Origin: Azolla caroliniana | Taxonomy: Eukaryota > Plantae > Polypodiophyta | Length of the DNA stretch: 64,000 bases | Assembly (NCBI GenBank): GCA_043228905.1 | Contig: JBHGNT010000001.1 | Coordinates: forward strand, 25,544,001-25,608,000 | Direction of reading: 5' to 3' | Shown: positions 1 through 64,000 of the stretch, piece after piece | Numbering within the stretch: the first letter of the stretch is position 1 | Layout: each line of letters begins with the position of its first letter | Program-made: the position numbers and the translations under genes | Notes under the pieces: model-generated | Seen by the model: the letters and a program-made list of their open reading frames with translations, nothing else | The model's database searches: none | Told to the model about the DNA's origin: nothing

Positions 1-86
1 CATTGCTCACTTACCACAATCCTCCAAACCTCATGCATCCTAAATCTAGAACACAAACCCCTCACATTCCATGTGGTGATCTTCAT
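1..86 (-). CDS. Start of L1-type LINE ORF2 (APE endonuclease N-terminus); runs off the window
   Basis: Minus strand from ATG at 86 reads MKITTWNVRGLCSRFRMHEVWRIV, the canonical xxWNVRG start of LINE endonucleases. The ATG overlaps the ORF1 stop (ATGA, 86-83). Confidence 0.8.
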   Translation of the reverse strand, partial: MKITTWNVRGLCSRFRMHEVWRIVVSEQ

Positions 87-1504
87 ACTTTATTTTTTCT
101 TTTTATTCGAGAAATCTCTTTCTCCTTCACTACTAATGTTTCTGCCATATCCTGAAATAAATCCCCTAAGATTGCATATAAATTACTATGAGAATGCAAA
201 ACTCCAGACCCTGATGGCGCCTCATGTGAACGAGGCACCGATTTCTGTTTATTCCAAGGAACATACAAATTACCTTTATTATCAAAAGATAATTTCTTTG
301 GATAGTCCTCTTGACGAGCCCATGGTTTATTCCGCATGGGATTTGTTTGTTGAATCTGTGTGCCCTTCTCCATAGATACATTATGTCCAACATTCTTATT
401 AGACTTCTTCATCTTTCCAGAAACTATTGACCATTGTCTTTCATCCTCTAGAGTCTTTCCATCCTTCTCATTCACAATTTGTGGTTCCTTTGTTTGCTCT
501 GAAATTGTCAAAGTTTGAATCTGATCATGATTTATAGTCTCTTCATGTACCACCTCCACCACATTATTTCTTTTTTGAGGACACTCAGCCATAAAATGCC
601 CCAACACACCACAATGGAAATAATGTCCTGCAAATGTACCCCATTTAAGCTGAATATACATAGGTGGCATACCAGAGCATGCAATCTGTAAACAACTTGG
701 CCTCTTTATAGCAGTATTCCAAAGAATACACATTTGATATCGATTTTAAGCATTAGCACTAGGAGGCACCAAGATCTTTCCCAACTTTTCCATCGCAGAC
801 CGTAATATTGGCCAAACCACTAAATATGTGCACTCTACCTCAACCCATACGGGACACTCTTGCTTTAATATATCTTGGTATTCCACTAGTGGCCTCCACG
901 GAACAATATGAACCAAACTTTTGTCATAAAAAACTGGCAATTTATTTAGTAATTTCTCTTTATACTCTTGTGATACCAAAACAACCTCATAAAATCCACG
1001 AGGAACGACATAAACATCCTGAACACAATCAGCTTGTAAAATCCCACGTAACCATTGTTTGACCCTCCAAAGGAAAGGTATCTTCCCCATGAAAAACAAT
1101 ATGACCCCTTCATCACAGAAATTAGCAAATGAGCCCAAAAACTCCTTATTGTCAATTTCTACCTTAGCCACTTCATCGTCAACAAACTCCTCAGCAACTT
1201 TCACATTCTCCCTTATACAATCTTCCATTAATATATTTTCCATGCATCTTAAATGTTCCTAATGACTATCATCTTTCTCAATATTATCTTGTCGCATTGC
1301 ATCAACATAAGACATGTCATTACTATTATCTCCAATACATCGTTTTCTTTTACCATCCCCTCTTGGGCTCGAAACTAACTCAACCATGCATGCATCCTTT
1401 GCAGAATTTGGAGACTCATCCATATTCATGAAAACACTATCATCCATATGACAAGAATTAGGAAAGAACTCACTTACAAGTAATTGTGTTGGAGAAGGAG
1501 TCAA
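83..1504 (-). pseudogene. L1-type LINE ORF1 (DUF4283-like region plus degenerate zinc knuckle), disrupted
   Basis: Consecutive minus ORFs 1259-1504, 746-1243 (RGFYEV...PWRP...PVWVE...LGKIL) and 83-733 (YFHCGVLGHFMAEC, decayed CCHC), directly followed by the ORF2 start. Confidence 0.75.
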
Positions 1505-1708
1505 AGCAAGCGATCATGAGATGCATGCAACCGAATTGAATTTTTACTCGTAGCGTTCTACCAAGACCCCCAAATGATACGTGCAGATACTTTTTAGAAA
1601 ACTCTCCATGCAAGCTTCGAAACGAGCCAAAGAACAAAGGAAACGGACACCGTAGCAAGAAGATACATCAAAAATAGTGTTTTTCCTTCTCCAACATCTC
1701 CCAAATTT

Positions 1709-1710
<2 letters not shown>

Positions 1711-1761
<51 letters not shown>
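1711..1761. repeat. (CT)n microsatellite
   Basis: Pure CT run directly before the solo LTR. Confidence 0.95.
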
Positions 1762-1765
<4 letters not shown>

Positions 1766-2213
1766 GGGAAACAGGTCCCTCCGGATGGGAAGGGATAAGA
1801 ACAGTGCCGATGAACAAACTCGGCCGAGGCCGAAACCGGATGAGGAGGACCCGGCTACGGAGAGCCGGATGGTGCAGACCCGGTATGAACCGGATGAGGA
1901 GTACCCGGCTACGGAGAGCCGGATGATGCAGACCCGGTATTAACCGGATGATGAGTACCCGGCTACGGAGAGCCGGATGGTGCAGGCCCGGTGAGAACCG
2001 GATGAGGAGCACCCGACTACGGAGAGCCGAATGATGCAGACCTGGTGAGAACCGGAGGAAGAGACATATTCGTAAATATGTTTTTGAGAGCCCATCGAGG
2101 CTATATTTGTAAATAGCCGAAAAGTCATATTAGTATAAATATGACTTAGGGCAAACTTTTAGATGTTGTTGTCATTCTTGTTGGTAAAAGTATAGCGAGA
2201 GCACGTAACTGTG

Positions 2214-2252
<39 letters not shown>

Positions 2253-2533
2253 GTCGTTGCCTCTATTATAACCGCCGCCTGTGGCAAAGATCTGTGAGCA
2301 CGAGGTCGTTGCCTCAGTGAACTCATTGTTGTACATTCTTACATAGTGACAGTTTGCAGCCTGTGGGCTGCCGTGGTTTTTCCCCTAGTTTGGGGTTTTC
2401 CACGTAAACCTCCTGTGTACCTTTTTTTCTCTCCTTTGCGTCGCGTGTTTTTTTTTGTTTCCTGTTTTTTGTGTATGAAAAGAATCTCGGTTGTGGCCGA
2501 GCGTCGTGGATAAGGAGCGTTGAGTTCCCGTCA
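1762..2533 (+). mobile_element. Solo LTR related to the Copia LTRs at 21694/26420
   Basis: TGTTGGG...CCCGTCA ends, with TCTCT on both sides (1757-1761, 2534-2538). Shares blocks with the Copia LTR: TTGTAAATAGCC..AAAGTCATAT..AATATGACTTAGGGCAAAC, CCGCCGCCTGTGGC and CTCGGTTGTGGCCGAGCG. Confidence 0.88.
1834..2056 (+). repeat. 54-bp tandem repeat (about 4 copies) inside the solo LTR
   Basis: Unit CCGGATGAGGAGNACCCGGCTACGGAGAGCCGGATGRTGCAGACCCGGT...AA; appears as an 18-aa repeat in ORF 1668..2012. Confidence 0.9.
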
Positions 2534-2666
2534 TCTCTCTCCTTCCTTTCTCATCATCTCATATATTTTCCTTATTTCCCCCTCAATCTTAACTCCCCTT
2601 TTAATATTTCCCCTCATTTTACATTTCATATCCTAACTCTCTCTTTTCTCCTTATCCCTCCTTAAC

Positions 2667-2770
2667 ATTATTTACATAATGTATTACTCACTATACCTCC
2701 TTATAAGGAGACCCGTCACCCACCACATTTGAAGTTGTGGGAAGAGGACCCTCACATGTGAGGTTACTCT
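2667..2770 (+). repeat. About 100-bp dispersed repeat, second copy inverted at 46794-46890
   Basis: ATTATTTA..ATTAC..ACCTCCTTATrAGGAGACCC..CATTTGAAGT..TGGGAAGAGGACCCTCA is shared with the reverse complement of 46794-46890. Confidence 0.7.
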
Positions 2771-3390
2771 CCTAAATTAAACCAATGAAAAGAGAAAGAG
2801 CAATATTAACGAGAAGGGTGATGACAAATACATCTATAAGTACATACTCACATATGTGCATGGAAAACACATATCTACCTATTGCTCTCATTTTAAGCAT
2901 TAGTTCTCATTTTATATTGCTACTAATAAATGCAATGTTCGTTCCCCATGAAATTGCACCCACATCACGAGAGGGTAAGGGAGTTGGTCTAGTCCAACTC
3001 TCAACATTTACTATTGGAATGCAAATATACTATATACCAATTATTGTCTTCAAATATATGATCCAGGAATGTATATGCATGGACTATAAAAATTATATAT
3101 TCATGCCTATATATATATATATATATATATATCTCTTTATATATTTTTTAATTTCTCTCTCTCTCTCTCTCTCTCTCTGTAAGTTCACTCCGGCCATCGT
3201 TTTCCACGTTCTATAGCTCGTACTGAATTCCGTTACCGTGGCGAGAAGTAAGGAGCATTTTCATCCGCAACCATCTTTGCCCCACGGTTCCTCAAACGGA
3301 AGGTAGATTTTGAAGCCCTAAATCGAGTGAAAGGTACATTCTCTCTCCTTCCCTCTCTGTCTCTCTTTTCCCATAGAGTTTGTCCCTACA

Positions 3391-4249
3391 ATGGTAAATA
3401 CTCGTAAAACCGCCGCAAAGTTAGGGGGTATGATTGATAATGAGCCGAGATCACCAACAAATCTCGATTCTAATGCAATGGACAAAATGCTTATGAGTCA
3501 CTTGATTTCTCTTCAAGAAACCATAAACAAGCAAGGTGAAGAGATTAGGACGTTAATGAAAGAGAATACTAAGCTCCAAAGTGTTGTCATTGAGAATGAA
3601 AGTCTTAAACAAGTGGTTGCAAAACTTCAAGAAGAGATTCAAGAATGTAAAAGAGCTTCATGAGCACCTTAACAAGATTGAGTTAAAGGAAGCATTAAAA
3701 GAAGAAAAATTGGACACGATGAGGTGGGGTGTAAGTGAGATGAAAAATGTATGTACAACGAAGTCATGGGCCGATGTATGTGGCGGGGATGTGCTATCAA
3801 ACTCATCTAATATGCATGTGATGCATCAAGAGAAGAATATAGAAAGCATAGATGTCCGAGAATTGAAAGAACGTGAACGACGATCAAAGAACATTGACGT
3901 CCGTGGGATCAAAGAAGAGAGTATGGAAACACCCGCATCCCTTGGAAAGGCCATTGGCGAATTTTTTAGCATGCATTATGGGATGTCAGATGTGAATGTA
4001 TATGGGGCACACCGAGTTGGGAAACATGGTGTTACTCGCTCCAGAGAAAGACCTATTGTATGCACAATGACAGATGATACAAAGCGGTGGATCATACTCG
4101 AAAATAGTTGGGTATACCTCAAAGGTACACAATGCTTTGTGAGTGAAGATCATATTATCTCACAACAAAATGCTCGTCGTAAAGCATATGAAGAAAGATT
4201 GAAAAATAAGGTTAAGGATGTGCCTAAAGATGGAAATGTAGGCAAATAG
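3391..4249 (+). pseudogene. LINE ORF1 (coiled coil plus RRM-like), one frameshift near 3660
   Basis: MVNTRK... coiled coil, then RERRSKNIDVRGIKE...AHRVGK...RPIVC...VSEDH motifs typical of LINE ORF1 proteins. Confidence 0.75.
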
Positions 4250-4255
4250 GGACAC

Positions 4256-7200
4256 GTGATCTATGAGACTAACTCACGCCTTTTACGACTATGCTTTTGG
4301 AATTGCAATGGATACCCATGGAATGCGGGATTTGGCATAGAGGAGTTCATCGATGACTCGGATATCACACTTCTTGTTGAAACATGGGAGCATGATACTC
4401 AAAGGATTCAAGTTTTAGGAAACTATAATGTACACTCTTTGATATGGAAGAAAAATCCAAGACAAAGAAGAGGACAAGGAGGGGTGGGGATTGGGAAGGA
4501 AATAGAGAAATATGTGTCAATCATAAAAAATGATGAAAATAAATGCTACATATGGCTCAAAATAGAAACACCTAATGATTTGCCCACTTTTGTAGTCGGA
4601 TGTTACATTCCTCATCAATATTCTAACTTTTATGCTTGTTTGGATAAAGATCAACCGTTTGCCAATCTAGAAGATGATATTGCTTATTTCGAATCCAAAG
4701 GGGAAGTTATTGTCTTTGGTGACATGAATGCTCGCACAAGAAGTTTCCAACTTGATTCACAAGAATCTTTCATGCCACATATCTCAAGGATGCAAGAGGA
4801 TATGCAAATGTATAACCGCTCTTCTAGCGATGAAAAAGATCCGGACCAATTTGGGAAGTTACTCCTACAAATGTGCAATAGTACCGGATTGCTTATTGTA
4901 AGTGGTATTTCCTTTTGGCCCAACACTAATGGTTTTACATGTAGAAAACACAACGGAAATAGTGTGATTGACTATGTGCTACTTTCCGAAGGTATTTTGG
5001 ATCGTATACATAAATTCTCACTTGGTGAATGGACACCGGAATCCGATCATAGGCCTTTATGTATTGATCTCAAGTGTATGCATAGGTTTGATTGTGAGAA
5101 GGAACAACCGCACTTGAGCATGAACCTTAAGCGAGCACCCATGTATTCCAAGATGGTTGAGGATATGTTGCAAATGACGAAGATACAACATGGTGCCACA
5201 CTAGAATGCAAATGGGAAGCTTTCAAGAAAGTCATTCTCTCATGTACAAACAAATGTTTTTCAACCAACCGCACATCTTGGAAATGCACCAAGAAACTTA
5301 GGAAAAAATGGTTTGATAAAGAATGTCGTGAAGCTCGAAAGTGCCTTATGGTTTTGGATGTAGTTAAGGATAAAGAGAATTACCAAAAGCATTTGCATGA
5401 GTATAAAAGGCTTACTCAAAGAAAGAGAAGAATATGCGAAGTTACTCAACAATTTATCCAAACAGAAGAGAAAGCACATGCATGTGCTAAATTTTGGGGA
5501 AATCTAAAGGGAAAACGTGTTGAGAGTTATGGTGACTTAACTCTTCACGACTTGTCTATGCATTGTAAGAATTTATATGAGTTATTTCTTGCCGGAAAGA
5601 TGATGTGTTATGGTTCTCTTTCACATATGCCTCCCTTCTTTACAATTGAAGATATATGCATAGGACTTAAGAAATTGGCCTCTCAAAAGGCAAGCGATCT
5701 TCAATGTATAAAGGCTGAAATGCTCAAATGGATGGGAAAGGAAGCACATATATGGATAAGCAATATGTTTAATGATGCTTTGGAACATGGTATGTCGTAC
5801 GATTGGACTACAAATTGGATCAAACCTTTACATAAAGGTGGCGATATAAATAATGTAAACAACTATCGAACCATCATGGTTGGCTCATTAATGGCAAAAC
5901 TATTTGAATGTATAATGGAATCAAAGATAAGTGTATGGGCTGAAAAAAGTGGTAAGAGAGCTTATGGACAAGCTGGCTTTCGGAAACACCATAGCACCAT
6001 TGATCACCTTATCACCCTTCGAGTATTAATGGAGGAAAGTCACCTTAGAGGTAAAGGTTTATATTGTTGCTTTGTAGACTTCAAGAAAGCTTTTGATATG
6101 GTACCTCGTGAGCATCTTTGGAGGCGAATGGAAGAACTTGAGGTGCCAAGTGAATATATGTTTGCAATTTCACGAATTTATGAGAAGGTTATATGTTGTG
6201 TGCGCATGAGAGATAAACTTTCAGATTTTTTCAAAAGCACTATTGGTGTTAAGCAAGGATGCCCACTCTCACCAACACTATTTGGTCTATGCATTGATGA
6301 ATTGGAAGAAATGGTTACCAAGTTTGCAAAGGAAGAATGTGTTAAAGAAGTTGCCATTAGGAATGTTGTGATTATGCTTTTGCTATATGCAGATGATGTA
6401 GTGCTTTTTGCAAATACTTTAGGAGATGCACAAAAGCTTATGAAGGCATTGGAAAAAATTTGAATGCATACTAAATTAAGTGTCAATAGCTCTAAAACAA
6501 AGATTATGCTTGTGAAGAGCCAAAAAAGAGATAAACCATGCATTATGTACAACAATGAGCCACTTGAATGTGTGGAAAGCTTCAAATATCTTGGCCTTGA
6601 AGTTCCTTCAAATCATAAATGGAATGAATGTGCTACACGTCGCTTAGAGGCAGGCAAGCGAGCATACTATGCATTTGAGAACACATGCAATCTTGGAGAT
6701 ATTAAGTGTTGGGTCCTCAAGAAATATCTTTTCGACACTTCGGTGACACTGGTTCTTCTTTATGGGGTGGAAGTATGGGGCGGTAGCATCCCTAAATCTA
6801 TGTGGAAAGAGTTTGAAAATGTCCAAAAGCATTTTCTTACCAAGTTTCTACAAGTTAAGAAACAAACGCCCTACACCCTCCTCCTCCTTGAGATGGGATC
6901 GCTTCCCATTGAGATCATGGCCATGGAAAGGGTTGTTGAATAAATGCTTAAGGTTTAAAAAAGTCCCTCACATCGACTTCCTAGAATTGTGTGGGAAGCA
7001 GCAAAAAGATCCAAAAGACGCATAAAAGCAAAATTTTGTGTTCTGGTTGGATGCAAGATATAGAAAAATGGTTTGGTAGATGGGATGCGAGACACTTGCT
7101 TCATGATGCATCATTAGATTCCTCTGTAAATGAGGCATTTTTGCAACACCAATGTATCATGACATGGGACAAATGTGGAGGCTCACGCTTCACACATTAT

Positions 7201-7606
7201 ACTACACATGTTGCATCTAACTACAAAACCATATTCTTTGCGGAACGGGGAAATCATACACATCCATACATGTTAGAGCTCATACCGTTATCTGCCATTC
7301 GAACCATTGCTTCCATGCGACTTAGCTCACATGCATTGCAATGTGAAATAGGGCGTTGGGGTACAAGTGATGAGAGTGGTTGGCTATGCACACTTTGCCC
7401 TAAACAAGTTCGTGAGTCTGAGTATCACACTTTGATACAGTGCTCTGCCTTTGATCATATTTGACCATGCTTTCCACATCTCTTCGATCGAGCCCAATCT
7501 TTGCATGAATTCCTCTCACAACCACAATGTGCACCCTCGATTGCAACATTCATTGGTAATGTTCTTGAACATTGAGAGTCACTACTCACTTTCACACGTA
7601 TCACGT
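4256..7606 (+). pseudogene. LINE ORF2: APE endonuclease, reverse transcriptase, C-terminal zinc knuckle; several stops/frameshifts after 6460
   Basis: FWNCNG, VETW, GDMNAR, IDY, SDH (APE); QAGFR, FVDFKKAFD, GVKQGCPLSP, YADD, FKYLG (RT); RLSSHALQCEIGRW...CTLC...ESEYH...C. Confidence 0.9.
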
Positions 7607-8083
7607 GAAATGTAATATTTTTGGTTTCATAGGTCATATTTGACCTCCGAAGACGATAATATAATCTATCTATCTATCTATCTCTTTTCGTCGTAAATCA
7701 ATGTTTGTTATTAAAATAAGATGATAATACAACCCTTGCTATCTTCACTACTTCATAAATAGTGATAGTGCCAAGGAAACCCTCTTAAGTGTTGTAAAAC
7801 TAGATGACATAAGTCCATCTCCTCTTGGGACAATGTCCCCATACAACATAGTTGTGAAAATTGCCAAATCTACTTCCCTTTCATCCTACGAAGTTGTTGT
7901 GTTACCCCATGAAGTCCATCAAATAAGAACCCATTTCTCATGGTCCAATTAAACTACATACCCCAATATCTAAGGTAGTAAAAAACAACCTTATATGATG
8001 GTGTGGGCATAACTTTATCCTCATCAATAAAAATCCACTTATAAGGTGACAAAATATTTCTTGTTATCGATGCCCAAAATATT

Positions 8084-8087
<4 letters not shown>

Positions 8088-8118
<31 letters not shown>
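8088..8118. repeat. (CT)n microsatellite
   Basis: Pure CT run directly before the LINE fragment. Confidence 0.9.
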
Positions 8119-8120
<2 letters not shown>

Positions 8121-9175
8121 GGTCATGTTTAGAGTATTTATGGAAGAGTCGGCTTACAAGGAAAAACACTTTATTGTTGTTGATTTCAAAGCTTTTGATA
8201 CCATACCAGAAAGCGAGCTTTGGAATAGAATGGTAGAGATTGACATGCCATTAGAGTACCAAGTTGTTGTTGCATGCCTATATGAACAATTTAAATGCCA
8301 ACTTAAAATGGATAGTGGATCCTCAAAGCACTTTTTAAGTAACATGGGGGTCAAACAAGGATGTCCACTGTCACCCACACTCTTTCCCTTATGTATTGAT
8401 AAACTAGAAAAAGTGGTGAATAAGGTTGCAAGAGAAGGATTGAATGCCCCCAAATTGATGCAACAACTTATCTTATTGCTTTTATATGCACATGATGTGG
8501 TACTCTTCTCATATGATGTTGATAGTACGCAACATTTACTTGGGGTATTAGAAGAATTTTGCCATAGTAGTGGACTAGCAGTGAATGTAAATAAAACAAA
8601 GATGATGGCAGTGCAAACCATCCAACCCCATCATTACCCTATGCTCACATATAGAGGTGAACATATAAAATTTGTTCAAAGCTTTAAATATCTTGGTATT
8701 GATGTACCCGCCACAAATAAATGGAGTGCATGTTTTGATTCTAGGCTTCAAGCTTGTTGGAAATCGTATTACCTTTTGGAGAGCTAACACAACCAAAATG
8801 ATACTTGTGGATGGGAAGTGAAAGTAATGTTGTTCAATGCCATGGTAACTCCAGTATTGCTTTATGGAGTAGAAGTATGGGGTGGCACCATCTCTCTTAA
8901 TGCAAAGAATGCGATTGAGAAAATTCAAAAGATGTTTTTGAGGAGGCAATTAGGAGTTAAATGCACTACCTCTTACCAAATTATGCTCTTGGAAACAAAT
9001 GTTTGGCCCATAGAGATATTGACACTCCAAAGAGTAAATATATACATTACAAAAGTCAAGAATATGCCGAATCATCAATTACCACATCTTGCTTGGAATG
9101 TTGGATGTTAGTTACAAAAGAATCATAAGAATAAAATTCTCTCATTTGGTTGAGTTGTTGACATAAGAAAATGGC
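8119..9175 (+). mobile_element. 5'-truncated, degenerate RTEX-like LINE fragment (RT)
   Basis: VDFKAFD, GVKQGCPLSPTLF, YAHD (decayed YADD), FKYLG, LLYGVEVWG; paralogous to about 6020-7070. Confidence 0.85.
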
Positions 9176-10130
9176 CTCTTTGTGGATGATAAAAAAAAAT
9201 CTAAAAATCTAAAATCTCTCATTCTCTCCGTGTGTCTATCTTGTCATGGGCTCGCCCTCTAGAAGACTCTCATCTTGATGGTCAAAAGAAGCTCCAAAAT
9301 ACGTTTTCAATTTAGGCTTAGCAAAGATAACAAGGATTGTTCTTTTCTCTTACCTCGTGGGATGGCTTCTATCATGCTAGTGTTTTTACATAGACAAAAA
9401 GGTCTAAATATGGTGGATATAGTTACTGGTATAACATTGACATATTTAGGTGTTTTGAGCATAACAAAAGTATTTCTGGAATACGACAATGTTGCCTCCT
9501 ACATTAGACTTCCAAGCATGGATGTTTCGGTTGATTGATGAAACAAATCCACATGTAGCTTATTGTGAACTAAACCATTTTTCTTTCAAATCAATGGAAA
9601 TGTTGAGGACAACAAACGATGATGTAAATTGATATTTTTTTTCGTAATCTTAGTGGTAAACTATTTGGTATTCGTTTGGAGGCTTTAGACTCAAATTCTC
9701 ACTTTCATGAATATGTCTTGCTTACATCAAATTGTTATCATCTTAATAATACAGATCGAATATCCTATCATAGAATACCCTTCACCAAAGATCGTGGTTG
9801 GAGATATGCTAATAGATTACAAACAAAGTAATTAGCTGATGGTCGAATCGACTACAATTATGGTTGAATTGGGTATGGTTCAATCGATTACAACCAAATC
9901 AGTTATACACAATACTGATAAAATCATTCCGGGTCCGGGGACGGCGTAGTGTCCGTAGGCGCGTCGGTACGTGGTTCCACTACCTGCTCAGGAGGGCTGC
10001 TTATGGCGTTGTTGGTTTCTTGTGTGGGCGGTCCGGGCTCTGTGGGCTCATCGTGTGCTATGGTGGTCGGTTCCGTCGTTGACGGGCTTGCGGTAGGTCG
10101 GGGTTCTGTCTCGTCCGTAACCTCCTCCGT

Positions 10131-10849
10131 TGTCGTGAAGAAAACCGCCCACAAGAGGAATCGGAGGAACAAGGCGTGGGAAACGGCTCTACGCACACAC
10201 GCGCGCCAAGAAGTACCTAAGGACGAAGTAGGTACATACGAGGATCCTAGGTGGGTAGATTCGGTTGGTATGCAGTTAATGCCAAACGGCCTCTTGACGG
10301 GCTATAAAAGGGAAGAGGAAGAATAGAAGTGGGTATCTCGCGCGGAGAGGACGAAGTGCTGCCGAACCGATTTCGGAGCTTCTCTCTCACCCCTGCTTTC
10401 TCTGTCTTCTGCTCCATCGCGTACCTGTGCAGGTTCCGAGGAGGCTTGCGCTGTTCCGTGGAACGCCCCGAGTGCGTCCTGCAGCACCTCCGACCTGTTT
10501 TCCCTTCCTGTGCGTCGCGACATACAGGGGTCGGCATCTGTTCGCCGCCCTGTTCGTTTTCGTTAGTATCTATTTCGTGCCCCACCGTGGGTTGTAATAC
10601 TTTAGTCTGTTATTTTCTTGCATTCATAAGTACATATCTTTCGTTGTTGCGTCCATCTGCGTCGGCGTTTATTTGTGATCTCTGTTTGTTGGGCCGTGTC
10701 CCTGTGCAATCGTCGGTTCTGCGCAATCGGATCTTCGGTTCTGTGTAATCGGGTCTCTCTCTCTCTTACTCCTCTCTCTCTTGCTCTTCGGTTCAAGACC
10801 CCCGTGGTCCCTCCTCCTTTCTACACGCAAGGGCGTAGTAACCCCGACA
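10131..10849 (+). repeat. 5' LTR (719 bp)
   Basis: TGTCGTGAAG...CCCCGACA; TATA box CTATAAAAG at about 10302; one visible mismatch to the 3' LTR (GGTTCCGAG vs GGTTTCGAG). Confidence 0.97.
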
Positions 10850-10852
10850 TCT

Positions 10853-10870
10853 TGGTGAACCCGACGTGAA
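10853..10870 (+). promoter_or_regulatory. Primer binding site complementary to tRNA-Trp
   Basis: TGGTGAACCCGACGTGAA is the reverse complement of the plant cytosolic tRNA-Trp 3' end (...TTCACGTCGGGTTCACCA), recalled from memory. Confidence 0.85.
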
Positions 10871-10892
10871 AGAGGCGGCAGAAGAGCAGGAA

Positions 10893-13019
10893 ATGAGGGG
10901 GTCGGATCTCGCAGAGGCCATGGCTTCGGCCGTGGATCGGATTGTAAACGCGCGCGAGGGCACCGGTGCCCCCGACAGAGCTATTGAGGCGGTCGTCGGC
11001 ACGATCGGCCGGTTCGATGGGAAGGATGCCACGAAGTATCTGGCGTCCTACGGTGCGGAAATGTTAATGCGGGACATTCCGGAAGACAGGCGTCTTGCCG
11101 GTTTTCCCCGAGTGGCGATGCCGAGCATCCATGCGGAGGTGCTCGAGGTGCGGGCGGAGAGCCGTACCTGGGAGGAGTTCGAAGGTCGGCTCCTGGAAAA
11201 ATACGGACTGGACGACGCGCTCCGGCTTTCGAAGCGAAGCTTCATGGAGTGGGTGGAGTCTCCCGGGAAAGGAAGAAACGCGTCGGCACTCCTCCGGGAG
11301 TTCGAGGAGAACTTCGCGCGCCTTTCGGCGCTTGACAGGATGGTCCTGGATACAAGCCGGGTCCTGCTGTTCGTCAAATCGGTTGACGAGAGGGATCGGA
11401 GTCACGTGGGCGCCCTGCTAGAAACCGAAGATGGGCTGACAGCCGACTGGGCGGCGGTCAAGAGAGCCTGCGGCCGTTTCGACAAACGGCGAGAATGGGA
11501 GGATGACAGAGCAACCGGGTCGGGCTCAGTCGCGGCGAGGAAACTCGAGCCGGCGCAGCCGGTGCGAAGGGAAGAGACTCGGGAGTGGCTGGAATCCGGT
11601 TCAGCTGCGACCGACGTGATCAGAGGCTCGACTGGAGGAGCTGCGTTGGAGGAACTGACGAGGGCGATAAAAGACCTCCAAATCGCACAAGCCCGCAGAG
11701 AAGGCGGAGGACCTGCTCGTGACCGACGGCCGGCGGCAGGGAACAGGTGCATGTGGTGCGACGGGGTCGGCCACATCCGAAAAGACTGCGGCGATTTCGC
11801 AGAGGCGCTGAGGAACCGGGTGGTGTACCTATGGGAAGGCCGGGTTCACGCCAACGACACGAGAAGGGCCCTAAACCGAAACGACGGGCGAGGCGGAATG
11901 AAGAGGTTGATGGAAGAGGCGGCGGCCCGACATGCGGAAACCGTCCACTACTCGGCGTCGGCCGGTATTCGAGTCGGGGGCAACGAGGCCCGAAGAGGAA
12001 GCAAAGCCGGATTCTGGCCGACGGTGCTGGAAGGCCTTGCCGATACGAGGATGAAGAGGGAGGAATCGGACCGTGCGGAGAAACGGGTACGGGAGATGAC
12101 CGGGTGGAGCGACCCGGTCGAGGAGAAGACGGGCTTCGTGAAAGCCGCTTGCCGGAACTACGAGGCTCTGGTAGAAGAGAAGCGGGTGGGGAAACCCGGG
12201 ACGACCGGGCCCTCACAACGATACGAGACCCGGTCCGGGCCACGACGGGACGAAGCCGGCGGGGCCGGTACGCAAGATAAACCCCAGAAGGGCGGGTACC
12301 GTCTGGGGACGGAGATAGAAAGAACCACGGACTTACGAAAGGTCCTGGAGGAACGGATCCTCGACAGCAAGGTGGAGCTGTCGCTACGGGAGGTGCTCGG
12401 AATCGCGAAGAAAGAGTTCCACGACTCCATCGTGGACTTGGTCAAGCGGAAGAGGCTGTCGACGGAGGAGGAACCGGAAAGACCGGTAGAGGTGCGGACG
12501 GCGCACCTGGACGACATGGCGCTGGAAGACGAGTGGGCGGAGAGCCACTATTCGCGGCCACACTGGGCCCGAGCGACCACGGAAACCCCGGTAAAGATCG
12601 GCGATGTCCAGGAACCGGTAGTAGCTTTGGTGGACCACGGATCGGAAATCAACCTGATGTCCATGGACTTCTATAAGAAGGGCAAATGGCCGATCAACAC
12701 CAAGCACGGGTGGAAAATAAGGGCAGCAACGCGCGCCACCGAGGAACTGCACGGGGCCTGTCCGAATGTGCGAGTCAAGATTGGCGACGTCGAGATAGAC
12801 CAGCACTTCTTCGTGCAGGAGACGTCTTCGCATCCGGTCATTCTAGGAGAGCCGTACATCACGGCGGCGCGAATGGAGACCAAAGTGCTGGACAATGGTT
12901 CGGCCTACGCGAGGGTCAAAAGCCAAGACGGGCGCCATTCGGTCCAGTTTCTGACGGTTAGGCCGAACCACGAGCGTAACCGCGACTCCCTCGGTTCCGA
13001 TAACCGAGAGGATTTTTAG
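10893..13019 (+). CDS. gag: Gag-protease polyprotein
   Basis: Open ORF (first ATG 10893); zinc knuckle CMWCDGVGHIRKDC; aspartic protease motifs ALVDHGSEINLM and VILGEPY at the C-terminus. Confidence 0.92.
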   Translation: MRGSDLAEAMASAVDRIVNAREGTGAPDRAIEAVVGTIGRFDGKDATKYLASYGAEMLMRDIPEDRRLAGFPRVAMPSIHAEVLEVRAESRTWEEFEGRLLEKYGLDDALRLSKRSFMEWVESPGKGRNASALLREFEENFARLSALDRMVLDTSRVLLFVKSVDERDRSHVGALLETEDGLTADWAAVKRACGRFDKRREWEDDRATGSGSVAARKLEPAQPVRREETREWLESGSAATDVIRGSTGGAALEELTRAIKDLQIAQARREGGGPARDRRPAAGNRCMWCDGVGHIRKDCGDFAEALRNRVVYLWEGRVHANDTRRALNRNDGRGGMKRLMEEAAARHAETVHYSASAGIRVGGNEARRGSKAGFWPTVLEGLADTRMKREESDRAEKRVREMTGWSDPVEEKTGFVKAACRNYEALVEEKRVGKPGTTGPSQRYETRSGPRRDEAGGAGTQDKPQKGGYRLGTEIERTTDLRKVLEERILDSKVELSLREVLGIAKKEFHDSIVDLVKRKRLSTEEEPERPVEVRTAHLDDMALEDEWAESHYSRPHWARATTETPVKIGDVQEPVVALVDHGSEINLMSMDFYKKGKWPINTKHGWKIRAATRATEELHGACPNVRVKIGDVEIDQHFFVQETSSHPVILGEPYITAARMETKVLDNGSAYARVKSQDGRHSVQFLTVRPNHERNRDSLGSDNREDF

Positions 13020-13075
13020 AGAGGGCTGCCAAGGCGTGGGGCCGCGACAGTCCGGACACCCCGGGAAAACCCCAC
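13010..13075 (+). promoter_or_regulatory. Predicted -1 programmed ribosomal frameshift signal (slippery heptamer plus pseudoknot)
   Basis: G GAT TTT immediately before TAG; the -1 frame is open into pol; stem GGGCTG/CAGTCC, loop GTGGGG complementary to downstream CCCCAC. Confidence 0.82.
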
Positions 13076-16000
13076 ACCTGTACGATAAAACCGAAGGAAC
13101 CTTGTACCATAGGTAGGGGATTTTTGTTCTCCGACAGCGGAGCGTGTACGATAGTCGGCATCGGCGGCCGAGAGAAGACAAAGGCGGAGGGGAGACTTCG
13201 AGCGTGCGGAGTTCTCGGCCCTGACGAGGAAATCAACGGAGCCGTGGAGGCGGTCTCATTCGACGACACCTTGGGAATGCTGGGAAAGGTAGTCGAAGAA
13301 GGCCTTAACGAAGACCGGACGATACCGGTGTGTTCCGAGGAGATGTACGAAGTCATCGCGGACTTCGGTCGAGGGCTCGAGTCAGTTCGGACGGCCCACG
13401 TAAGCACCAAGTACAAGACTGTGGACCGGAAGGTAAGGCCAGTCGCGGCACCCTTACCGGAGGACAGCGCGTCGAGAATCAAAGGGGTTGCATCGGACCC
13501 TAGTCTACGAGATCCGGCCTGCATAGGGCACACCTTCACCGACGAGACGCTCCGAGAGCTCAAAATCGGTGGGGGCGGGTTCCTACTGCCGGCGGAGGAA
13601 GACCGGTTTCGGAGAATGCTCGGAAGGCACGGGAAAGCCTTCGCATTCTCGCCGGAGGAAATCGGGTGCGTTGACCCGACGATCGTGGAGCCGATGGTGA
13701 TATTCACGGTACCGCATGTACCATGGAACCTCAAGCCAATCCCGGTTCCGAGAGCTCACATCCCGAAGTTGATGGAGCTGCTGAGGCAGAAAGTTGATAT
13801 GGGAATTCTCGAGCCGTCGAGCGCCCCATATTCGAATCGATGGTTTACCGTACCGAAGAAAAACGGTTCGTTGCGCTTCATCCAGGACCTGCAGCCGGTC
13901 AATCGAGTGACCATTCGGAACGCAGGGATCGGACCGACCATAGACGAGTTCGCGGAGGCCTTCGCCGGAAGGTCAATTTACTCGGTCGGGGATCTATACT
14001 CAGGGTACGACCAGTTCCAGCTAGCCGTGGAGAGCAGAGACATTACGACGATGCGAACTCCCCTCGGCCTAGTTCGGATGTGTACACTGCCGCAAGGAGG
14101 GACCAACTCGGTGGCCCACATGGTGAATGCGATGAACAAGGTTCTGAGGGACTGTATCCCGGACGTCACCATGCCGTTTCTGGACGACATCCCGATCAAG
14201 GGATGCCCGGTGGAAGAAAAGGACGAGACGATCGGGCCGGACGGATGCCGGCGATTCGTGGTAACGCACATCGACGACTGCGAGAAGGTGCTGCAAAGGC
14301 TAGAGGATGCGAGGCTCACCTTCTCGGGGGAGAAGTCAGCATTCGGGCAGTCGGAAATCATGGTGGTCGGACATCTATGTGGACCATATGGCCGGAAACC
14401 GTCTCCGGCAAAGATAGAAGCCGTCTCCGCGATGAAGCCCGACTGCAGCTCGGTCACGGAAGTACGGAGATTCCTGGGGGCATGCGCGTTCTACCACATA
14501 TGGATCCCGCATTACGCACACGTCGCGGAGCCACTGTACGGGTTGCTGAAAAAGGGGCGAAGGTTCGAATGGCTAGACGAGCACGCGGAATCGGTCCGGA
14601 AGCTGAAAGAGGCCCTTGCAGCGGCACCGGCACTCCGGAAGGCGGTATACGGGAAGGGTACCCCGGTATTCATAACGGTGGATACCAGTCCGACCGGGAT
14701 CGGATGGGTCGTGAACCAGGAAGACGAGGACGGCAATCGGTTTCCGATCCGATTCGGCGCGAAAGTCCTCAGTGAACGGCAGCGAGGATACGCCCAGGTT
14801 AAACGCGAACTCTGGGGTATTGTTTCGGCGGTTAAGGCCGACAAAGACTACCTGATAGGGACAGCAGTGATCATCGAGACGGATTGCCTGCCGATTCTCG
14901 GTATGGTTTCCGGATGCGCGACTCCGGACCTGGCGATGCTCAGGTGGATAGCGTACATCAAGTCCCTGGACCCGGAAATACGACACATTTCCGGGAAAGA
15001 CAACGCCATGGCCGACATGCTTTCGAGGGCGAGGTTCGACGACGAGGACGGCATGGTTTCGGAAGACGAAGAAGTCGGCGTGGATTTCTTCGAGGCGGCA
15101 TACATAACGACCGACGGGATGGGCACTCCGGCGCTTAACGAGTTCGACGCGAGCAAGTACGACGGGGAGTGGCTGCAGATCGGCGGGTTTTTGAAGACAA
15201 TGACGCCTGATGCGTCATGGACGAAGGACGAGGCCAACCGGATCCGGAAGAAAGCATATCGATTCTTTCTCCGGGATGGCTACCTATGGAAGCACCCGAA
15301 GAAGAGGGACGGCGCTCCGCTCCGGGTGGTGGCGATGAAGGAAGAACAGGAGGAGCTGCTGACGGCCTACCACGACAGCCCTTGGGCTGGACACCGTGGA
15401 ACGTGGGCGACATTTGAGAAGCTGAAGGGGAAGTACTGGTGGCCGGGATTGTACCGGGACGTGCATCGGTTCGTGTCGACTTGCGAGAGTTGTCAGATGC
15501 ACTCGATAGTCCGACACCGGGATGGGCTTCGCCCTACGTACCCTCCGACTATCCACTTCAAATGGATGGTAGATCTAGTGACGATGCCGATGGGGGTAGG
15601 ACAGATGCGGTATCTGGTCCTAGCGCGGGAAGACCTGACGAACCAGGTGGAAGGCCGAGCCCTTCAGAACAAGACGACCGCGGCCGTGTGTCGGTTCCTG
15701 ATCGAGGACGTGATATGCCGGTACGGGTGCGTCGGGAAGATCGTGGCTGACCGGGGGGAGTTGGACGCCGAGGAAGCCGCGGAGCTGTTCGATCGGCTGG
15801 GAGTCAAACTCTCGCTCACCACTGCGTACAACCCGGAGGCGAATGGAAAGGTGGAGCGCGGACACGGGCCGATCGTTAAGGCGCTGGTTCGGGCATGCGG
15901 AGGCCAAGTCGGTAACTGGCCGCGACTTCTACCTTATGCTTTGTGGGCCGACCGGACTACGCACAGTTCGGTAACCGGGTACATGCCGACAGAGCTCATG

Positions 16001-16507
16001 TTCGGCCAGAAGCCGATCATGCCGATGGAACGAACAATCTCCTCATGGGCAACGGTCGACTGGAGGGACGAGATGAGCCGGGAGGAGTTGTTGGCAGCGC
16101 GTATACGACAACTCGAACGGAGACCGGAGGACGTGGAGACGGCTGCAGAAAGGATCCGAGTGGCGAGGATAAAGAACAAAGCCAGGTTCGACCGAACGCA
16201 CCGACTCCGACCGAAGAAGATCGAAGAAGGTGACTGGGTGCTCGTCTACGACAGCAGCCTCGACAACCAGCACCGAGCAACGCGGAAGTTCGCACGGAGA
16301 TGGTTCGGGCCGTACACGGTACAGAGCGCCAACGACAACGGGACGTATCATCTGGCGGAGCTCGACGGTACGAGAATAGCGATACCCGTGGCCGGGAAGA
16401 GGATCAAAGCTTTCAAGAAGCGGCACGACGACGAACCCGACCCGATTCTCCTGGACAGCAGCGACGACCGATCCGAGGCCGAGGAAGGGCCGGCAGGCGA
16501 AGAGTAA
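13010..16507 (+). CDS. pol: Pol (RT, RNase H, integrase) in the -1 frame relative to gag
   Basis: LRFIQDLQPVN, DLYSGYDQ, LPQG, FLDD (RT); VDTS...KRELWG...ETDC...NAMADMLSR (RNase H); H-x6-H...CESC, VDL...DRGE...NGKVER, WFGPY (integrase); no chromodomain. Confidence 0.95.
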   Translation, partial: GFLERAAKAWGRDSPDTPGKPHTCTIKPKEPCTIGRGFLFSDSGACTIVGIGGREKTKAEGRLRACGVLGPDEEINGAVEAVSFDDTLGMLGKVVEEGLNEDRTIPVCSEEMYEVIADFGRGLESVRTAHVSTKYKTVDRKVRPVAAPLPEDSASRIKGVASDPSLRDPACIGHTFTDETLRELKIGGGGFLLPAEEDRFRRMLGRHGKAFAFSPEEIGCVDPTIVEPMVIFTVPHVPWNLKPIPVPRAHIPKLMELLRQKVDMGILEPSSAPYSNRWFTVPKKNGSLRFIQDLQPVNRVTIRNAGIGPTIDEFAEAFAGRSIYSVGDLYSGYDQFQLAVESRDITTMRTPLGLVRMCTLPQGGTNSVAHMVNAMNKVLRDCIPDVTMPFLDDIPIKGCPVEEKDETIGPDGCRRFVVTHIDDCEKVLQRLEDARLTFSGEKSAFGQSEIMVVGHLCGPYGRKPSPAKIEAVSAMKPDCSSVTEVRRFLGACAFYHIWIPHYAHVAEPLYGLLKKGRRFEWLDEHAESVRKLKEALAAAPALRKAVYGKGTPVFITVDTSPTGIGWVVNQEDEDGNRFPIRFGAKVLSERQRGYAQVKRELWGIVSAVKADKDYLIGTAVIIETDCLPILGMVSGCATPDLAMLRWIAYIKSLDPEIRHISGKDNAMADMLSRARFDDEDGMVSEDEEVGVDFFEAAYITTDGMGTPALNEFDASKYDGEWLQIGGFLKTMTPDASWTKDEANRIRKKAYRFFLRDGYLWKHPKKRDGAPLRVVAMKEEQEELLTAYHDSPWAGHRGTWATFEKLKGKYWWPGLYRDVHRFVSTCESCQMHSIVRHRDGLRPTYPPTIHFKWMVDLVTMPMGVGQMRYLVLAREDLTNQVEGRALQNKTTAAVCRFLIEDVICRYGCVGKIVADRGELDAEEAAELFDRLGVKLSLTTAYNPEANGKVERGHGPIVKALVRACGGQVGNWPRLLPYALWADRTTHSSVTGYMPTELMFGQKPIMPMERTISSWATVDWRDEMSREELLAARIRQLERRPEDVETAAERIRVARIKNKARFDRTHRLRPKKIEEGDWVLVYDSSLDNQHRATRKFARRWFGPYTVQSANDNGTYHLAELDGTRIAIPVAGKRIKAFKKRHDDEPDPILLDSSDDRSEAEEGPAGEE

Positions 16508-16564
16508 AGGCGGGCCGGTTTTCTCCGTGCCAACTTATTTTGGCGCATGCCGGTGGATGCGCGG

Positions 16565-16579
16565 TTAGGTGGGGGCGGA
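16565..16579 (+). promoter_or_regulatory. Polypurine tract
   Basis: TTAGGTGGGGGCGGA directly before the 3' LTR. Confidence 0.8.
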
Positions 16580-17298
16580 TGTCGTGAAGAAAACCGCCCA
16601 CAAGAGGAATCGGAGGAACAAGGCGTGGGAAACGGCTCTACGCACACACGCGCGCCAAGAAGTACCTAAGGACGAAGTAGGTACATACGAGGATCCTAGG
16701 TGGGTAGATTCGGTTGGTATGCAGTTAATGCCAAACGGCCTCTTGACGGGCTATAAAAGGGAAGAGGAAGAATAGAAGTGGGTATCTCGCGCGGAGAGGA
16801 CGAAGTGCTGCCGAACCGATTTCGGAGCTTCTCTCTCACCCCTGCTTTCTCTGTCTTCTGCTCCATCGCGTACCTGTGCAGGTTTCGAGGAGGCTTGCGC
16901 TGTTCCGTGGAACGCCCCGAGTGCGTCCTGCAGCACCTCCGACCTGTTTTCCCTTCCTGTGCGTCGCGACATACAGGGGTCGGCATCTGTTCGCCGCCCT
17001 GTTCGTTTTCGTTAGTATCTATTTCGTGCCCCACCGTGGGTTGTAATACTTTAGTCTGTTATTTTCTTGCATTCATAAGTACATATCTTTCGTTGTTGCG
17101 TCCATCTGCGTCGGCGTTTATTTGTGATCTCTGTTTGTTGGGCCGTGTCCCTGTGCAATCGTCGGTTCTGCGCAATCGGATCTTCGGTTCTGTGTAATCG
17201 GGTCTCTCTCTCTCTTACTCCTCTCTCTCTTGCTCTTCGGTTCAAGACCCCCGTGGTCCCTCCTCCTTTCTACACGCAAGGGCGTAGTAACCCCGACA
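16580..17298 (+). repeat. 3' LTR (719 bp)
   Basis: Near-identical copy of 10131-10849. Confidence 0.97.
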
Positions 17299-17562
17299 CC
17301 GTGTTGTCGGTCGTAGTCATGTGCTCTGGTGAGTGAGGCTAGGGTTCCTCTTGATCGGTGGTTTCGCTTTCTGGTATTGCGAGGGACTTCGCTTGCCGTT
17401 TCGTGATGTGCACCGTAGTGGTTCTTTCCGGTGACATGGGTTGAGGTTCCTCTTGTTCGGCAGTATCCGGAATAGGTATCGCGATGGATTCCTCGTTGGT
17501 TCGCGTGCTATTGGCTTGCGTGATTTGGTGAAACAGGTCCTCCTGACTTTCACCAAAATCAT

Positions 17563-18570
17563 CTAGTAGTTGCGCGAGTTCCTCGGAGTGTTGGTCCGCA
17601 GCACGCGATAATCCTGCGCTAGGTCCTCGCGTACTGTCACAATGCTTTCCTCATTGAGCTTGTAGAACCCGTGACCGTCTTTCCTTCGGTTCTCCCCGTC
17701 CACCCGGTATGTATGCAACTCTGCCGCCTGTGCGGCCCATGCCATCCAGCCTTTATCGACCGCCGCTTTTAATTGCGCCATAAACCTCTCCCGATTTGTT
17801 TGAAGAAGTATGCGCACGTTGTTGGTTATTGCTTGGCAACGGTTGCGTGCTTCTTGTACGGTCTTCCTAAGGTTGTCAATTTCCTGTTTATCAACCGTCG
17901 CCGCTTCCTCATAAGTGCTCCTCATTCCTACCCATAGTTGAGATTCCTTCGCATGTAATTCCTCCAACCTGCCCATTTCATTGTTTAGACGGATTTCAAG
18001 CTGATACCTTCTCTCCTGTTCCCCTACCAACTGCTCGTCAAACCATGCTTTCTTCTTCTCCAATAAGGCCCGAAGTCTCGGGATTGCCGCTTCCAATTTT
18101 TTCGCTTCCTCCCATAATTGGGCATTTTCTTCTTTCGTCTGGGTGTGCTGTGTTGCCTCCGAAGCGAGTTCCTCTTCAAGGGTCTTCACTGCCTTTCGGC
18201 CGTTGGCCCGGATGTCCTTTTCTCTGTCTGAGGACTGGCGAAGTTCGACGCGAAGACGGTCAATCTCCGATTCCGCCAGTTGCACGGCCCGTTTCGCTTT
18301 CGAGGCAATGGCGGTCTGAGCTTCAATTTCTTCCCTCAGGGCTTCGATGGCGTTGGATGTTGGTGGAGCTGCCTGTTGCGCCGTAGTCGCGTTACTTTCC
18401 AACCCTGCGATGCGTTCATTGGCCTTTTGTAGCTCGACTTGGGTCAGTTTAACCTTTTTCCATACATTTTTATTTTTAATCACCATATCCTTGGCGCCCA
18501 TACTGACCTTTGCCAGTTCCCTATGAACTTCGACCAGGGCCGCGTTTAATGGGGGTAGTTCCATCCCCAT
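17563..18570 (-). pseudogene. Coiled-coil/C-terminal part of retroelement accessory ORF
   Basis: Heptad-rich; WAAQAAELHTYRVDGENRRKDG aligns with WATNAAELQLLRADVENRRKEG of ORF 57617-60286. Confidence 0.8.
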
Positions 18571-18640
18571 TCAGCGTATACCAGCGTTCCTCTGCCTGCC
18601 GACTCTGGCTAACTGATCCTCATCGTCGCTTTTCGTCGTT

Positions 18641-19553
18641 TGTATTAACGCATGCTCGATCATTTGGTGCTCCTCGGCCATTCGTTGTGAGACTTTTATC
18701 TATTGCGTTGCCAAGAATTCCATGAATTCAAAAGTGGTTCCGAACTATAATAGTGCGCCAAACTCATGGGCCGTGTCTGGAATGTCCTGATACGCCAAGA
18801 CCTCGCTTTCCGTTGTCGTAGTGTAATTCGCACACTACGTGAAAATTACATTTTTTGTCCCTCCGGATTGAATCGGTAAGGAGAACCGGTAAGAACCGGA
18901 TCAAGCAGAACCGGCAAGAGCCGGATATAGAAGGCCAGTGAGAATCTCTCACCGGATGAAGAGACAAATTTGTAAATCGAAGAAAAGATTGTTACATGCA
19001 TAGGGCAAGATTCAAACCCTGTACCTCCATGTAAACGATTTTTAAGCATTACCACTATACTAGCATATTATGAATTTTAATATTATACTAAACTTTATCC
19101 CATGTAAATATTCTAGATATGCATGGTACAAAAAGTCATTCATGCATACACACTCGAGTTAAAAGAAAAGATGGGATAGAAAGCTAATCATGCACATGCA
19201 CTGTGCATGAAAACTAAAGTTAGGAAAAGCATGATGCTTGCATGTGATAACCTTAGACTCTTCTAACACTATATAAGGAAGAGAGAAAGATGTATAATGG
19301 TTGTTGCTTATTTTACAAGGGTTGATTGATATAATATAATCGTGGGTTTCACGAATTTGCTAACTATTTTTCTCTCTTAATCTGATTACTCACTAATACA
19401 CTATACTCGTGGGATTCACGAGTTTTTCATATCTTTCTTTCTTACAACATATTTCATATTCTTCATTGCCTTAGAATTTTCTTTTCTCCTAGTCCAAAAC
19501 CTCAGTGGTTCCCGCCCGACTCACGCAATGATCTGGAGCCAAAAGGCACGACA
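18641..19553 (+). mobile_element. AT-rich insertion in the accessory ORF; its 3' part resembles an LTR end of the Trp-Gypsy group
   Basis: Interrupts the ORF; TATA CTATATAAGG at about 19270; ends GTGGTTCCC..CACGCA..CACGACA like the 10849 LTR end. Left boundary uncertain. Confidence 0.4.
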
Positions 19554-19559
19554 TCGTCG

Positions 19560-20444
19560 TTAATACGACTTTCCCTCGCTGGACTGGGCCGTAATGATCG
19601 GCCGTGGTTCCCGGTCGAAGGTGGTGTTGGGCTCCGTAGCTACGGAGTTGTCGCCCATGGTCGTCGTCTCCGTGGCTGCAAGTGTGTCTTTAACTAACCG
19701 ACGCTCATCCTTTCTATCCAGCCTCTGCCGTTTCAGCCTCAGGCTTCCTTGGCGTGTCTCGGCTTCCGGTTCCTGCGCAGGTTCCTCATTGTGCTCCGCC
19801 CGCTCTTCCTGTGTTGTTCGCATGTTGGGTTGGGGTTCATCCTCCCACTCTGTGGTGGCCAACTCCGCTAACCTTCGCTTCGAGGATCGTGGCAGAGGCG
19901 TGGGTTTGCTAGCCTGGGGTGCCGGCAGACCTCGGGGTGGGAACAATATTGTCAGATACTGTTGTATTATAGGCCTTAACTTTTTGCCTCCTCGATACGC
20001 ATGCAGGCCTTCTCGTAACGCCAATCCCATAATGACCCCCCGATCGACCGTACGCCCTTCAAAGGTATCAATGATGATACCTGCCTTCTGCTTGGGCATC
20101 CCATATGCGTTTACATGTACGCATCTGACCTCCAACAGGAATTTGGCGATTTCGCGGAAAAAGGGATATGGGATCTCCTTCGTTCTATATGCCTTGGCAG
20201 ATGACGAATATGGACCGAAATACCTTTGCAAAGATTCCGCAGGAGGGATTTCGAAATGCCTTTCACCTAGTGATGACAGGTCCAGCTTTTTCCGGATGGA
20301 TGAGTTGGTGACCGTGTTGATGTTGAGCTTCCTAGCGATCTCTAGTGCGTCAGGGTGTGGAGGTGCCTTAGCGACGCTGATGTACCCATTCAAGCGTTTC
20401 TCCATGAGCCATCGATGCAAGGCAGCAGAGATGGGTATTGGCAT
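19560..20444 (-). pseudogene. N-terminal part of retroelement accessory ORF
   Basis: From ATG 20444 (MPIPISAALHRWL...APPH...YFGPYS...YRT...FREIA...MPKQKAGII..TFEG..VD); aligns with the N-terminus of 57617-60286. Confidence 0.8.
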
Positions 20445-21305
20445 AGTCGAAATAGGCTCGTGGCAAATGGGTGAAGACTGTTGGTTGCGGCGAGTTTGAG
20501 CTCTATGATAGGATGGGGAAGAGGGTGAGGAAGGGGAGCAATGAGAGCGAAGAGAGTTAGAAGGTTGGTTTCTGTATTGTGCAGAAAACCTTCTATTTCC
20601 TTCTTTTTGTGGCCTAGGGTTAATTGGTCGGTGAGCCATTGTGGTGCCGCGTGTTCTTGGCCTAGAAGTCTATGCATGCCTTAAGTCCTTTTAATAGCAT
20701 CGCTATCTTCTCTTCTTCTTTTTCATTTTTTCTTCGTAACGGTTACTTACAATATTATGTTTACACTATAGTACAAGTGGGGCCTTATATTTACTCTGCA
20801 GATTCTTCGGCGTTGTCCTGTCCGGCGGGGAACGGGTTAGGTGGCGTAGGTCCCAGATAAGGTTTAAGGCGAAACCCATTCACTTTTTGTCGTAACACTT
20901 CCCCGACCAACGTGCCCTGTTCTGCTCCCACTATCTAGTATGGGCCTGTCCAGCGGAATCTTAATTTTCCTGGCATATGCCCCATCCATGTTTGGAAAAC
21001 TAATACCGGTTTTCCAATCGTAAATTTTTTTTCACACGCATGCCGGTGTCGGTCCACGAATGCTTTGTGCCGCTGTTGTTCCTACTCTTATATGGCCATA
21101 CTGTGTAACCTTGTTTCTCCTAGCTCTAACAATTGTTATAGCCGTACTGGTTCGGATTTGCCCTCTAGTAGCTGGGCTCATACTTGAATCCGCAGACTGG
21201 GTACCTGGAATTCGACTAGCATCACAGCCTCCAGACCAAATGCTAGCCTGAACGGCGTTGATTGTATGTTGGTCTTATAGCTAGTACAGTATGCCCATAA
21301 CGCGT

Positions 21306-21480
21306 TGTCGCGTTGTTACGCGCGTGCGTGGAGAACGAGGCGGGACCACCGGGGCCTCGAACCGAGAAATAACCGAATGAGGGGAGGGGAAGGAAACTAA
21401 CGATGTAATTCACACGCGCACGGACCCACAGAATCACAGGAATTGCAACCAGCTACAGAACGCGAGATGGAGACAGAACG
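21306..21480 (-). repeat. 3' part of a diverged LTR of the Trp-Gypsy family
   Basis: Reverse complement ends CGGTTCGAGGCCCCGGTGGTCCCGCCTCGTTCTCCACGCACGCGCGTAACAACGCGACA, alignable to 10789-10849. Confidence 0.7.
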
Positions 21481-21693
21481 TATGTTTCCAATCATTGGTT
21501 ATCAAGTTCATGATAGTGTTGGAGATGAGTCCGTTAGTGCAGAAATAGAAACAACATCTAGGAGTTAAGGAACAACAAGTTGATGATAACAAAATCAAAT
21601 GATCAGATTGAAACAAAGATTAACAATACAACTCAACAAGGATAAGGAACAAGACAGATGGAGAGGGATAGAGAGGCATAGATTGTAACTGTA

Positions 21694-24600
21694 TGTTGGG
21701 ATTACGGTCCCTTCGGATGGGATGGTCGGATATCGGAGATGAATGCCGACAAGCCCGGTTTCGGTTTCGGATCCGGATGACGAAGACCCCAGTTTCGGTA
21801 CCGGATGACGAATGTACCCGGAGAGCGATCCGGATGCAGGGACATATCCGTGAATATGTTCGCTATGGGCCCCTGAGGCCACAGTTGTAAATAGCCCAAA
21901 GTCATATAAGTATAAATATGACTTAGGGCAAACAGTTTTGTTGTTGCTTCTCATTTTTTCTGTTTTTCCACTTTAGAGGAGTGAAGAGGGAGCAGCCGTG
22001 AGAGAGAGAGAGATAGAGCGCGAGAGAGGAAGAGGTAGACGCCTCTGTGTATTTCCGCCGCCTGTGGCGAGGACAGCGAGCTCAAGGTCGTCGCCTTGGA
22101 GCTCGTCATTGTATACTTCTCTGTATAGCGTTGTTTGGAGTCTTGTACTCCCGTGGTTTTTCCCGTCTGGGTTTTCCACGTTAATCCCTGTGTACTCGCG
22201 CTTCTTTTGTTTCTCGTGTGGTTCCTATTTTCTGCTCCATTGATCCGCGATTACTCGGTTGTGGCCGAGCGAAGAAGGTGAATCGAAGCGTTGATTCCCA
22301 ACAAACTGGTATCAGAGCGACTGTTGCAGAAAATGGAAGGCGGCGGCAGCGGGCAGCCGGGGATGATGGTGCTGAATGCACAGAATTACGCCGACTGGAA
22401 GATCAAGATGGAGGATCTTCTGATTGTTCGGGACCTGTACGAACCGATTGACAGGTCGGAAATACCGAAGGGGGTACTTGAGTTGGAGTGGAAGCTCCTG
22501 AACCGGAAAGCCGTAGCGACGATCCGACAATATGTCGATGTAAGCGTCCTACAACATGTGGCGAACGACACCAACGCATATGAGATGTGGAAGAAGCTGT
22601 CGGGCCTCTACGAAAGGAAGAATGCGTTGAACCGGACCTCCCTGATGAGGAAGATAGTGAATCTCAAGTACCGGGACGGCGAGAGTATGGTGGAACACGT
22701 AAGCACGTTCATGGGATTCGTGAACCAGCTTGCGGCGATCAAGTTCCCGCTGGAGGATGCAATGCAAGCCATCATTCTGATGTGTACATTGCCGGAAAGC
22801 TGGGAAAACTTGGTGGTAACTCTCAGCACCTCCTGCACCGAAGATAACTTGTCCTTACAAACGGTAAAGACAAGTATTTTGAATGAAGAAGCGCGTCGGA
22901 GAGATAAGGAACCGGCCTCCGACCCGAAGATGTTGTTTACCGAATCGGATCGGGGAAGACAATGGAACCGGAGTCCGCAAAGACGGGAGAAGTCGGGGAC
23001 CCGGTCGCAGTCAAGAGGAAGGCCCACATGCTTCCACTGTGGGAAACCGGGGCACTTCCGAAAGAATTGTCGGCATTACCGAAAAGACAACGGAGCCGAC
23101 GACACCGATTCGAAGAAGTCACCGGAGAGAAACGGTGCATACCGGGGAGTCACGGACCGGAGAGGTTCGGATCGGCGAGGGCAGGACCGGAAAGGAACGA
23201 CGGCACTCGCGGCAAGTGAGGAAGAAATCATGCTCATCACCGAAGAAGGTGAGCTAAACATTGCCGGCGATGAGACGACCTGGGTGGTCGATTCCGGAGC
23301 ATCGTTCCACCTGACCCCGGAGAGAAGATACTTCTCATCCTACACAGCCGGCGAGCATGGCTGTGTTCGGATGGGAAACGAAGGTACGTGCCGGATTGCC
23401 GGCATAGGAGACGTGTGGTTGACAACCCCGACCGGATGCAAAATGCTGCTGAAGGATGTCCGACACGTTCCGGAGGTTCGATTGAACCTGATTTCGGCCG
23501 GGAGGCTAGACGATGAAGGCTACACAGGTACCATCCGGAACGGCGTAATGAAGTTCAGCAAGGGGAGCCTGATAGTGGCTCGGGCCCGGAAAGACAACAC
23601 ACTGTACCTGATGAATGCCCGGTTATGTCCGGAAGAGCTGAATGTGGCAGCCGACACTGCCGGTGAGCTGTGGCACAAAAGACTGTGCCACATGAGTGAG
23701 AAGGGGATGAAGAGGCTTGCAGAAGACAACCTTATCCCAGTGAAGCATGTGCACCTGGAGAAGTGCACCGATTGCCTGGCCGGTAAGCAGAACCGAACTT
23801 CATTCCACTCAAGGCCACCGACGAGACGTAGCGCACCATTGGAGTTGGTGCACACTGATGTGTGTCAGGTAGAAACGAAGTCACATGGCGGAGCCCAGTA
23901 CTTCGTAACATTCATCGATGATCATAGCCGAAAACTGTGGACGGCACCGATGAAGACAAAGGACCAAGTGTTGTGCGTCTTCAAAGAACTCCACGCGAGA
24001 GTGGAAAGGGAATCCGGCAAGAAGCTGAAAGCGATACGAGCGGATAACGGAGGGGAATACCGGGGGCAGTTCCAGGAGTACTGTCGCTCGAAGGGAATCC
24101 GACTCGAGTTTACTGTGCCGAAGACGCCGGAACTGAACGGGCTGGCCGAGAGGATGAACCGGACCATAATGGAGAGGGTTCGAAGTATGCTGGCGCATGC
24201 GAAATTACCCAAGGGGTTTTGGGCTGAGGCAATGTCGACGGCGACATATGTGATAAACCGATCACCCTCAGTACCTTTGGACGGAGACACGCCGCAGAGA
24301 GTGTGGACCGGTAGGGAAGTATCCTACCGGCATCTGAAGGTGTTCGGGTGTCTCGCATACGTGCACGTGGTGAAGGACCGGAGAGGAAAGCTAGATCCGA
24401 AGACCCGGCCATGCATATTCCTCGGTTACGGCGACGACGAGTTCGGCTACCGAGTATGGGACCCGGTCGACAAGAAGATATTCAGGAGTCGAGATATCGT
24501 CTTTATGGAGGACAAGACACTCGCCGACTGGGAGTCGGAGAAGAAGATGAAGAGCTCCAAGTCGACTGGTGAGGATAAACTCTACGAGGAGCAGTCCCGA

Positions 24601-27029
24601 CCGGCAAGGGACCGGTTAGCACTCGAGGATCCGGCCGAAGACGGTGAAGAAACAGAACCGGCCGAAGAAGATGAAAATGATACCGGAACCGGCCCCGATC
24701 CCGAAATGGATTCGGATGAAGAAGAAGAATCGGGAGAACCGGTTACCGAAGCTCCGGAACGGAGATATCCTCTAAGAGAGAGAAGGGCCCCCCGGAGATT
24801 TCCGGAACCAGAGCACGTGCTGCTAACCGACGAGGGGGAGCCGGAGAGCTTTGAAGAAGCAAAGCATGACACCCAGAGCCGCAGGTGGTTGAGTGCCATG
24901 CAGGACGAGATGGATTCCCTGCATGAGAACCACACATATGAACTTGTGGAGTTGCCGAAAGGAAAACGGGCACTCCGTAACAAGTGGGTGTTCAAGCTGA
25001 CACCGGGAGATGCCGGAAACCCCCCGAGATACAAAGCCAGGATCGTGGTGAAGGGGTTTCAGCAGAAGAAGGGCGTCGACTTCGACGAGATATTTGCCCT
25101 GGTAGTGAAGATGACCTCCATCCGGACGGTGCTGAGCATAGCGGCAAGCATGGACCTCGAGGTAGAACAGATGGACGTGAAGACGGCATTCCTTCACGGT
25201 GACCTCGAAGAAGAGATCTACATGCAGCAACCGGAAGGATTCGAGAAGAAAGGGAAGGAGCACCTGGTATGCCGGTTGAAGAAGAGCCTTTACGGACTGA
25301 AGCAGGCTCCCCGGCAATGGTACCGGAAGTTCGACTCCTTCATGACCGACGAAGGGTACCTCAAAACGCAGTCCGACCACTGCGTGTTTGTGAAGAAGTT
25401 CGAAGGAGGAGACTCTCTAATACTCCTCCTGTACGTGGACGACATGTTGATCGTCGGACGGGACCAGGTCAAGATACGGATGCTGAAGAAGGCTCTTCAC
25501 CGAACCTTCTCAATGAAGGACCTGGGTCCGGCGAGGCAAATACTAGGGATGCACATCATCCGGGACCGGAAGAAGAAGCAGTTGTGGCTGTCACAGGAGA
25601 AGTACGTGACGAAGGTGCTTCACCGGTTCAACATGTCGGAAGCAAGACCGGTCGGATCGACCCTCCCGACAAACTGCAAGCTGTCCAGCAAGCAAAGTCC
25701 CAAGACAAAGGCTGAAAAGGAGGATATGATGAAAGTGCCGTATGCCTCAGCCGTCGGGAGCTTGATGTACGCCATGGTGTGTACGAGACCGGACATCGGA
25801 TATGCAGTCGGAGTGGTGAGCCGGTACATGAGCAATCCCGGCAAAGAGCATTGGAACGCGGCCAAGTGGATACTCCGATACCTGAAGGGCACAGCAAACG
25901 TGTGCCTCCGATTCGGCTCCGGAAAGCCCGAACTCGACGGCTTTACCGATTCGGATATGTCGGCTGATGCAGATACCAGCCGGTCCACATCAGGGTATGT
26001 GATGACGTATGCAGGGGGAGCTGTTTCATGGCAGTCGAGGCTGCAGAAGACGGTTGCGCTGTCAACCACGGAGGCGGAGTACATGGCGGCTGTTGAAGCC
26101 GGCAAGGAAATAATATGGATGAAGGACTTCATTAGAGAGCTCGGTATCCGACAGGAGGAGTACCGACTCTACTGCGACAGTCAGAGTGCAATCCACCTTG
26201 CGAAGAACGCGGCCTATCACTCCCGGACGAAGCACATCCAGCGAAGATATCACTGGATCCGGGAAAGGATAGAAGACAAGGAGTTCGTGCTGACGAAGAT
26301 CCACACGGACGAGAACGGGTCGGATATGCTGACCAAGGTGCTCACACCCGACAAGCTGGAAGCATGCCGGAAGAGGATCGGATTGGAGAGACATCCCATG
26401 CCGAAGTGAAGGGGGAGTTTGTTGGGATTACGGTCCCTTCGGATGGGATGGTCGGATATCGGAGATGAATGCCGACAAGCCCGGTTTCGGTTTCGGATCC
26501 GGATGACGAAGACCCCAGTTTCGGTACCGGATGACGAATGTACCCGGAGAGCGATCCGGATGCAGGGACATATCCGTGAATATGTTCGCTATGGGCCCCT
26601 GAGGCCACAGTTGTAAATAGCCCAAAGTCATATAAGTATAAATATGACTTAGGGCAAACAGTTTTGTTGTTGCTTCTCATTTTTTCTGTTTTTCCACTTT
26701 AGAGGAGTGAAGAGGGAGCAGCCGTGAGAGAGAGAGAGATAGAGCGCGAGAGAGGAAGAGGTAGACGCCTCTGTGTATTTCCGCCGCCTGTGGCGAGGAC
26801 AGCGAGCTCAAGGTCGTCGCCTTGGAGCTCGTCATTGTATACTTCTCTGTATAGCGTTGTTTGGAGTCTTGTACTCCCGTGGTTTTTCCCGTCTGGGTTT
26901 TCCACGTTAATCCCTGTGTACTCGCGCTTCTTTTGTTTCTCGTGTGGTTCCTATTTTCTGCTCCATTGATCCGCGATTACTCGGTTGTGGCCGAGCGAAG
27001 AAGGTGAATCGAAGCGTTGATTCCCAACA
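21694..27029 (+). mobile_element. Intact young Ty1/Copia LTR retrotransposon (Tnt1/Tork-like)
   Basis: 610-bp LTRs 21694-22303 and 26420-27029 with no visible difference; TSD CTGTA; PBS TGGTATCAGAGC (tRNA-iMet, 22307-22318); PPT GAAGGGGGAG before the 3' LTR. Confidence 0.98.
22333..26409 (+). CDS. Copia Gag-Pol polyprotein (Gag, PR, IN, RT, RNase H), 1358 aa
   Basis: CFHCGKPGHFRKNC, WVVDSGAS, LWHKRLCH, DNGGEY...ER, YKARIV, QMDVKTAFL, LYVDDML, TDSD...EAEY...DSQSA; no stops. Confidence 0.97.
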   Translation: MEGGGSGQPGMMVLNAQNYADWKIKMEDLLIVRDLYEPIDRSEIPKGVLELEWKLLNRKAVATIRQYVDVSVLQHVANDTNAYEMWKKLSGLYERKNALNRTSLMRKIVNLKYRDGESMVEHVSTFMGFVNQLAAIKFPLEDAMQAIILMCTLPESWENLVVTLSTSCTEDNLSLQTVKTSILNEEARRRDKEPASDPKMLFTESDRGRQWNRSPQRREKSGTRSQSRGRPTCFHCGKPGHFRKNCRHYRKDNGADDTDSKKSPERNGAYRGVTDRRGSDRRGQDRKGTTALAASEEEIMLITEEGELNIAGDETTWVVDSGASFHLTPERRYFSSYTAGEHGCVRMGNEGTCRIAGIGDVWLTTPTGCKMLLKDVRHVPEVRLNLISAGRLDDEGYTGTIRNGVMKFSKGSLIVARARKDNTLYLMNARLCPEELNVAADTAGELWHKRLCHMSEKGMKRLAEDNLIPVKHVHLEKCTDCLAGKQNRTSFHSRPPTRRSAPLELVHTDVCQVETKSHGGAQYFVTFIDDHSRKLWTAPMKTKDQVLCVFKELHARVERESGKKLKAIRADNGGEYRGQFQEYCRSKGIRLEFTVPKTPELNGLAERMNRTIMERVRSMLAHAKLPKGFWAEAMSTATYVINRSPSVPLDGDTPQRVWTGREVSYRHLKVFGCLAYVHVVKDRRGKLDPKTRPCIFLGYGDDEFGYRVWDPVDKKIFRSRDIVFMEDKTLADWESEKKMKSSKSTGEDKLYEEQSRPARDRLALEDPAEDGEETEPAEEDENDTGTGPDPEMDSDEEEESGEPVTEAPERRYPLRERRAPRRFPEPEHVLLTDEGEPESFEEAKHDTQSRRWLSAMQDEMDSLHENHTYELVELPKGKRALRNKWVFKLTPGDAGNPPRYKARIVVKGFQQKKGVDFDEIFALVVKMTSIRTVLSIAASMDLEVEQMDVKTAFLHGDLEEEIYMQQPEGFEKKGKEHLVCRLKKSLYGLKQAPRQWYRKFDSFMTDEGYLKTQSDHCVFVKKFEGGDSLILLLYVDDMLIVGRDQVKIRMLKKALHRTFSMKDLGPARQILGMHIIRDRKKKQLWLSQEKYVTKVLHRFNMSEARPVGSTLPTNCKLSSKQSPKTKAEKEDMMKVPYASAVGSLMYAMVCTRPDIGYAVGVVSRYMSNPGKEHWNAAKWILRYLKGTANVCLRFGSGKPELDGFTDSDMSADADTSRSTSGYVMTYAGGAVSWQSRLQKTVALSTTEAEYMAAVEAGKEIIWMKDFIRELGIRQEEYRLYCDSQSAIHLAKNAAYHSRTKHIQRRYHWIRERIEDKEFVLTKIHTDENGSDMLTKVLTPDKLEACRKRIGLERHPMPK

Positions 27030-28660
27030 CTGTATCATCCATACGTTTCAATACAAAGAATAACAAGACCTCACAAACTAGTTACAAACTCAATTATATA
27101 TAACTAAGAGTTGCCCTTTGATCGTATTACACATATGTCCTAGTCTAGTTTGTCGAAATCGGACAATGTGAATATGGTCATTATATACCCATATTTGACA
27201 CTCTCCCTTAATGTGCGTATACAATAAAAATCCATAATAAGAGAATAAACAAAATACAGATTTATACAAAAAGATGTTTAGGATAGTTCGGTGGGTTGTT
27301 GGATCTACAAGGGCTAAATAACAGAAGCCAAATGAGCTGGTCCGAAAGGCTGTAGCCGGATCGAAGCCGATTGTTTGAGACCATCTCTGTGTTCGACTCA
27401 ATCAGACTGATTTCTCCTTAAGCTCATTTGGTGCCTTAGTGACCGGAATCAGTCTGTTGAAAGACACTCGGTCATCCCATCTGATACGTTGTCGGTCGTA
27501 GAAATCTTCTCAAGGTCGAGCTTACCTGTAGCTATGCACTCCCGAACGAAGTGATATCAAATGTTGATGTGCTTCGAGGTGTTATGGTGGACTAGGTTCT
27601 TTGACAAGTCGACAACACCCCGATTGTCGTAGACAATTGGAGCTGAATTGGAGTCGGCTTGTCAAAACGTGCATGCCAGTCGATCGATCTATAAAGCCTC
27701 CTTCGCTTCGTCAGATGTGGCGACATATTCGGCCTCGGTCGTCAAAGTGGTCATGCACTCCTGAAGTTTCAACTTCCACAATATTTCTCCATTGCCGAAT
27801 TTGAAGAAGTATCCGGTTGTCCACATGGTTGGCAAAATCTGAGTCAGTGTAGCCAACTACGCCTTAGTTATTGTTCAGGCTAAAGAGGATGCCAAGGTCT
27901 TGTGTGCTCATTAGGTATCAAATACATGCTTAACTGCATTCCAATGTTGTCGGCTGGGGTTGTGCATAAATCTGTTGATGTCTTCTATGACCTGATGGGA
28001 GTCGACTGCTGATGTATATGGTACTGACTTCATATCTTCCCCCTCTGGATTGGATGTCGAACAGTCTCGCTGAGACAGCCGAAGGCTAGTTGGGAGTAGG
28101 GTTGAAGTAGATTTGGCCGATTGCATGTTGAAGCGTTCTAAGATACATTTGATGTAGTTAGCTTGAGACAAAAACAAATTCTATTGATGTTGGAGCCAAC
28201 TAATCTTCATTCCAAGTATGTTTCTAGCCGGACCTAGGTTCTTCATTGTGAACTTCACCCGCAGTTGCCGAACAAGATTGGCAAGCTCTTCGACATGTCG
28301 ACCGGAAAGAAGCTTGTCATCCACATATAGGATGAGGAAGATGGGTGATCTATCTTGAGCTGTTCTCGACAAAAGACAATGGTCCTCATCGCTCTTGACA
28401 AGGCTGATTGATTGTATAAAGTTGTCAAACTTCTTGTACCATTGTCGTGGACTTGTTTTAGGCTGTAGAGACTCTTCTTGAGTCTGCAGACTAGACGTTC
28501 TTGATCAGGTTTGATGAAGCCTTTCGGCTGTTCCATGTAAATCTCCTCCTCAAGACCACCATGGAGGAACGTTGTCTTGATGTCTAACTCAATTAGCTCC
28601 AAGTGTTGAGCTACCACAATGCCAAGCAAGAATCGAATGGTGGTCATTTTCACCATTGGT
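27030..28660 (-). mobile_element. Degenerate Copia relic (RT-RNase H, PPT, 3' LTR starting at 27200 and interrupted by the young Copia)
   Basis: ELDIKTTFLHG...RLKKSLY, LYVDD and SVPYTSAV fragments; AAGGGAGAG-TGTCAAAT at 27209-27193 on the minus strand. Confidence 0.8.
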
Positions 28661-29129
28661 GAACACCTTCATCAACAACATGCAAATGAACTAGAAGAAA
28701 CCATAAGTTTGAGAATGGAAAAGAAAAGGTTGGGCCAATAAATGAACTAAGAAAAGATATTGGAGAAGTGAACTCTTGATAATTAGGCATAGCAAAGAAG
28801 GATTTTGCACGATATCATCATTGGCATCGCGAAGCAAAAAACACAAGTTTTGGGGGAGTCAGGTGGATTGACGAATGCGATTACTAAAAGTAAGAAAACC
28901 ATCGATGAAGAAGCAATCCCCATCGGGCACTAGCAACAACCATCAAGACATGGGGGCACGAGGGTGAAAATCGGCTATGGAAGGAGTGAGTGGTAGGCAA
29001 CAAAGGGGTGGTCGAGGGGTGATCGAGACAAATGATGGGGGCGGAAGCTCAAGTGCACGATGAAATAGAGAGAGGAAGGAAGACCCTTATGTATGGGGGG
29101 GGTTCGAAGAAATGAAAGGCTTTTTGTAA

Positions 29130-29500
29130 ATACATACATAGGAAGAGCAAAGGGTATATGGAGCTATGTAAATACATACACACAAAAATAGAGCTATGTA
29201 CATACATACATACATACATACATTATACATACATACACACATACACACACACACATACATACATACATACCATAGGAAGAAGAAGGGGCCAAATATGTAA
29301 ATATAGTTGTGTTGTTTTGTGTTTATTCATTTACTCACACTCTTACTTACTGAGAGAAAGAGAAAGAGAAAGAGAAAGAGAAAGAGAAGGTTAGATAGAA
29401 AGAAGAAAGGAAGGGTTTTCGTTCTACGTCTTCTCTTCCTCTGCTCTGCTCTGCCTCCTCCTCCTCCTCTTCTTCTTCTTCTTCTTCTTCTGCTGCTGCT
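29130..29500. repeat. Compound microsatellites (TACA)n, (GAGAAA)n, (CCT/CTT/CTG)n in the EBP1 promoter/5' UTR
   Basis: Visible simple repeats upstream of ATG 29529. Confidence 0.85.
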
Positions 29501-29528
29501 CTTCCATCGATCGTTCTCTGCCCTCGCC

Positions 29529-32500
29529 ATGGCCGACGAAGATTCCATGACCAAGGAAATGGAGGAAGAGTCCGACGAGAAGAGGGAACTCGACCTCTCC
29601 CTCCCTGACGTTGTCACCAAATACAAGCTCGCTGCAGAAATCGCGAACAGTAAGTCCCCCTCGCTTCTCCTTTCCTCCATTCAGCACCCGTGCGTGTATG
29701 CTTATACATGTTTATGTTTATGTATGTGTGTGTGGTTTCCTCGCTACGCCTGCGTGTGACCTGAGAATACTGGAACTCTGTAAGGTTTTTCTGGATTCTT
29801 CACCTGCTCTTTGTATTTCTTCTGTGTCAGATATGTTTCCCACTAAGCTCTCCACTTATCTTTTTCCTCACATTTCCCCTTCAGAAAACCTGTCGTCAAA
29901 AGCAATTTTTGCTACTGCTTTGTCTATTTAATTTCTACCTCTTTGCTTATAGTTTCAGAATTCTCTAGCTTCAAGTTGTTTCTGCTCCTCTTTTCTCGAT
30001 TTTGGACGTGTTCCACATTCTTATTCACATGATTTCTATGTCTATTTTTGTTTTATCCATTTTGTCATGTTTTTCTGTGCCTTTTTGCTTTTGGTTTCCT
30101 GGAATAATTTGGTGCTTTTCCCTTAGTTGATATGGAAAATGTTGAAATTTCTTTTTTGAAAACCCACCTCAGAGGCACTGCAGCTTGTCCTTTCCGAATG
30201 CAAACCTGGAGTTAAGGTTGTGGACCTCTGCGAGAAAGGGGATTCTTTCATAAGAGAGTAAGACTCTTTATCTATGAAGCTGTTTCATCTTAAGGTTAAG
30301 CTGTATTCAGGAGAGTAAGAGTCTTGTAATGTCAAAGCTGTATTTTGTGAAGATGAATGATCATCAACGCCTTCAATTGAGTAGTTCTATTGTGTTTTTG
30401 TTCATAAAAATGGTCAGAATCTCAGTCTCCTTCAGGGACCATGGTTTCATGAGCTTTTGTGTCAAGATTATGGTATACTTAGAAACCTCATATATTGTGA
30501 GGTTTTGTCTGGGAAAAAGGGTTACATTTACTATCGTGAAGTTGCTCAATATGCGTTATCTGCATGTATTGAATGAAAGTTCAGGAAATGTAATGACTAA
30601 CTTTTTTGGCGCTGGCATTATTATTTCAAATTTAGTGCTTTGTTGCATGGACAAGTATACATTCTGTAATGCCATTGTATGAGCATCAGAGGTAACTAGT
30701 ATAAACCTCCTGCATTTACCTCCAGTATCTGAACTCTACAATCATTATGGTTTGTTACTTTGCAAAGGCTCATCAAAATGTTATTTGTAACTAATGACTG
30801 TAGGAACAAGCATTTTATTTGTTTCTTTTCACTAGCCATCACCATATTTTCTGATTCATAAGATCTATTCTTGCAGGCAAACAGGAAGTGTGTATAAGAA
30901 TGCCAAGAAGAAAATTGATAAGGGTGTAGCATTTCCAACATGCATTTCAATAAATAGCATTGTTTGCCACTTTTCCCCTCTTGCTAATGATGAAACCACA
31001 GTTGCAGAAAATGACATGGTTAAGATGTAAGTATGCTGTCATTCTATTAGAAAATGGCATTGTTTAAGAATGTAAATGTGCTGTCCTTTTACTATTGTTG
31101 ATGTATTTTTGTAGAGGCATATTACATTCTTTTCTTTGCGTTGTGATGTATAACAGTGATCTTGGCTGTCATATCGACGGATTTATAGCAGTTGTTGCCC
31201 ATACACATGTGGTTCAACAAGGTCCAGTGACAGGAAGAGCTGCGGATGTCCTTTCTGCTGTTAACACTGCAGGAGAGGTTGCTCTTAGGCTCGTAAGGCC
31301 TGGAAGGAATGTGAGTAATTTATGCCTAGGCGGCTTAATTTTGGTTTAGAAAGTTTCCATTTGTCAGTATTTCTTGATTAGAAGATGCATGAGTAATTGT
31401 ACAACCGTATTTAGAGTTTTGGGTGGCATTTAGTCACTCAGCAACATATAGTTCTGTTTGTCATGTTCCTGATATTGATAGTGTTGGTTCTAGTAGCTCT
31501 TCTTTACTGTGCATACCTAATATGGATTATTTAATGGCTGATGAGTCTTGTTAAGTTCCTTTATTTGTCACTTCTTCTTTACAACTAACTGCTGGGTGAT
31601 ACATTTCAGTTTGAACAAAATTTTTGTCTGTGTTTGGAATATCTTGGTTTGGAAAGATTACAGACTGTATATTGAGATAAACCAATTGAGCATTCGTTTT
31701 GTGTACCTAGTTTCTATAGTTAATTGAACTGCAAATTGGGTTAACAAAACATGGAATTTGTTAGTGTAATTCCCTCATTTGAAGTAATTCATGTGCAGAA
31801 TAAGGATGTAACAGAAGCTCTTCAAAAGGTTGCCAGTGCCTATGATTGCAAAGTTGTGGAAGGAGTGTTAAGTCACCAGATGAAACAGTTCGTGATTGAT
31901 GCAAATAAAGTTATTCTCAGTGTAACCAATCAAGAAACAAGAGTTGATGATGCTGAATTTGAAGAGAATGAAGTCTATGCCATAGACATTGTCATGAGCA
32001 CTGGTGAGGGTAAGGTGAGAAGTTTCTTTTAAGGTTTAACTGCCTATCTTGGTTATTTATCAGTTTATCCTATGTTTCAAAAGGCAAAGTTGGTAGTCTT
32101 TTTCATGATACTCATCTGTGTTGCTGTCATCATGCCCATCGTAGTTGATGTGGTAAATAGCATAATACATGTATATTGTTAATAAATTTATATACCATTG
32201 TTGAAGTGGTAAATAACTTCTATATACATTTGTGCCTCTGCAGCCCAGACTGCTGGATGAAAAGCAAACAACAATTTATAAGAGGGCTGTTGATAAAAAT
32301 TATCACCTGAAGATGAAAGCTTCCAGATTTATATTCAGTGAGATAAACCAGAAGTTTCCCATCATGCCTTTTTCTGTCAGGTCTTAATTCTCTTATCCTT
32401 TTTCTAGAGGGTCTTTCATGCAGTGTAACAAAATGAATAACATGGTGGTGACATCTTTCATTTTACAGAGCTTTAGAAGAGAAGCGTGCTAGGCTTGGGC

Positions 32501-33332
32501 TGGTTGAGTGTGTGAACCACGAGCTTCTTGAGCCATACCCTGTTCTGCATGAAAAAACTGGTGTGGTGCAGCACCTTCAAAATTTAACATAAAACTATTA
32601 AAGAATTAATATCAGGCAAACGTCCCTAAGTTTTTTTTTATTCTCAGAATCTTTAAAGATGTTGGCTATTTCTGCCTTCGTTCCAAAGTTAGTTTGGCAC
32701 ACTAGATTTCCTTAACCAGGGAAGCCTGATTTGGTGATTTTAAAAAGCGGCTTTGATAAATTTGGTGGTTCTTTTTGTGAAAACCTACTCAAACCACAAC
32801 AAGAAATTTGCAAACTTTTTGATAAAAGATCAAATAAGCGCACTTAGGGGCAACTTTGGTATTTAATGCTTTCTCACCATATGATAACATGAGCTTGATG
32901 TAATCTATTCTTTTGTACAGGGGATTATTTAGCTCATTTGAAGTTTACTGTGCTATTAATGCCCAATGGCTCCGATAGAGTTACTGGGCTACCTTCACAA
33001 GAAATCGACTGCAGCAAAGTTGTAGATGACCCTGAGATCAAGGCATGGTTGGCTCTTGCGACCAAGGCAAAGAAAAAAGGCGGAGGCAAGAAAAAGAAAG
33101 GTATTTTGCATATTTGTTTTTCTATTGTTTCAATTAACTGATACTTTCACCACTGAGATTTTATATTTTCTCAGGATGTGTAACATCATCATTTATTGTG
33201 ATTTTCTGCCATCATTTGCTATTTGAGACTCGTCATTTTACATTGTGGTGTGAAATGGTTAATGCAGGTAAGAAAGTTGATGGTCAAGATGAGTCTGGGG
33301 ATACAGCAATGGAAGGTGCAGAAGCAGCTTGA
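29529..33332 (+). CDS. EBP1: ERBB-3 BINDING PROTEIN 1 / PA2G4 homologue (M24 fold); 9 exons: 29529-29649, 30173-30257, 30877-31026, 31157-31310, 31799-32014, 32244-32380, 32469-32560, 32921-33100, 33268-33332
   Basis: All introns GT-AG with consistent phases. Peptides [74 protein letters not shown] and the Lys-rich [10 protein letters not shown] tail. Confidence 0.96.
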
Positions 33333-34341
33333 TTCTATCAGTGTTGATTTCATGTCATGTGCAAGTCGGTTTCCTTGTCCCTTCCCCCACTATATCCACC
33401 TGAGTAGGCGAAAATGAGTAGAGTTTTATCTCTGCTCAAAAAGCGTGTCTGTATTGCGTCTGCACATTGTTTGCAATGCAATATGATGCCTTCTTTTTTC
33501 TTCTTTTTTTATGTTGGATTTGTGAACTTGTACCCTTGTACCCTATGGAAGGGTGCGTACATTTTTGATCGCATCTAAAGAAATGATTCTAGCTATACAC
33601 TTCGTCAGTCCTGGTTTTAAAATATCTAAATCAAAATATTTGCAGATAATGTCTGTTTGCATGTGTTTGTCCAGTGTGTGCTTCATTTGTTTCTAGGGAA
33701 TTTTTTGTTTCTAACAAAATGTCTTCATTTGTGAGACTAATTATGTGTATGGAATTTGTTCATTTATGTCAAAATGATATATATCTCATATGAGCTAATT
33801 GTTAAAATTCTAGTGTGCGCTTTAGATAACGGACATGTTATTCTTAAATTTTTTGAATTTATTTTTATGTGATGAGCTTAAAAATAGTTGGATGTTCTGA
33901 CATTACTTTTTGAATTGCTTTCATTTTTGGTAGTTGTTGCAAGAATCATGCTCCCTTTGCATACTATTGATTATGTGGAGCAAAAATATGCCATCAATAT
34001 ATCTACTAATTGTGACTGAGCAAGAAAAATAATTCATCATCCCTATTTTCATAAGCAACAAATTATGTAATAAATCACATATGAACCACATGAGAATTTT
34101 ACTTTTGAGCATTTGGAAGATTTAGGACGCATTTTACTAAGCTTCCTAGCCGGGTTGATACTCATCATTGGATGAGCTGTTAAGAAGCTTGCAAACATAA
34201 CGTAATGATGGCTATGTTGGTGTGTTGATGCGCTTTGCTATTAGGTTTTATAGCTATATAACTGAGCTAATAGGACCTCTCATTTTGCTCTTTGACAAGG
34301 TGGATCTTATTTCTGATCAAGCATAATTTGTGTTGTGCCTG

Positions 34342-34745
34342 TTGGAACCAAAATTTATCCTCCTAGTAGATAGAAGGAAGGAAAATGCCCTTGCGTTTTT
34401 CTTTATTTCTCCAAGTGGCCACAAATTTTCCTTATTACTCCAATGGCATTGGAACCAAAATTTATCCTCCTAGTAGATAGAAGGAAGGAAAATGCCCTTG
34501 CGTTTTTCTTTATTTCTCCAAATGGCCACAAATTTTCCTTATTACTCCAATGGCATTGGAACCCACTTTTATCCTCCTAGTAGATGAAAGCAATGAAAAT
34601 GTCCATGAGTCTTTCTTTATTTCTCCCAAAATTTCCCTATTACTCCAGAGTCCAATGGCATTAGAACCCAATTTTATCGACCTAGTAAATGAAAGGAAAA
34701 TGTCCTTGGTTTTTTTTTATTTCTCCAAATGGCAGTAGAACCCAA
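34342..34745 (+). repeat. About 107-bp tandem repeat, about 4 copies
   Basis: Unit TTGGAACCAAAATTTATCCTCCTAGTAGAT...TTACTCCAATGGCA starting at 34342, 34449, 34556 and 34661. Confidence 0.9.
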
Positions 34746-35190
34746 ATTGTGAGCTAGGCCTTGGGGTCAAGGGACATTTGCAATATGACATCAATGGATA
34801 AGATGTCAATGATCATAGAAAGAGGCCCATTTGGGAGATATAATAGACGTAGACAGGAAAGACATCTATAGCAGCTTCATGCACAAAGCAGATACTTCAA
34901 CATTGGGATCCTTTGCATGTCAGGGTGCATGTCAAACCCTGAGCACGACGTAAACATGATGAATAAAGCAAGCCGGCATTGAAAAGAGATATGCCCGCGT
35001 GTTTGGGTGCCCAATGTGTAATGATATAAGTACATACATAGATATATATGCTTGGTCAGGGGTTCAATACTCACCCAGACTCACTAGAGGGTTCAATACT
35101 CTCCCACACTCTTCCATATGGGTGACACTCACACACAGAGCCAGAGAGAAAACACTCAGAATCCACACTCTTCATGACTTAGCCCTAATC

Positions 35191-37542
35191 ATGGCTTCTC
35201 TGCGAAAATTCTCAATGTGGGCGATGATCTTAAGGAACCCATCACCGTCTTCGTCGATATCTTCATCGTTGTCAGTATCTCAGGTACTCTCTTCCTTCTT
35301 CCTTCACCCTTTCTTCTTTGTAAGAACCTACGGTTTAGCAACAGAGAGGGACCTCTGTGGTGGAGCTACTGAAGAACAGAAGCTTCTTGCAGAAGCTTTT
35401 GTTGAGCTCAAACAAGAAGGAAATGGGAGGCCTAAGAGAAGACAGCAAGGGAACCCCCGGTGGAGACCTGTAAGCTTACCTTTAGTGGGTCGATCCATGG
35501 AAGTGGAACAAATTTTGAATGTTTTAAGGCAGGGAAAGAAGAAGAAAAGATCGTCTTTTTCTTCTTCGCCTTCTTCTCTTTTAGAGGAAGGAGAAGAAGA
35601 ATTTGATGTAGACAAGGGTCTCGATGAGTTGGCATTCAGCATTACTCCTTACCATATTAGCGAATCCCTAAAATCAGTTGAAGATGTTGAGAGTGCTATT
35701 CACCTCTTTCATTGGGCAGAGCTGAAAGAGGATTATACACACAATATAGTCACTTATACATGCCTTATTAAGGTTCTTGCACAAGCAAAAGAGTTTGGAA
35801 AGATATGGAACCTTTTGCTTGAAATGAAAGATGCCAACATTGAGCTTGAAGATGGCCCCTTTAATCTTCTAATTAAAAGCTATGGAGAAGTTGGAAAGAT
35901 AGAAGAATCCATCCGAACACTCCGTGAGATGTCGGGATTCGGAGTTAAACCCACTTTATACTCTTATAACACACTTCTTAGCCTTCTTTTGAAAGCTCAG
36001 AAACTCAACTTGGCTATGGAAATTTATCAAGAACTCATTTCAAAGCCTGCCTTGATCAATGAATTCGCATTCAACATGATGATTGATGGGTTTTGCGAGG
36101 CCGGGAGAATGCAAGATGCATTGAAGGTCGCTGATGATATGAAAGTTGCCAACCTAAGCATGGGTCTAATTACTTGGACTACTTTAATCAATGGTTTTTG
36201 CAAAGCGGGGAATATTGAAAAGGCCCAAGAACTTTTCTCAGAGATGAAAGAGATGGGGGTAGAGCCAAATGTGGTTACACATAGCTCTCTCATAAGAGGT
36301 CTTTGTAGGGTAGGGAAAGTGGATGATGCCATAGCTCATTTAGAATGCATGAAATCTGATGGATGCCCACCTAATGCAATAACATATACAGTGTTAATGG
36401 ATGGGTTTTGCAAATCTGGACGAATTGATGAAGGCTATAAGTTTTTGAAAGGGGTTCTTTCTGAAGGTGGGAAGGTGAATCAAGTAGTGTATTGCATCTT
36501 GGCTGATGGCTATAGCAAGCTAGAGAGAATGGATGAAGCTTGTATGATGTGTGATAAGATGATAAATAGTGGGTATTGGCCGAATGCGGGGACATATAGC
36601 TTGCTCATACAAGGGCTTTGCAAGGCTGGAAGAGTCAATGACGCGTACCGGTACTTCAATGACATGAAAGATAAGAAATGTGGCCCTAATGCTGCCGTAT
36701 ACAATGCAATGATTGATGGCCTTGCAAGGGCGGGTATGAAAGATGAGGCACAAACTCTATTCTCAACGATGCTCTCAGAAGGTTATGTTGTGTCTTCGTC
36801 AAGTTGTTCTTCACTTTTGAATTGCCTATGCAAGAAAGGCTCAGCTGATGATGCTCGGAAAACCCTAAGTGTGATGATAGAGAAGAAATGCCAAGTCACT
36901 GGAACTGCCTACAAGTCTCTTCTAAAGGGACTCTGTGATGCAAGTCAAATGGACTCAGCCTATGCTTTGTTTGACGAAATGTTGGAGCAAGGCTTCCCAC
37001 CTGATTCTTTTGCTTATGGTCTTTTAATATATGGAGCGAGCAAAGTGGGGGATGTAGAGAAGGCCATGGAGCTGTTTTCTGAGATGAAAGAAAAGGGCTG
37101 TGAGCCTGATTCATACAGTTACCGACCATTATTCCATGTTTTATGTAAAGCAAAGAGAGCTGAGATGGTTCTAGAGGTCTTTAACGATATGAAAGGACGG
37201 GGGATTGAGCCTGATCCTGTCATTTTTACTATTATTGTAGCTGGCTTATGTAAGCTCAATAAGGTGGCTGAGGCTGGTGACCTTTTCTTTAGCATGGTCA
37301 AGGATGGGTTTGAACCGAATGACATCAACATCAAAGCCCTTTTTTCTCGAATTGATGAGCAAGGAGAAGGGGATGTTCAAAGTGGTGGTGTGAAAGCATA
37401 TATGCCATTATTGAACAATTTACAAGAATGTGGTAAAATCTCATTGTTGATGATCTTGTGGGATACAATATTAGAAAAGGGTTTGTTTCGATGGATTGAA
37501 TACTCAGGTCGAGAGATTACCCAATGTGCTCAGGCATCATAA
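35191..37542 (+). CDS. P-class pentatricopeptide repeat protein, probably organelle (mitochondrion) targeted, intronless
   Basis: Tandem 35-aa motifs (TWTTLINGFCKAGNIEKAQELFSEMKEMGVEPNVV etc.); Ser/Arg-rich N-terminal presequence from ATG 35191; no E/DYW domain. Confidence 0.93.
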   Translation: MASLRKFSMWAMILRNPSPSSSISSSLSVSQVLSSFFLHPFFFVRTYGLATERDLCGGATEEQKLLAEAFVELKQEGNGRPKRRQQGNPRWRPVSLPLVGRSMEVEQILNVLRQGKKKKRSSFSSSPSSLLEEGEEEFDVDKGLDELAFSITPYHISESLKSVEDVESAIHLFHWAELKEDYTHNIVTYTCLIKVLAQAKEFGKIWNLLLEMKDANIELEDGPFNLLIKSYGEVGKIEESIRTLREMSGFGVKPTLYSYNTLLSLLLKAQKLNLAMEIYQELISKPALINEFAFNMMIDGFCEAGRMQDALKVADDMKVANLSMGLITWTTLINGFCKAGNIEKAQELFSEMKEMGVEPNVVTHSSLIRGLCRVGKVDDAIAHLECMKSDGCPPNAITYTVLMDGFCKSGRIDEGYKFLKGVLSEGGKVNQVVYCILADGYSKLERMDEACMMCDKMINSGYWPNAGTYSLLIQGLCKAGRVNDAYRYFNDMKDKKCGPNAAVYNAMIDGLARAGMKDEAQTLFSTMLSEGYVVSSSSCSSLLNCLCKKGSADDARKTLSVMIEKKCQVTGTAYKSLLKGLCDASQMDSAYALFDEMLEQGFPPDSFAYGLLIYGASKVGDVEKAMELFSEMKEKGCEPDSYSYRPLFHVLCKAKRAEMVLEVFNDMKGRGIEPDPVIFTIIVAGLCKLNKVAEAGDLFFSMVKDGFEPNDINIKALFSRIDEQGEGDVQSGGVKAYMPLLNNLQECGKISLLMILWDTILEKGLFRWIEYSGREITQCAQAS

Positions 37543-40439
37543 TAATCATTTTTATTTGTGATAAAGTGAAGCTATACCCAGAGGTTTAACCACATTTAGG
37601 GTTTTGCCACAGAATACGACGACAAATCGGCTAAGAATGGTTCATAATGACTTCCATTTATGTTTGTGGATGGCATCCATTGTTGTGCGCATTATCAGTA
37701 GTGTAAAGATTATATATTTTTAGCGGCCGGTTGCATATTGGGTGATATCATTCCTTTCCCTTGTAGGTCATAATCCTTGGGAGTTCATGTTCTGCCAAAT
37801 CAGTTCATTAGATGAGCTAAAGCAATTTCTATGATGAAACAGAATTCATCATGACGACAAACCCTAAACCCTAAACCTTCGGAATAATCATGATGAAAAT
37901 GTGACATATGAAATCATATTTCTTTCTTAATTGAAGTCAATCCGATTTTGGATTGAGAGACAAAAGAGAACCTGAACAGTTGACGTGATGTCAGCAAGCT
38001 ATCACTTAAACTCCAAGATATATATATAAATGCTGCCATTGTATCCATCAAGCTCATCCTTAACCCCGGCGGACGATAAAAATCTTTCTACATCACAAGC
38101 GCGTAGAAATTGTGATAAACTTGGTATGCTTGCTCCTCTTTATCCAATGATGAACTTCATAATGATGGTACTGATGAGTTGCATGCTTTTCTCATGTGAC
38201 AATTCAGTGACATAACAAGTTTGTCAAGTGTTATATTTCCTATGTTGATCAATTTGATGGCATGACAATCTTACTAAAGAATTATTTAGTTAGCTTATGG
38301 TCAGCAAAAGCATATAATAATTTATTATTGGAGATTTTGAAAGTCTAAGGAAATCATTAAGAACAAGACAAAAAAACTTGATTATCATTTGAAACTTGTC
38401 TCATTACTTAACGTTGCAGTAGAGTGTTTGCAGGAGATTGTGGCATTGAAGGGGATTTCTATGTTTTCTGTGACTAAATATATCAAATTAAGGCTATGAA
38501 CAATGCCCCCTAGGTAAGGTCATAGAACTTTAATTAAGCATGTTGATGAGACGCGTGTGCAGCCTTAGAGGCAAATTTTTGAGTCGATCTAATGCAAGTT
38601 TGATAGAGTTTTCCCACTTAAAGAACAAGAGGTACACTAAAATCAACATGTTTTCAATGTTTCTTTTGTAATGTGTTTGAGACTATCACAAGTGATACCC
38701 CCAAGTGGCCACTCCATGAGAACATCAAATGTGTCCAAACCTTGGATGAGCTCACTCAATCTTGACATTGACAATGATATATGACAAAACCTTTGGGAAA
38801 AGATTCCATCAACATAGAGAATGTTGAAAAACATAGAAGGTTAGAGATAGATCAATACATTCTTAGAGTATGTTCACCAAACAAGAAGTGAACAAAATCT
38901 TCAACTCATAAGAATTGTATGACAACTAGCTTGGTTTAGACATAAGATTCAAAAGGCAAGGGAGCATAATTGTCATGGTATACAAATGAATGTAAGAGAT
39001 GTGAAATGTTGTCACAACCTTGAAATCATTAAAAACCGTTGGGCATGTATTTGAGAGGTATTAGGCCGAGCTTGAGAAACTTCATAAACATTGACATTGT
39101 CCTCAAGAACTACTAAATATAAGCCGACTTTGGGGATCGTCTACACAATTTCCTTCCTATGGAGAAACATGTTTTCAAAAGACTTCAATTCCAACACTAT
39201 GGAATTGTACTAATTCTTTTTCAAGTGGATATTGTTTCAAGTTCTAACCACTTAGACCTCTTGTATGAAGTTGGTTGTATTTGCAATGATAAAATGTGTG
39301 GCTTTGTTTACTTGTTTTTCCTAATTATTTAGTTTTGTTTAATATGTGATTAAGGCGTTTAAGCTAGCTATATGTATCTTGATTATTAGTCGGTGTAGGA
39401 TTGTTCACGTGAAGCTCTCTTAGGCGATTAACACTAGCACTAGTAAGCTTAAGAAAGGTTTGAGATAGGTACCTAGTTACATAATTAACATTAAGATAAT
39501 TGTTGGTTCGACAGTGGATAAAGATCCAATGTGGAGAGAGGAATCCACCCTTGAAGAAGTGTGTTTGGAAAGTACTCTTAAAGCTCCATGCATCCAAGGT
39601 TGATTCACCCTTATGAGACTTAGTTGATTTACTTATAGAGCATAGGACTAACTCCCACCTATCCTAATAGGTGTCTGATCCTTAGAAAATTAATGCTAAT
39701 TCATCCTCAAAAAATAAAATTGATTCACCTTTGAGTACAAGACTGACTGATCCCTAGGTTAGACGACCAACTTACGTTTAGAAAATAAGGTTAAGGTGCC
39801 CTCATAAGATAAGGTTGATGTGTCCTTGAAACACAACATCATTTCTTCCTCAACATAAATATGAGACCAACTCGCCTTTAGAACCTAGAGACGAATAAAC
39901 TCTTAACATATAATGGCGACCCAACCTCGAAAGGCTTGATCTGATTTAGGTTAGTGCTAAATGATGCCTTTAGATAAAAAAATGAAAACATAACTAAAAG
40001 AATTGTCACCAAAAGAACACCATCTTGAAAACCCTAAACTAAAGTTTATATAGAAAAAGACAACTACATAGATGGGAAGCCATCATAAAGATACCTCTTT
40101 TCTTATCTACCTCCATTTATAACGTGATCCATGACCTTACACTACAATTCTATTTTACTTTAAGTCATTGAAAGGAATTGTTAGGCTAAACCTTAATATT
40201 CCTAGAGTAGCCTTCTAACTATTACAATATATGATCCTACTTATCTATCCTCTAGTTTTAGGGATTTAAATTGTTGGACTTGTGTATCATTTTTATCTAA
40301 GATTACATATCCCTCCATTTTTGCCGACACTAGGGGAACTACAAATGGAAATTCAACTTCCAAAAATAGAATGAGATGAGATCTGCCATTGAGAGAGAAA
40401 TGGAATGATGGACTACCCAACTTCAGAAGAGTGGCCAAC

Positions 40440-40802
40440 TGTCGAATACAGTCATGTAATGGATGTATTCACATTACCCCATTGGACAAACTAGGTTAGG
40501 CAATCCTTGTAAATAGCATAAAGGGCATTTGCCCTAGTTTGGTTAGTATATAACCAACTTTGTAACTAGTTTGTATGTTGTTGCCATTACTCGTTCTTGA
40601 ATAATACAAAGCTTGTATTTTGGTGCCTCTCTATTTTTCTCTCTCCTTTGTCAGTTGTCTTAGACTTCTCTGTTCTTTGTTTCATCCACATAAACTTGTT
40701 GTCTACTAGCACACATAATAGTGCATACACTATTGTAGACATCTATTCATGATAGTGTATGCACTATTATGTGTGCTAATAGACATCTATTCATTTCCAA
40801 CA
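40440..40802 (+). mobile_element. Solo LTR (363 bp)
   Basis: TGTCGAA...TTCCAACA flanked by 5-bp TSD CCAAC (40435-40439, 40803-40807); TATA-like TATATAAC; CTTGTAAATAGC motif. Confidence 0.78.
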
Positions 40803-41664
40803 CCAACCTGCATGCATGGCCCAAATCCCACATGATCCTCTCAATTGAACTATAGAGAGATGACATGCTCTGTAAACTTGAGGCTAGACAACAAGAACTC
40901 ACTAAAATCACATTGTAGAGGTCTCCCTAGACTTTTTGGTTCATACTTGGCCTCTTTGGGATTTTTTGATTTGCTATTGGTAGTGTGGATAATGTTCGGT
41001 AGATTGACACTTATTTGGGATTGGAAACTACCTTGGATTGATATGGTTGCAACATGGATCTGAACTCTCATGTAGAGGTAATGATAACTATCAATCTCGT
41101 CATGTGAAACTTGGTAGTACAAGGGCAACATGAACCTAAACTCTCATGTAGACATGGTAATGATAACTATAAATCTACCCAATTCAACAAGATGAATCTA
41201 AACCTCTATGATGGTTAATGAAGTTGAGGAGGCAACAAGAATAAATGTAATGACTTATTTCATAACACAAAATCTTGCTTCATAGTTCAAGTATTCATGT
41301 GCTTGCACATGATTGTTGTTCAAACGATGCTATGATGCAAGAATATTATATAATTTGTAGATCATATGCCCACATGATACTACAAACTCTCACCTAGAAA
41401 TATGAATCAATATTCAAAGCATCGTTATAAAATATCTCTCAAGCTAGTATCTCATTTATTGTTTTCTACAAATTGCAGGTGTGTATTCTACAACCTTGAA
41501 TTCAAGCTTGAGGCAATGGATGTTGTGATAACACCATATTTGAATACACTACTAAGTACCATTTTGAGAAAATAAATACATGTATCGTTTATAAAAGGAC
41601 AATTGGAGCTCAATGGTACTTGGCTATTGACATAAAAGTTCACTTCTCAAGTATGTGGTTCTAC

Positions 41665-44600
41665 ATCGTATGCGAGAGTTTTCGTGTCGACATACGCCAC
41701 AACAAAATGAAGTGGCCGAACACAAAAATCAGCACATCCTCGAAGTAGCACGTGGCATGCTTAACGAGAAGCACATGCCGAAGTCGTACCAGGTAGAAGC
41801 CACCAACACAACCGTCTATCTCATGAATTGGTGTATGACATCAGGTGTGCACAAACTTACTCTGCACGAGAAGTTTTTCGGGAAGAAGCCGGATCTATCT
41901 CATGTTCGGATATTTGGCTCCATTGCATACGTGCACATCCCCGACGAGAAGGGACAAAAGCTAGACCCGAAGTCGGAGAAATGTATCCTCGTAGGATACT
42001 CATTGGAGCAAAAGGGGTATAAGTGCTATAACCCCTTTACTCGGAAGGGTCGTGTAATCTAAGATGTAGTCTTCGACAAATCAACATCATGATACGAACC
42101 CGAGCTGAACCCTCCCGAACCATTTCCAGTCAACCCGAAATCCGCCGAACAAGAGATAGAAGATCGAGATCGACTCGACCACATGTTCGAAGAAAGTCCG
42201 ATTACAACAAGGCTTAATGGGCCACAAGAGCCCCCGAGCGACCAAAGCACATCTTGGCCTAGTTCGAAGATGGACAAAGGGAAGGTGAAAATGCCAGAAT
42301 ACGAAGATCCGATCGAAATCAAATCAACTCACTCTCTCGACAGTGAGTTTGAAGGCATCAACACCCAAACAAATGGAGCGAAGAATGCCTTAGTATCTGC
42401 GAACGAGAAGCTACGTTGGTCTACCCGTGAAAAGAACCCTGTAAGCCAATTTGGCTATGATGAGTACATGGCGTATCATTACGCTTTTATGATGAAGGTG
42501 GCAACAGTACGGGAGCCGGAAACCTTTTCCGAAGCTGTGAAGGACCCGTGATGGGTCGAAGCAATGAATGAGGAGATGTAGGCACTCTCCAAAAACGAGA
42601 CATGGGATCTTGTCCCTTCTTCACCGCATAAGAAGGCGATTGTTTGTAGATGGATCTACAAAGTGAAGTATAATGTTGATGGCTCCGTTAACCGCTACAA
42701 AGCCCGACTTGTAGCGAAAGGATACACACAAACACATGGAGTCGACTACGAAGAGACCTTTGCCCCGGTGGGAAAGATGACAACTGTGCGGGCGGTGATT
42801 GCACTTGCGGCGGTGAAAGGGTGGCACTTCCATCAAATGGACATAAAGAACGCCTTTCTTCAAGGCGAATTAGAGGAGGAGATGTACATGGTACAACCAC
42901 CTGGCTTCGAATCCAACATTCATCCGAAAGTCGTCTTCCAACTCAAGAAGCCTCTCTAGGGCCTTAAGCAAGCACGGTGTGCTTAGCATTGGAAGATAAA
43001 GCAATATCTTCATTGAATCGATTTTCAAATGTCGAAATCCGACAACTCCCTCTACACTAGAAGTGATTCGGGAAGCCTAATTGTCATCATCCTATACGTA
43101 GATGATCTAGTCATTGGAGGTGAAAGTCTAGTTGACATCAACAAGGTCAAGTCCCTCCTCTCCGGCAAATTCGAGATGACGGACATGAAGGAGCTCCATT
43201 ACTTCCTTGGAATCGACGTAATTTCGACCGACATTATGATCTCTCAACGACACTACATCCTCAACTTGTTATACAAGTTCGGGATGACTGAGTGCAAATC
43301 TATGGCAACCCCTCTCGATCGAAACCTCAAACTAGATTCCGACTCCAGCACAGAAGAGTGCGAGCTGACTCAATATCGACATTACTAATCGGGAGTCTGA
43401 TCTACCTCACGATCACTCGACCCAACCTTAGCTATCCAGTTAGACTCCTTAGCCAATTCATGCAAACTTCGTGAGATATCCATTTCGATTGTGCTAAGCG
43501 AGTATTACGATACGTGAGCGGCACAATGGATTACGACATTCTCTACAAATCGGTGACACCAATTCGACTCGAAGGGTACACAGATGCCGATTGGGCCGAC
43601 TACAAAGCCATTCGACGATCTACCTCTAGTTTTGTCTTCTCCCTTGGCAGCAGAGCTATTTCGTGAAGTAGCAAAAAGCATCCAATAGTCGCTCTTTCGA
43701 GTACGGAGGCCGAATACAAGGGCGCAACTGTAGCTGCATGTGAAGCTGTATGGCTCAAGAGGATTTTGAAGGATTTGGGCATTCCCATCAAGGATCTGAC
43801 TCCCCTTCATTGCAACGACATGAGTAGTATTTATCTGGCTCAGAACCCGGTGTTCCACGCACACACAAAGCATATTGAAGTGCACTATCACTTCATTCGA
43901 GAGCGTGTTTAGGCCGGAGATGTCGACCTTCAACACATCAACACGAATCTTCAAACGAGCGACATCTTCACCAAAGCCCTAGGAGCCGACAAGCTTCGGC
44001 AATTCATGACAGACCTTGGATTGACGATCCCTGACTTGCCAAGCTTGAGGGGGAGTACAAGCGAGAACCGGATACCGTCTGAACTGGGTATGAGCCGAAG
44101 CAGACAACCAAGCAAGAACCAGATACAGTCCAAACTAGGACACCGGAGATCGTCCCGAACCGAGTACGAGCCGAAGCAAACACCGGAGATCGTCCGAACC
44201 GGATATGAGCCGAAGCGGACATCAACCAAAAGGAACCGACCCGAGTTGAGCTTGAGGGGGCGTGTTGAGAATCAAGCTCAACCTACTCTAGTGTGTGAAC
44301 ACACCCTTTGAGAATCTATGATCACTCAAAGGTTAAGAGTCACACCACTAGTCTCAACACATTAACTATGTGTCATTGAATCATATTCTATGACACATGA
44401 GTTCTATATTCCCCATGATTATGAGTCTTCACATTCCCCAAGAGAGAAGTTGTTGTAGTGAGTTAATGAAGAGAGAGGGTGACCTTATATAAAGCACCCT
44501 TCTCCTACTTCATACAAATCGGTAACTATGACTCCTTGTAATGTTACATTTTTGCATCTCATATTTTCATTGTTTATATACACCTTGTTCTTGAGTATTT

Positions 44601-44713
44601 TATTTTTCCATTCATCCATTTATCTTGAGTTTTCTCTTCGCTCATCTCTTTCCTCTCACACATACACATAACACACATCTCTTCCGCTGCACAAGAATAT
44701 TATACTCTTTACA
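41665..44713 (+). mobile_element. Degenerate Copia element 3' half (IN, RT, RNase H, PPT, 3' LTR from 44263)
   Basis: [56 protein letters not shown] with many stops; GAGGGGGCG-TGTTG at 44254-44267. LTR end approximate. Confidence 0.88.
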
Positions 44714-44760
44714 GTTATATATAGCTTTCTATATTCCTGAATAAAAGTGGTGACCACACT

Positions 44761-44804
<44 letters not shown>

Positions 44805-44806
<2 letters not shown>

Positions 44807-45230
44807 CACCTTGTATAGCCTTTCTCTAAAAGTCTCTCCTAACTAATGGGAATGTAGCTCCTTTTTTAGAAAGAAAAACATATCATCCACAAGGTGGGTT
44901 TATATATATATCCCACCTTGTATAGCCTTTCTCTAAAAGTCTCTCCTAACTAATGGGAATGTAGCTCCTTTTTTGTAAAGAAAAACATATCATCCACAAG
45001 GTGGGATATATATATAAATATATATATCCCACCTTGTATAGCCTTTCTCTAAAAGTCTCTCCTAACTAATGGGAATGTAGCTCCTTTTTTGTAAAGAAAA
45101 ACATATCATCCACAAGGTGGGATATATATATAAATATATATATCCCACCTTGTATAGCCTTTCTCTAAAAGTCTCTCCTAACTAATGGGAATGTAGCTCC
45201 TTTTTTGGAAAGAAAAACATATCATCCACA
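44805..45230 (+). repeat. Four tandem copies of a 94-bp unit with 10-bp terminal inverted repeats, separated by (TA)n
   Basis: CCCACCTTGT...ACAAGGTGGG at 44805-44898, 44912-45005 and 45028-45121; the fourth copy, 45144-45230, lacks AGGTGGG. Confidence 0.92.
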
Positions 45231-45486
45231 TTGACTCGTTATTATAAGCTACGACTCTTGTATCTTTATTAAGGGACATAGGAAATCTTTCATGAGTATT
45301 GTACTTCAAGAAATATAGATTTATGACATTTTGTAGATATTGAATGCCATGTTTATTTAGCACCATCACCAATACCACCTCGTGAAGAGCCTTTTGGGAT
45401 GAGTGAGTGGATTCTTCCTAGGGTATGCGTATAGATTACGAATAAACCAAGACATTATTTATAGAAGGTAGTATGCTTATTATAGA

Positions 45487-46620
45487 TTAACAAGACACAT
45501 CGGCGTCCTCGAGTTTGAGGCCATAGCGTTTTGTCTCGAAGGACCAACGAAGCGTGCCAGACATACATGACAACATGGTCGACAAGTACACCTCAAGCTT
45601 TGGCTCCCTTCCCATCAGCTCCTCGTTCTCGCGGATCGCATCCACCACTTGCACGCAACGGGCATCCACTCGCTGTATCATTTCCGCCACAATTCCGAGC
45701 GCATCTTGCAATGAGGCGGCCGCGCCACTCTTGTACACAATGCACGGGAGGTTGAAGTAGTCTCCAGCCGAGGTCTCCACACGGAACGAGACTATGTCGT
45801 TGCACATGCACATGTAGTCTATGGCAAGGTTGCGGAGCTCGTGGACGAGCGAATGGAGATGGATGGGATCGTCGTCCAGACACAACACATAGAGAAGGAG
45901 CTCAAACCCTAGGAAGAAGCCAGAGGACACCCGGCGGATACCCATATATTGATTCACAGTACAACTCGTGCCGCCTCTATCATGGTCCACAAATGCTGGA
46001 TCGTTGGTGGGGTGAAGGCACACGGCTTGCAGGTGATCTTTCATGGCTGATATGAACCGGATCCGTGCCTGCGGGGTGAGCTCACAGGACATCTCCTTCC
46101 AAAGCTCCCCTAGAGCATCTAGCATGGTGAGCCTCCGCGGGTCGAGACCAATGGGAACTGCTTCAGCAAGGCTCCGTGATGCGCATTCCCGTGGCTCCTG
46201 GAGCTTGAAGTTCACAGAATTCGCCCATGTGGCCACGGCGGATCGAGGATCACCATCATGACACCCCATGTGGTCACTCAATTCAGCGCATGACACTGCG
46301 GTAGCGGTATCTACCACATCGTCGGCCAGGGTGAGCCATGCGATGAATTTGGTGGCAGTCATGAGGCGCGGGAGGTCTTCGGCTTCCGGGAAGAGGCGGC
46401 AAACATAGAGGGGGAGGAGGCAGTCCGATAGGAACTGCCGGGACTTGGGCTGGACCAAGTTAAGGATCCACGGCTCGCACTCTACCCTCACTCTCTCATA
46501 CTGCGGGTGCAATTTCACAGGGAACGAGCATTGCATCGACGGCAACGTAAAATGAGAGCCAATGCTCGGTGGAACTTGTGTGGAGAATACCGTGATCCTA
46601 GCATTAGCGTTGTTGGCCAT
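45487..46620 (-). CDS. MTPSL: Microbial terpene synthase-like protein (class I terpene cyclase, alpha-domain only), intronless, 377 aa
   Basis: DDxxD motif LADDVVD, effector Arg in YMGIRRVSSG, NSE motif NDIVSFRVE, NLP, C-terminal WSFETKRY; no N-terminal plant TPS beta-domain; TATA (CTATATAAA) at about 46727-46719 favours ATG 46620. Confidence 0.92.
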   Translation of the reverse strand: MANNANARITVFSTQVPPSIGSHFTLPSMQCSFPVKLHPQYERVRVECEPWILNLVQPKSRQFLSDCLLPLYVCRLFPEAEDLPRLMTATKFIAWLTLADDVVDTATAVSCAELSDHMGCHDGDPRSAVATWANSVNFKLQEPRECASRSLAEAVPIGLDPRRLTMLDALGELWKEMSCELTPQARIRFISAMKDHLQAVCLHPTNDPAFVDHDRGGTSCTVNQYMGIRRVSSGFFLGFELLLYVLCLDDDPIHLHSLVHELRNLAIDYMCMCNDIVSFRVETSAGDYFNLPCIVYKSGAAASLQDALGIVAEMIQRVDARCVQVVDAIRENEELMGREPKLEVYLSTMLSCMSGTLRWSFETKRYGLKLEDADVSC

Positions 46621-46793
46621 TGGCGTTGGTCTTGGACTTGGACTTGGGACTTGGTGTTGGTGTTGGGTGTGGGTGCAGAGCAATGGGTAGATTGTGTTCC
46701 CATGCACATTATGTTGAGTTTATATAGATTTTTGCATTTGTAGTCACCCTTCTCATCATTATTGCATTTATTGCTTTCAGTTGGTTTGGTTTA

Positions 46794-46890
46794 CTAGAGT
46801 GAAGTCAAAAATGAGGGTCCTCTTCCCATGACTTCAAATGGCATGGGTCTCCTCATAAGGAGGTTTGTCGTGTAATACTTTATATAAATA
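46794..46890 (-). repeat. Second copy of the about 100-bp dispersed repeat, just upstream of MTPSL
   Basis: Inverted match to 2667-2770. Confidence 0.7.
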
Positions 46891-47180
46891 ATCGAACAAA
46901 TGAAAAATATAGGGGGGGTGCTCCGATCACCATCATTCATCATTTCGTGGAAACCTCATAGTTCATGAATAATTGAGAATGGAATTATCAACTACATTTT
47001 GAGACACCACAAAGTGGATACATAGATTAATTTGGACTGTCCATTGTTTAGTTTAGTTTTATCCATTAACCTAGGTGACTTCAATAAGTGTACCTAATCT
47101 CATTGACCAAGACCACATGTATGGTCTGCTTGAATATCTTTTTAATATGCATAAAACACATGGTTTGTTTACGACGAAAG

Positions 47181-47500
47181 GGCAAGCCCATGGCAAGAAT
47201 CAATCGTGAGACAATGATTATCAAAAATGTATATTCACACGAGTATATGTTTGGAGAAAGTTATGTCACATGTGTATATATGTATATGAAGGTGGGTGGT
47301 GCATTTATGATCATATAATTGTCGCCCAGGGCAAGCCCAGGGCAAGAATCAATCGTGAGACAATGAAAAAAACATACTAAAAATGTATATTCACACGAGT
47401 ATATGTTTGGAGAAAGTTATGTCACATGTGTATATATGTATATAAAGGTGGGTGGTGCATTTATGATCATATATAATTGTCGCCGAGGGCAATAGCTAGT
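47181..47500 (+). repeat. About 150-bp direct duplication ending in a Helitron-like 3' terminus
   Basis: GGCAAGCCCA.GGCAAGAATCAATCGTGAGACAATG...ATAATTGTCGCC occurs twice; ends TTGTCGCCGAGGGCAATAGCTAG|T. Confidence 0.55.
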
Positions 47501-48305
47501 ATACTATGTAGCCTAAAATATTGATTCGTTTGTCAATCCATTATGAAAAAGTGGGAAGAGTTTCCTTTTGGGAAAATTCTGAAAATGCTATAATTTTGAA
47601 ATATGTAGAACATTTGGTTTTGTTTCATCAATAAACCAAAGCAACCAATCATTTTGGGACCAATGTAAGGGTCAAAGTTGTTGCATTTGAAAACCATGTT
47701 TGTCTTGCTCAAAATGCTTGAATATCACCATGCTATATTATACCTTCCATATTTGAACCTTTTTATCTATGGTTATACATTGTTGGTGCACATATCTATA
47801 TTTGTGCACACACTTGTTATGAAAAAGGGGAAGAAATTTTAGTTTTCTTTTAGGAAAATTTTGAAAATGTGATTAATTTTTGAAATATGTAGAACATGCT
47901 TTTCATTATATGTAAATTTCCATTCTATGTACATGAACAAAGGGCTTGTTGGAAAGTTGTCCATTACATTCTAATATTCCACCATTTTTAAAGTTTCTTT
48001 TGTGTAAAATGTCCTTAATGATTTGAATATGCATGAATGTATATTCAACGTTTATGTCGAGTATGGTATCTTTCACCATGATTGGACATAGCATATTTAA
48101 GTCCTTTCATACTTTGGGGATCCATATATAAATTCTCATAATCCAATTGTGGAGTCCATTGTCCAAATAAATACTTAAGAGGACCTTTGTGCATTATCAT
48201 GGCTAAGAGCTCCGGATTTGTTGCATGGTTAGGTGAAACCATTGGGATTCTGAACCCGAAGATGATGGGACTCTTTTATAGAGAAGAGTCCTTAAAAGGA
48301 TAGAT

Positions 48306-48374
48306 GGATGTAGCTCAGTTGATAAGGTTGCCCAATGGAGACTATGAGGTCATTGGTTTAACCCCCTACATTCC
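48306..48374 (+). other. tRNA-derived sequence (SINE head or tRNA pseudogene)
   Basis: GGATGTA...TACATTCC ends, A box TAGCTCAGTTGA, degenerate B box GGTTTAACCC. Confidence 0.5.
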
Positions 48375-49451
48375 ACAGTGGCATCTAGTAAAAATATTGT
48401 TGAGAAAACTAGGTCTCAAACCTAAGACCTTGGACTGGTAGCCATTAGGGTAAGCTAATTATGATAATAGTTATAAACATTCCAAATTGAGTGAACTAAG
48501 AAATTATATATATATATATATATATATATTCTTGTTCAATATTCGCCCTACTTGTGTTCGTTGTTCAACTAACTGCACATTTAATACTTGTCTATCCCCT
48601 TTGTAACGAGTTGGTGGTTTGTGTGTTGTATATCTCTGGATGCATATTTGCGAATGTACTCAAATATTAACTATTTTACTTGGGCAAGTGAGTACTCTTC
48701 AAGTGGTGAAGTCAACCTTCACCAAACTGGGAATACCTAACATGAATAAATACACCCATGCAAACATGTAACAATGAGTACCAATCCTCATCGCTTCATG
48801 AGTAATCTTAAATAAAGATTCTTAATATATTCCCACACAAAAAATAATTACGATGAATTTATCAACTGATTTTTTAGACCATAAGGTGACACAACACATC
48901 AAGAGAAGTGAGTGATATTTGATCTCATATGTAGGAAGTGAATTATAGGGTTCTGTTAATGTGGCATAAAGTTGACGAGAAGTTATATTTGATGTGTCCT
49001 ACAAAAGTGGGAGTTGGAGTTGTTCATAGGGACTAGGGTGGAGACATGAATGTGGCATGTAGCTGAATAAAATTGATACTTGTGTTACCCATAAGGGTTG
49101 ATTGCTGAAAGTGTCGAGAGGTCGAATGAAGTGTGAAAGGGTAGAAAGGCCAAAAACAGTCTGGAAGGGCCAAGTGGCCGAAAGTCGAAAGTAGTGTGAA
49201 AAAGGCCAAAGGCCAAATAATGTATATTTCCTAGTTAGATATAGCCAAAAGTAATATTGCCGAAATATGTATTATGTAAATAGTAGATCCAAAACAGTAT
49301 GTATGTCGTATGACATTGTAACTTAACTTTGAGATTAGCAATGATGTATCGAATGGCATTGTAACTTCCATGTCTTGCCTATATAAAGGGGGCATGTGTA
49401 TTGTGTATGGGAGGTTTAATAGAGAGATATCTTTTGGTGATATATTTTCTG

Positions 49452-49949
49452 TGTCGTAAACCAAACATCCAGGACATTTTGGAGGAAGATTAAAGGGGTG
49501 AGTCCGACATGCCATGGCACTGTCCCACAGGCGTGCCAGGTGTTGTCCGCTGGAATAGTAACCGATGGACAGGAGCGTAGGAATATAATATAGTAAAATT
49601 GTAACGCATGTTAACGGTTCACGCGGGAAGCGTGAACAGCTAAAAAGACCATGTGTATATAAAGGGCAAAAATCCTCTGATAGAGGTAGCATGTAATTTT
49701 GGAATGTAAGAAGCGTATCTTAATAGAGTTCTATCTTCTCTGATATCTATGTGTATCTGTGGTTAATCTACTGTGTGTCTTTAATCCTTGGTGGTGTAGT
49801 GTAGTCGTAAGAGCATAGGCGTGAGTAATAGTGTGGTTGCTAGTCCACTGTCTAAGGAGTTCGGTTGTAGTCGTCTCCCTTATATGCTACTAGGTTACGG
49901 GAGGTATCCCACTAAGTATTACGCTACAACCATACCATTCGTTACAACA
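49452..49949 (+). repeat. LTR-like/3' terminal fragment related to 60260-60722
   Basis: Shares ATTTTGGA..stop..AGGGG..CGAC..GGYACTGTCCCACRGGCGTGCCA.GTGTT and a later TATA box with the region after ORF 57617-60286. Confidence 0.55.
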
Positions 49950-50009
49950 CAGTCACTTTGAGGTCTACGTCGAAGGATTGACCGTAGACCGTGTTCCTAA
50001 TCGGTAACA

Positions 50010-50860
50010 GACTCGTCATATGATTTGACGCTTCGGAATCAACATACCACACCTCGCTTGATTTCGAGGTGTTCACGACCATAAAATTGGCCTTATGCTT
50101 CATTACGAAGGCTGGGCCTGATTTGTTTCTGCCTCGTTCAGAGCCTTTTGCATAGTGCGATCTCTGACGCCTCTCTGCATCTCTTCGGCTCGATCTGGCT
50201 TTGTCCGAATCGGCCCACTTTTCCCAGCACTCGCTCTCCTTGTGGCCTTTCTTGCCATAGTACCAACAATCCGGTGCGGTCTTCTCTTGCCGTCTTCCAG
50301 CGCTGCCATGACTCCCCCTGCTTGCGGAGGGTTCAGAATTGCTTCCGGCATCTCGATTATGTCGTACATTCTCCGTTGCGCACCAATCCACCTCGTCCAC
50401 CACGACCACGGGGCCTATCATCCTCCATGTAAAGCATCTTGCCATCGGCGTGCGCACTCGTCGACGCACCCGCATGGTTTTCTTCTACGAGCAACATTGA
50501 CTGAAGCTCAAAAAATGAAGGCATAATCTCCCTCATGCAGACTGCCGTTCGGAAGGTCTGAACTTTAACTCCAAGCCACCAAGACAAACCTGCACCATTT
50601 CATCTTCCTCGATGCTCACGTTAATGGAGGCGAGAGAGTCGCAGATTTCTTTGATCTTGGTGGTGTAATCAGCCATTGACATATCTCTTTGTCGTACATT
50701 GCTCAGCTCCTGTATGAGTTGCAGCTTTCTGGCCGTTGTGCTGGCGGCGAAAATCCTTTTGAGATTCGCCCACATGTCCTTCGGCGTCTTGGCATCCCGA
50801 ATATAGCTCAAAAGCTGATCACTCACACAGGACGCGAAGTAGTACAACACTCTACTTGCC
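50010..50860 (-). pseudogene. Degenerate Copia gag-protease
   Basis: UBN2-like DAKTPKDMWANLKRIF...RKLQL, decayed knuckle CWYYGKKGHKESEC, WYVDSEASNHM. Confidence 0.85.
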
Positions 50861-51324
50861 GTTGTCCTGAAGATCCGTCACTACGCGCGGATCGTGAGGC
50901 GGAACCGCCGGGGTTCTGGACCGGAAGGGTTCAAAGTCGGTACAAGCTTTGGCGCAAGCTTTAGCGAGAAAGTGCTTAAGATAGATTGGGAAAGAGAGAA
51001 GTTGAGATCAAACGATTGAGAGAGATTGATTGAACTTTTATCTTTGGATTTAAGAAACAAGTTACACGATCAATTTGATAACGAATTTCTTCTTCTTAAT
51101 TTCATAACCCAAAAAAACGTGTTTTTCCTCCTTCCCCCTCCTTCTTTTATAGATGCTCTCATGCATATGATGCAAGTGAGGGTACAAGACATGCATAAAA
51201 TGCATGTTTGCCATTTGGCGCTTATGTATTACATGTGGTGCATGATAACCATGTCACTCATTTTAGCTCTCATGTATGAGAATTTACATGTAAAAGTACA
51301 ATGATAGAAATATAAATTCAACTA

Positions 51325-51395
51325 AATGGCATGGCTTAATGGTAAGCCAATTGACTCCTAACTCGGAGGTGCAAGGTTCAAATCCTTACTTGCCC
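51325..51395 (+). other. tRNA-derived sequence (probable SINE head)
   Basis: A box TGGCTTAATGG (51332-51342) and B box GGTTCAAATCC (51375-51385) at tRNA-like spacing; acceptor stem not intact. Confidence 0.55.
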
Positions 51396-51444
51396 TCCTT
51401 GTATATGTATATATGTATATATATTTATATATTTATTTATCTAG

Positions 51445-51665
51445 TCACCGGACGTCGGATGCCGTCGTCTCACCAACGCCGGATGCCATCACCGGATGCC
51501 GCCGCCTCGCAGTTGCCGGATTGCCGTCAGATGCCGTCGTCTCACCGACGTCGGATGCCATCACCGGATGCCGCCGCCTCGCCGTTGCCGGATTGCTGTC
51601 GGATGCTGGTGTCTCACTGGCGTCGGATGCCATCACCGGATCACCGGCTCCATCGTCGGTCCGGT
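51445..51665 (+). repeat. 72-bp GC-rich tandem repeat, about 3 copies
   Basis: CGGATGCCGTCGTCTCACCRACGYCGGATGCCATCACCGGATGCCGCCGCCTCGC..TTGCCGGATTG; appears as a 24-aa repeat in ORF 51339..51698. Confidence 0.85.
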
Positions 51666-51699
51666 TTTGGTTGGCCAAAACCCTTTATGAGTAGCTAGC

Positions 51700-54600
51700 C
51701 CACCTCCACTCTTAGTTCAAGTTACCTTGAACTCTCTATGCTCCACATATAGACACAAAGATAATATCTTTTGCTCTACCTTATATATGATGAGAGCCGT
51801 ATTTGTCGTGCCTATGTGGGATATCTCACAATTTTCTCTTTTCCTTTCACAAACTTTATACCCTTATATCTTGACATATAGTTGTCCGTTTCTCGTGTAA
51901 TAAAGTGCATTCGAAACCTCCATCATTTTGTACTTAGATATTAAATTTATTTAAAATGTTATCTTCACAATTATTGTATTATGTGATTTATACTCGATTT
52001 CGTACGTTTTATGGGATTTTCACACTATTGCCAAAAATCTTCACGACATCCACCCCCACCAAACCGCACGTCCTCCGGTACGTGCCAAGAAGAGAGAAAG
52101 TGAGATTTCGGCTACGGTGATCAATTAGATTCCTCCATGTCTTCATTTACATCCGCCCTATTATGTTCATCGTCGAGGTGATTGAGGTCAGGATCCTTGT
52201 CTTGTCTTTTCTTGAAAATCTTTACTCTTTTTCCCGCAATGGGTACGTCCAACCTTCATCCGTCTAGTTCCGCAAGGTGGTATGTGGCATTATCGTTGGC
52301 ACTTGTCACCACATACGGCCCGAACCATCTTCTTGCGAACTTCCTTGTTGTACTGTGTTGATTGTCAAGGGTGCTGTCGTAAACCAAAACCCAATCCCCT
52401 TCTTCAATCTTCTTGGGACGAAGTCGATGCGTGTTGTCGAACCGAACTTTGTTCTTTACTCGGGCTGCCTCCATCATCTTTCGCGCTTTTTCTAAATCTT
52501 CAGGTCTTCCTTCAAGTTGCCTTATCCGCGCCACTAATAACTCTTCTCGACTCATCTCGTTCTCCCACGGTATTGCTACCCATGAGGCGATCGTCCTTTC
52601 GATGGGCATAATCGGCTTTTGTCCATACATAAGATCCGTCGGCATATACCCTGTCACCGAGCTATGTGTCGTTCTATCGGCCCACAAGGCATAGGGTAAT
52701 AGTCGTGGCCAATTCCTGACTCGACCTTTGCATGCCCGTACGATGGCTTTAACGATAGGTCCATGCCCTCACTCGATCTTCCCATTCGCTTCCGGATTGT
52801 AGGCAGTCGTGAGGGAGAGCTTCACTCCTAGTCTTTCGAAGAGCTCCATCACTTCGTGCTCGTCCAACTCCCCTCGGTCGGCCACTATCTTCCCTACACA
52901 TCCATATCGGCAAACAACCTCTTCAAGCAGAAATTTGCAAACGGATGAAGTCGTCTTATTTGTCAAGGCTCGTCCTTCCACTTGATTTGTCAAGTCTTCC
53001 CTTGCCAACACTAAGTACTTCATTTGTCTCACTCCCATTCGCATCGAGACCAGATCCACCATCCATTTGAAGTGTATGGTGAGTGGGTATGTCGGTTGTA
53101 ACTCATCACGATGACGTATATTTGAATATATTTGGCAAGTTTCGCATGTGGACACGAAATGGAGTACATCTTTGTACATGCTTGGCCACCAATACTTCTC
53201 CTTCAACTTTTCGAACGTCGCCCATGTTCCTCTATGACCTGCCCAAGCACTCCCGTGGAATTCGGTCATCAGCGTCTCTTGCTCTTCTTTCTTTACCACC
53301 ACTCGACGTGGTATTCCTGTCCTTCTTTTTGGATGTCGCCAAAGGAATCCTCCCTTCAAGAAGTATCGGTAAGCTTTCTTTTGGATCCGTAGGGCCTCCT
53401 CCTTTGTCAACGAAGCATCTGTCGTCAATGTTCTTAGGAATCTACCGATGAGTAACCACTCTCCTTCGTACTCGTTCTCGTTGAAGGCGTGGAGGGTTTG
53501 CGTGTCCTGGTCTTCCGCCGACAATCGAGCCATCTTGAAGAAGTCGAGGGCGACATCTTCATCTTCCGAAACCATGTTACTTCCATTTGAAAATCTTGCC
53601 CTCGACAGCATGTCAGCCATGGCGTTCTTCTTCCCTGCAATGTGACGGATCTCTGGGTTTAAAGACTTGATGTAGGCGATCCACCTTAGCATAGCAAGAT
53701 CTGGGGTTGCACATCCCGAGACCATTCCGAGAATTGGGAGACAATCTGTCTCTATTATCACTTCTGACCCGATTAGGTAATCTTTGTCCGTCTTCACTGC
53801 CGACACAATACCCCAAAGTTCCCGCTTGACTTGGGCATATCTTTGTTGCCGTTCACTGAGAACCTTTGCTCCGAACCGAACGGCATATCGCGCATTATCT
53901 TCACCTTCTTGATTGATGACCCACCCGATTCCGGTTGGGCTCGTATCTACGGTCACGTAAATTGGTTTTCCTTTGGCATAGTCGGCCTTCCTTAGTGCCG
54001 GAGCTTCAAGAAGTAGTTTCTTTAATCTTTGCATCGCAAAGTTCCCGCTTGACTTGGGCATATCTTTGTTGCCGTTCGCTGAGAACCTTTGCTCCGAACC
54101 GGACGGCATATCGCGCATTATCTTCACCTTCTTGATTGATGACCCACCCGATTCCGGTTGGGCTCGTATCTACGGTCACGTAAATTGGTTTTCCTTCGGC
54201 ATAGTCGGCCTTCCTTAGTGCCGGAGCTTCAAGAAGTAGTTTCTTTAATCTTTGCATCGCATTTGTGTGCTCATCTCGCCATTCGAACTTCATTCTTTTC
54301 TTTAGTAGTCCATATAACGGTTCGGCGACATGAGCGTAGTGAGGAATCCATATATGATAAAACGCGCACGCTCCAAGGAACCTTCGAACCTCCGTTTGGT
54401 TTTCGCATTCTTCTTTCATGTCTTGGATTGCGTTCACTTTGGATGGCGAGGGCTTCCGGCTGTATGCTCCACACAAGTGACCTACCACCAAGATCTCCGG
54501 TTGCCCAAATGCGGATTTTTCTCCCGAAAATGTCAAATTCGCATCTTCGAGCCTTTGAAGCACCTTCTCGCAATTTTTCATATGATCCTCAACGAACTTT

Positions 54601-57345
54601 CTACAACCTTCCTTATCTTTCGATTCATCTTTCTCCTCATCCGAACATCCTTTTATCGGAATATCATCCAAGAATGGCATCGTGATGTCCGGAATGCAAT
54701 CCTTCAAGACTTTATTCATGGCATTCACCATATGAGCCACCGAGTTCGTTGCGCCTTGGGGTAAGGTACACATCCGCACAAGCCCGATCGGAGTCCTCAT
54801 GGTTGTAATGTCCCGACTGTCGATCGCCAATTGGAATTGGTCATATCCAGAGTAGAGATCGCCAATGGAGTAGATGGACCGGCCTGCAAATGCTTCGGCA
54901 AATTCGTCCACGCTCGGACCGATTCCGGCATTTCGAATTGTCACCTTGTTGACGGGTTGAAGATCTTGGATGAATTGCAATGATCCATTCTTCTTCGGCA
55001 CCGTGAACCACCTATTGGAATAAGGAGCATTCGATGGTTCTAGAATTCCCATACTCACCTTCTCCTTTAAGAGCTCAATCAGCTTCGGAAGGTGTGCTCT
55101 CGGAACCGGTATCGGTTTCAAATTCCAAGGCACATGAGGCACCGTGAAGATCACCATCGGCTCTATAACCTTTGGGTCGGCGCATCCGATTTCTCGTGGG
55201 AAGAATGCGAAAGCCTTCCCATGTCTCTCAAGCATATCGCGAAACATTCGCTCCTCTTCAGGGAGAAGGAAATCCTCCTTTCCAACTCGTAGCTTCCCCT
55301 TCGTCTCTTTGGTGAAGACATGACCTATCTTCTTCGGATCTCTTAAGTTTGGATCGTTAGCGACTTCCTTCATCTTTTGCCAGCTATCTTCCGGTAGCGG
55401 AGCCGCAACTGGCTTGATCTTCTTATCCACCGTTTTATATTTCGTGTTGATGTCAGCTTCCTTCATCGAGACGCCACCATGGTATTCATCGATGATAGCG
55501 TACATGTTGACGGAGTTAACCGGAATCACGCGTTGGTTGTGAAGATAGCTCAAGTCCACGACGTCCTCGATTTCGCCGATGGTGTCGTTAAATGAGGCTT
55601 CTTCCATAATATGAGTCACGAACTCTCCTTCTTCTATTATGTTTTCTTCTTTCAGCATCTTCTCGAATTCTAGTATCCGGTGCTTGTGCTGCTTGTCGGG
55701 TAGTACTAGTTTACATGCGCCACTAGGTGTGACACATGTTGCTTCTCCTTGCAATCCACACACTCTTCTTTCTTGTGGGGTCTTGTGATTGCTCGGACTA
55801 TTTGTGCCCCATGCTTCAATAGTCCGCTCTAAAAATCCGAGGATTCGCCTCCGAGACTATCTCGATTCCGTTCATGATTGGCTCGCACCGTTAGGAATTG
55901 GACCGATCTTTGGTTGTCAAGACTCTTTATTCGTGCGAAGGCTGCTCCATTATCGAACACTTTGGTCTCCATCCGAGATGATGTGATATAAGGTTGCCCT
56001 AGGATGACAGGATGCGACGCCGATTCTTGTACGAATAAGTGTTGATCCATCTCCACATCCCCGATCGTGACTTTGATATTGGGACAAGCTCCGTACAAGT
56101 CCTCCGTAGACTTTGTTGCCACGCGAATCTTCCATCCGTGGTTTGTATTGATTGGCCACCTTCTTTTTTTGTAGAAGTTGGTTGACATGAGGTTAATCTC
56201 CGAGCCGTGGTCGATCAAGGCTACTACGGTCTCTTTCTTCTCCCCGATCTTCACCGGCATCTCCGTTGTCGCTCGTGCCCAATGAGGTCGAGTGTAGTGG
56301 CTGTCCACTATATCTTCATCGATTTCATCTCTTGCCATCGTTATGGCATTCATTTTTGCTTTTTGCGGCTTCTCTTCTTCCTCGTCCGATTGTTGTCTCT
56401 TTCTCTTTACAAGGTCCACGATTGTGTCATGGAACTCCTTCGTAATGCCAAGCAATTCCCTCAAGGACAAAGTTACGTGGCTATCAAGAACTCGTTCTTC
56501 AAGAATCTTCTTTAGGTCCGTCGTCTGCTCTATGTCCGACCTTAGCTTATAGGTAGGTATAGTCCTTGTCCTCCGAGCAGGGTCTTCGACACCAACCTTC
56601 ACGGGCCGAACCGTTTCTTCAACTCGTATGCTCGGCTCCCCTTTTCGGCTTGTAAAGGTCGACTCGTCTCCGCATCGTCCTTCTTTTTCGCGTTCCTTGT
56701 TTCATGTCTTTTTGATGGGCCTTGCTCTTCTATTCTCTTTCTCTTTTCTTCGACGAACACCTCGTGGTTGTCGCACATCACCTCTGCGAGTATGGTGTTG
56801 TCGTCCACCGGATCCGACCACCCGGTTATGCTTTGCACGCTTCGGTCCACAAGCTCTACCTCGTTCGATGTGACTTTTCCCTTCTTCTCATATTCGAGAA
56901 CGGAAGTCCAAAACTTTGCTCCCACTCTAGCAGCTTCAGTCTTGTCTTTTCCGACTCTTATTCCGGCCGACGCAACATAGTGCATCGCATCCACATGAGT
57001 CGCATCGGCATCCTCCATAGATTTCTTCATTCCTCCTCTTCCGAAATTCACCCGTAGGGGTCTTCTAGTCTCGCTTGAGCAGATCATGTTGTCCTCTATG
57101 TATACGATATTTTGTCGAATTGCCTCTCGAAGGCTCGCACAATCCCTTCTCATGTGGTCCATGCTATCGCACCACACGCATCTAAAGGGTTCTTTTCCTT
57201 TAGGGCCCCGACGATTCATGTTGGCTAGCATGACCTTCTCGAACTTCTTCGCTAGCTCTTCAATGATGTCGTCATCAATCTTCTTTTCTTCCACGTTACT
57301 TTGTCTTGGCGGCTCAGCTACTTTCGAAGGAGCGAAAAGGTACGT
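51700..57345 (-). mobile_element. Decayed Ty3/Gypsy of the same Trp-primed family (partial gag, PR, pol, PPT, 3' LTR from 52048)
   Basis: CVWCDSMDHMRRDC, ALIDHGSEINLM, GGATTTTTAG junction, FLDD, RNase H, integrase; GGTGGGGGTGGA-TGTCGTGAAG; a frameshift and stops; 5' end missing; LTR end approximate. Confidence 0.9.
53814..54260. repeat. 223-bp tandem duplication within pol
   Basis: CAAAGTTCCCGCTTGAC...TTTGCATCGCA starts at 53814 and again at 54037; it shifts the frame. Confidence 0.9.
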
Positions 57346-57616
57346 AGTGGGCATTTAAGAGCCGCCACGTTACTTAATACTAAATCGGTACACGACGTGC
57401 GCATGCTCGAAAAAGGCGCCAAGACGCACAAAGAAAAAGCAGCACGCATGGAGACCTTTTCATTTCGCGAGCCAAGAAGCACAGAAGCACCAAGGCAGTG
57501 GAAGCTTAGCAAACGCGAACCTGCACTCAGAGAACCCCCACGTTCGGAACTCTCTCTCTCGCTCTCACTCTCATCACCACTCTACCTCGCCATCTTTCCT
57601 CGACCTCGAAGCAGAC

Positions 57617-60286
57617 ATGGAACCACAAACGCTGTCGGAAGCGGCCAGGAAATGGCTCAGGCAACACGGACTGGATGGGTTCTTGACCATCATGGAGGCA
57701 CCACCGCACAAAGAAGCCGACCAGGTCATCAAGGAGCTCGACAAAGAAGTCATCACCGAGGAAGCGATCCGTGCGCTAACAGGCCTTCCGGAGGGAGGTA
57801 TTTTTCAGATCGATAACCCAACCTCGGAACAACTCATCCGATATTTCGGTGAGTACTCTGTAGCCGGCAAAGGCTATCGAACGCAGGGCGGGGAAGATCT
57901 GCTATTCAGGGAGATAGCTCGAGTGCTCCATGAGTACGGCCACGTGTACCCCCGACCCCCTGTCATGCCAAAAAATCGGGTAGGGATGATCATAGCCACC
58001 TATGAAGGGATCAAGGTGGATTGGCTGGTGTTGATTGCAGACGGTTTGTGCGCGGCATTCGACACGGTACGAGGAAAGGATGGCAAGGAGGGCCGGAAGC
58101 TGTGGCATGCCGTAGCTCAGTGGATAACATTGCTCGTGCCGCCGGTCGAGACCGTCCAGCCAAAGAAGCGGCCAAGATTATCGGAAGGAAGCACCTCGAA
58201 ACCCGCGTCCAAACGACAGCAGCTGCTGGCGTCGAAGGTGACGAAAGGGAAGAAACGGCTCCCAGAACCGGAGGAGGTGTCACCGGTCCGACCCGTTAAG
58301 ATAACCATACGGCGACCGGGACAGAAGGAACCTGAACCCGTGACGGCACAGAGACATGCCGTTACCCAGGAAGAGGAAACGGAGGAGCCAGAAGAGCACC
58401 TCCAACGACGGTCAAGAAGTAGGACCGCCGGGACAGCGGGGGAGCGTTCGGACCCGCAAAAGGAAGAAACGCCCCCAACTCAACCTGAGCAAACCACAAG
58501 GGAGGAACCGGAACCGGTGCGTATAGAACCGGCCTTGTCGACTTCTATACAAGAAGTCATTCCAACGGCTCCGGAGACGGCGAGAACCGGAACTCAACAG
58601 CCGGTGAGCCCAGCCAGCACACACAGCGGCCAAGGAGTAGAACCAGAACGGCAGATACAGGCACTCAGGCCAGACAATTCCACAGTGAACGAGCCGACCC
58701 GACCAGTACAGCAGCAAGGCACTAGTAGCATGTGGCTACGGTGGGTAGGCGAGCAGATCGCCGGAGCGGTCGAGTACATAGAGGCGGAGGAGAGAGCGCA
58801 CCACGAACGGTTGCTCGTCACAACCGTAGATCTAGAGACGGCCCGGTCCAGAATCCGGAGCCTTGAACAAGACTTGGACAGGGTCACAAGGGAAATGGCT
58901 CAATTGGCTTTGACAACACAAGTCCAAGCACCGGTGACTCCGGGCAATGTACAGAATAAAGAGTCAGATCAACCTGTACATAGCAATCAGACCCCGGCAA
59001 CGGAAACCGTTCTGGAGAGAAATGCGGCACAAGCCCAAGAGCTTGCGGACTTAAAGGATGAGCTAGCTGCCCAAGAAGCGCTGAGGAGCCGCGAAAGAGA
59101 GTTGAAGACGGCAGCGGAGGCAGAACTCAAAAAGACTACTGAGAATCTACGCCGGGCCGAGGAGAGCTTACGAAAAGGCCACCAAGCGTACGACCGGCTC
59201 AAGGAGGAAAGGGAGAAAATGCTGCAAGAGAAGGACAGGCTCCGGAGAAACGCCGAAACAGAAGTAGAGTGCCTGGAAGAGGAACTCCGGCAGCTAAAGG
59301 ACCGGGAGGACCGGAACCATCGCCAGATCAACGGCAAGCTCAAACAAAAAACGGAGGAATTTGAGCACTTGCACCGGGAGTATAAACGGTTGCAAACGGA
59401 GCACAAGGAACGGACGGATGAGCTCCGGCAAGCAGTTGATCGGACCGCAACGGCATACGCTAATGAACAAGCGGAAACCAGAAGACGGTTGGAAGAGGCG
59501 GAGAAGGTTCGGACAGAGCTCCTCAGGCAACAGCAGGCGGAAAGAGAAAGAGCGGCGGAGGTACTGCAGAGGCTGCAGACAACATATCAAGGGCAGCTGA
59601 CGCGCTACAGAGAGCAGGCGGAGGATACGGCTAATCTCATCAAGCAGTTGAAGGAGGAACGACAAGTTGTGGAAAGTAGAGCACAAATGGGAGCAAGTCG
59701 CATCCAGGATATCATGCGGGCCTGGTTGAACCAGACCAAGATCTTGATTGACAACGGTTCCGTCAAATGGTGGACCAAGTGGGCCACGAACGCGGCGGAA
59801 CTCCAATTGCTCCGGGCCGACGTAGAGAACCGGCGGAAGGAGGGAGATGATTGCTATATGCTGACTTCCGAAGACTTCACCGGCATAAGAGATGAGCTGG
59901 CCGAAGACTTTCAAGCCTTGGCAGAGGACCAACTAGGGCAAATCCGGCAACTTGTAGCTCAGCTGGACGACGACAGGCTGGAGGCGCAGATCCAGTTTGA
60001 AAGCTACGAGAGGTCCCGGATCCGGGAAGAGAAAGCACGAGAACCGGTTACGGTCAACCTCAGTGATGAGGAACCGTTACTGGAAGGAGACCGGACCGGA
60101 AGCAGTCAAACGGGGATGCCGGAGTCAGAGAAACAAACGGAGCAGCCGCCTATAGAGCAGCCGGAGCAGTCTCAGTCCCAACCGCAACCACAGCAGCAGC
60201 AGCAAGAACAACCGCAACAACCACAACCGGAAGAACAATTGGAAACTCTGGAACAAAGTATTTTGGACAATTTGGGTGAACAATGA
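57617..60286 (+). CDS. 889-aa retroelement accessory protein: conserved N-terminal domain, disordered linker, long coiled coil, conserved C-terminal motif, Q/E/P tail
   Basis: Uninterrupted ATG-initiated ORF, homologous in two separate regions to the broken ORF 20444-9925 that follows an OTA integrase. Confidence 0.85.
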   Translation: MEPQTLSEAARKWLRQHGLDGFLTIMEAPPHKEADQVIKELDKEVITEEAIRALTGLPEGGIFQIDNPTSEQLIRYFGEYSVAGKGYRTQGGEDLLFREIARVLHEYGHVYPRPPVMPKNRVGMIIATYEGIKVDWLVLIADGLCAAFDTVRGKDGKEGRKLWHAVAQWITLLVPPVETVQPKKRPRLSEGSTSKPASKRQQLLASKVTKGKKRLPEPEEVSPVRPVKITIRRPGQKEPEPVTAQRHAVTQEEETEEPEEHLQRRSRSRTAGTAGERSDPQKEETPPTQPEQTTREEPEPVRIEPALSTSIQEVIPTAPETARTGTQQPVSPASTHSGQGVEPERQIQALRPDNSTVNEPTRPVQQQGTSSMWLRWVGEQIAGAVEYIEAEERAHHERLLVTTVDLETARSRIRSLEQDLDRVTREMAQLALTTQVQAPVTPGNVQNKESDQPVHSNQTPATETVLERNAAQAQELADLKDELAAQEALRSRERELKTAAEAELKKTTENLRRAEESLRKGHQAYDRLKEEREKMLQEKDRLRRNAETEVECLEEELRQLKDREDRNHRQINGKLKQKTEEFEHLHREYKRLQTEHKERTDELRQAVDRTATAYANEQAETRRRLEEAEKVRTELLRQQQAERERAAEVLQRLQTTYQGQLTRYREQAEDTANLIKQLKEERQVVESRAQMGASRIQDIMRAWLNQTKILIDNGSVKWWTKWATNAAELQLLRADVENRRKEGDDCYMLTSEDFTGIRDELAEDFQALAEDQLGQIRQLVAQLDDDRLEAQIQFESYERSRIREEKAREPVTVNLSDEEPLLEGDRTGSSQTGMPESEKQTEQPPIEQPEQSQSQPQPQQQQQEQPQQPQPEEQLETLEQSILDNLGEQ

Positions 60287-60722
60287 AGGGGCCGAGAAGG
60301 GTTCGACGTACAAGGTACTGTCCCACGGGCGTGCCATGTGTTACCGGCCGGCAAGGAGTCCAAAATACGGAGTGAAGGAATTAATTAAGTATGGTTGTAA
60401 ATAAGCATAGTATGGACGGACGGACTGGAAACGGTATGCCGTTCCAGATCCGGACGGATCCCGAATAGGTGCGATAGGCACCGTTTTGTACTACGGGCCG
60501 GAAACCTATTTAAAGGCCCGGACCCCATTGTAATCGCAGCGGATAATTAATAGAGCGTATGATGTTTATACTTCTGTGTTGATTTCCGTTCTGTACTTAC
60601 TGTTATATCTTACGCGTGTAATTAACAAAAGCGCTCTAATCGTGTAACCTACTTAAGTCGGTGTAATCGTTGAGTCATAATCCTATGCCGTAATCACCCT
60701 TTGGTGAAGTGTCTCCGTGACA
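60287..60722 (+). repeat. 3' UTR/LTR-like region of the accessory-ORF element
   Basis: Purine-rich tract after the stop, TATA-like CCTATTTAAAGG at about 60505, AATTAATA, ends CCGTGACA. LTR start not resolved. Confidence 0.5.
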
Positions 60723-60744
60723 CCTTGTGTTAGGCCTTGTCCGG

Positions 60745-63700
60745 TCAGAGAACAACATGTGCTACTGAGTTGGTCCCTCGCGGTAGGGTACACATCCGCA
60801 CTAGGCCGAGAGGAGTCCGCATCGTCGTGATATCCCTGCTTTCTACGGCTAGTTGGAACTGATCATACCCCAAGTACAGATCACCGACCGAATAGATCGA
60901 CCTTCCAGCGAAGGCCTCCGCGAACTTGTCAATGGTCGGTCCGACACCTGCGTTCCGAATGATCACCTTGTTGACCGGCTGGAGGTCCTGAATAAAGCGC
61001 AATGTGTCATTATTCTTCGGCACAGTAAACCACCGATTCGAATATGGGGCACTCGACGGCTTGAGGATGCCCATCTCCACCTTCAGCTTCAGCAGCACCA
61101 TGAACTTCGGGATGTGAGCTCTGGGTACCGGAATCGGCTTGAGATTCCACAACACATGTGGTACTATGAAGATCACCATTGGTTCCACGATCGTCAGGTC
61201 TACGCACCCGATCTTCCCCAACGCGAATGCGAAGGCCTTCCCGTGCCTTCCGAACATTCTCCAAAACCGGTCCTCCTCCGTCGGCAGTAGGAAGCCACCC
61301 CCACCGATCTTAAGCTCCCGTAGCGTCTTTTCGGTGAACTGGTGTCCTATACCGGCCGGATTCCGCAAACTGGGGTCCGTTGCGACCCCCTTTATCCGCT
61401 CCTCACTGCCCTCCGGCAAGGGAGCTGCGACTGGCCTCACCTTCCGGTCCACAGTCTTGTACCTCATATTTACGCGGGCCGTCCGATCTGACCCGATCCT
61501 TTCCCCAAAGTCGGCAATGACTTCATACATTCCCACAAGTTAACCGGAATCACCCGGTCTTCATTGAGGCCTTCTTCGATCACCTTTCCCATTTCCTCGA
61601 GGGTGTCGTCGAAAGAGACCGCCTCCACGGCGCTACTAATTTCTTTGTCGGGGCGTAGGACTCCGCAGTCTCTGAAACGTTCCTCAACCCTCTTCTTCTC
61701 CCAGCCACCGACGCCAGCTATTGTATAACCTCTGTTGTCGGAGACCCAAAACTTCCTACCTATAGTACAAAACTTCCTTCCTACAGCACACATATGGGGT
61801 TCTTCCGGAGTGTCTGGACTACTGCAGCTCCACGCCTTCATAGCCCTCCCTAAAAATCCCCTCAGCCATCGCTGCCGATAGTTTCGCGGTTACGCTCGTG
61901 ATTCGGTCTCACGGTCAGGAATTGGACGGAGTGTCGTCCATCTTGGCTCTTCACGTGCGCGTATGCCAAACCGTTGTCCAGCACCTTGGTCTCCATACGT
62001 ACCGCCGTACTGTATGGTTCGCCGAGTATCACCGGGTGCGAGGACGTCTCCTACACGAAGAAGTGTTGGTCGATCTTGACATCTCCAATCTTGACGTGTA
62101 CGTTTGGGCATGCCCCATGCCGCTCTTCCGTAGCACGAATCTTCCACACGTGCTTGGTGTTGATTGGCCACTTCCCTTTCTAATAGAAGTCCATGGACAT
62201 CAGGTTAATCTCGGAACCGTGGTCTATCAACACCACTACCAGCTCGTGGACGTCTCCGACCCGAACGGGGGTCTCCATAGTGGCTCTCGCTTAGTGTAAC
62301 CTTGAGTAGTGGCTCTCTGCCAACTCGTCTTCTATGGCCACATCCTCCAGGTGCGTCATTCGCACCTCTACTGTCTTCTCTGGCTCCGGCTCCATCGAGA
62401 GACGTTTACGCTTCACCAAGTCCACGATGGAATCGTGGAACTCCTTCTTGGCGATCCCGAGCACCTCCCTCAATGACAACTCCACCTTGCTGTCGAGAAT
62501 CCGCTCCTCGAGGACCTTCCGTAGGTCCGTCGTCCTTTTTATTTCGGTGCTCAGCCGGTAACCGGTTGGCTTTGCTTTGTCCGCCATGCCGGGATTGCTG
62601 GCATCCTTCTTCTTCGGCCCGAACCGGGTCTCATACCGATTCGGGGGTGCGGTTCCACCGGCCTTCCCTGCCTTCTTGTCATCCACCAGAACCTCGTAGT
62701 TCTGGCACGTGGCCTCCACGAAGCCGATCTTCTCCTCTATCGGGTCGTCCCACCCGGTAACCTCTCGGATTTGCTTCTCCGCACGGTCCGCTTCTTCCTT
62801 CCTCAGTTGTACGTCGGCGAGGCCTTCTATCACCAATGGCCAGAATCTGGAGTCTTCTGTCTTTCGGCCCTCGTCGCTTCCGACCCAAATTTCGGACGAT
62901 GCCAAATAGTGGGCGACCTTTGCATGGCGCGCCACTGCTTCTTCCATCAACCTCTTCATTCCACCGTGCCTGAAGTTCATCTCTAGGGGTCTCCGGGTAT
63001 CACCGGTGTGCACCTGCTCGTTCCATAGGTACACCATATCGCTTCTAAGTGCGTCTACAAAATCCGCGCACTCTTTCCGGGCGTGGCTGACCGCATCGTA
63101 CCACATGCACCGCTGCCCAGCCGGAAACCTCCGATCGCGGGACTGTTCGCCGCTATCTATTCGGGCCTGCGTGATCTGGAGATCGCACACCATCTACATC
63201 AACTCTTCTAGAGCTGCTCCTCTGGATGGGCCCTTTGACCATGCCGGTTGAGGTCGAGCCCGTCTCGAGCCAATCCCGGGTTTCCTCCTTTCGTGTCTTC
63301 GAAGGCTCATTGAAATTCCTTGCCGGGACAGGTCTTACCGCCGCTGATCCCTCGTCGCCCCACTCATGCCGTTTTTCAAAACGACCGCAGACTCTCTTCA
63401 CCATGGCCCAGTCGGCGTCAGCCTGTCATCTATCTCTAGCAGGACACCCACCTGATCTCGATCCCGCAAGTCCACCACTTTGACAAACAACAAGACACGA
63501 CTCGTGTCCACCACGACTCTGTCCACTGCCGAGAGCTGCGCGAAGCGTTCCTCAAACTCCCGGAGAAGCGCCGACGCATTCCTCCCCTTTCTGGGGGTCT
63601 CCACCCAATCCATCAAATCTCACTTCAATAGCCGAAGCACATCATCGAGGCCGTCCCTTCGAGGAGCCGCCCCTCAAACTCTTCCCAGGTCCTGCATCTG

Positions 63701-64000
63701 GCCTGCACCTCGAGCATCTCTGTGTGAATGCCCGGTGTTGCCACCCGAGGGAATCCGGCCAACCACCTATCTTCCGGAATGTCCCTCATCACCATCTCGG
63801 CTCGGTAGGACTCCAAATAGCTCGTGGCGTTCTTCCCACCGAACTGGCTTATTGTGCCGACAATTGCTTCAATGGCCCTGTCGAGGGCGCTCATGCCCTC
63901 GTGAGCACTTACTATCCGATCGACTACTGCCGCCATGGCTTCAGCAAGCAGTGATCCCCTCATCTTTGACTCCTCTACCGCCTTGCTTCACATCGGGTTC
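60745..64000 (-). mobile_element. Third, degenerate copy of the Trp-primed Gypsy (PBS, gag-PR, start of pol; truncated in RT)
   Basis: Window end reads GAACCCGATGTGAA (PBS), then MRGSLLAEAMAAVVDRIV...; strong similarity to 10857-14120 with many stops and frameshifts. Confidence 0.92.

Follow-up and report, generated by a model that had tools for sequence, protein, structure and literature searches.

The window, a 64,000-nucleotide stretch of the Azolla caroliniana genome, holds three copies of a Ty3/gypsy LTR retrotransposon together with several other elements and genes. A broken LINE with endonuclease and reverse transcriptase (RT) lies at 3560–8787 (+). The Copia element at 21691–26716 (+) has an open polyprotein of 1375 codons and LTRs that are identical over the 300 bases compared, and a PPR gene of ~15 repeats occupies 34963–37542 (+). 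The sole domain of a 410-codon ORF at 45487–46719 (−) is Terpene_syn_C_2, and we take this ORF to resemble terpene synthases of the microbial type known from seed-free plants. A 975-codon ORF rich in charged residues (57359–60286, +), which has no Pfam match, is located between the second and third copies, on the strand opposite to theirs.

Copy 1 (10131–17298, +) is a complete element with 719-bp LTRs (10131–10849 and 16580–17298) that differ at one base, and its target-site duplication is CCGT. The primer-binding site (10853–10869, +) is the complement of the 3′ end of tRNA-Trp(CCA). ORF1 (10842–13019, +; first ATG at 10893) is 725 codons in length from stop to stop and terminates in Asp-Phe-stop. 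ORF2 (pol; 13004–16507, +) is in the −1 frame and 1167 codons in length, with its earliest in-frame ATG 260 nt beyond the ORF1 stop. Because ORF1 has a CCHC knuckle (Gag), DUF4100, and an aspartic protease-like region, and ORF2 has a linker, RT, RNase H, and integrase, the junction between them is the protease/RT boundary, as distinct from a gag/protease boundary. The protease was called from a weak Pfam match in copy 2 together with a motif. Its putative active site in the window ORF1 (about residues 598–606 of P0001) is D-H-G and not D-T/S-G, and D-H-G is also what the −2 subfamily described below has there.

The other two copies are decayed. Of these, copy 2 (52038–57354, −) belongs to a second subfamily and has a broken ORF1 and a 3′ LTR remnant from 52048; its pol is interrupted by a 223-bp tandem duplication (53814–54259). 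Copy 3 (60751–64000, −) is a truncated relative of copy 1, and both of its ORFs contain stops.

We assign all three copies to Phygy, a lineage of Ty3/gypsy, from its listed features and from homologs. Phygy is a non-chromovirus lineage for which the accessible text of Neumann et al. 2019 (PMC6317226) lists a 4-bp NCGN target duplication and a tRNA-Trp primer. The CCGT duplication of copy 1 fits the first of these, and the complement of the primer-binding site falls inside tRNA-Trp(CCA) genes at all three loci scanned. The order of Pfam domains is that of Gypsy elements (RT, RNase H, and integrase in sequence), and, as in Phygy, the Pfam matches include neither a chromodomain nor an extra RNase H. 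The short compact body and the Physcomitrium homologs are further points of likeness to Phygy as far as it is described in PMC6317226; copy 1, at 7.2 kb, is slightly under the 7.7–10 kb given there. Named ORF1 homologs are proteins of Physcomitrium patens, Riccia sorocarpa, and Adiantum nelumboides. The same survey, in its accessible part, calls the clade Physcomitrella-specific and tabulates its ORF organization as "not determined", whereas the ORF1 homologs extend to a liverwort and a fern, and the Azolla elements are arranged as Gag-PR and RT-RH-INT with a conserved recoding signal.

The tRNA-Trp 3′ motif has 62 matches genome-wide, with clusters at C8:17.80–17.82 Mb (~1.2 kb spacing) and C16:4.99–5.11 Mb. 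The three loci confirmed as tRNA genes lie outside these clusters.

The junction between protease and reverse transcriptase

In these Phygy-lineage elements, Gag-protease and RT-RNase H-integrase lie in separate frames. At the junction of copy 1, the slippery heptamer G_GAU_UUU (13010–13016) is followed by UAG (13017–13019), which is part of a 6-nt spacer (13017–13022). Predicted pseudoknot stem 1 (13023–13053) pairs 13023–13030 with 13046–13053, and predicted stem 2 (13036–13075) pairs 13036–13041 with 13070–13075. The signal of copy 2 (55776–55838, −) has its heptamer at 55838–55832 and stop at 55831–55829, with predicted stem 1 formed by 55826–55818 and 55802–55794 and predicted stem 2 by 55811–55807 and 55780–55776. 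In copy 3 (signal at 61795–61859, −), the heptamer is at 61859–61853, stem 1 would pair 61846–61839 with 61823–61816, the loop reads TGGAG, and CCCCA is at 61799–61795.

An earlier note on this DNA had placed a G GAT TTT TAG site, a stem, and TGGGG or TGGAG with a downstream CCCCA in each of three diverged copies, and all of these are where it put them; the copies are 62–74% identical in pairwise comparison across 600 nt at the junction. Its statement that all three end ORF1 at the site applies to the site itself in each copy, but fails for the ORF1 end of copy 3, in which a TGA precedes the slippery site by two codons. Likewise, pol was said to be open in the −1 frame in copies 1 and 2, which is so throughout the 1167 codons of copy 1 and for 616 codons of copy 2, after which that frame is broken.

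The heptamer is of the X_XXY_YYZ type, is in the ORF1 frame, and falls within the overlap with the −1 ORF. Its arrangement extends far beyond the window: thousands of copies in this retrotransposon lineage found in seed-free plants show a conserved slippery site followed by a predicted RNA pseudoknot. On first look, ~6,200 candidate ORF1 ends were found in the 523-Mb genome. A signature of heptamer, stem, and CCCCA has 2,852 exact matches there versus none for the reversed control, the matches being copies of a few families and not independent events. Among top-scoring loci of three subfamilies in this genome, a choice that biases toward young copies, the −1 frame holds pol, and this frame reads open back beyond the end of ORF1, at 27 of 30, 27 of 30, and 23 of 25. 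The 80 metagenome loci comprise 29 that are −1 and open, 41 without a usable junction, 7 that are broken, and 3 that are −2/+1. The heptamer is kept (G_GAU_UUU, twice G_GAU_UUC) while the stop varies: it may be UAG, UGA, or UAA, or may follow only after several further codons. At 13 of 14 −1 loci checked, the first AUG of the pol frame is 47–326 nt beyond the ORF1 stop.

The same pattern is visible in protein records. Sixty-four of 120 ORF1 homologs end in Asp-Phe-stop and five in Gly/Asn-Phe-stop, another 26 have a dipeptide of the Asp-Phe, Gly-Phe, or Asn-Phe type 1–8 residues before the end, and 19 are overlong, many of these 19 being predicted gene models. The Asp-Phe-type endings include Riccia, Physcomitrium, and Adiantum records, and are shared by 32 of 72 more distant proteins aligned through the junction. 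For liverwort and fern, it is these protein ends that point to a frameshift signal. Searches of the Azolla genome from two distant homologs returned subfamilies already seen and no others, and no relative was found in the viral contig set searched.

Structure of the −1 signal

The stem that the earlier note had placed about 5–6 nt downstream was refined to an 8-bp register that starts 6 nt past the heptamer, within the 5–9 nt at which the 3′ structure of canonical −1 programmed ribosomal frameshifting (PRF) is found. Stem 1 was evaluated in a gap-free alignment of 24 diverged representatives, from which copy 3 was excluded as decayed. Of its 192 cells, 97.4% are paired, as compared with 22–44% in slid controls, and double changes occur at four of the eight pairs, which bears out the claim that pairing is kept despite divergence. 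RNAalifold recovers stem 1 unprompted. Copy 1 has a single C-A mismatch in the 8-bp register. In the −1 cassette the frames, the site, the spacer, their conservation, and the compensated stem 1 are direct observations.

The register of stem 2 varies among subfamilies because the length of loop 3 changes, and this stem was therefore counted in subsets of rows picked by register. It is 93% paired in a 9-row subset, with double changes at three of five pairs, and 97% paired in a 10-row subset, with a double change at one of six; these changes stem from about three lineages. Cognate loop and tail sequences pair better than permuted partners (p = 0.016, 12 rows). Neither the shuffle nor the permutation control takes relatedness into account, and the N-terminus of Pol is encoded here as well, so that some of the conservation at the junction may be protein-driven. 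For these reasons we regard the predicted pseudoknot as well supported in stem 1 and, with less support, as probable in stem 2.

A real −1 frameshift might instead be driven by the stem 1 hairpin alone, with the complementarity of loop and tail being fortuitous or simply following from the Trp-Gly and Pro codons. Stem 2 is just 4–6 bp in the −1 lineages, and the best loop-tail helix beats shuffles at p < 0.05 in five of 25 single sequences, the other 20 being non-significant. Set against this are the double changes in both subsets, the retention of pairing across differing encoded residues (W, R, Q, E, and K), and the growth of stem 2 to 8–9 bp in the −2 clade, and we consider the hairpin-only explanation unlikely.

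Single-sequence folding of the region is ordinary (z from −1.9 to +0.3, with a program unable to fold pseudoknots), and support for the structure thus comes from comparison and not from stability. A search of four junction loci against Rfam gave nothing at the site and two weak matches away from it (E of 1.6 and 3.8). RNAalifold also predicts an inner GCG/CGC stem within the loop, which is broken in 4–7 of the 24 rows and competes with stem 2.

We estimate a probability of roughly 0.87 that −1 frameshifting takes place between protease and RT in the copies of the window, as judged from these sequence comparisons. Ribosomes would pause at the predicted pseudoknot 6 nt past G_GAU_UUU, and the tRNAs on GAU and UUU would likely slip back by one base to GGA and UUU, right before the ORF1 stop. 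With a minority of ribosomes slipping, a Gag-PR-Pol fusion would be made. That stem 2 folds, that ribosomes slip, and with what efficiency they do so are parts of the model. The pseudoknot-stimulated −1 shift proposed in the earlier note is accordingly supported by the frames, heptamer, spacer, compensated stem 1, and ORF1 termini, and is less firm in stem 2.

The earlier note had named splicing as one route to pol that would speak against a frameshift, and splicing does set the Gag/Pol ratio in plant Copia elements, according to the accessible part of PMC5580714. The junction of the −2 subfamily is also acceptor-like, being U-rich with CAG|G. The junction of copy 1 is crossed at a depth of ~8–21 by polyA reads of a relative (three runs), in which no splice joint or indel is listed at a 20% reporting threshold for indels. 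These reads are mostly 90–99% alike, map on both strands, and could include DNA, and therefore constitute weak evidence against splicing. The AG ahead of the site is unconserved in the −1 lineages, and no shared in-frame donor was found within 700 nt in three −2-clade loci by a rough motif filter. Transcriptional slippage, the other way in which pol might be reached without the ribosome, would have to act on U-runs just 5–6 long. We consider it very unlikely that either process, in place of a ribosomal shift, gives access to pol.

A subfamily with pol in the −2/+1 frame

Two metagenome loci (L101 and L105) have both ORFs open, with pol offset by two bases and the sequence CAG_GUU_UUU_(G/U)AC_UAG at the junction. 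Together with loci L141–L208 of the Azolla genome, all outside the window, they constitute a subfamily whose signature has 86 exact matches in this genome versus none for the control. Pol is in the −2/+1 frame and open across the junction in 24 of 30 top-scoring loci. Overlapping frames are kept in seven of eight elements fetched whole, six of these having a pol of 1164–1181 codons, and LTR matches of 100% occur in three of the eight. The NCGN duplications match in five of seven elements, with one mismatched and one without a 3′ end. A contig from another run spans the junction gap-free. In polyA data, the subfamily has 29 reads over three runs and none at the junction. Loci L239 and L240 are deletion derivatives in which ORF1 is joined directly to the terminal part of pol and to the 3′ LTR. 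Two further candidate members, L020 and L134, were rejected as local deletions or mis-anchoring.

Comparison of L105 with a copy from the Azolla genome in the same register gave a dN of 0.068 and a dS of 1.15 for pol (dN/dS ~0.06), and comparison of ORF1 gave a dN of 0.11 and a dS of 1.5. The low dN at such a dS indicates that the −2 arrangement is old and that Pol has been kept under selection. Trees of ORF1 and pol place the −2 copies in a monophyletic clade with −1 lineages as neighbors; we call the clade derived because every other lineage is −1, the trees being only midpoint-rooted. Of 133 new distant proteins, 72 align through the junction, and none of these 72 has a further Val-Phe-X-stop end, which gives no indication that a −2 arrangement arose a second time.

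The junction of the clade reads AG_GUU_UUU, one base shorter in the ORF1 frame, and the spacer is 5 nt versus 6 nt. The predicted pseudoknot of 10 + 8 bp is 98% paired in three rows, with no double changes. The −1 frame shuts within 0–5 codons, and the downstream ORF is in the −2 frame relative to a site of the RG_GUU_UUU form. This is the −2 site of arteriviruses, at which A-site re-pairing takes place, according to the accessible parts of PMC5644247 and PMC11818727. Shifting by −2 is favored at spacers 1–2 nt shorter than those for −1, with stem-loops and pseudoknots, as reported in the accessible part of PMC3458567.

The best reading of this subfamily is a pseudoknot-driven −2 slip, which we regard as somewhat probable from the sequences. 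The same pseudoknot device would here drive a slip of two bases at AG_GUU_UUU. Speaking against it is the poor P-site re-pairing of GUU on AGG. In addition, two of the 30 copies (L163 and L164) read CAA_GAU_UUU, for which −2 re-pairing is poor, and one of them keeps both frames intact.

The same pol frame could be reached by a +1 shift, in which the P-site Phe tRNA would move forward. However, UUU_G is present in 78 of the 86 matches and makes forward re-pairing imperfect, while the Phe tRNA would re-pair perfectly after a −2 slip; the site is also a known −2 motif, and the 3′ structure of the −1 relatives is kept at a shorter spacer. We judge a +1 shift improbable. A separate Pol, translated from an AUG shortly upstream of the ORF1 stop through reinitiation or internal initiation, is slightly more doubtful still. 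Pol-frame AUGs do occur 17–77 nt upstream of this stop (at −26, −17, or −77) in five of five loci checked, but their position is unconserved and one copy with an intact pol is without a near AUG. The U-run, the spacer, and both stems are retained across a dS above 1, which also argues against initiation at these AUGs, and a Pol made without fusion would have to enter particles in some other way.

With the −2 slip as the preferred reading, we lean toward the view that this clade turned a pseudoknot-stimulated −1 shift into a −2 shift, through the loss of one base at the site, a spacer shortened from 6 nt to 5 nt, and a longer pseudoknot, and that it reached the arterivirus motif independently. 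The intermediate G_GGU_UUU is rare, with five matches, of which four are −1-type and one is a decayed −2-clade copy reading GG_GUU_UUU.

Relation to known recoding systems

The −1 signal has a heptamer, a spacer, and a 3′ structure in common with the canonical −1 PRF cassette. It differs in being in a plant retrotransposon, in having 2–4 nt between the stems, and in having a stop that usually follows the heptamer directly. As in the Azolla elements, the protease of alpharetroviruses is on the Gag side of the frameshift. A GGA first triplet is common to the Azolla site and that of PEMV RNA 2. G_GAU_UUU followed by a stop is presumably the shift site of red clover necrotic mosaic virus, and elements and dianthoviruses alike would use this heptamer on plant ribosomes with a stop close behind. 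The likeness to dianthoviruses put forward in the earlier note stands for this shift site and goes no further, because their stimulator is a long-range pairing of an apical loop with an internal loop (accessible part of PMC5009743), whereas the predicted Azolla structure is local and lies within 60 nt, in an analysis that covered pairing over 75 nt.

The −2 subfamily has an 8-nt site identical to that of arterivirus nsp2TF −2 PRF, as given in the accessible parts of PMC5644247, PMC11818727, and bioRxiv 2021.11.17.468997. In most of its copies the −1 frame stops at once, a likeness to arterivirus nsp2N as described there. In arteriviruses, according to the same sources, a complex of nsp1-beta and PCBP acts on a C-rich motif 10 nt downstream with no RNA structure, whereas the −2 subfamily has a predicted 10-bp stem, part of the pseudoknot, that starts 5 nt downstream. 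The C-rich motif (CCCANCUCC) is absent at its position 10 nt downstream in three aligned −2-clade rows. Because this motif is absent and a 10-bp stem is predicted, the subfamily may work like the arterivirus site but is a different system. Its product would be the essential polymerase, unlike arterivirus nsp2TF.

Among other plant elements, Ogre and Retand are also split after the protease, but by way of a spacer or an in-frame stop, and Tcn1 and Selgy also have overlapping frames, but are split before the protease (PMC6317226 Additional file 5). Neither a slippery site nor a pseudoknot is given for Ogre, Retand, Tcn1, Selgy, or SIRE in the accessible parts of PMC6317226 and this file. According to reviews, most plant LTR retrotransposons have a single ORF or are regulated by splicing (accessible parts of PMC5009743 and PMC5580714). 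The 2016 review (PMC5009743), in its accessible part, reports of a 2003 survey that its plant cases are +1-frame only, with no plant element having pol in −1, and lists phage Mu, arteriviruses, and Trichomonas vaginalis virus 1 as −2 cases. The signal is undescribed in the accessible parts of PMC6317226, PMC5009743, PMC7466625, PMC2864245, PMC12786077, PMC5580714, and PMC8708638. More broadly, searches of open full-text literature turned up neither the −1 signal nor any −2 frameshifting by a retrotransposon. We regard the −1 part, which is well supported as real, as a form of a known recoding mechanism in a plant lineage for which that literature yielded no earlier description.

Frameshifting by −1 likely fills the "not determined" ORF entry of Phygy, for a lineage with moss, liverwort, and fern homologs, and explains truncated or spliced gene models of these ORFs. 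The −2 reading, if true, would provide a natural −2 signal driven by RNA structure and needed for an essential polymerase, and, given the −1 sister cassettes that share its genome, would put the mRNA-tension model to a natural test. The −1 and −2 subfamilies are matched natural cassettes that differ in site, spacer, and stem length, and what sets −1 versus −2 slippage is therefore directly testable.

Follow-up and report, generated by a model that had tools for sequence, protein, structure and literature searches.

An env-position accessory gene family with a predicted VANC21-like N-terminal domain in LTR retrotransposons of Azolla caroliniana

The 889-codon open frame near the end of the window analyzed here (64,000 nucleotides of the Azolla caroliniana contig JBHGNT010000001.1, positions 25,544,001 to 25,608,000) is a member of a genuine accessory gene family of Ty3/gypsy LTR retrotransposons, one that is under selection and does not encode an envelope. 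The family extends the known range of extra ORFs in Athila/Tat-type elements by a new type and lies outside every Pfam family. For its N-terminal domain, modeling predicts the fold of VANC21, a DNA-binding anti-silencing protein. We favor, at a probability of about 0.5, the reading that the protein acts in the nucleus on the DNA of its own element, relieving silencing or activating transcription.

Table 1. Accessory ORF, its relatives and associated element features in the window (position 1 is the first letter of the window)
Feature	Position	Strand	Basis
Accessory ORF	57617..60286	+	889 aa open in window copy
N-domain (aa 1-176), its fold predicted to be VANC21-like	57617..58144	+	model pLDDT 91, pTM 0.86
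Basic NLS-like patches, aa 182-215, opening variable Pro/Glu/Thr-rich linker	58160..58261	+	sequence
Heptad-rich stretch, charged and free of proline, ~aa 470-700; coiled coil predicted	59024..59716	+	heptad score
Conserved C-terminal domain, W..QAAEL..LRAD.ENR.K.G..FY pattern	59714..59986	+	sequence conservation
Terminal acidic amphipathic motif, (I/L)LD(I/N)L plus acidic residues	60248..60283	+	sequence conservation
Remnant of family-1 pol-to-ORF region	57327..57616	+	sibling alignment; includes upstream ATG 57448
tRNA-Arg(UCU)-like site replacing polypurine tract	60299..60336	+	T-arm part, 13-nt hairpin insert, tRNA 3' end with CCA
Family-1 3' LTR, ~420 bp, TG...CA	60339..60757	+	LTR comparison
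Family-2 integrase C-terminal remnant	20842..21306	-	67.5% to family-1 integrase
Broken family-2 ORF, segment 1: upstream ATG 20639, N-domain 20444-19935	19555..20639	-	
Broken family-2 ORF, segment 2: coiled coil and C-domain, containing a stop and a frame break	17299..18812	-	
Broken family-2 ORF tail past nested element; no family-2 LTR after	9923..10130	-	
Third remnant: family-2 3' end with tRNA-like site and LTR	49461..50012	+	

The first-pass annotation, made from the sequence alone, called the ORF intact. The frame is indeed open over all 889 codons, but the copy is truncated upstream and the conserved ATG at 57448 is out of frame. Sibling copies align to the window copy only from 57327 onward, the 5' LTR and gag-pol having been lost at that junction. 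The window copy is one of 2 among 47 family-1 copies with this ATG out of frame, the break falling in a CT-rich run before the ORF. Because the ATG is in frame with the ORF in the other 45, where length variants are 12-nt steps, the full gene is probably about 57 codons longer, the 889-aa frame being its downstream part. In subfamily 1c, 11 of 19 copies have the corresponding upstream ATG in frame and open, as do 3 of 10 scored copies of family 2; most of the others carry stops. A native head-to-head pairing of the ORF with the neighboring minus-strand gag-pol (52200-57354) was rejected, since 57327 is a deletion junction; the adjoining gag-pol belongs to an unrelated gypsy lineage.

Proteins of the family measure 820-1190 aa and contain few cysteines. 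The linker with basic NLS-like patches and the long heptad-rich coil described in the first pass are borne out, the coiled coil being predicted by a simple heptad score. In 13/13 full-length members the basic patches are present and the acidic motif forms the extreme C-terminus. By Kyte-Doolittle 19-mer hydropathy, on which the assessment of Env features is based, none of these 13 has a hydrophobic 19-mer above 1.44 (maxima 0.96-1.44), in line with the reported lack of a transmembrane segment.

A broken minus-strand homologue had also been described, and tblastn recovered its N-domain (aa 3-176 against 20441-19935, 35.6% identity, E 1.5e-28) and its C-terminal region (aa 546-768 against 18276-17599, 28.4% identity, E 5.7e-12). 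It does lie in sense behind an integrase C-terminus (Table 1). Two insertions interrupt this copy: one of roughly 740 bp (18813-19554), the other a nested 7.2-kb gypsy element (10131-17298) with a 4-bp target duplication. A single copy with a decayed twin was rejected as a description, the two window copies being members of two separate high-copy families. The nested element (plus strand) is complete, with near-identical LTRs and at least 116 close copies. It belongs to a second gypsy lineage, also seen at 52200-57354 (-) and 60758-64000 (-), that carries DUF4100, a domain known from fungal elements. A complete Ty1/copia element (21691-27000, +), with a 1375-aa open frame and a 300-nt stretch identical between its LTRs, sits inside the family-2 integrase. 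The window also contains a 410-codon open frame for a microbial-type terpene synthase (PF19086; 45487-46719, -), a gene type of non-seed plants. Two transcribed genes also lie there: a spliced host gene (29500-33600, +) with eight GT-AG joints in RNA run X1, and a PPR gene (34963-37542, -) transcribed in the same run.

Both families are numerous in the 523-Mb genome; from about 4,600 candidates in either case, 150 of 150 scored copies reached at least 92% for family 1 and at least 80% for family 2. A whole family-1 element spans about 9.9 kb: between its two LTRs lie first a single gag-pol frame, about 1,950 codons long, and then the accessory ORF. Seven of the 10 family-1 copies fetched have both 420-bp LTRs (99.3-99.8% alike) and 5-bp target duplications, and both LTRs are present in 3 of 5 family-2 copies. 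The family was amplified recently to high copy number, and most family-2 and subfamily-1c copies are broken. Directly after the pol stop, family-1 copies carry an A-run of variable length (for example at 6352-6376 of locus L121, between pol stop and ORF). The LTRs, the target duplication and the order of gag followed by RT-RH-IN (Pfam) are those of Ty3/gypsy elements, and the extra ORF between pol and 3' LTR together with the absence of a chromodomain is as in Athila/OTA; we also take the RT and integrase motifs to be OTA-like. Because Pfam finds one RNase H in pol, with neither a chromodomain nor an additional archaeal-type RNase H, Tat in the REXdb sense, as outlined in the cited part of PMC6317226, was rejected; Athila or the aRH-less Tat Z (PMC10508981) remain. 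Homologue searches matched metagenome proteins only, the metagenome loci coming from one assembly series (L248, a chance match without an LTR start, is excluded).

Position and sequence evolution both tie the ORF to its carrier. The proposed env position in Athila/Tat-type elements was borne out, with an integrase upstream in sense at 18/19 other family-1 loci and 27/30 family-2 loci and the ORF sitting after pol and ahead of the 3' LTR. In the reverse test, 28 of 30 loci chosen on the integrase carried the N-domain, one the C-part only and one neither, confirming the association of homologues with LTR elements. In integrase-chosen copies, dN/dS pooled over pairs was 0.19 (0.10-0.32) across aa 1-176, compared with 0.52 across aa 177-320; aa 451-670 of ORF-chosen copies gave 0.28. 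The pairs are non-independent and dS is saturated in several between-subfamily comparisons. The low values of 0.09 for family 2 and 0.26 for subfamily 1c are biased, these sets having been picked on the N-domain, as is the integrase value of 0.02. The accessory gene is under purifying selection: dN/dS lies well below 1, as the suggestion of past selection in the first pass had implied, and not near it. Between the families, integrases are 60-71% identical and N-domains 36-48%.

The predicted fold of the N-domain matches the VANC21 structure (PDB 9LNK) over the whole domain, at 6% identity. The accessory protein is probably a remote structural relative of VANC/PMD. The match goes past the earlier guess of a remote Transposase_32/Athila-like N-terminus and points toward the anti-silencing option. 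That guess held in part: Atlas leads of 0.81-0.87 run to Transposase_32, ATHILA, PMD and DUF1985, but none of these Pfam families matched at its cut-off in the query, in 22 aligned domains or in 72 homologues. Pfam as a whole gave nothing meaningful for the ORF, its domains and the 72 homologues, nor did a PDB sequence search with the protein or Foldseek against the PDB and viral protein models return a match, and so no full-length match to a characterized host or transposon protein emerged. Searches of the genome with the profiles PF20167, PF10536 and PF09331 found no match and are uninformative, since the control matches were likewise absent.

The end of the element is unusual in its own right. 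The tRNA-Arg(UCU)-like site before the 3' LTR holds 17 of the last 18 nt of the tRNA including CCA; these 17 nt repeat the 3' terminus of a tRNA-Arg(UCU) that ARAGORN finds in this genome, with CCA added, and end 2 nt before the LTR. Its core motif has 2955 exact matches in the genome, compared with 0 for the reversed control. Where base 58 of the tRNA would fall, a hairpin of 3-4 bp interrupts the site; it shows compensatory changes and comes as 46 distinct inserts. In 30/30 internal loci the site is also one base short of the tRNA. Nine matches have the true tRNA spacing; one is a PBS-side copy and eight, representing five events, lie at LTR starts, to which L147 adds a sixth event. At the six junctions (L153-L155, one event in a tandem repeat; L156; L147; L157; L158/L159; L160) host tRNA-Arg(UCU) with CCA is fused 2 nt before the LTR start, over 18-19 nt in three and over 43-57 nt, to the anticodon arm or further, in the other three. 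Copying on a tRNA is expected to stop at methylated base 58, after about 18-19 nt. A PBS follows the LTR in L154, L156, L159 and L160, and L158/159 is a junction of LTR end to LTR start. Because all six contain the base missing from the internal sites and lack the hairpin insert, the junction sequence is, as its letters indicate, derived from real tRNA and not from element RNA. With fairly high probability, the junctions are best explained by a plus-strand tRNA primer that was kept; the competing account is a switch of template onto tRNA. They would then be direct traces of a tRNA-started plus strand, a departure from the polypurine-tract rule; we found no description of it in the literature searched, and the cited part of the one candidate, 10.1101/2022.12.06.519325, concerns ordinary polypurine tracts.

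PBS-side copies of the minus-strand primer (L161, L151, L152) were left out of the junction count; L151 and L152, which hold a long or whole copy of tRNA-Arg(UCU), CCA included, on the PBS side of family-2 LTRs, represent minus-strand primer read-through. With one search pattern, no tRNA was found for the family-1 5' PBS. Five further loci (L229, with two sites 2.5 kb apart, L209, L239, L175 and L176) carry the tRNA-like site with no accessory ORF or cognate pol detected nearby, and are possibly non-autonomous derivatives.

Run X1, recognized as RNA by its spliced host contigs and lack of intergenic cover, contains low-depth contigs covering pol and the accessory ORF, which is weak evidence that the carrier family is transcribed; no splice joint into the ORF was seen in this run, and its uncovered gag region carries no weight. 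In family-1 pol, private C>T/G>A changes were elevated relative to A/T transitions (38), 2.9-fold at CG (32) and 3.3-fold at CHG (30); the corresponding values for an ORF-less control gypsy family were 1.0 and 1.2. This footprint does not favor constant anti-silencing. It fits life in methylated chromatin, and is compatible with a transient anti-silencing burst and equally with heterochromatin targeting. On a 0-1 scale of chromosomal centrality, young family-1 copies have a median of 0.58 (99 copies) and young control-family copies one of 0.40 (104 copies; p 4e-4), leaving out C15, C21 and the small contigs. No clear tandem target array appeared by k-mer counts in the LTR or leader of six family samples.

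According to the anti-silencing or activating reading, a subgenomic RNA would express the protein and the basic patches would carry it into the nucleus. There the N-domain may bind DNA with a family-specific preference, as its faster divergence relative to the integrase suggests. The coiled coil would form oligomers and the acidic C-terminal motif could recruit a host chromatin or transcription factor, by which the element DNA would be freed from silencing or its transcription switched on.

The same fold could serve a different job, docking the integration complex onto heterochromatin or onto pericentromeric DNA in place of the absent chromodomain. We consider this unlikely: young copies are more central and methylation decay is stronger than in the control, but the bias is mild against a uniform expectation of 0.5 with centromere positions unmapped, and post-insertion selection yields the same pattern. 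A particle nucleic-acid chaperone that anneals or protects the second tRNA in the unusual plus-strand priming, or a factor for RNA export, is quite improbable. The gene adjoins the tRNA-like site and the C-domain lies upstream in 24/30 position-ordered motif loci, yet the other 6 and L229 are motif-bearing units without the ORF, related folds occur in normally primed elements and DNA transposons, and the best structural match is DNA-bound.

A repressor role, in which the protein would hold its own element in check for the good of the host, is very improbable. The PMD proteins MAIN and MAIL1 do act in transposon silencing (in the part cited of PMC5418596), and the methylation footprint is strong; against this stand the recent amplification and the acidic C-terminal motif, which presumably resembles an activation helix. 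An envelope-like protein, or a movement protein that lets the element pass between cells, to which the env position, sense orientation and long coiled coil would be suited, has very little probability given the hydropathy maxima, few cysteines, NLS-like patches and silence of the viral protein models. A neutral passenger or captured host gene with no function for the element is barely credible and already largely refuted by dN/dS and frame data; the many broken copies of family 2 and subfamily 1c would fit it, but indels preserve the frame and the ORF co-diverges with the integrase across families 60-70% identical.

In the cited parts of PMC7264820 and PMC11963269, the role of the extra ORFs in plant Athila/Tat elements is an open question. 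Sequence-specific anti-silencing is known for VANDAL DNA transposons (PMC5735166; PMC13547354, in the parts cited), and among the titles and abstract openings that our searches listed, none showed it for an LTR retrotransposon. The VANC21 fold link makes function testable through DNA binding and cognate LTR methylation, and it would bear on where the fold arose: PMC13547354 traces VANC back to a MAIN gene captured from the host, and PMC5418596 leaves room for an origin of host PMD genes in Gypsy elements, each in the part cited. A Gypsy-borne version in a non-seed plant would favor the latter. Tentatively, and at less than even odds, LTR retrotransposons of non-seed plants may already have, in the env position, a gene for a sequence-specific anti-silencing factor of the VANC type, in which case the fold would have begun as a retrotransposon weapon, plant "env-like" ORFs would be chromatin factors, and the clade would prime both strands with host tRNA, leaving fossil tRNA-LTR junctions.

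Comparisons with known systems refer to the cited parts of the sources. A tRNA-type PBS after the 5' LTR, TG...CA LTRs and a 5-bp target duplication are shared with canonical LTR priming (PMC7264820), in which a polypurine tract precedes the 3' LTR, whereas here a split tRNA-Arg(UCU) 3' half does. The 3' sense extra ORF of Athila (ATHILA PF03078/Transposase_32 PF20167; PMC11728184, PMC7197481, PMC6317226) has no Pfam counterpart here; the present proteins differ in their length, own C-domain and terminal motif and lack of a transmembrane segment, and their elements in tRNA-Arg-type primer sites, an absent polypurine tract and no spliced RNA seen. Retand/Tat antisense ORFs and maize Grande GENE23 (PMC7264820; PMC11963269), with Transposase_28 and SMC-like coils, likewise combine a globular domain, coiled coil and nuclear signal at a site following pol and preceding the 3' LTR, and share a proposed regulatory role; they are antisense, from flowering plants and in elements with an additional RNase H, whereas the ORF here is in sense. 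PMD proteins (Gypsy-encoded PMD-A, host MAIN/MAIL1; PMC5418596) are described from angiosperms and have a PMD about twice as long as the present domain, and PF10536 is without a match in the genome, its positive control being likewise silent; a common structural superfamily is likely and the Ty3/gypsy association is shared. VANC proteins such as VANC21, described as dicot-specific, are the anti-silencing proteins of VANDAL (Mutator-like) DNA transposons (PMC5735166; PMC13547354). The present carrier is instead an LTR retrotransposon of a non-seed plant, with low identity, no Pfam DUF1985 match, no tandem target arrays seen and a predicted anti-silencing role, but it shares with VANC the predicted fold over the N-domain, a transposon-encoded accessory gene, a conserved domain joined to variable low-complexity regions, and a coiled coil.
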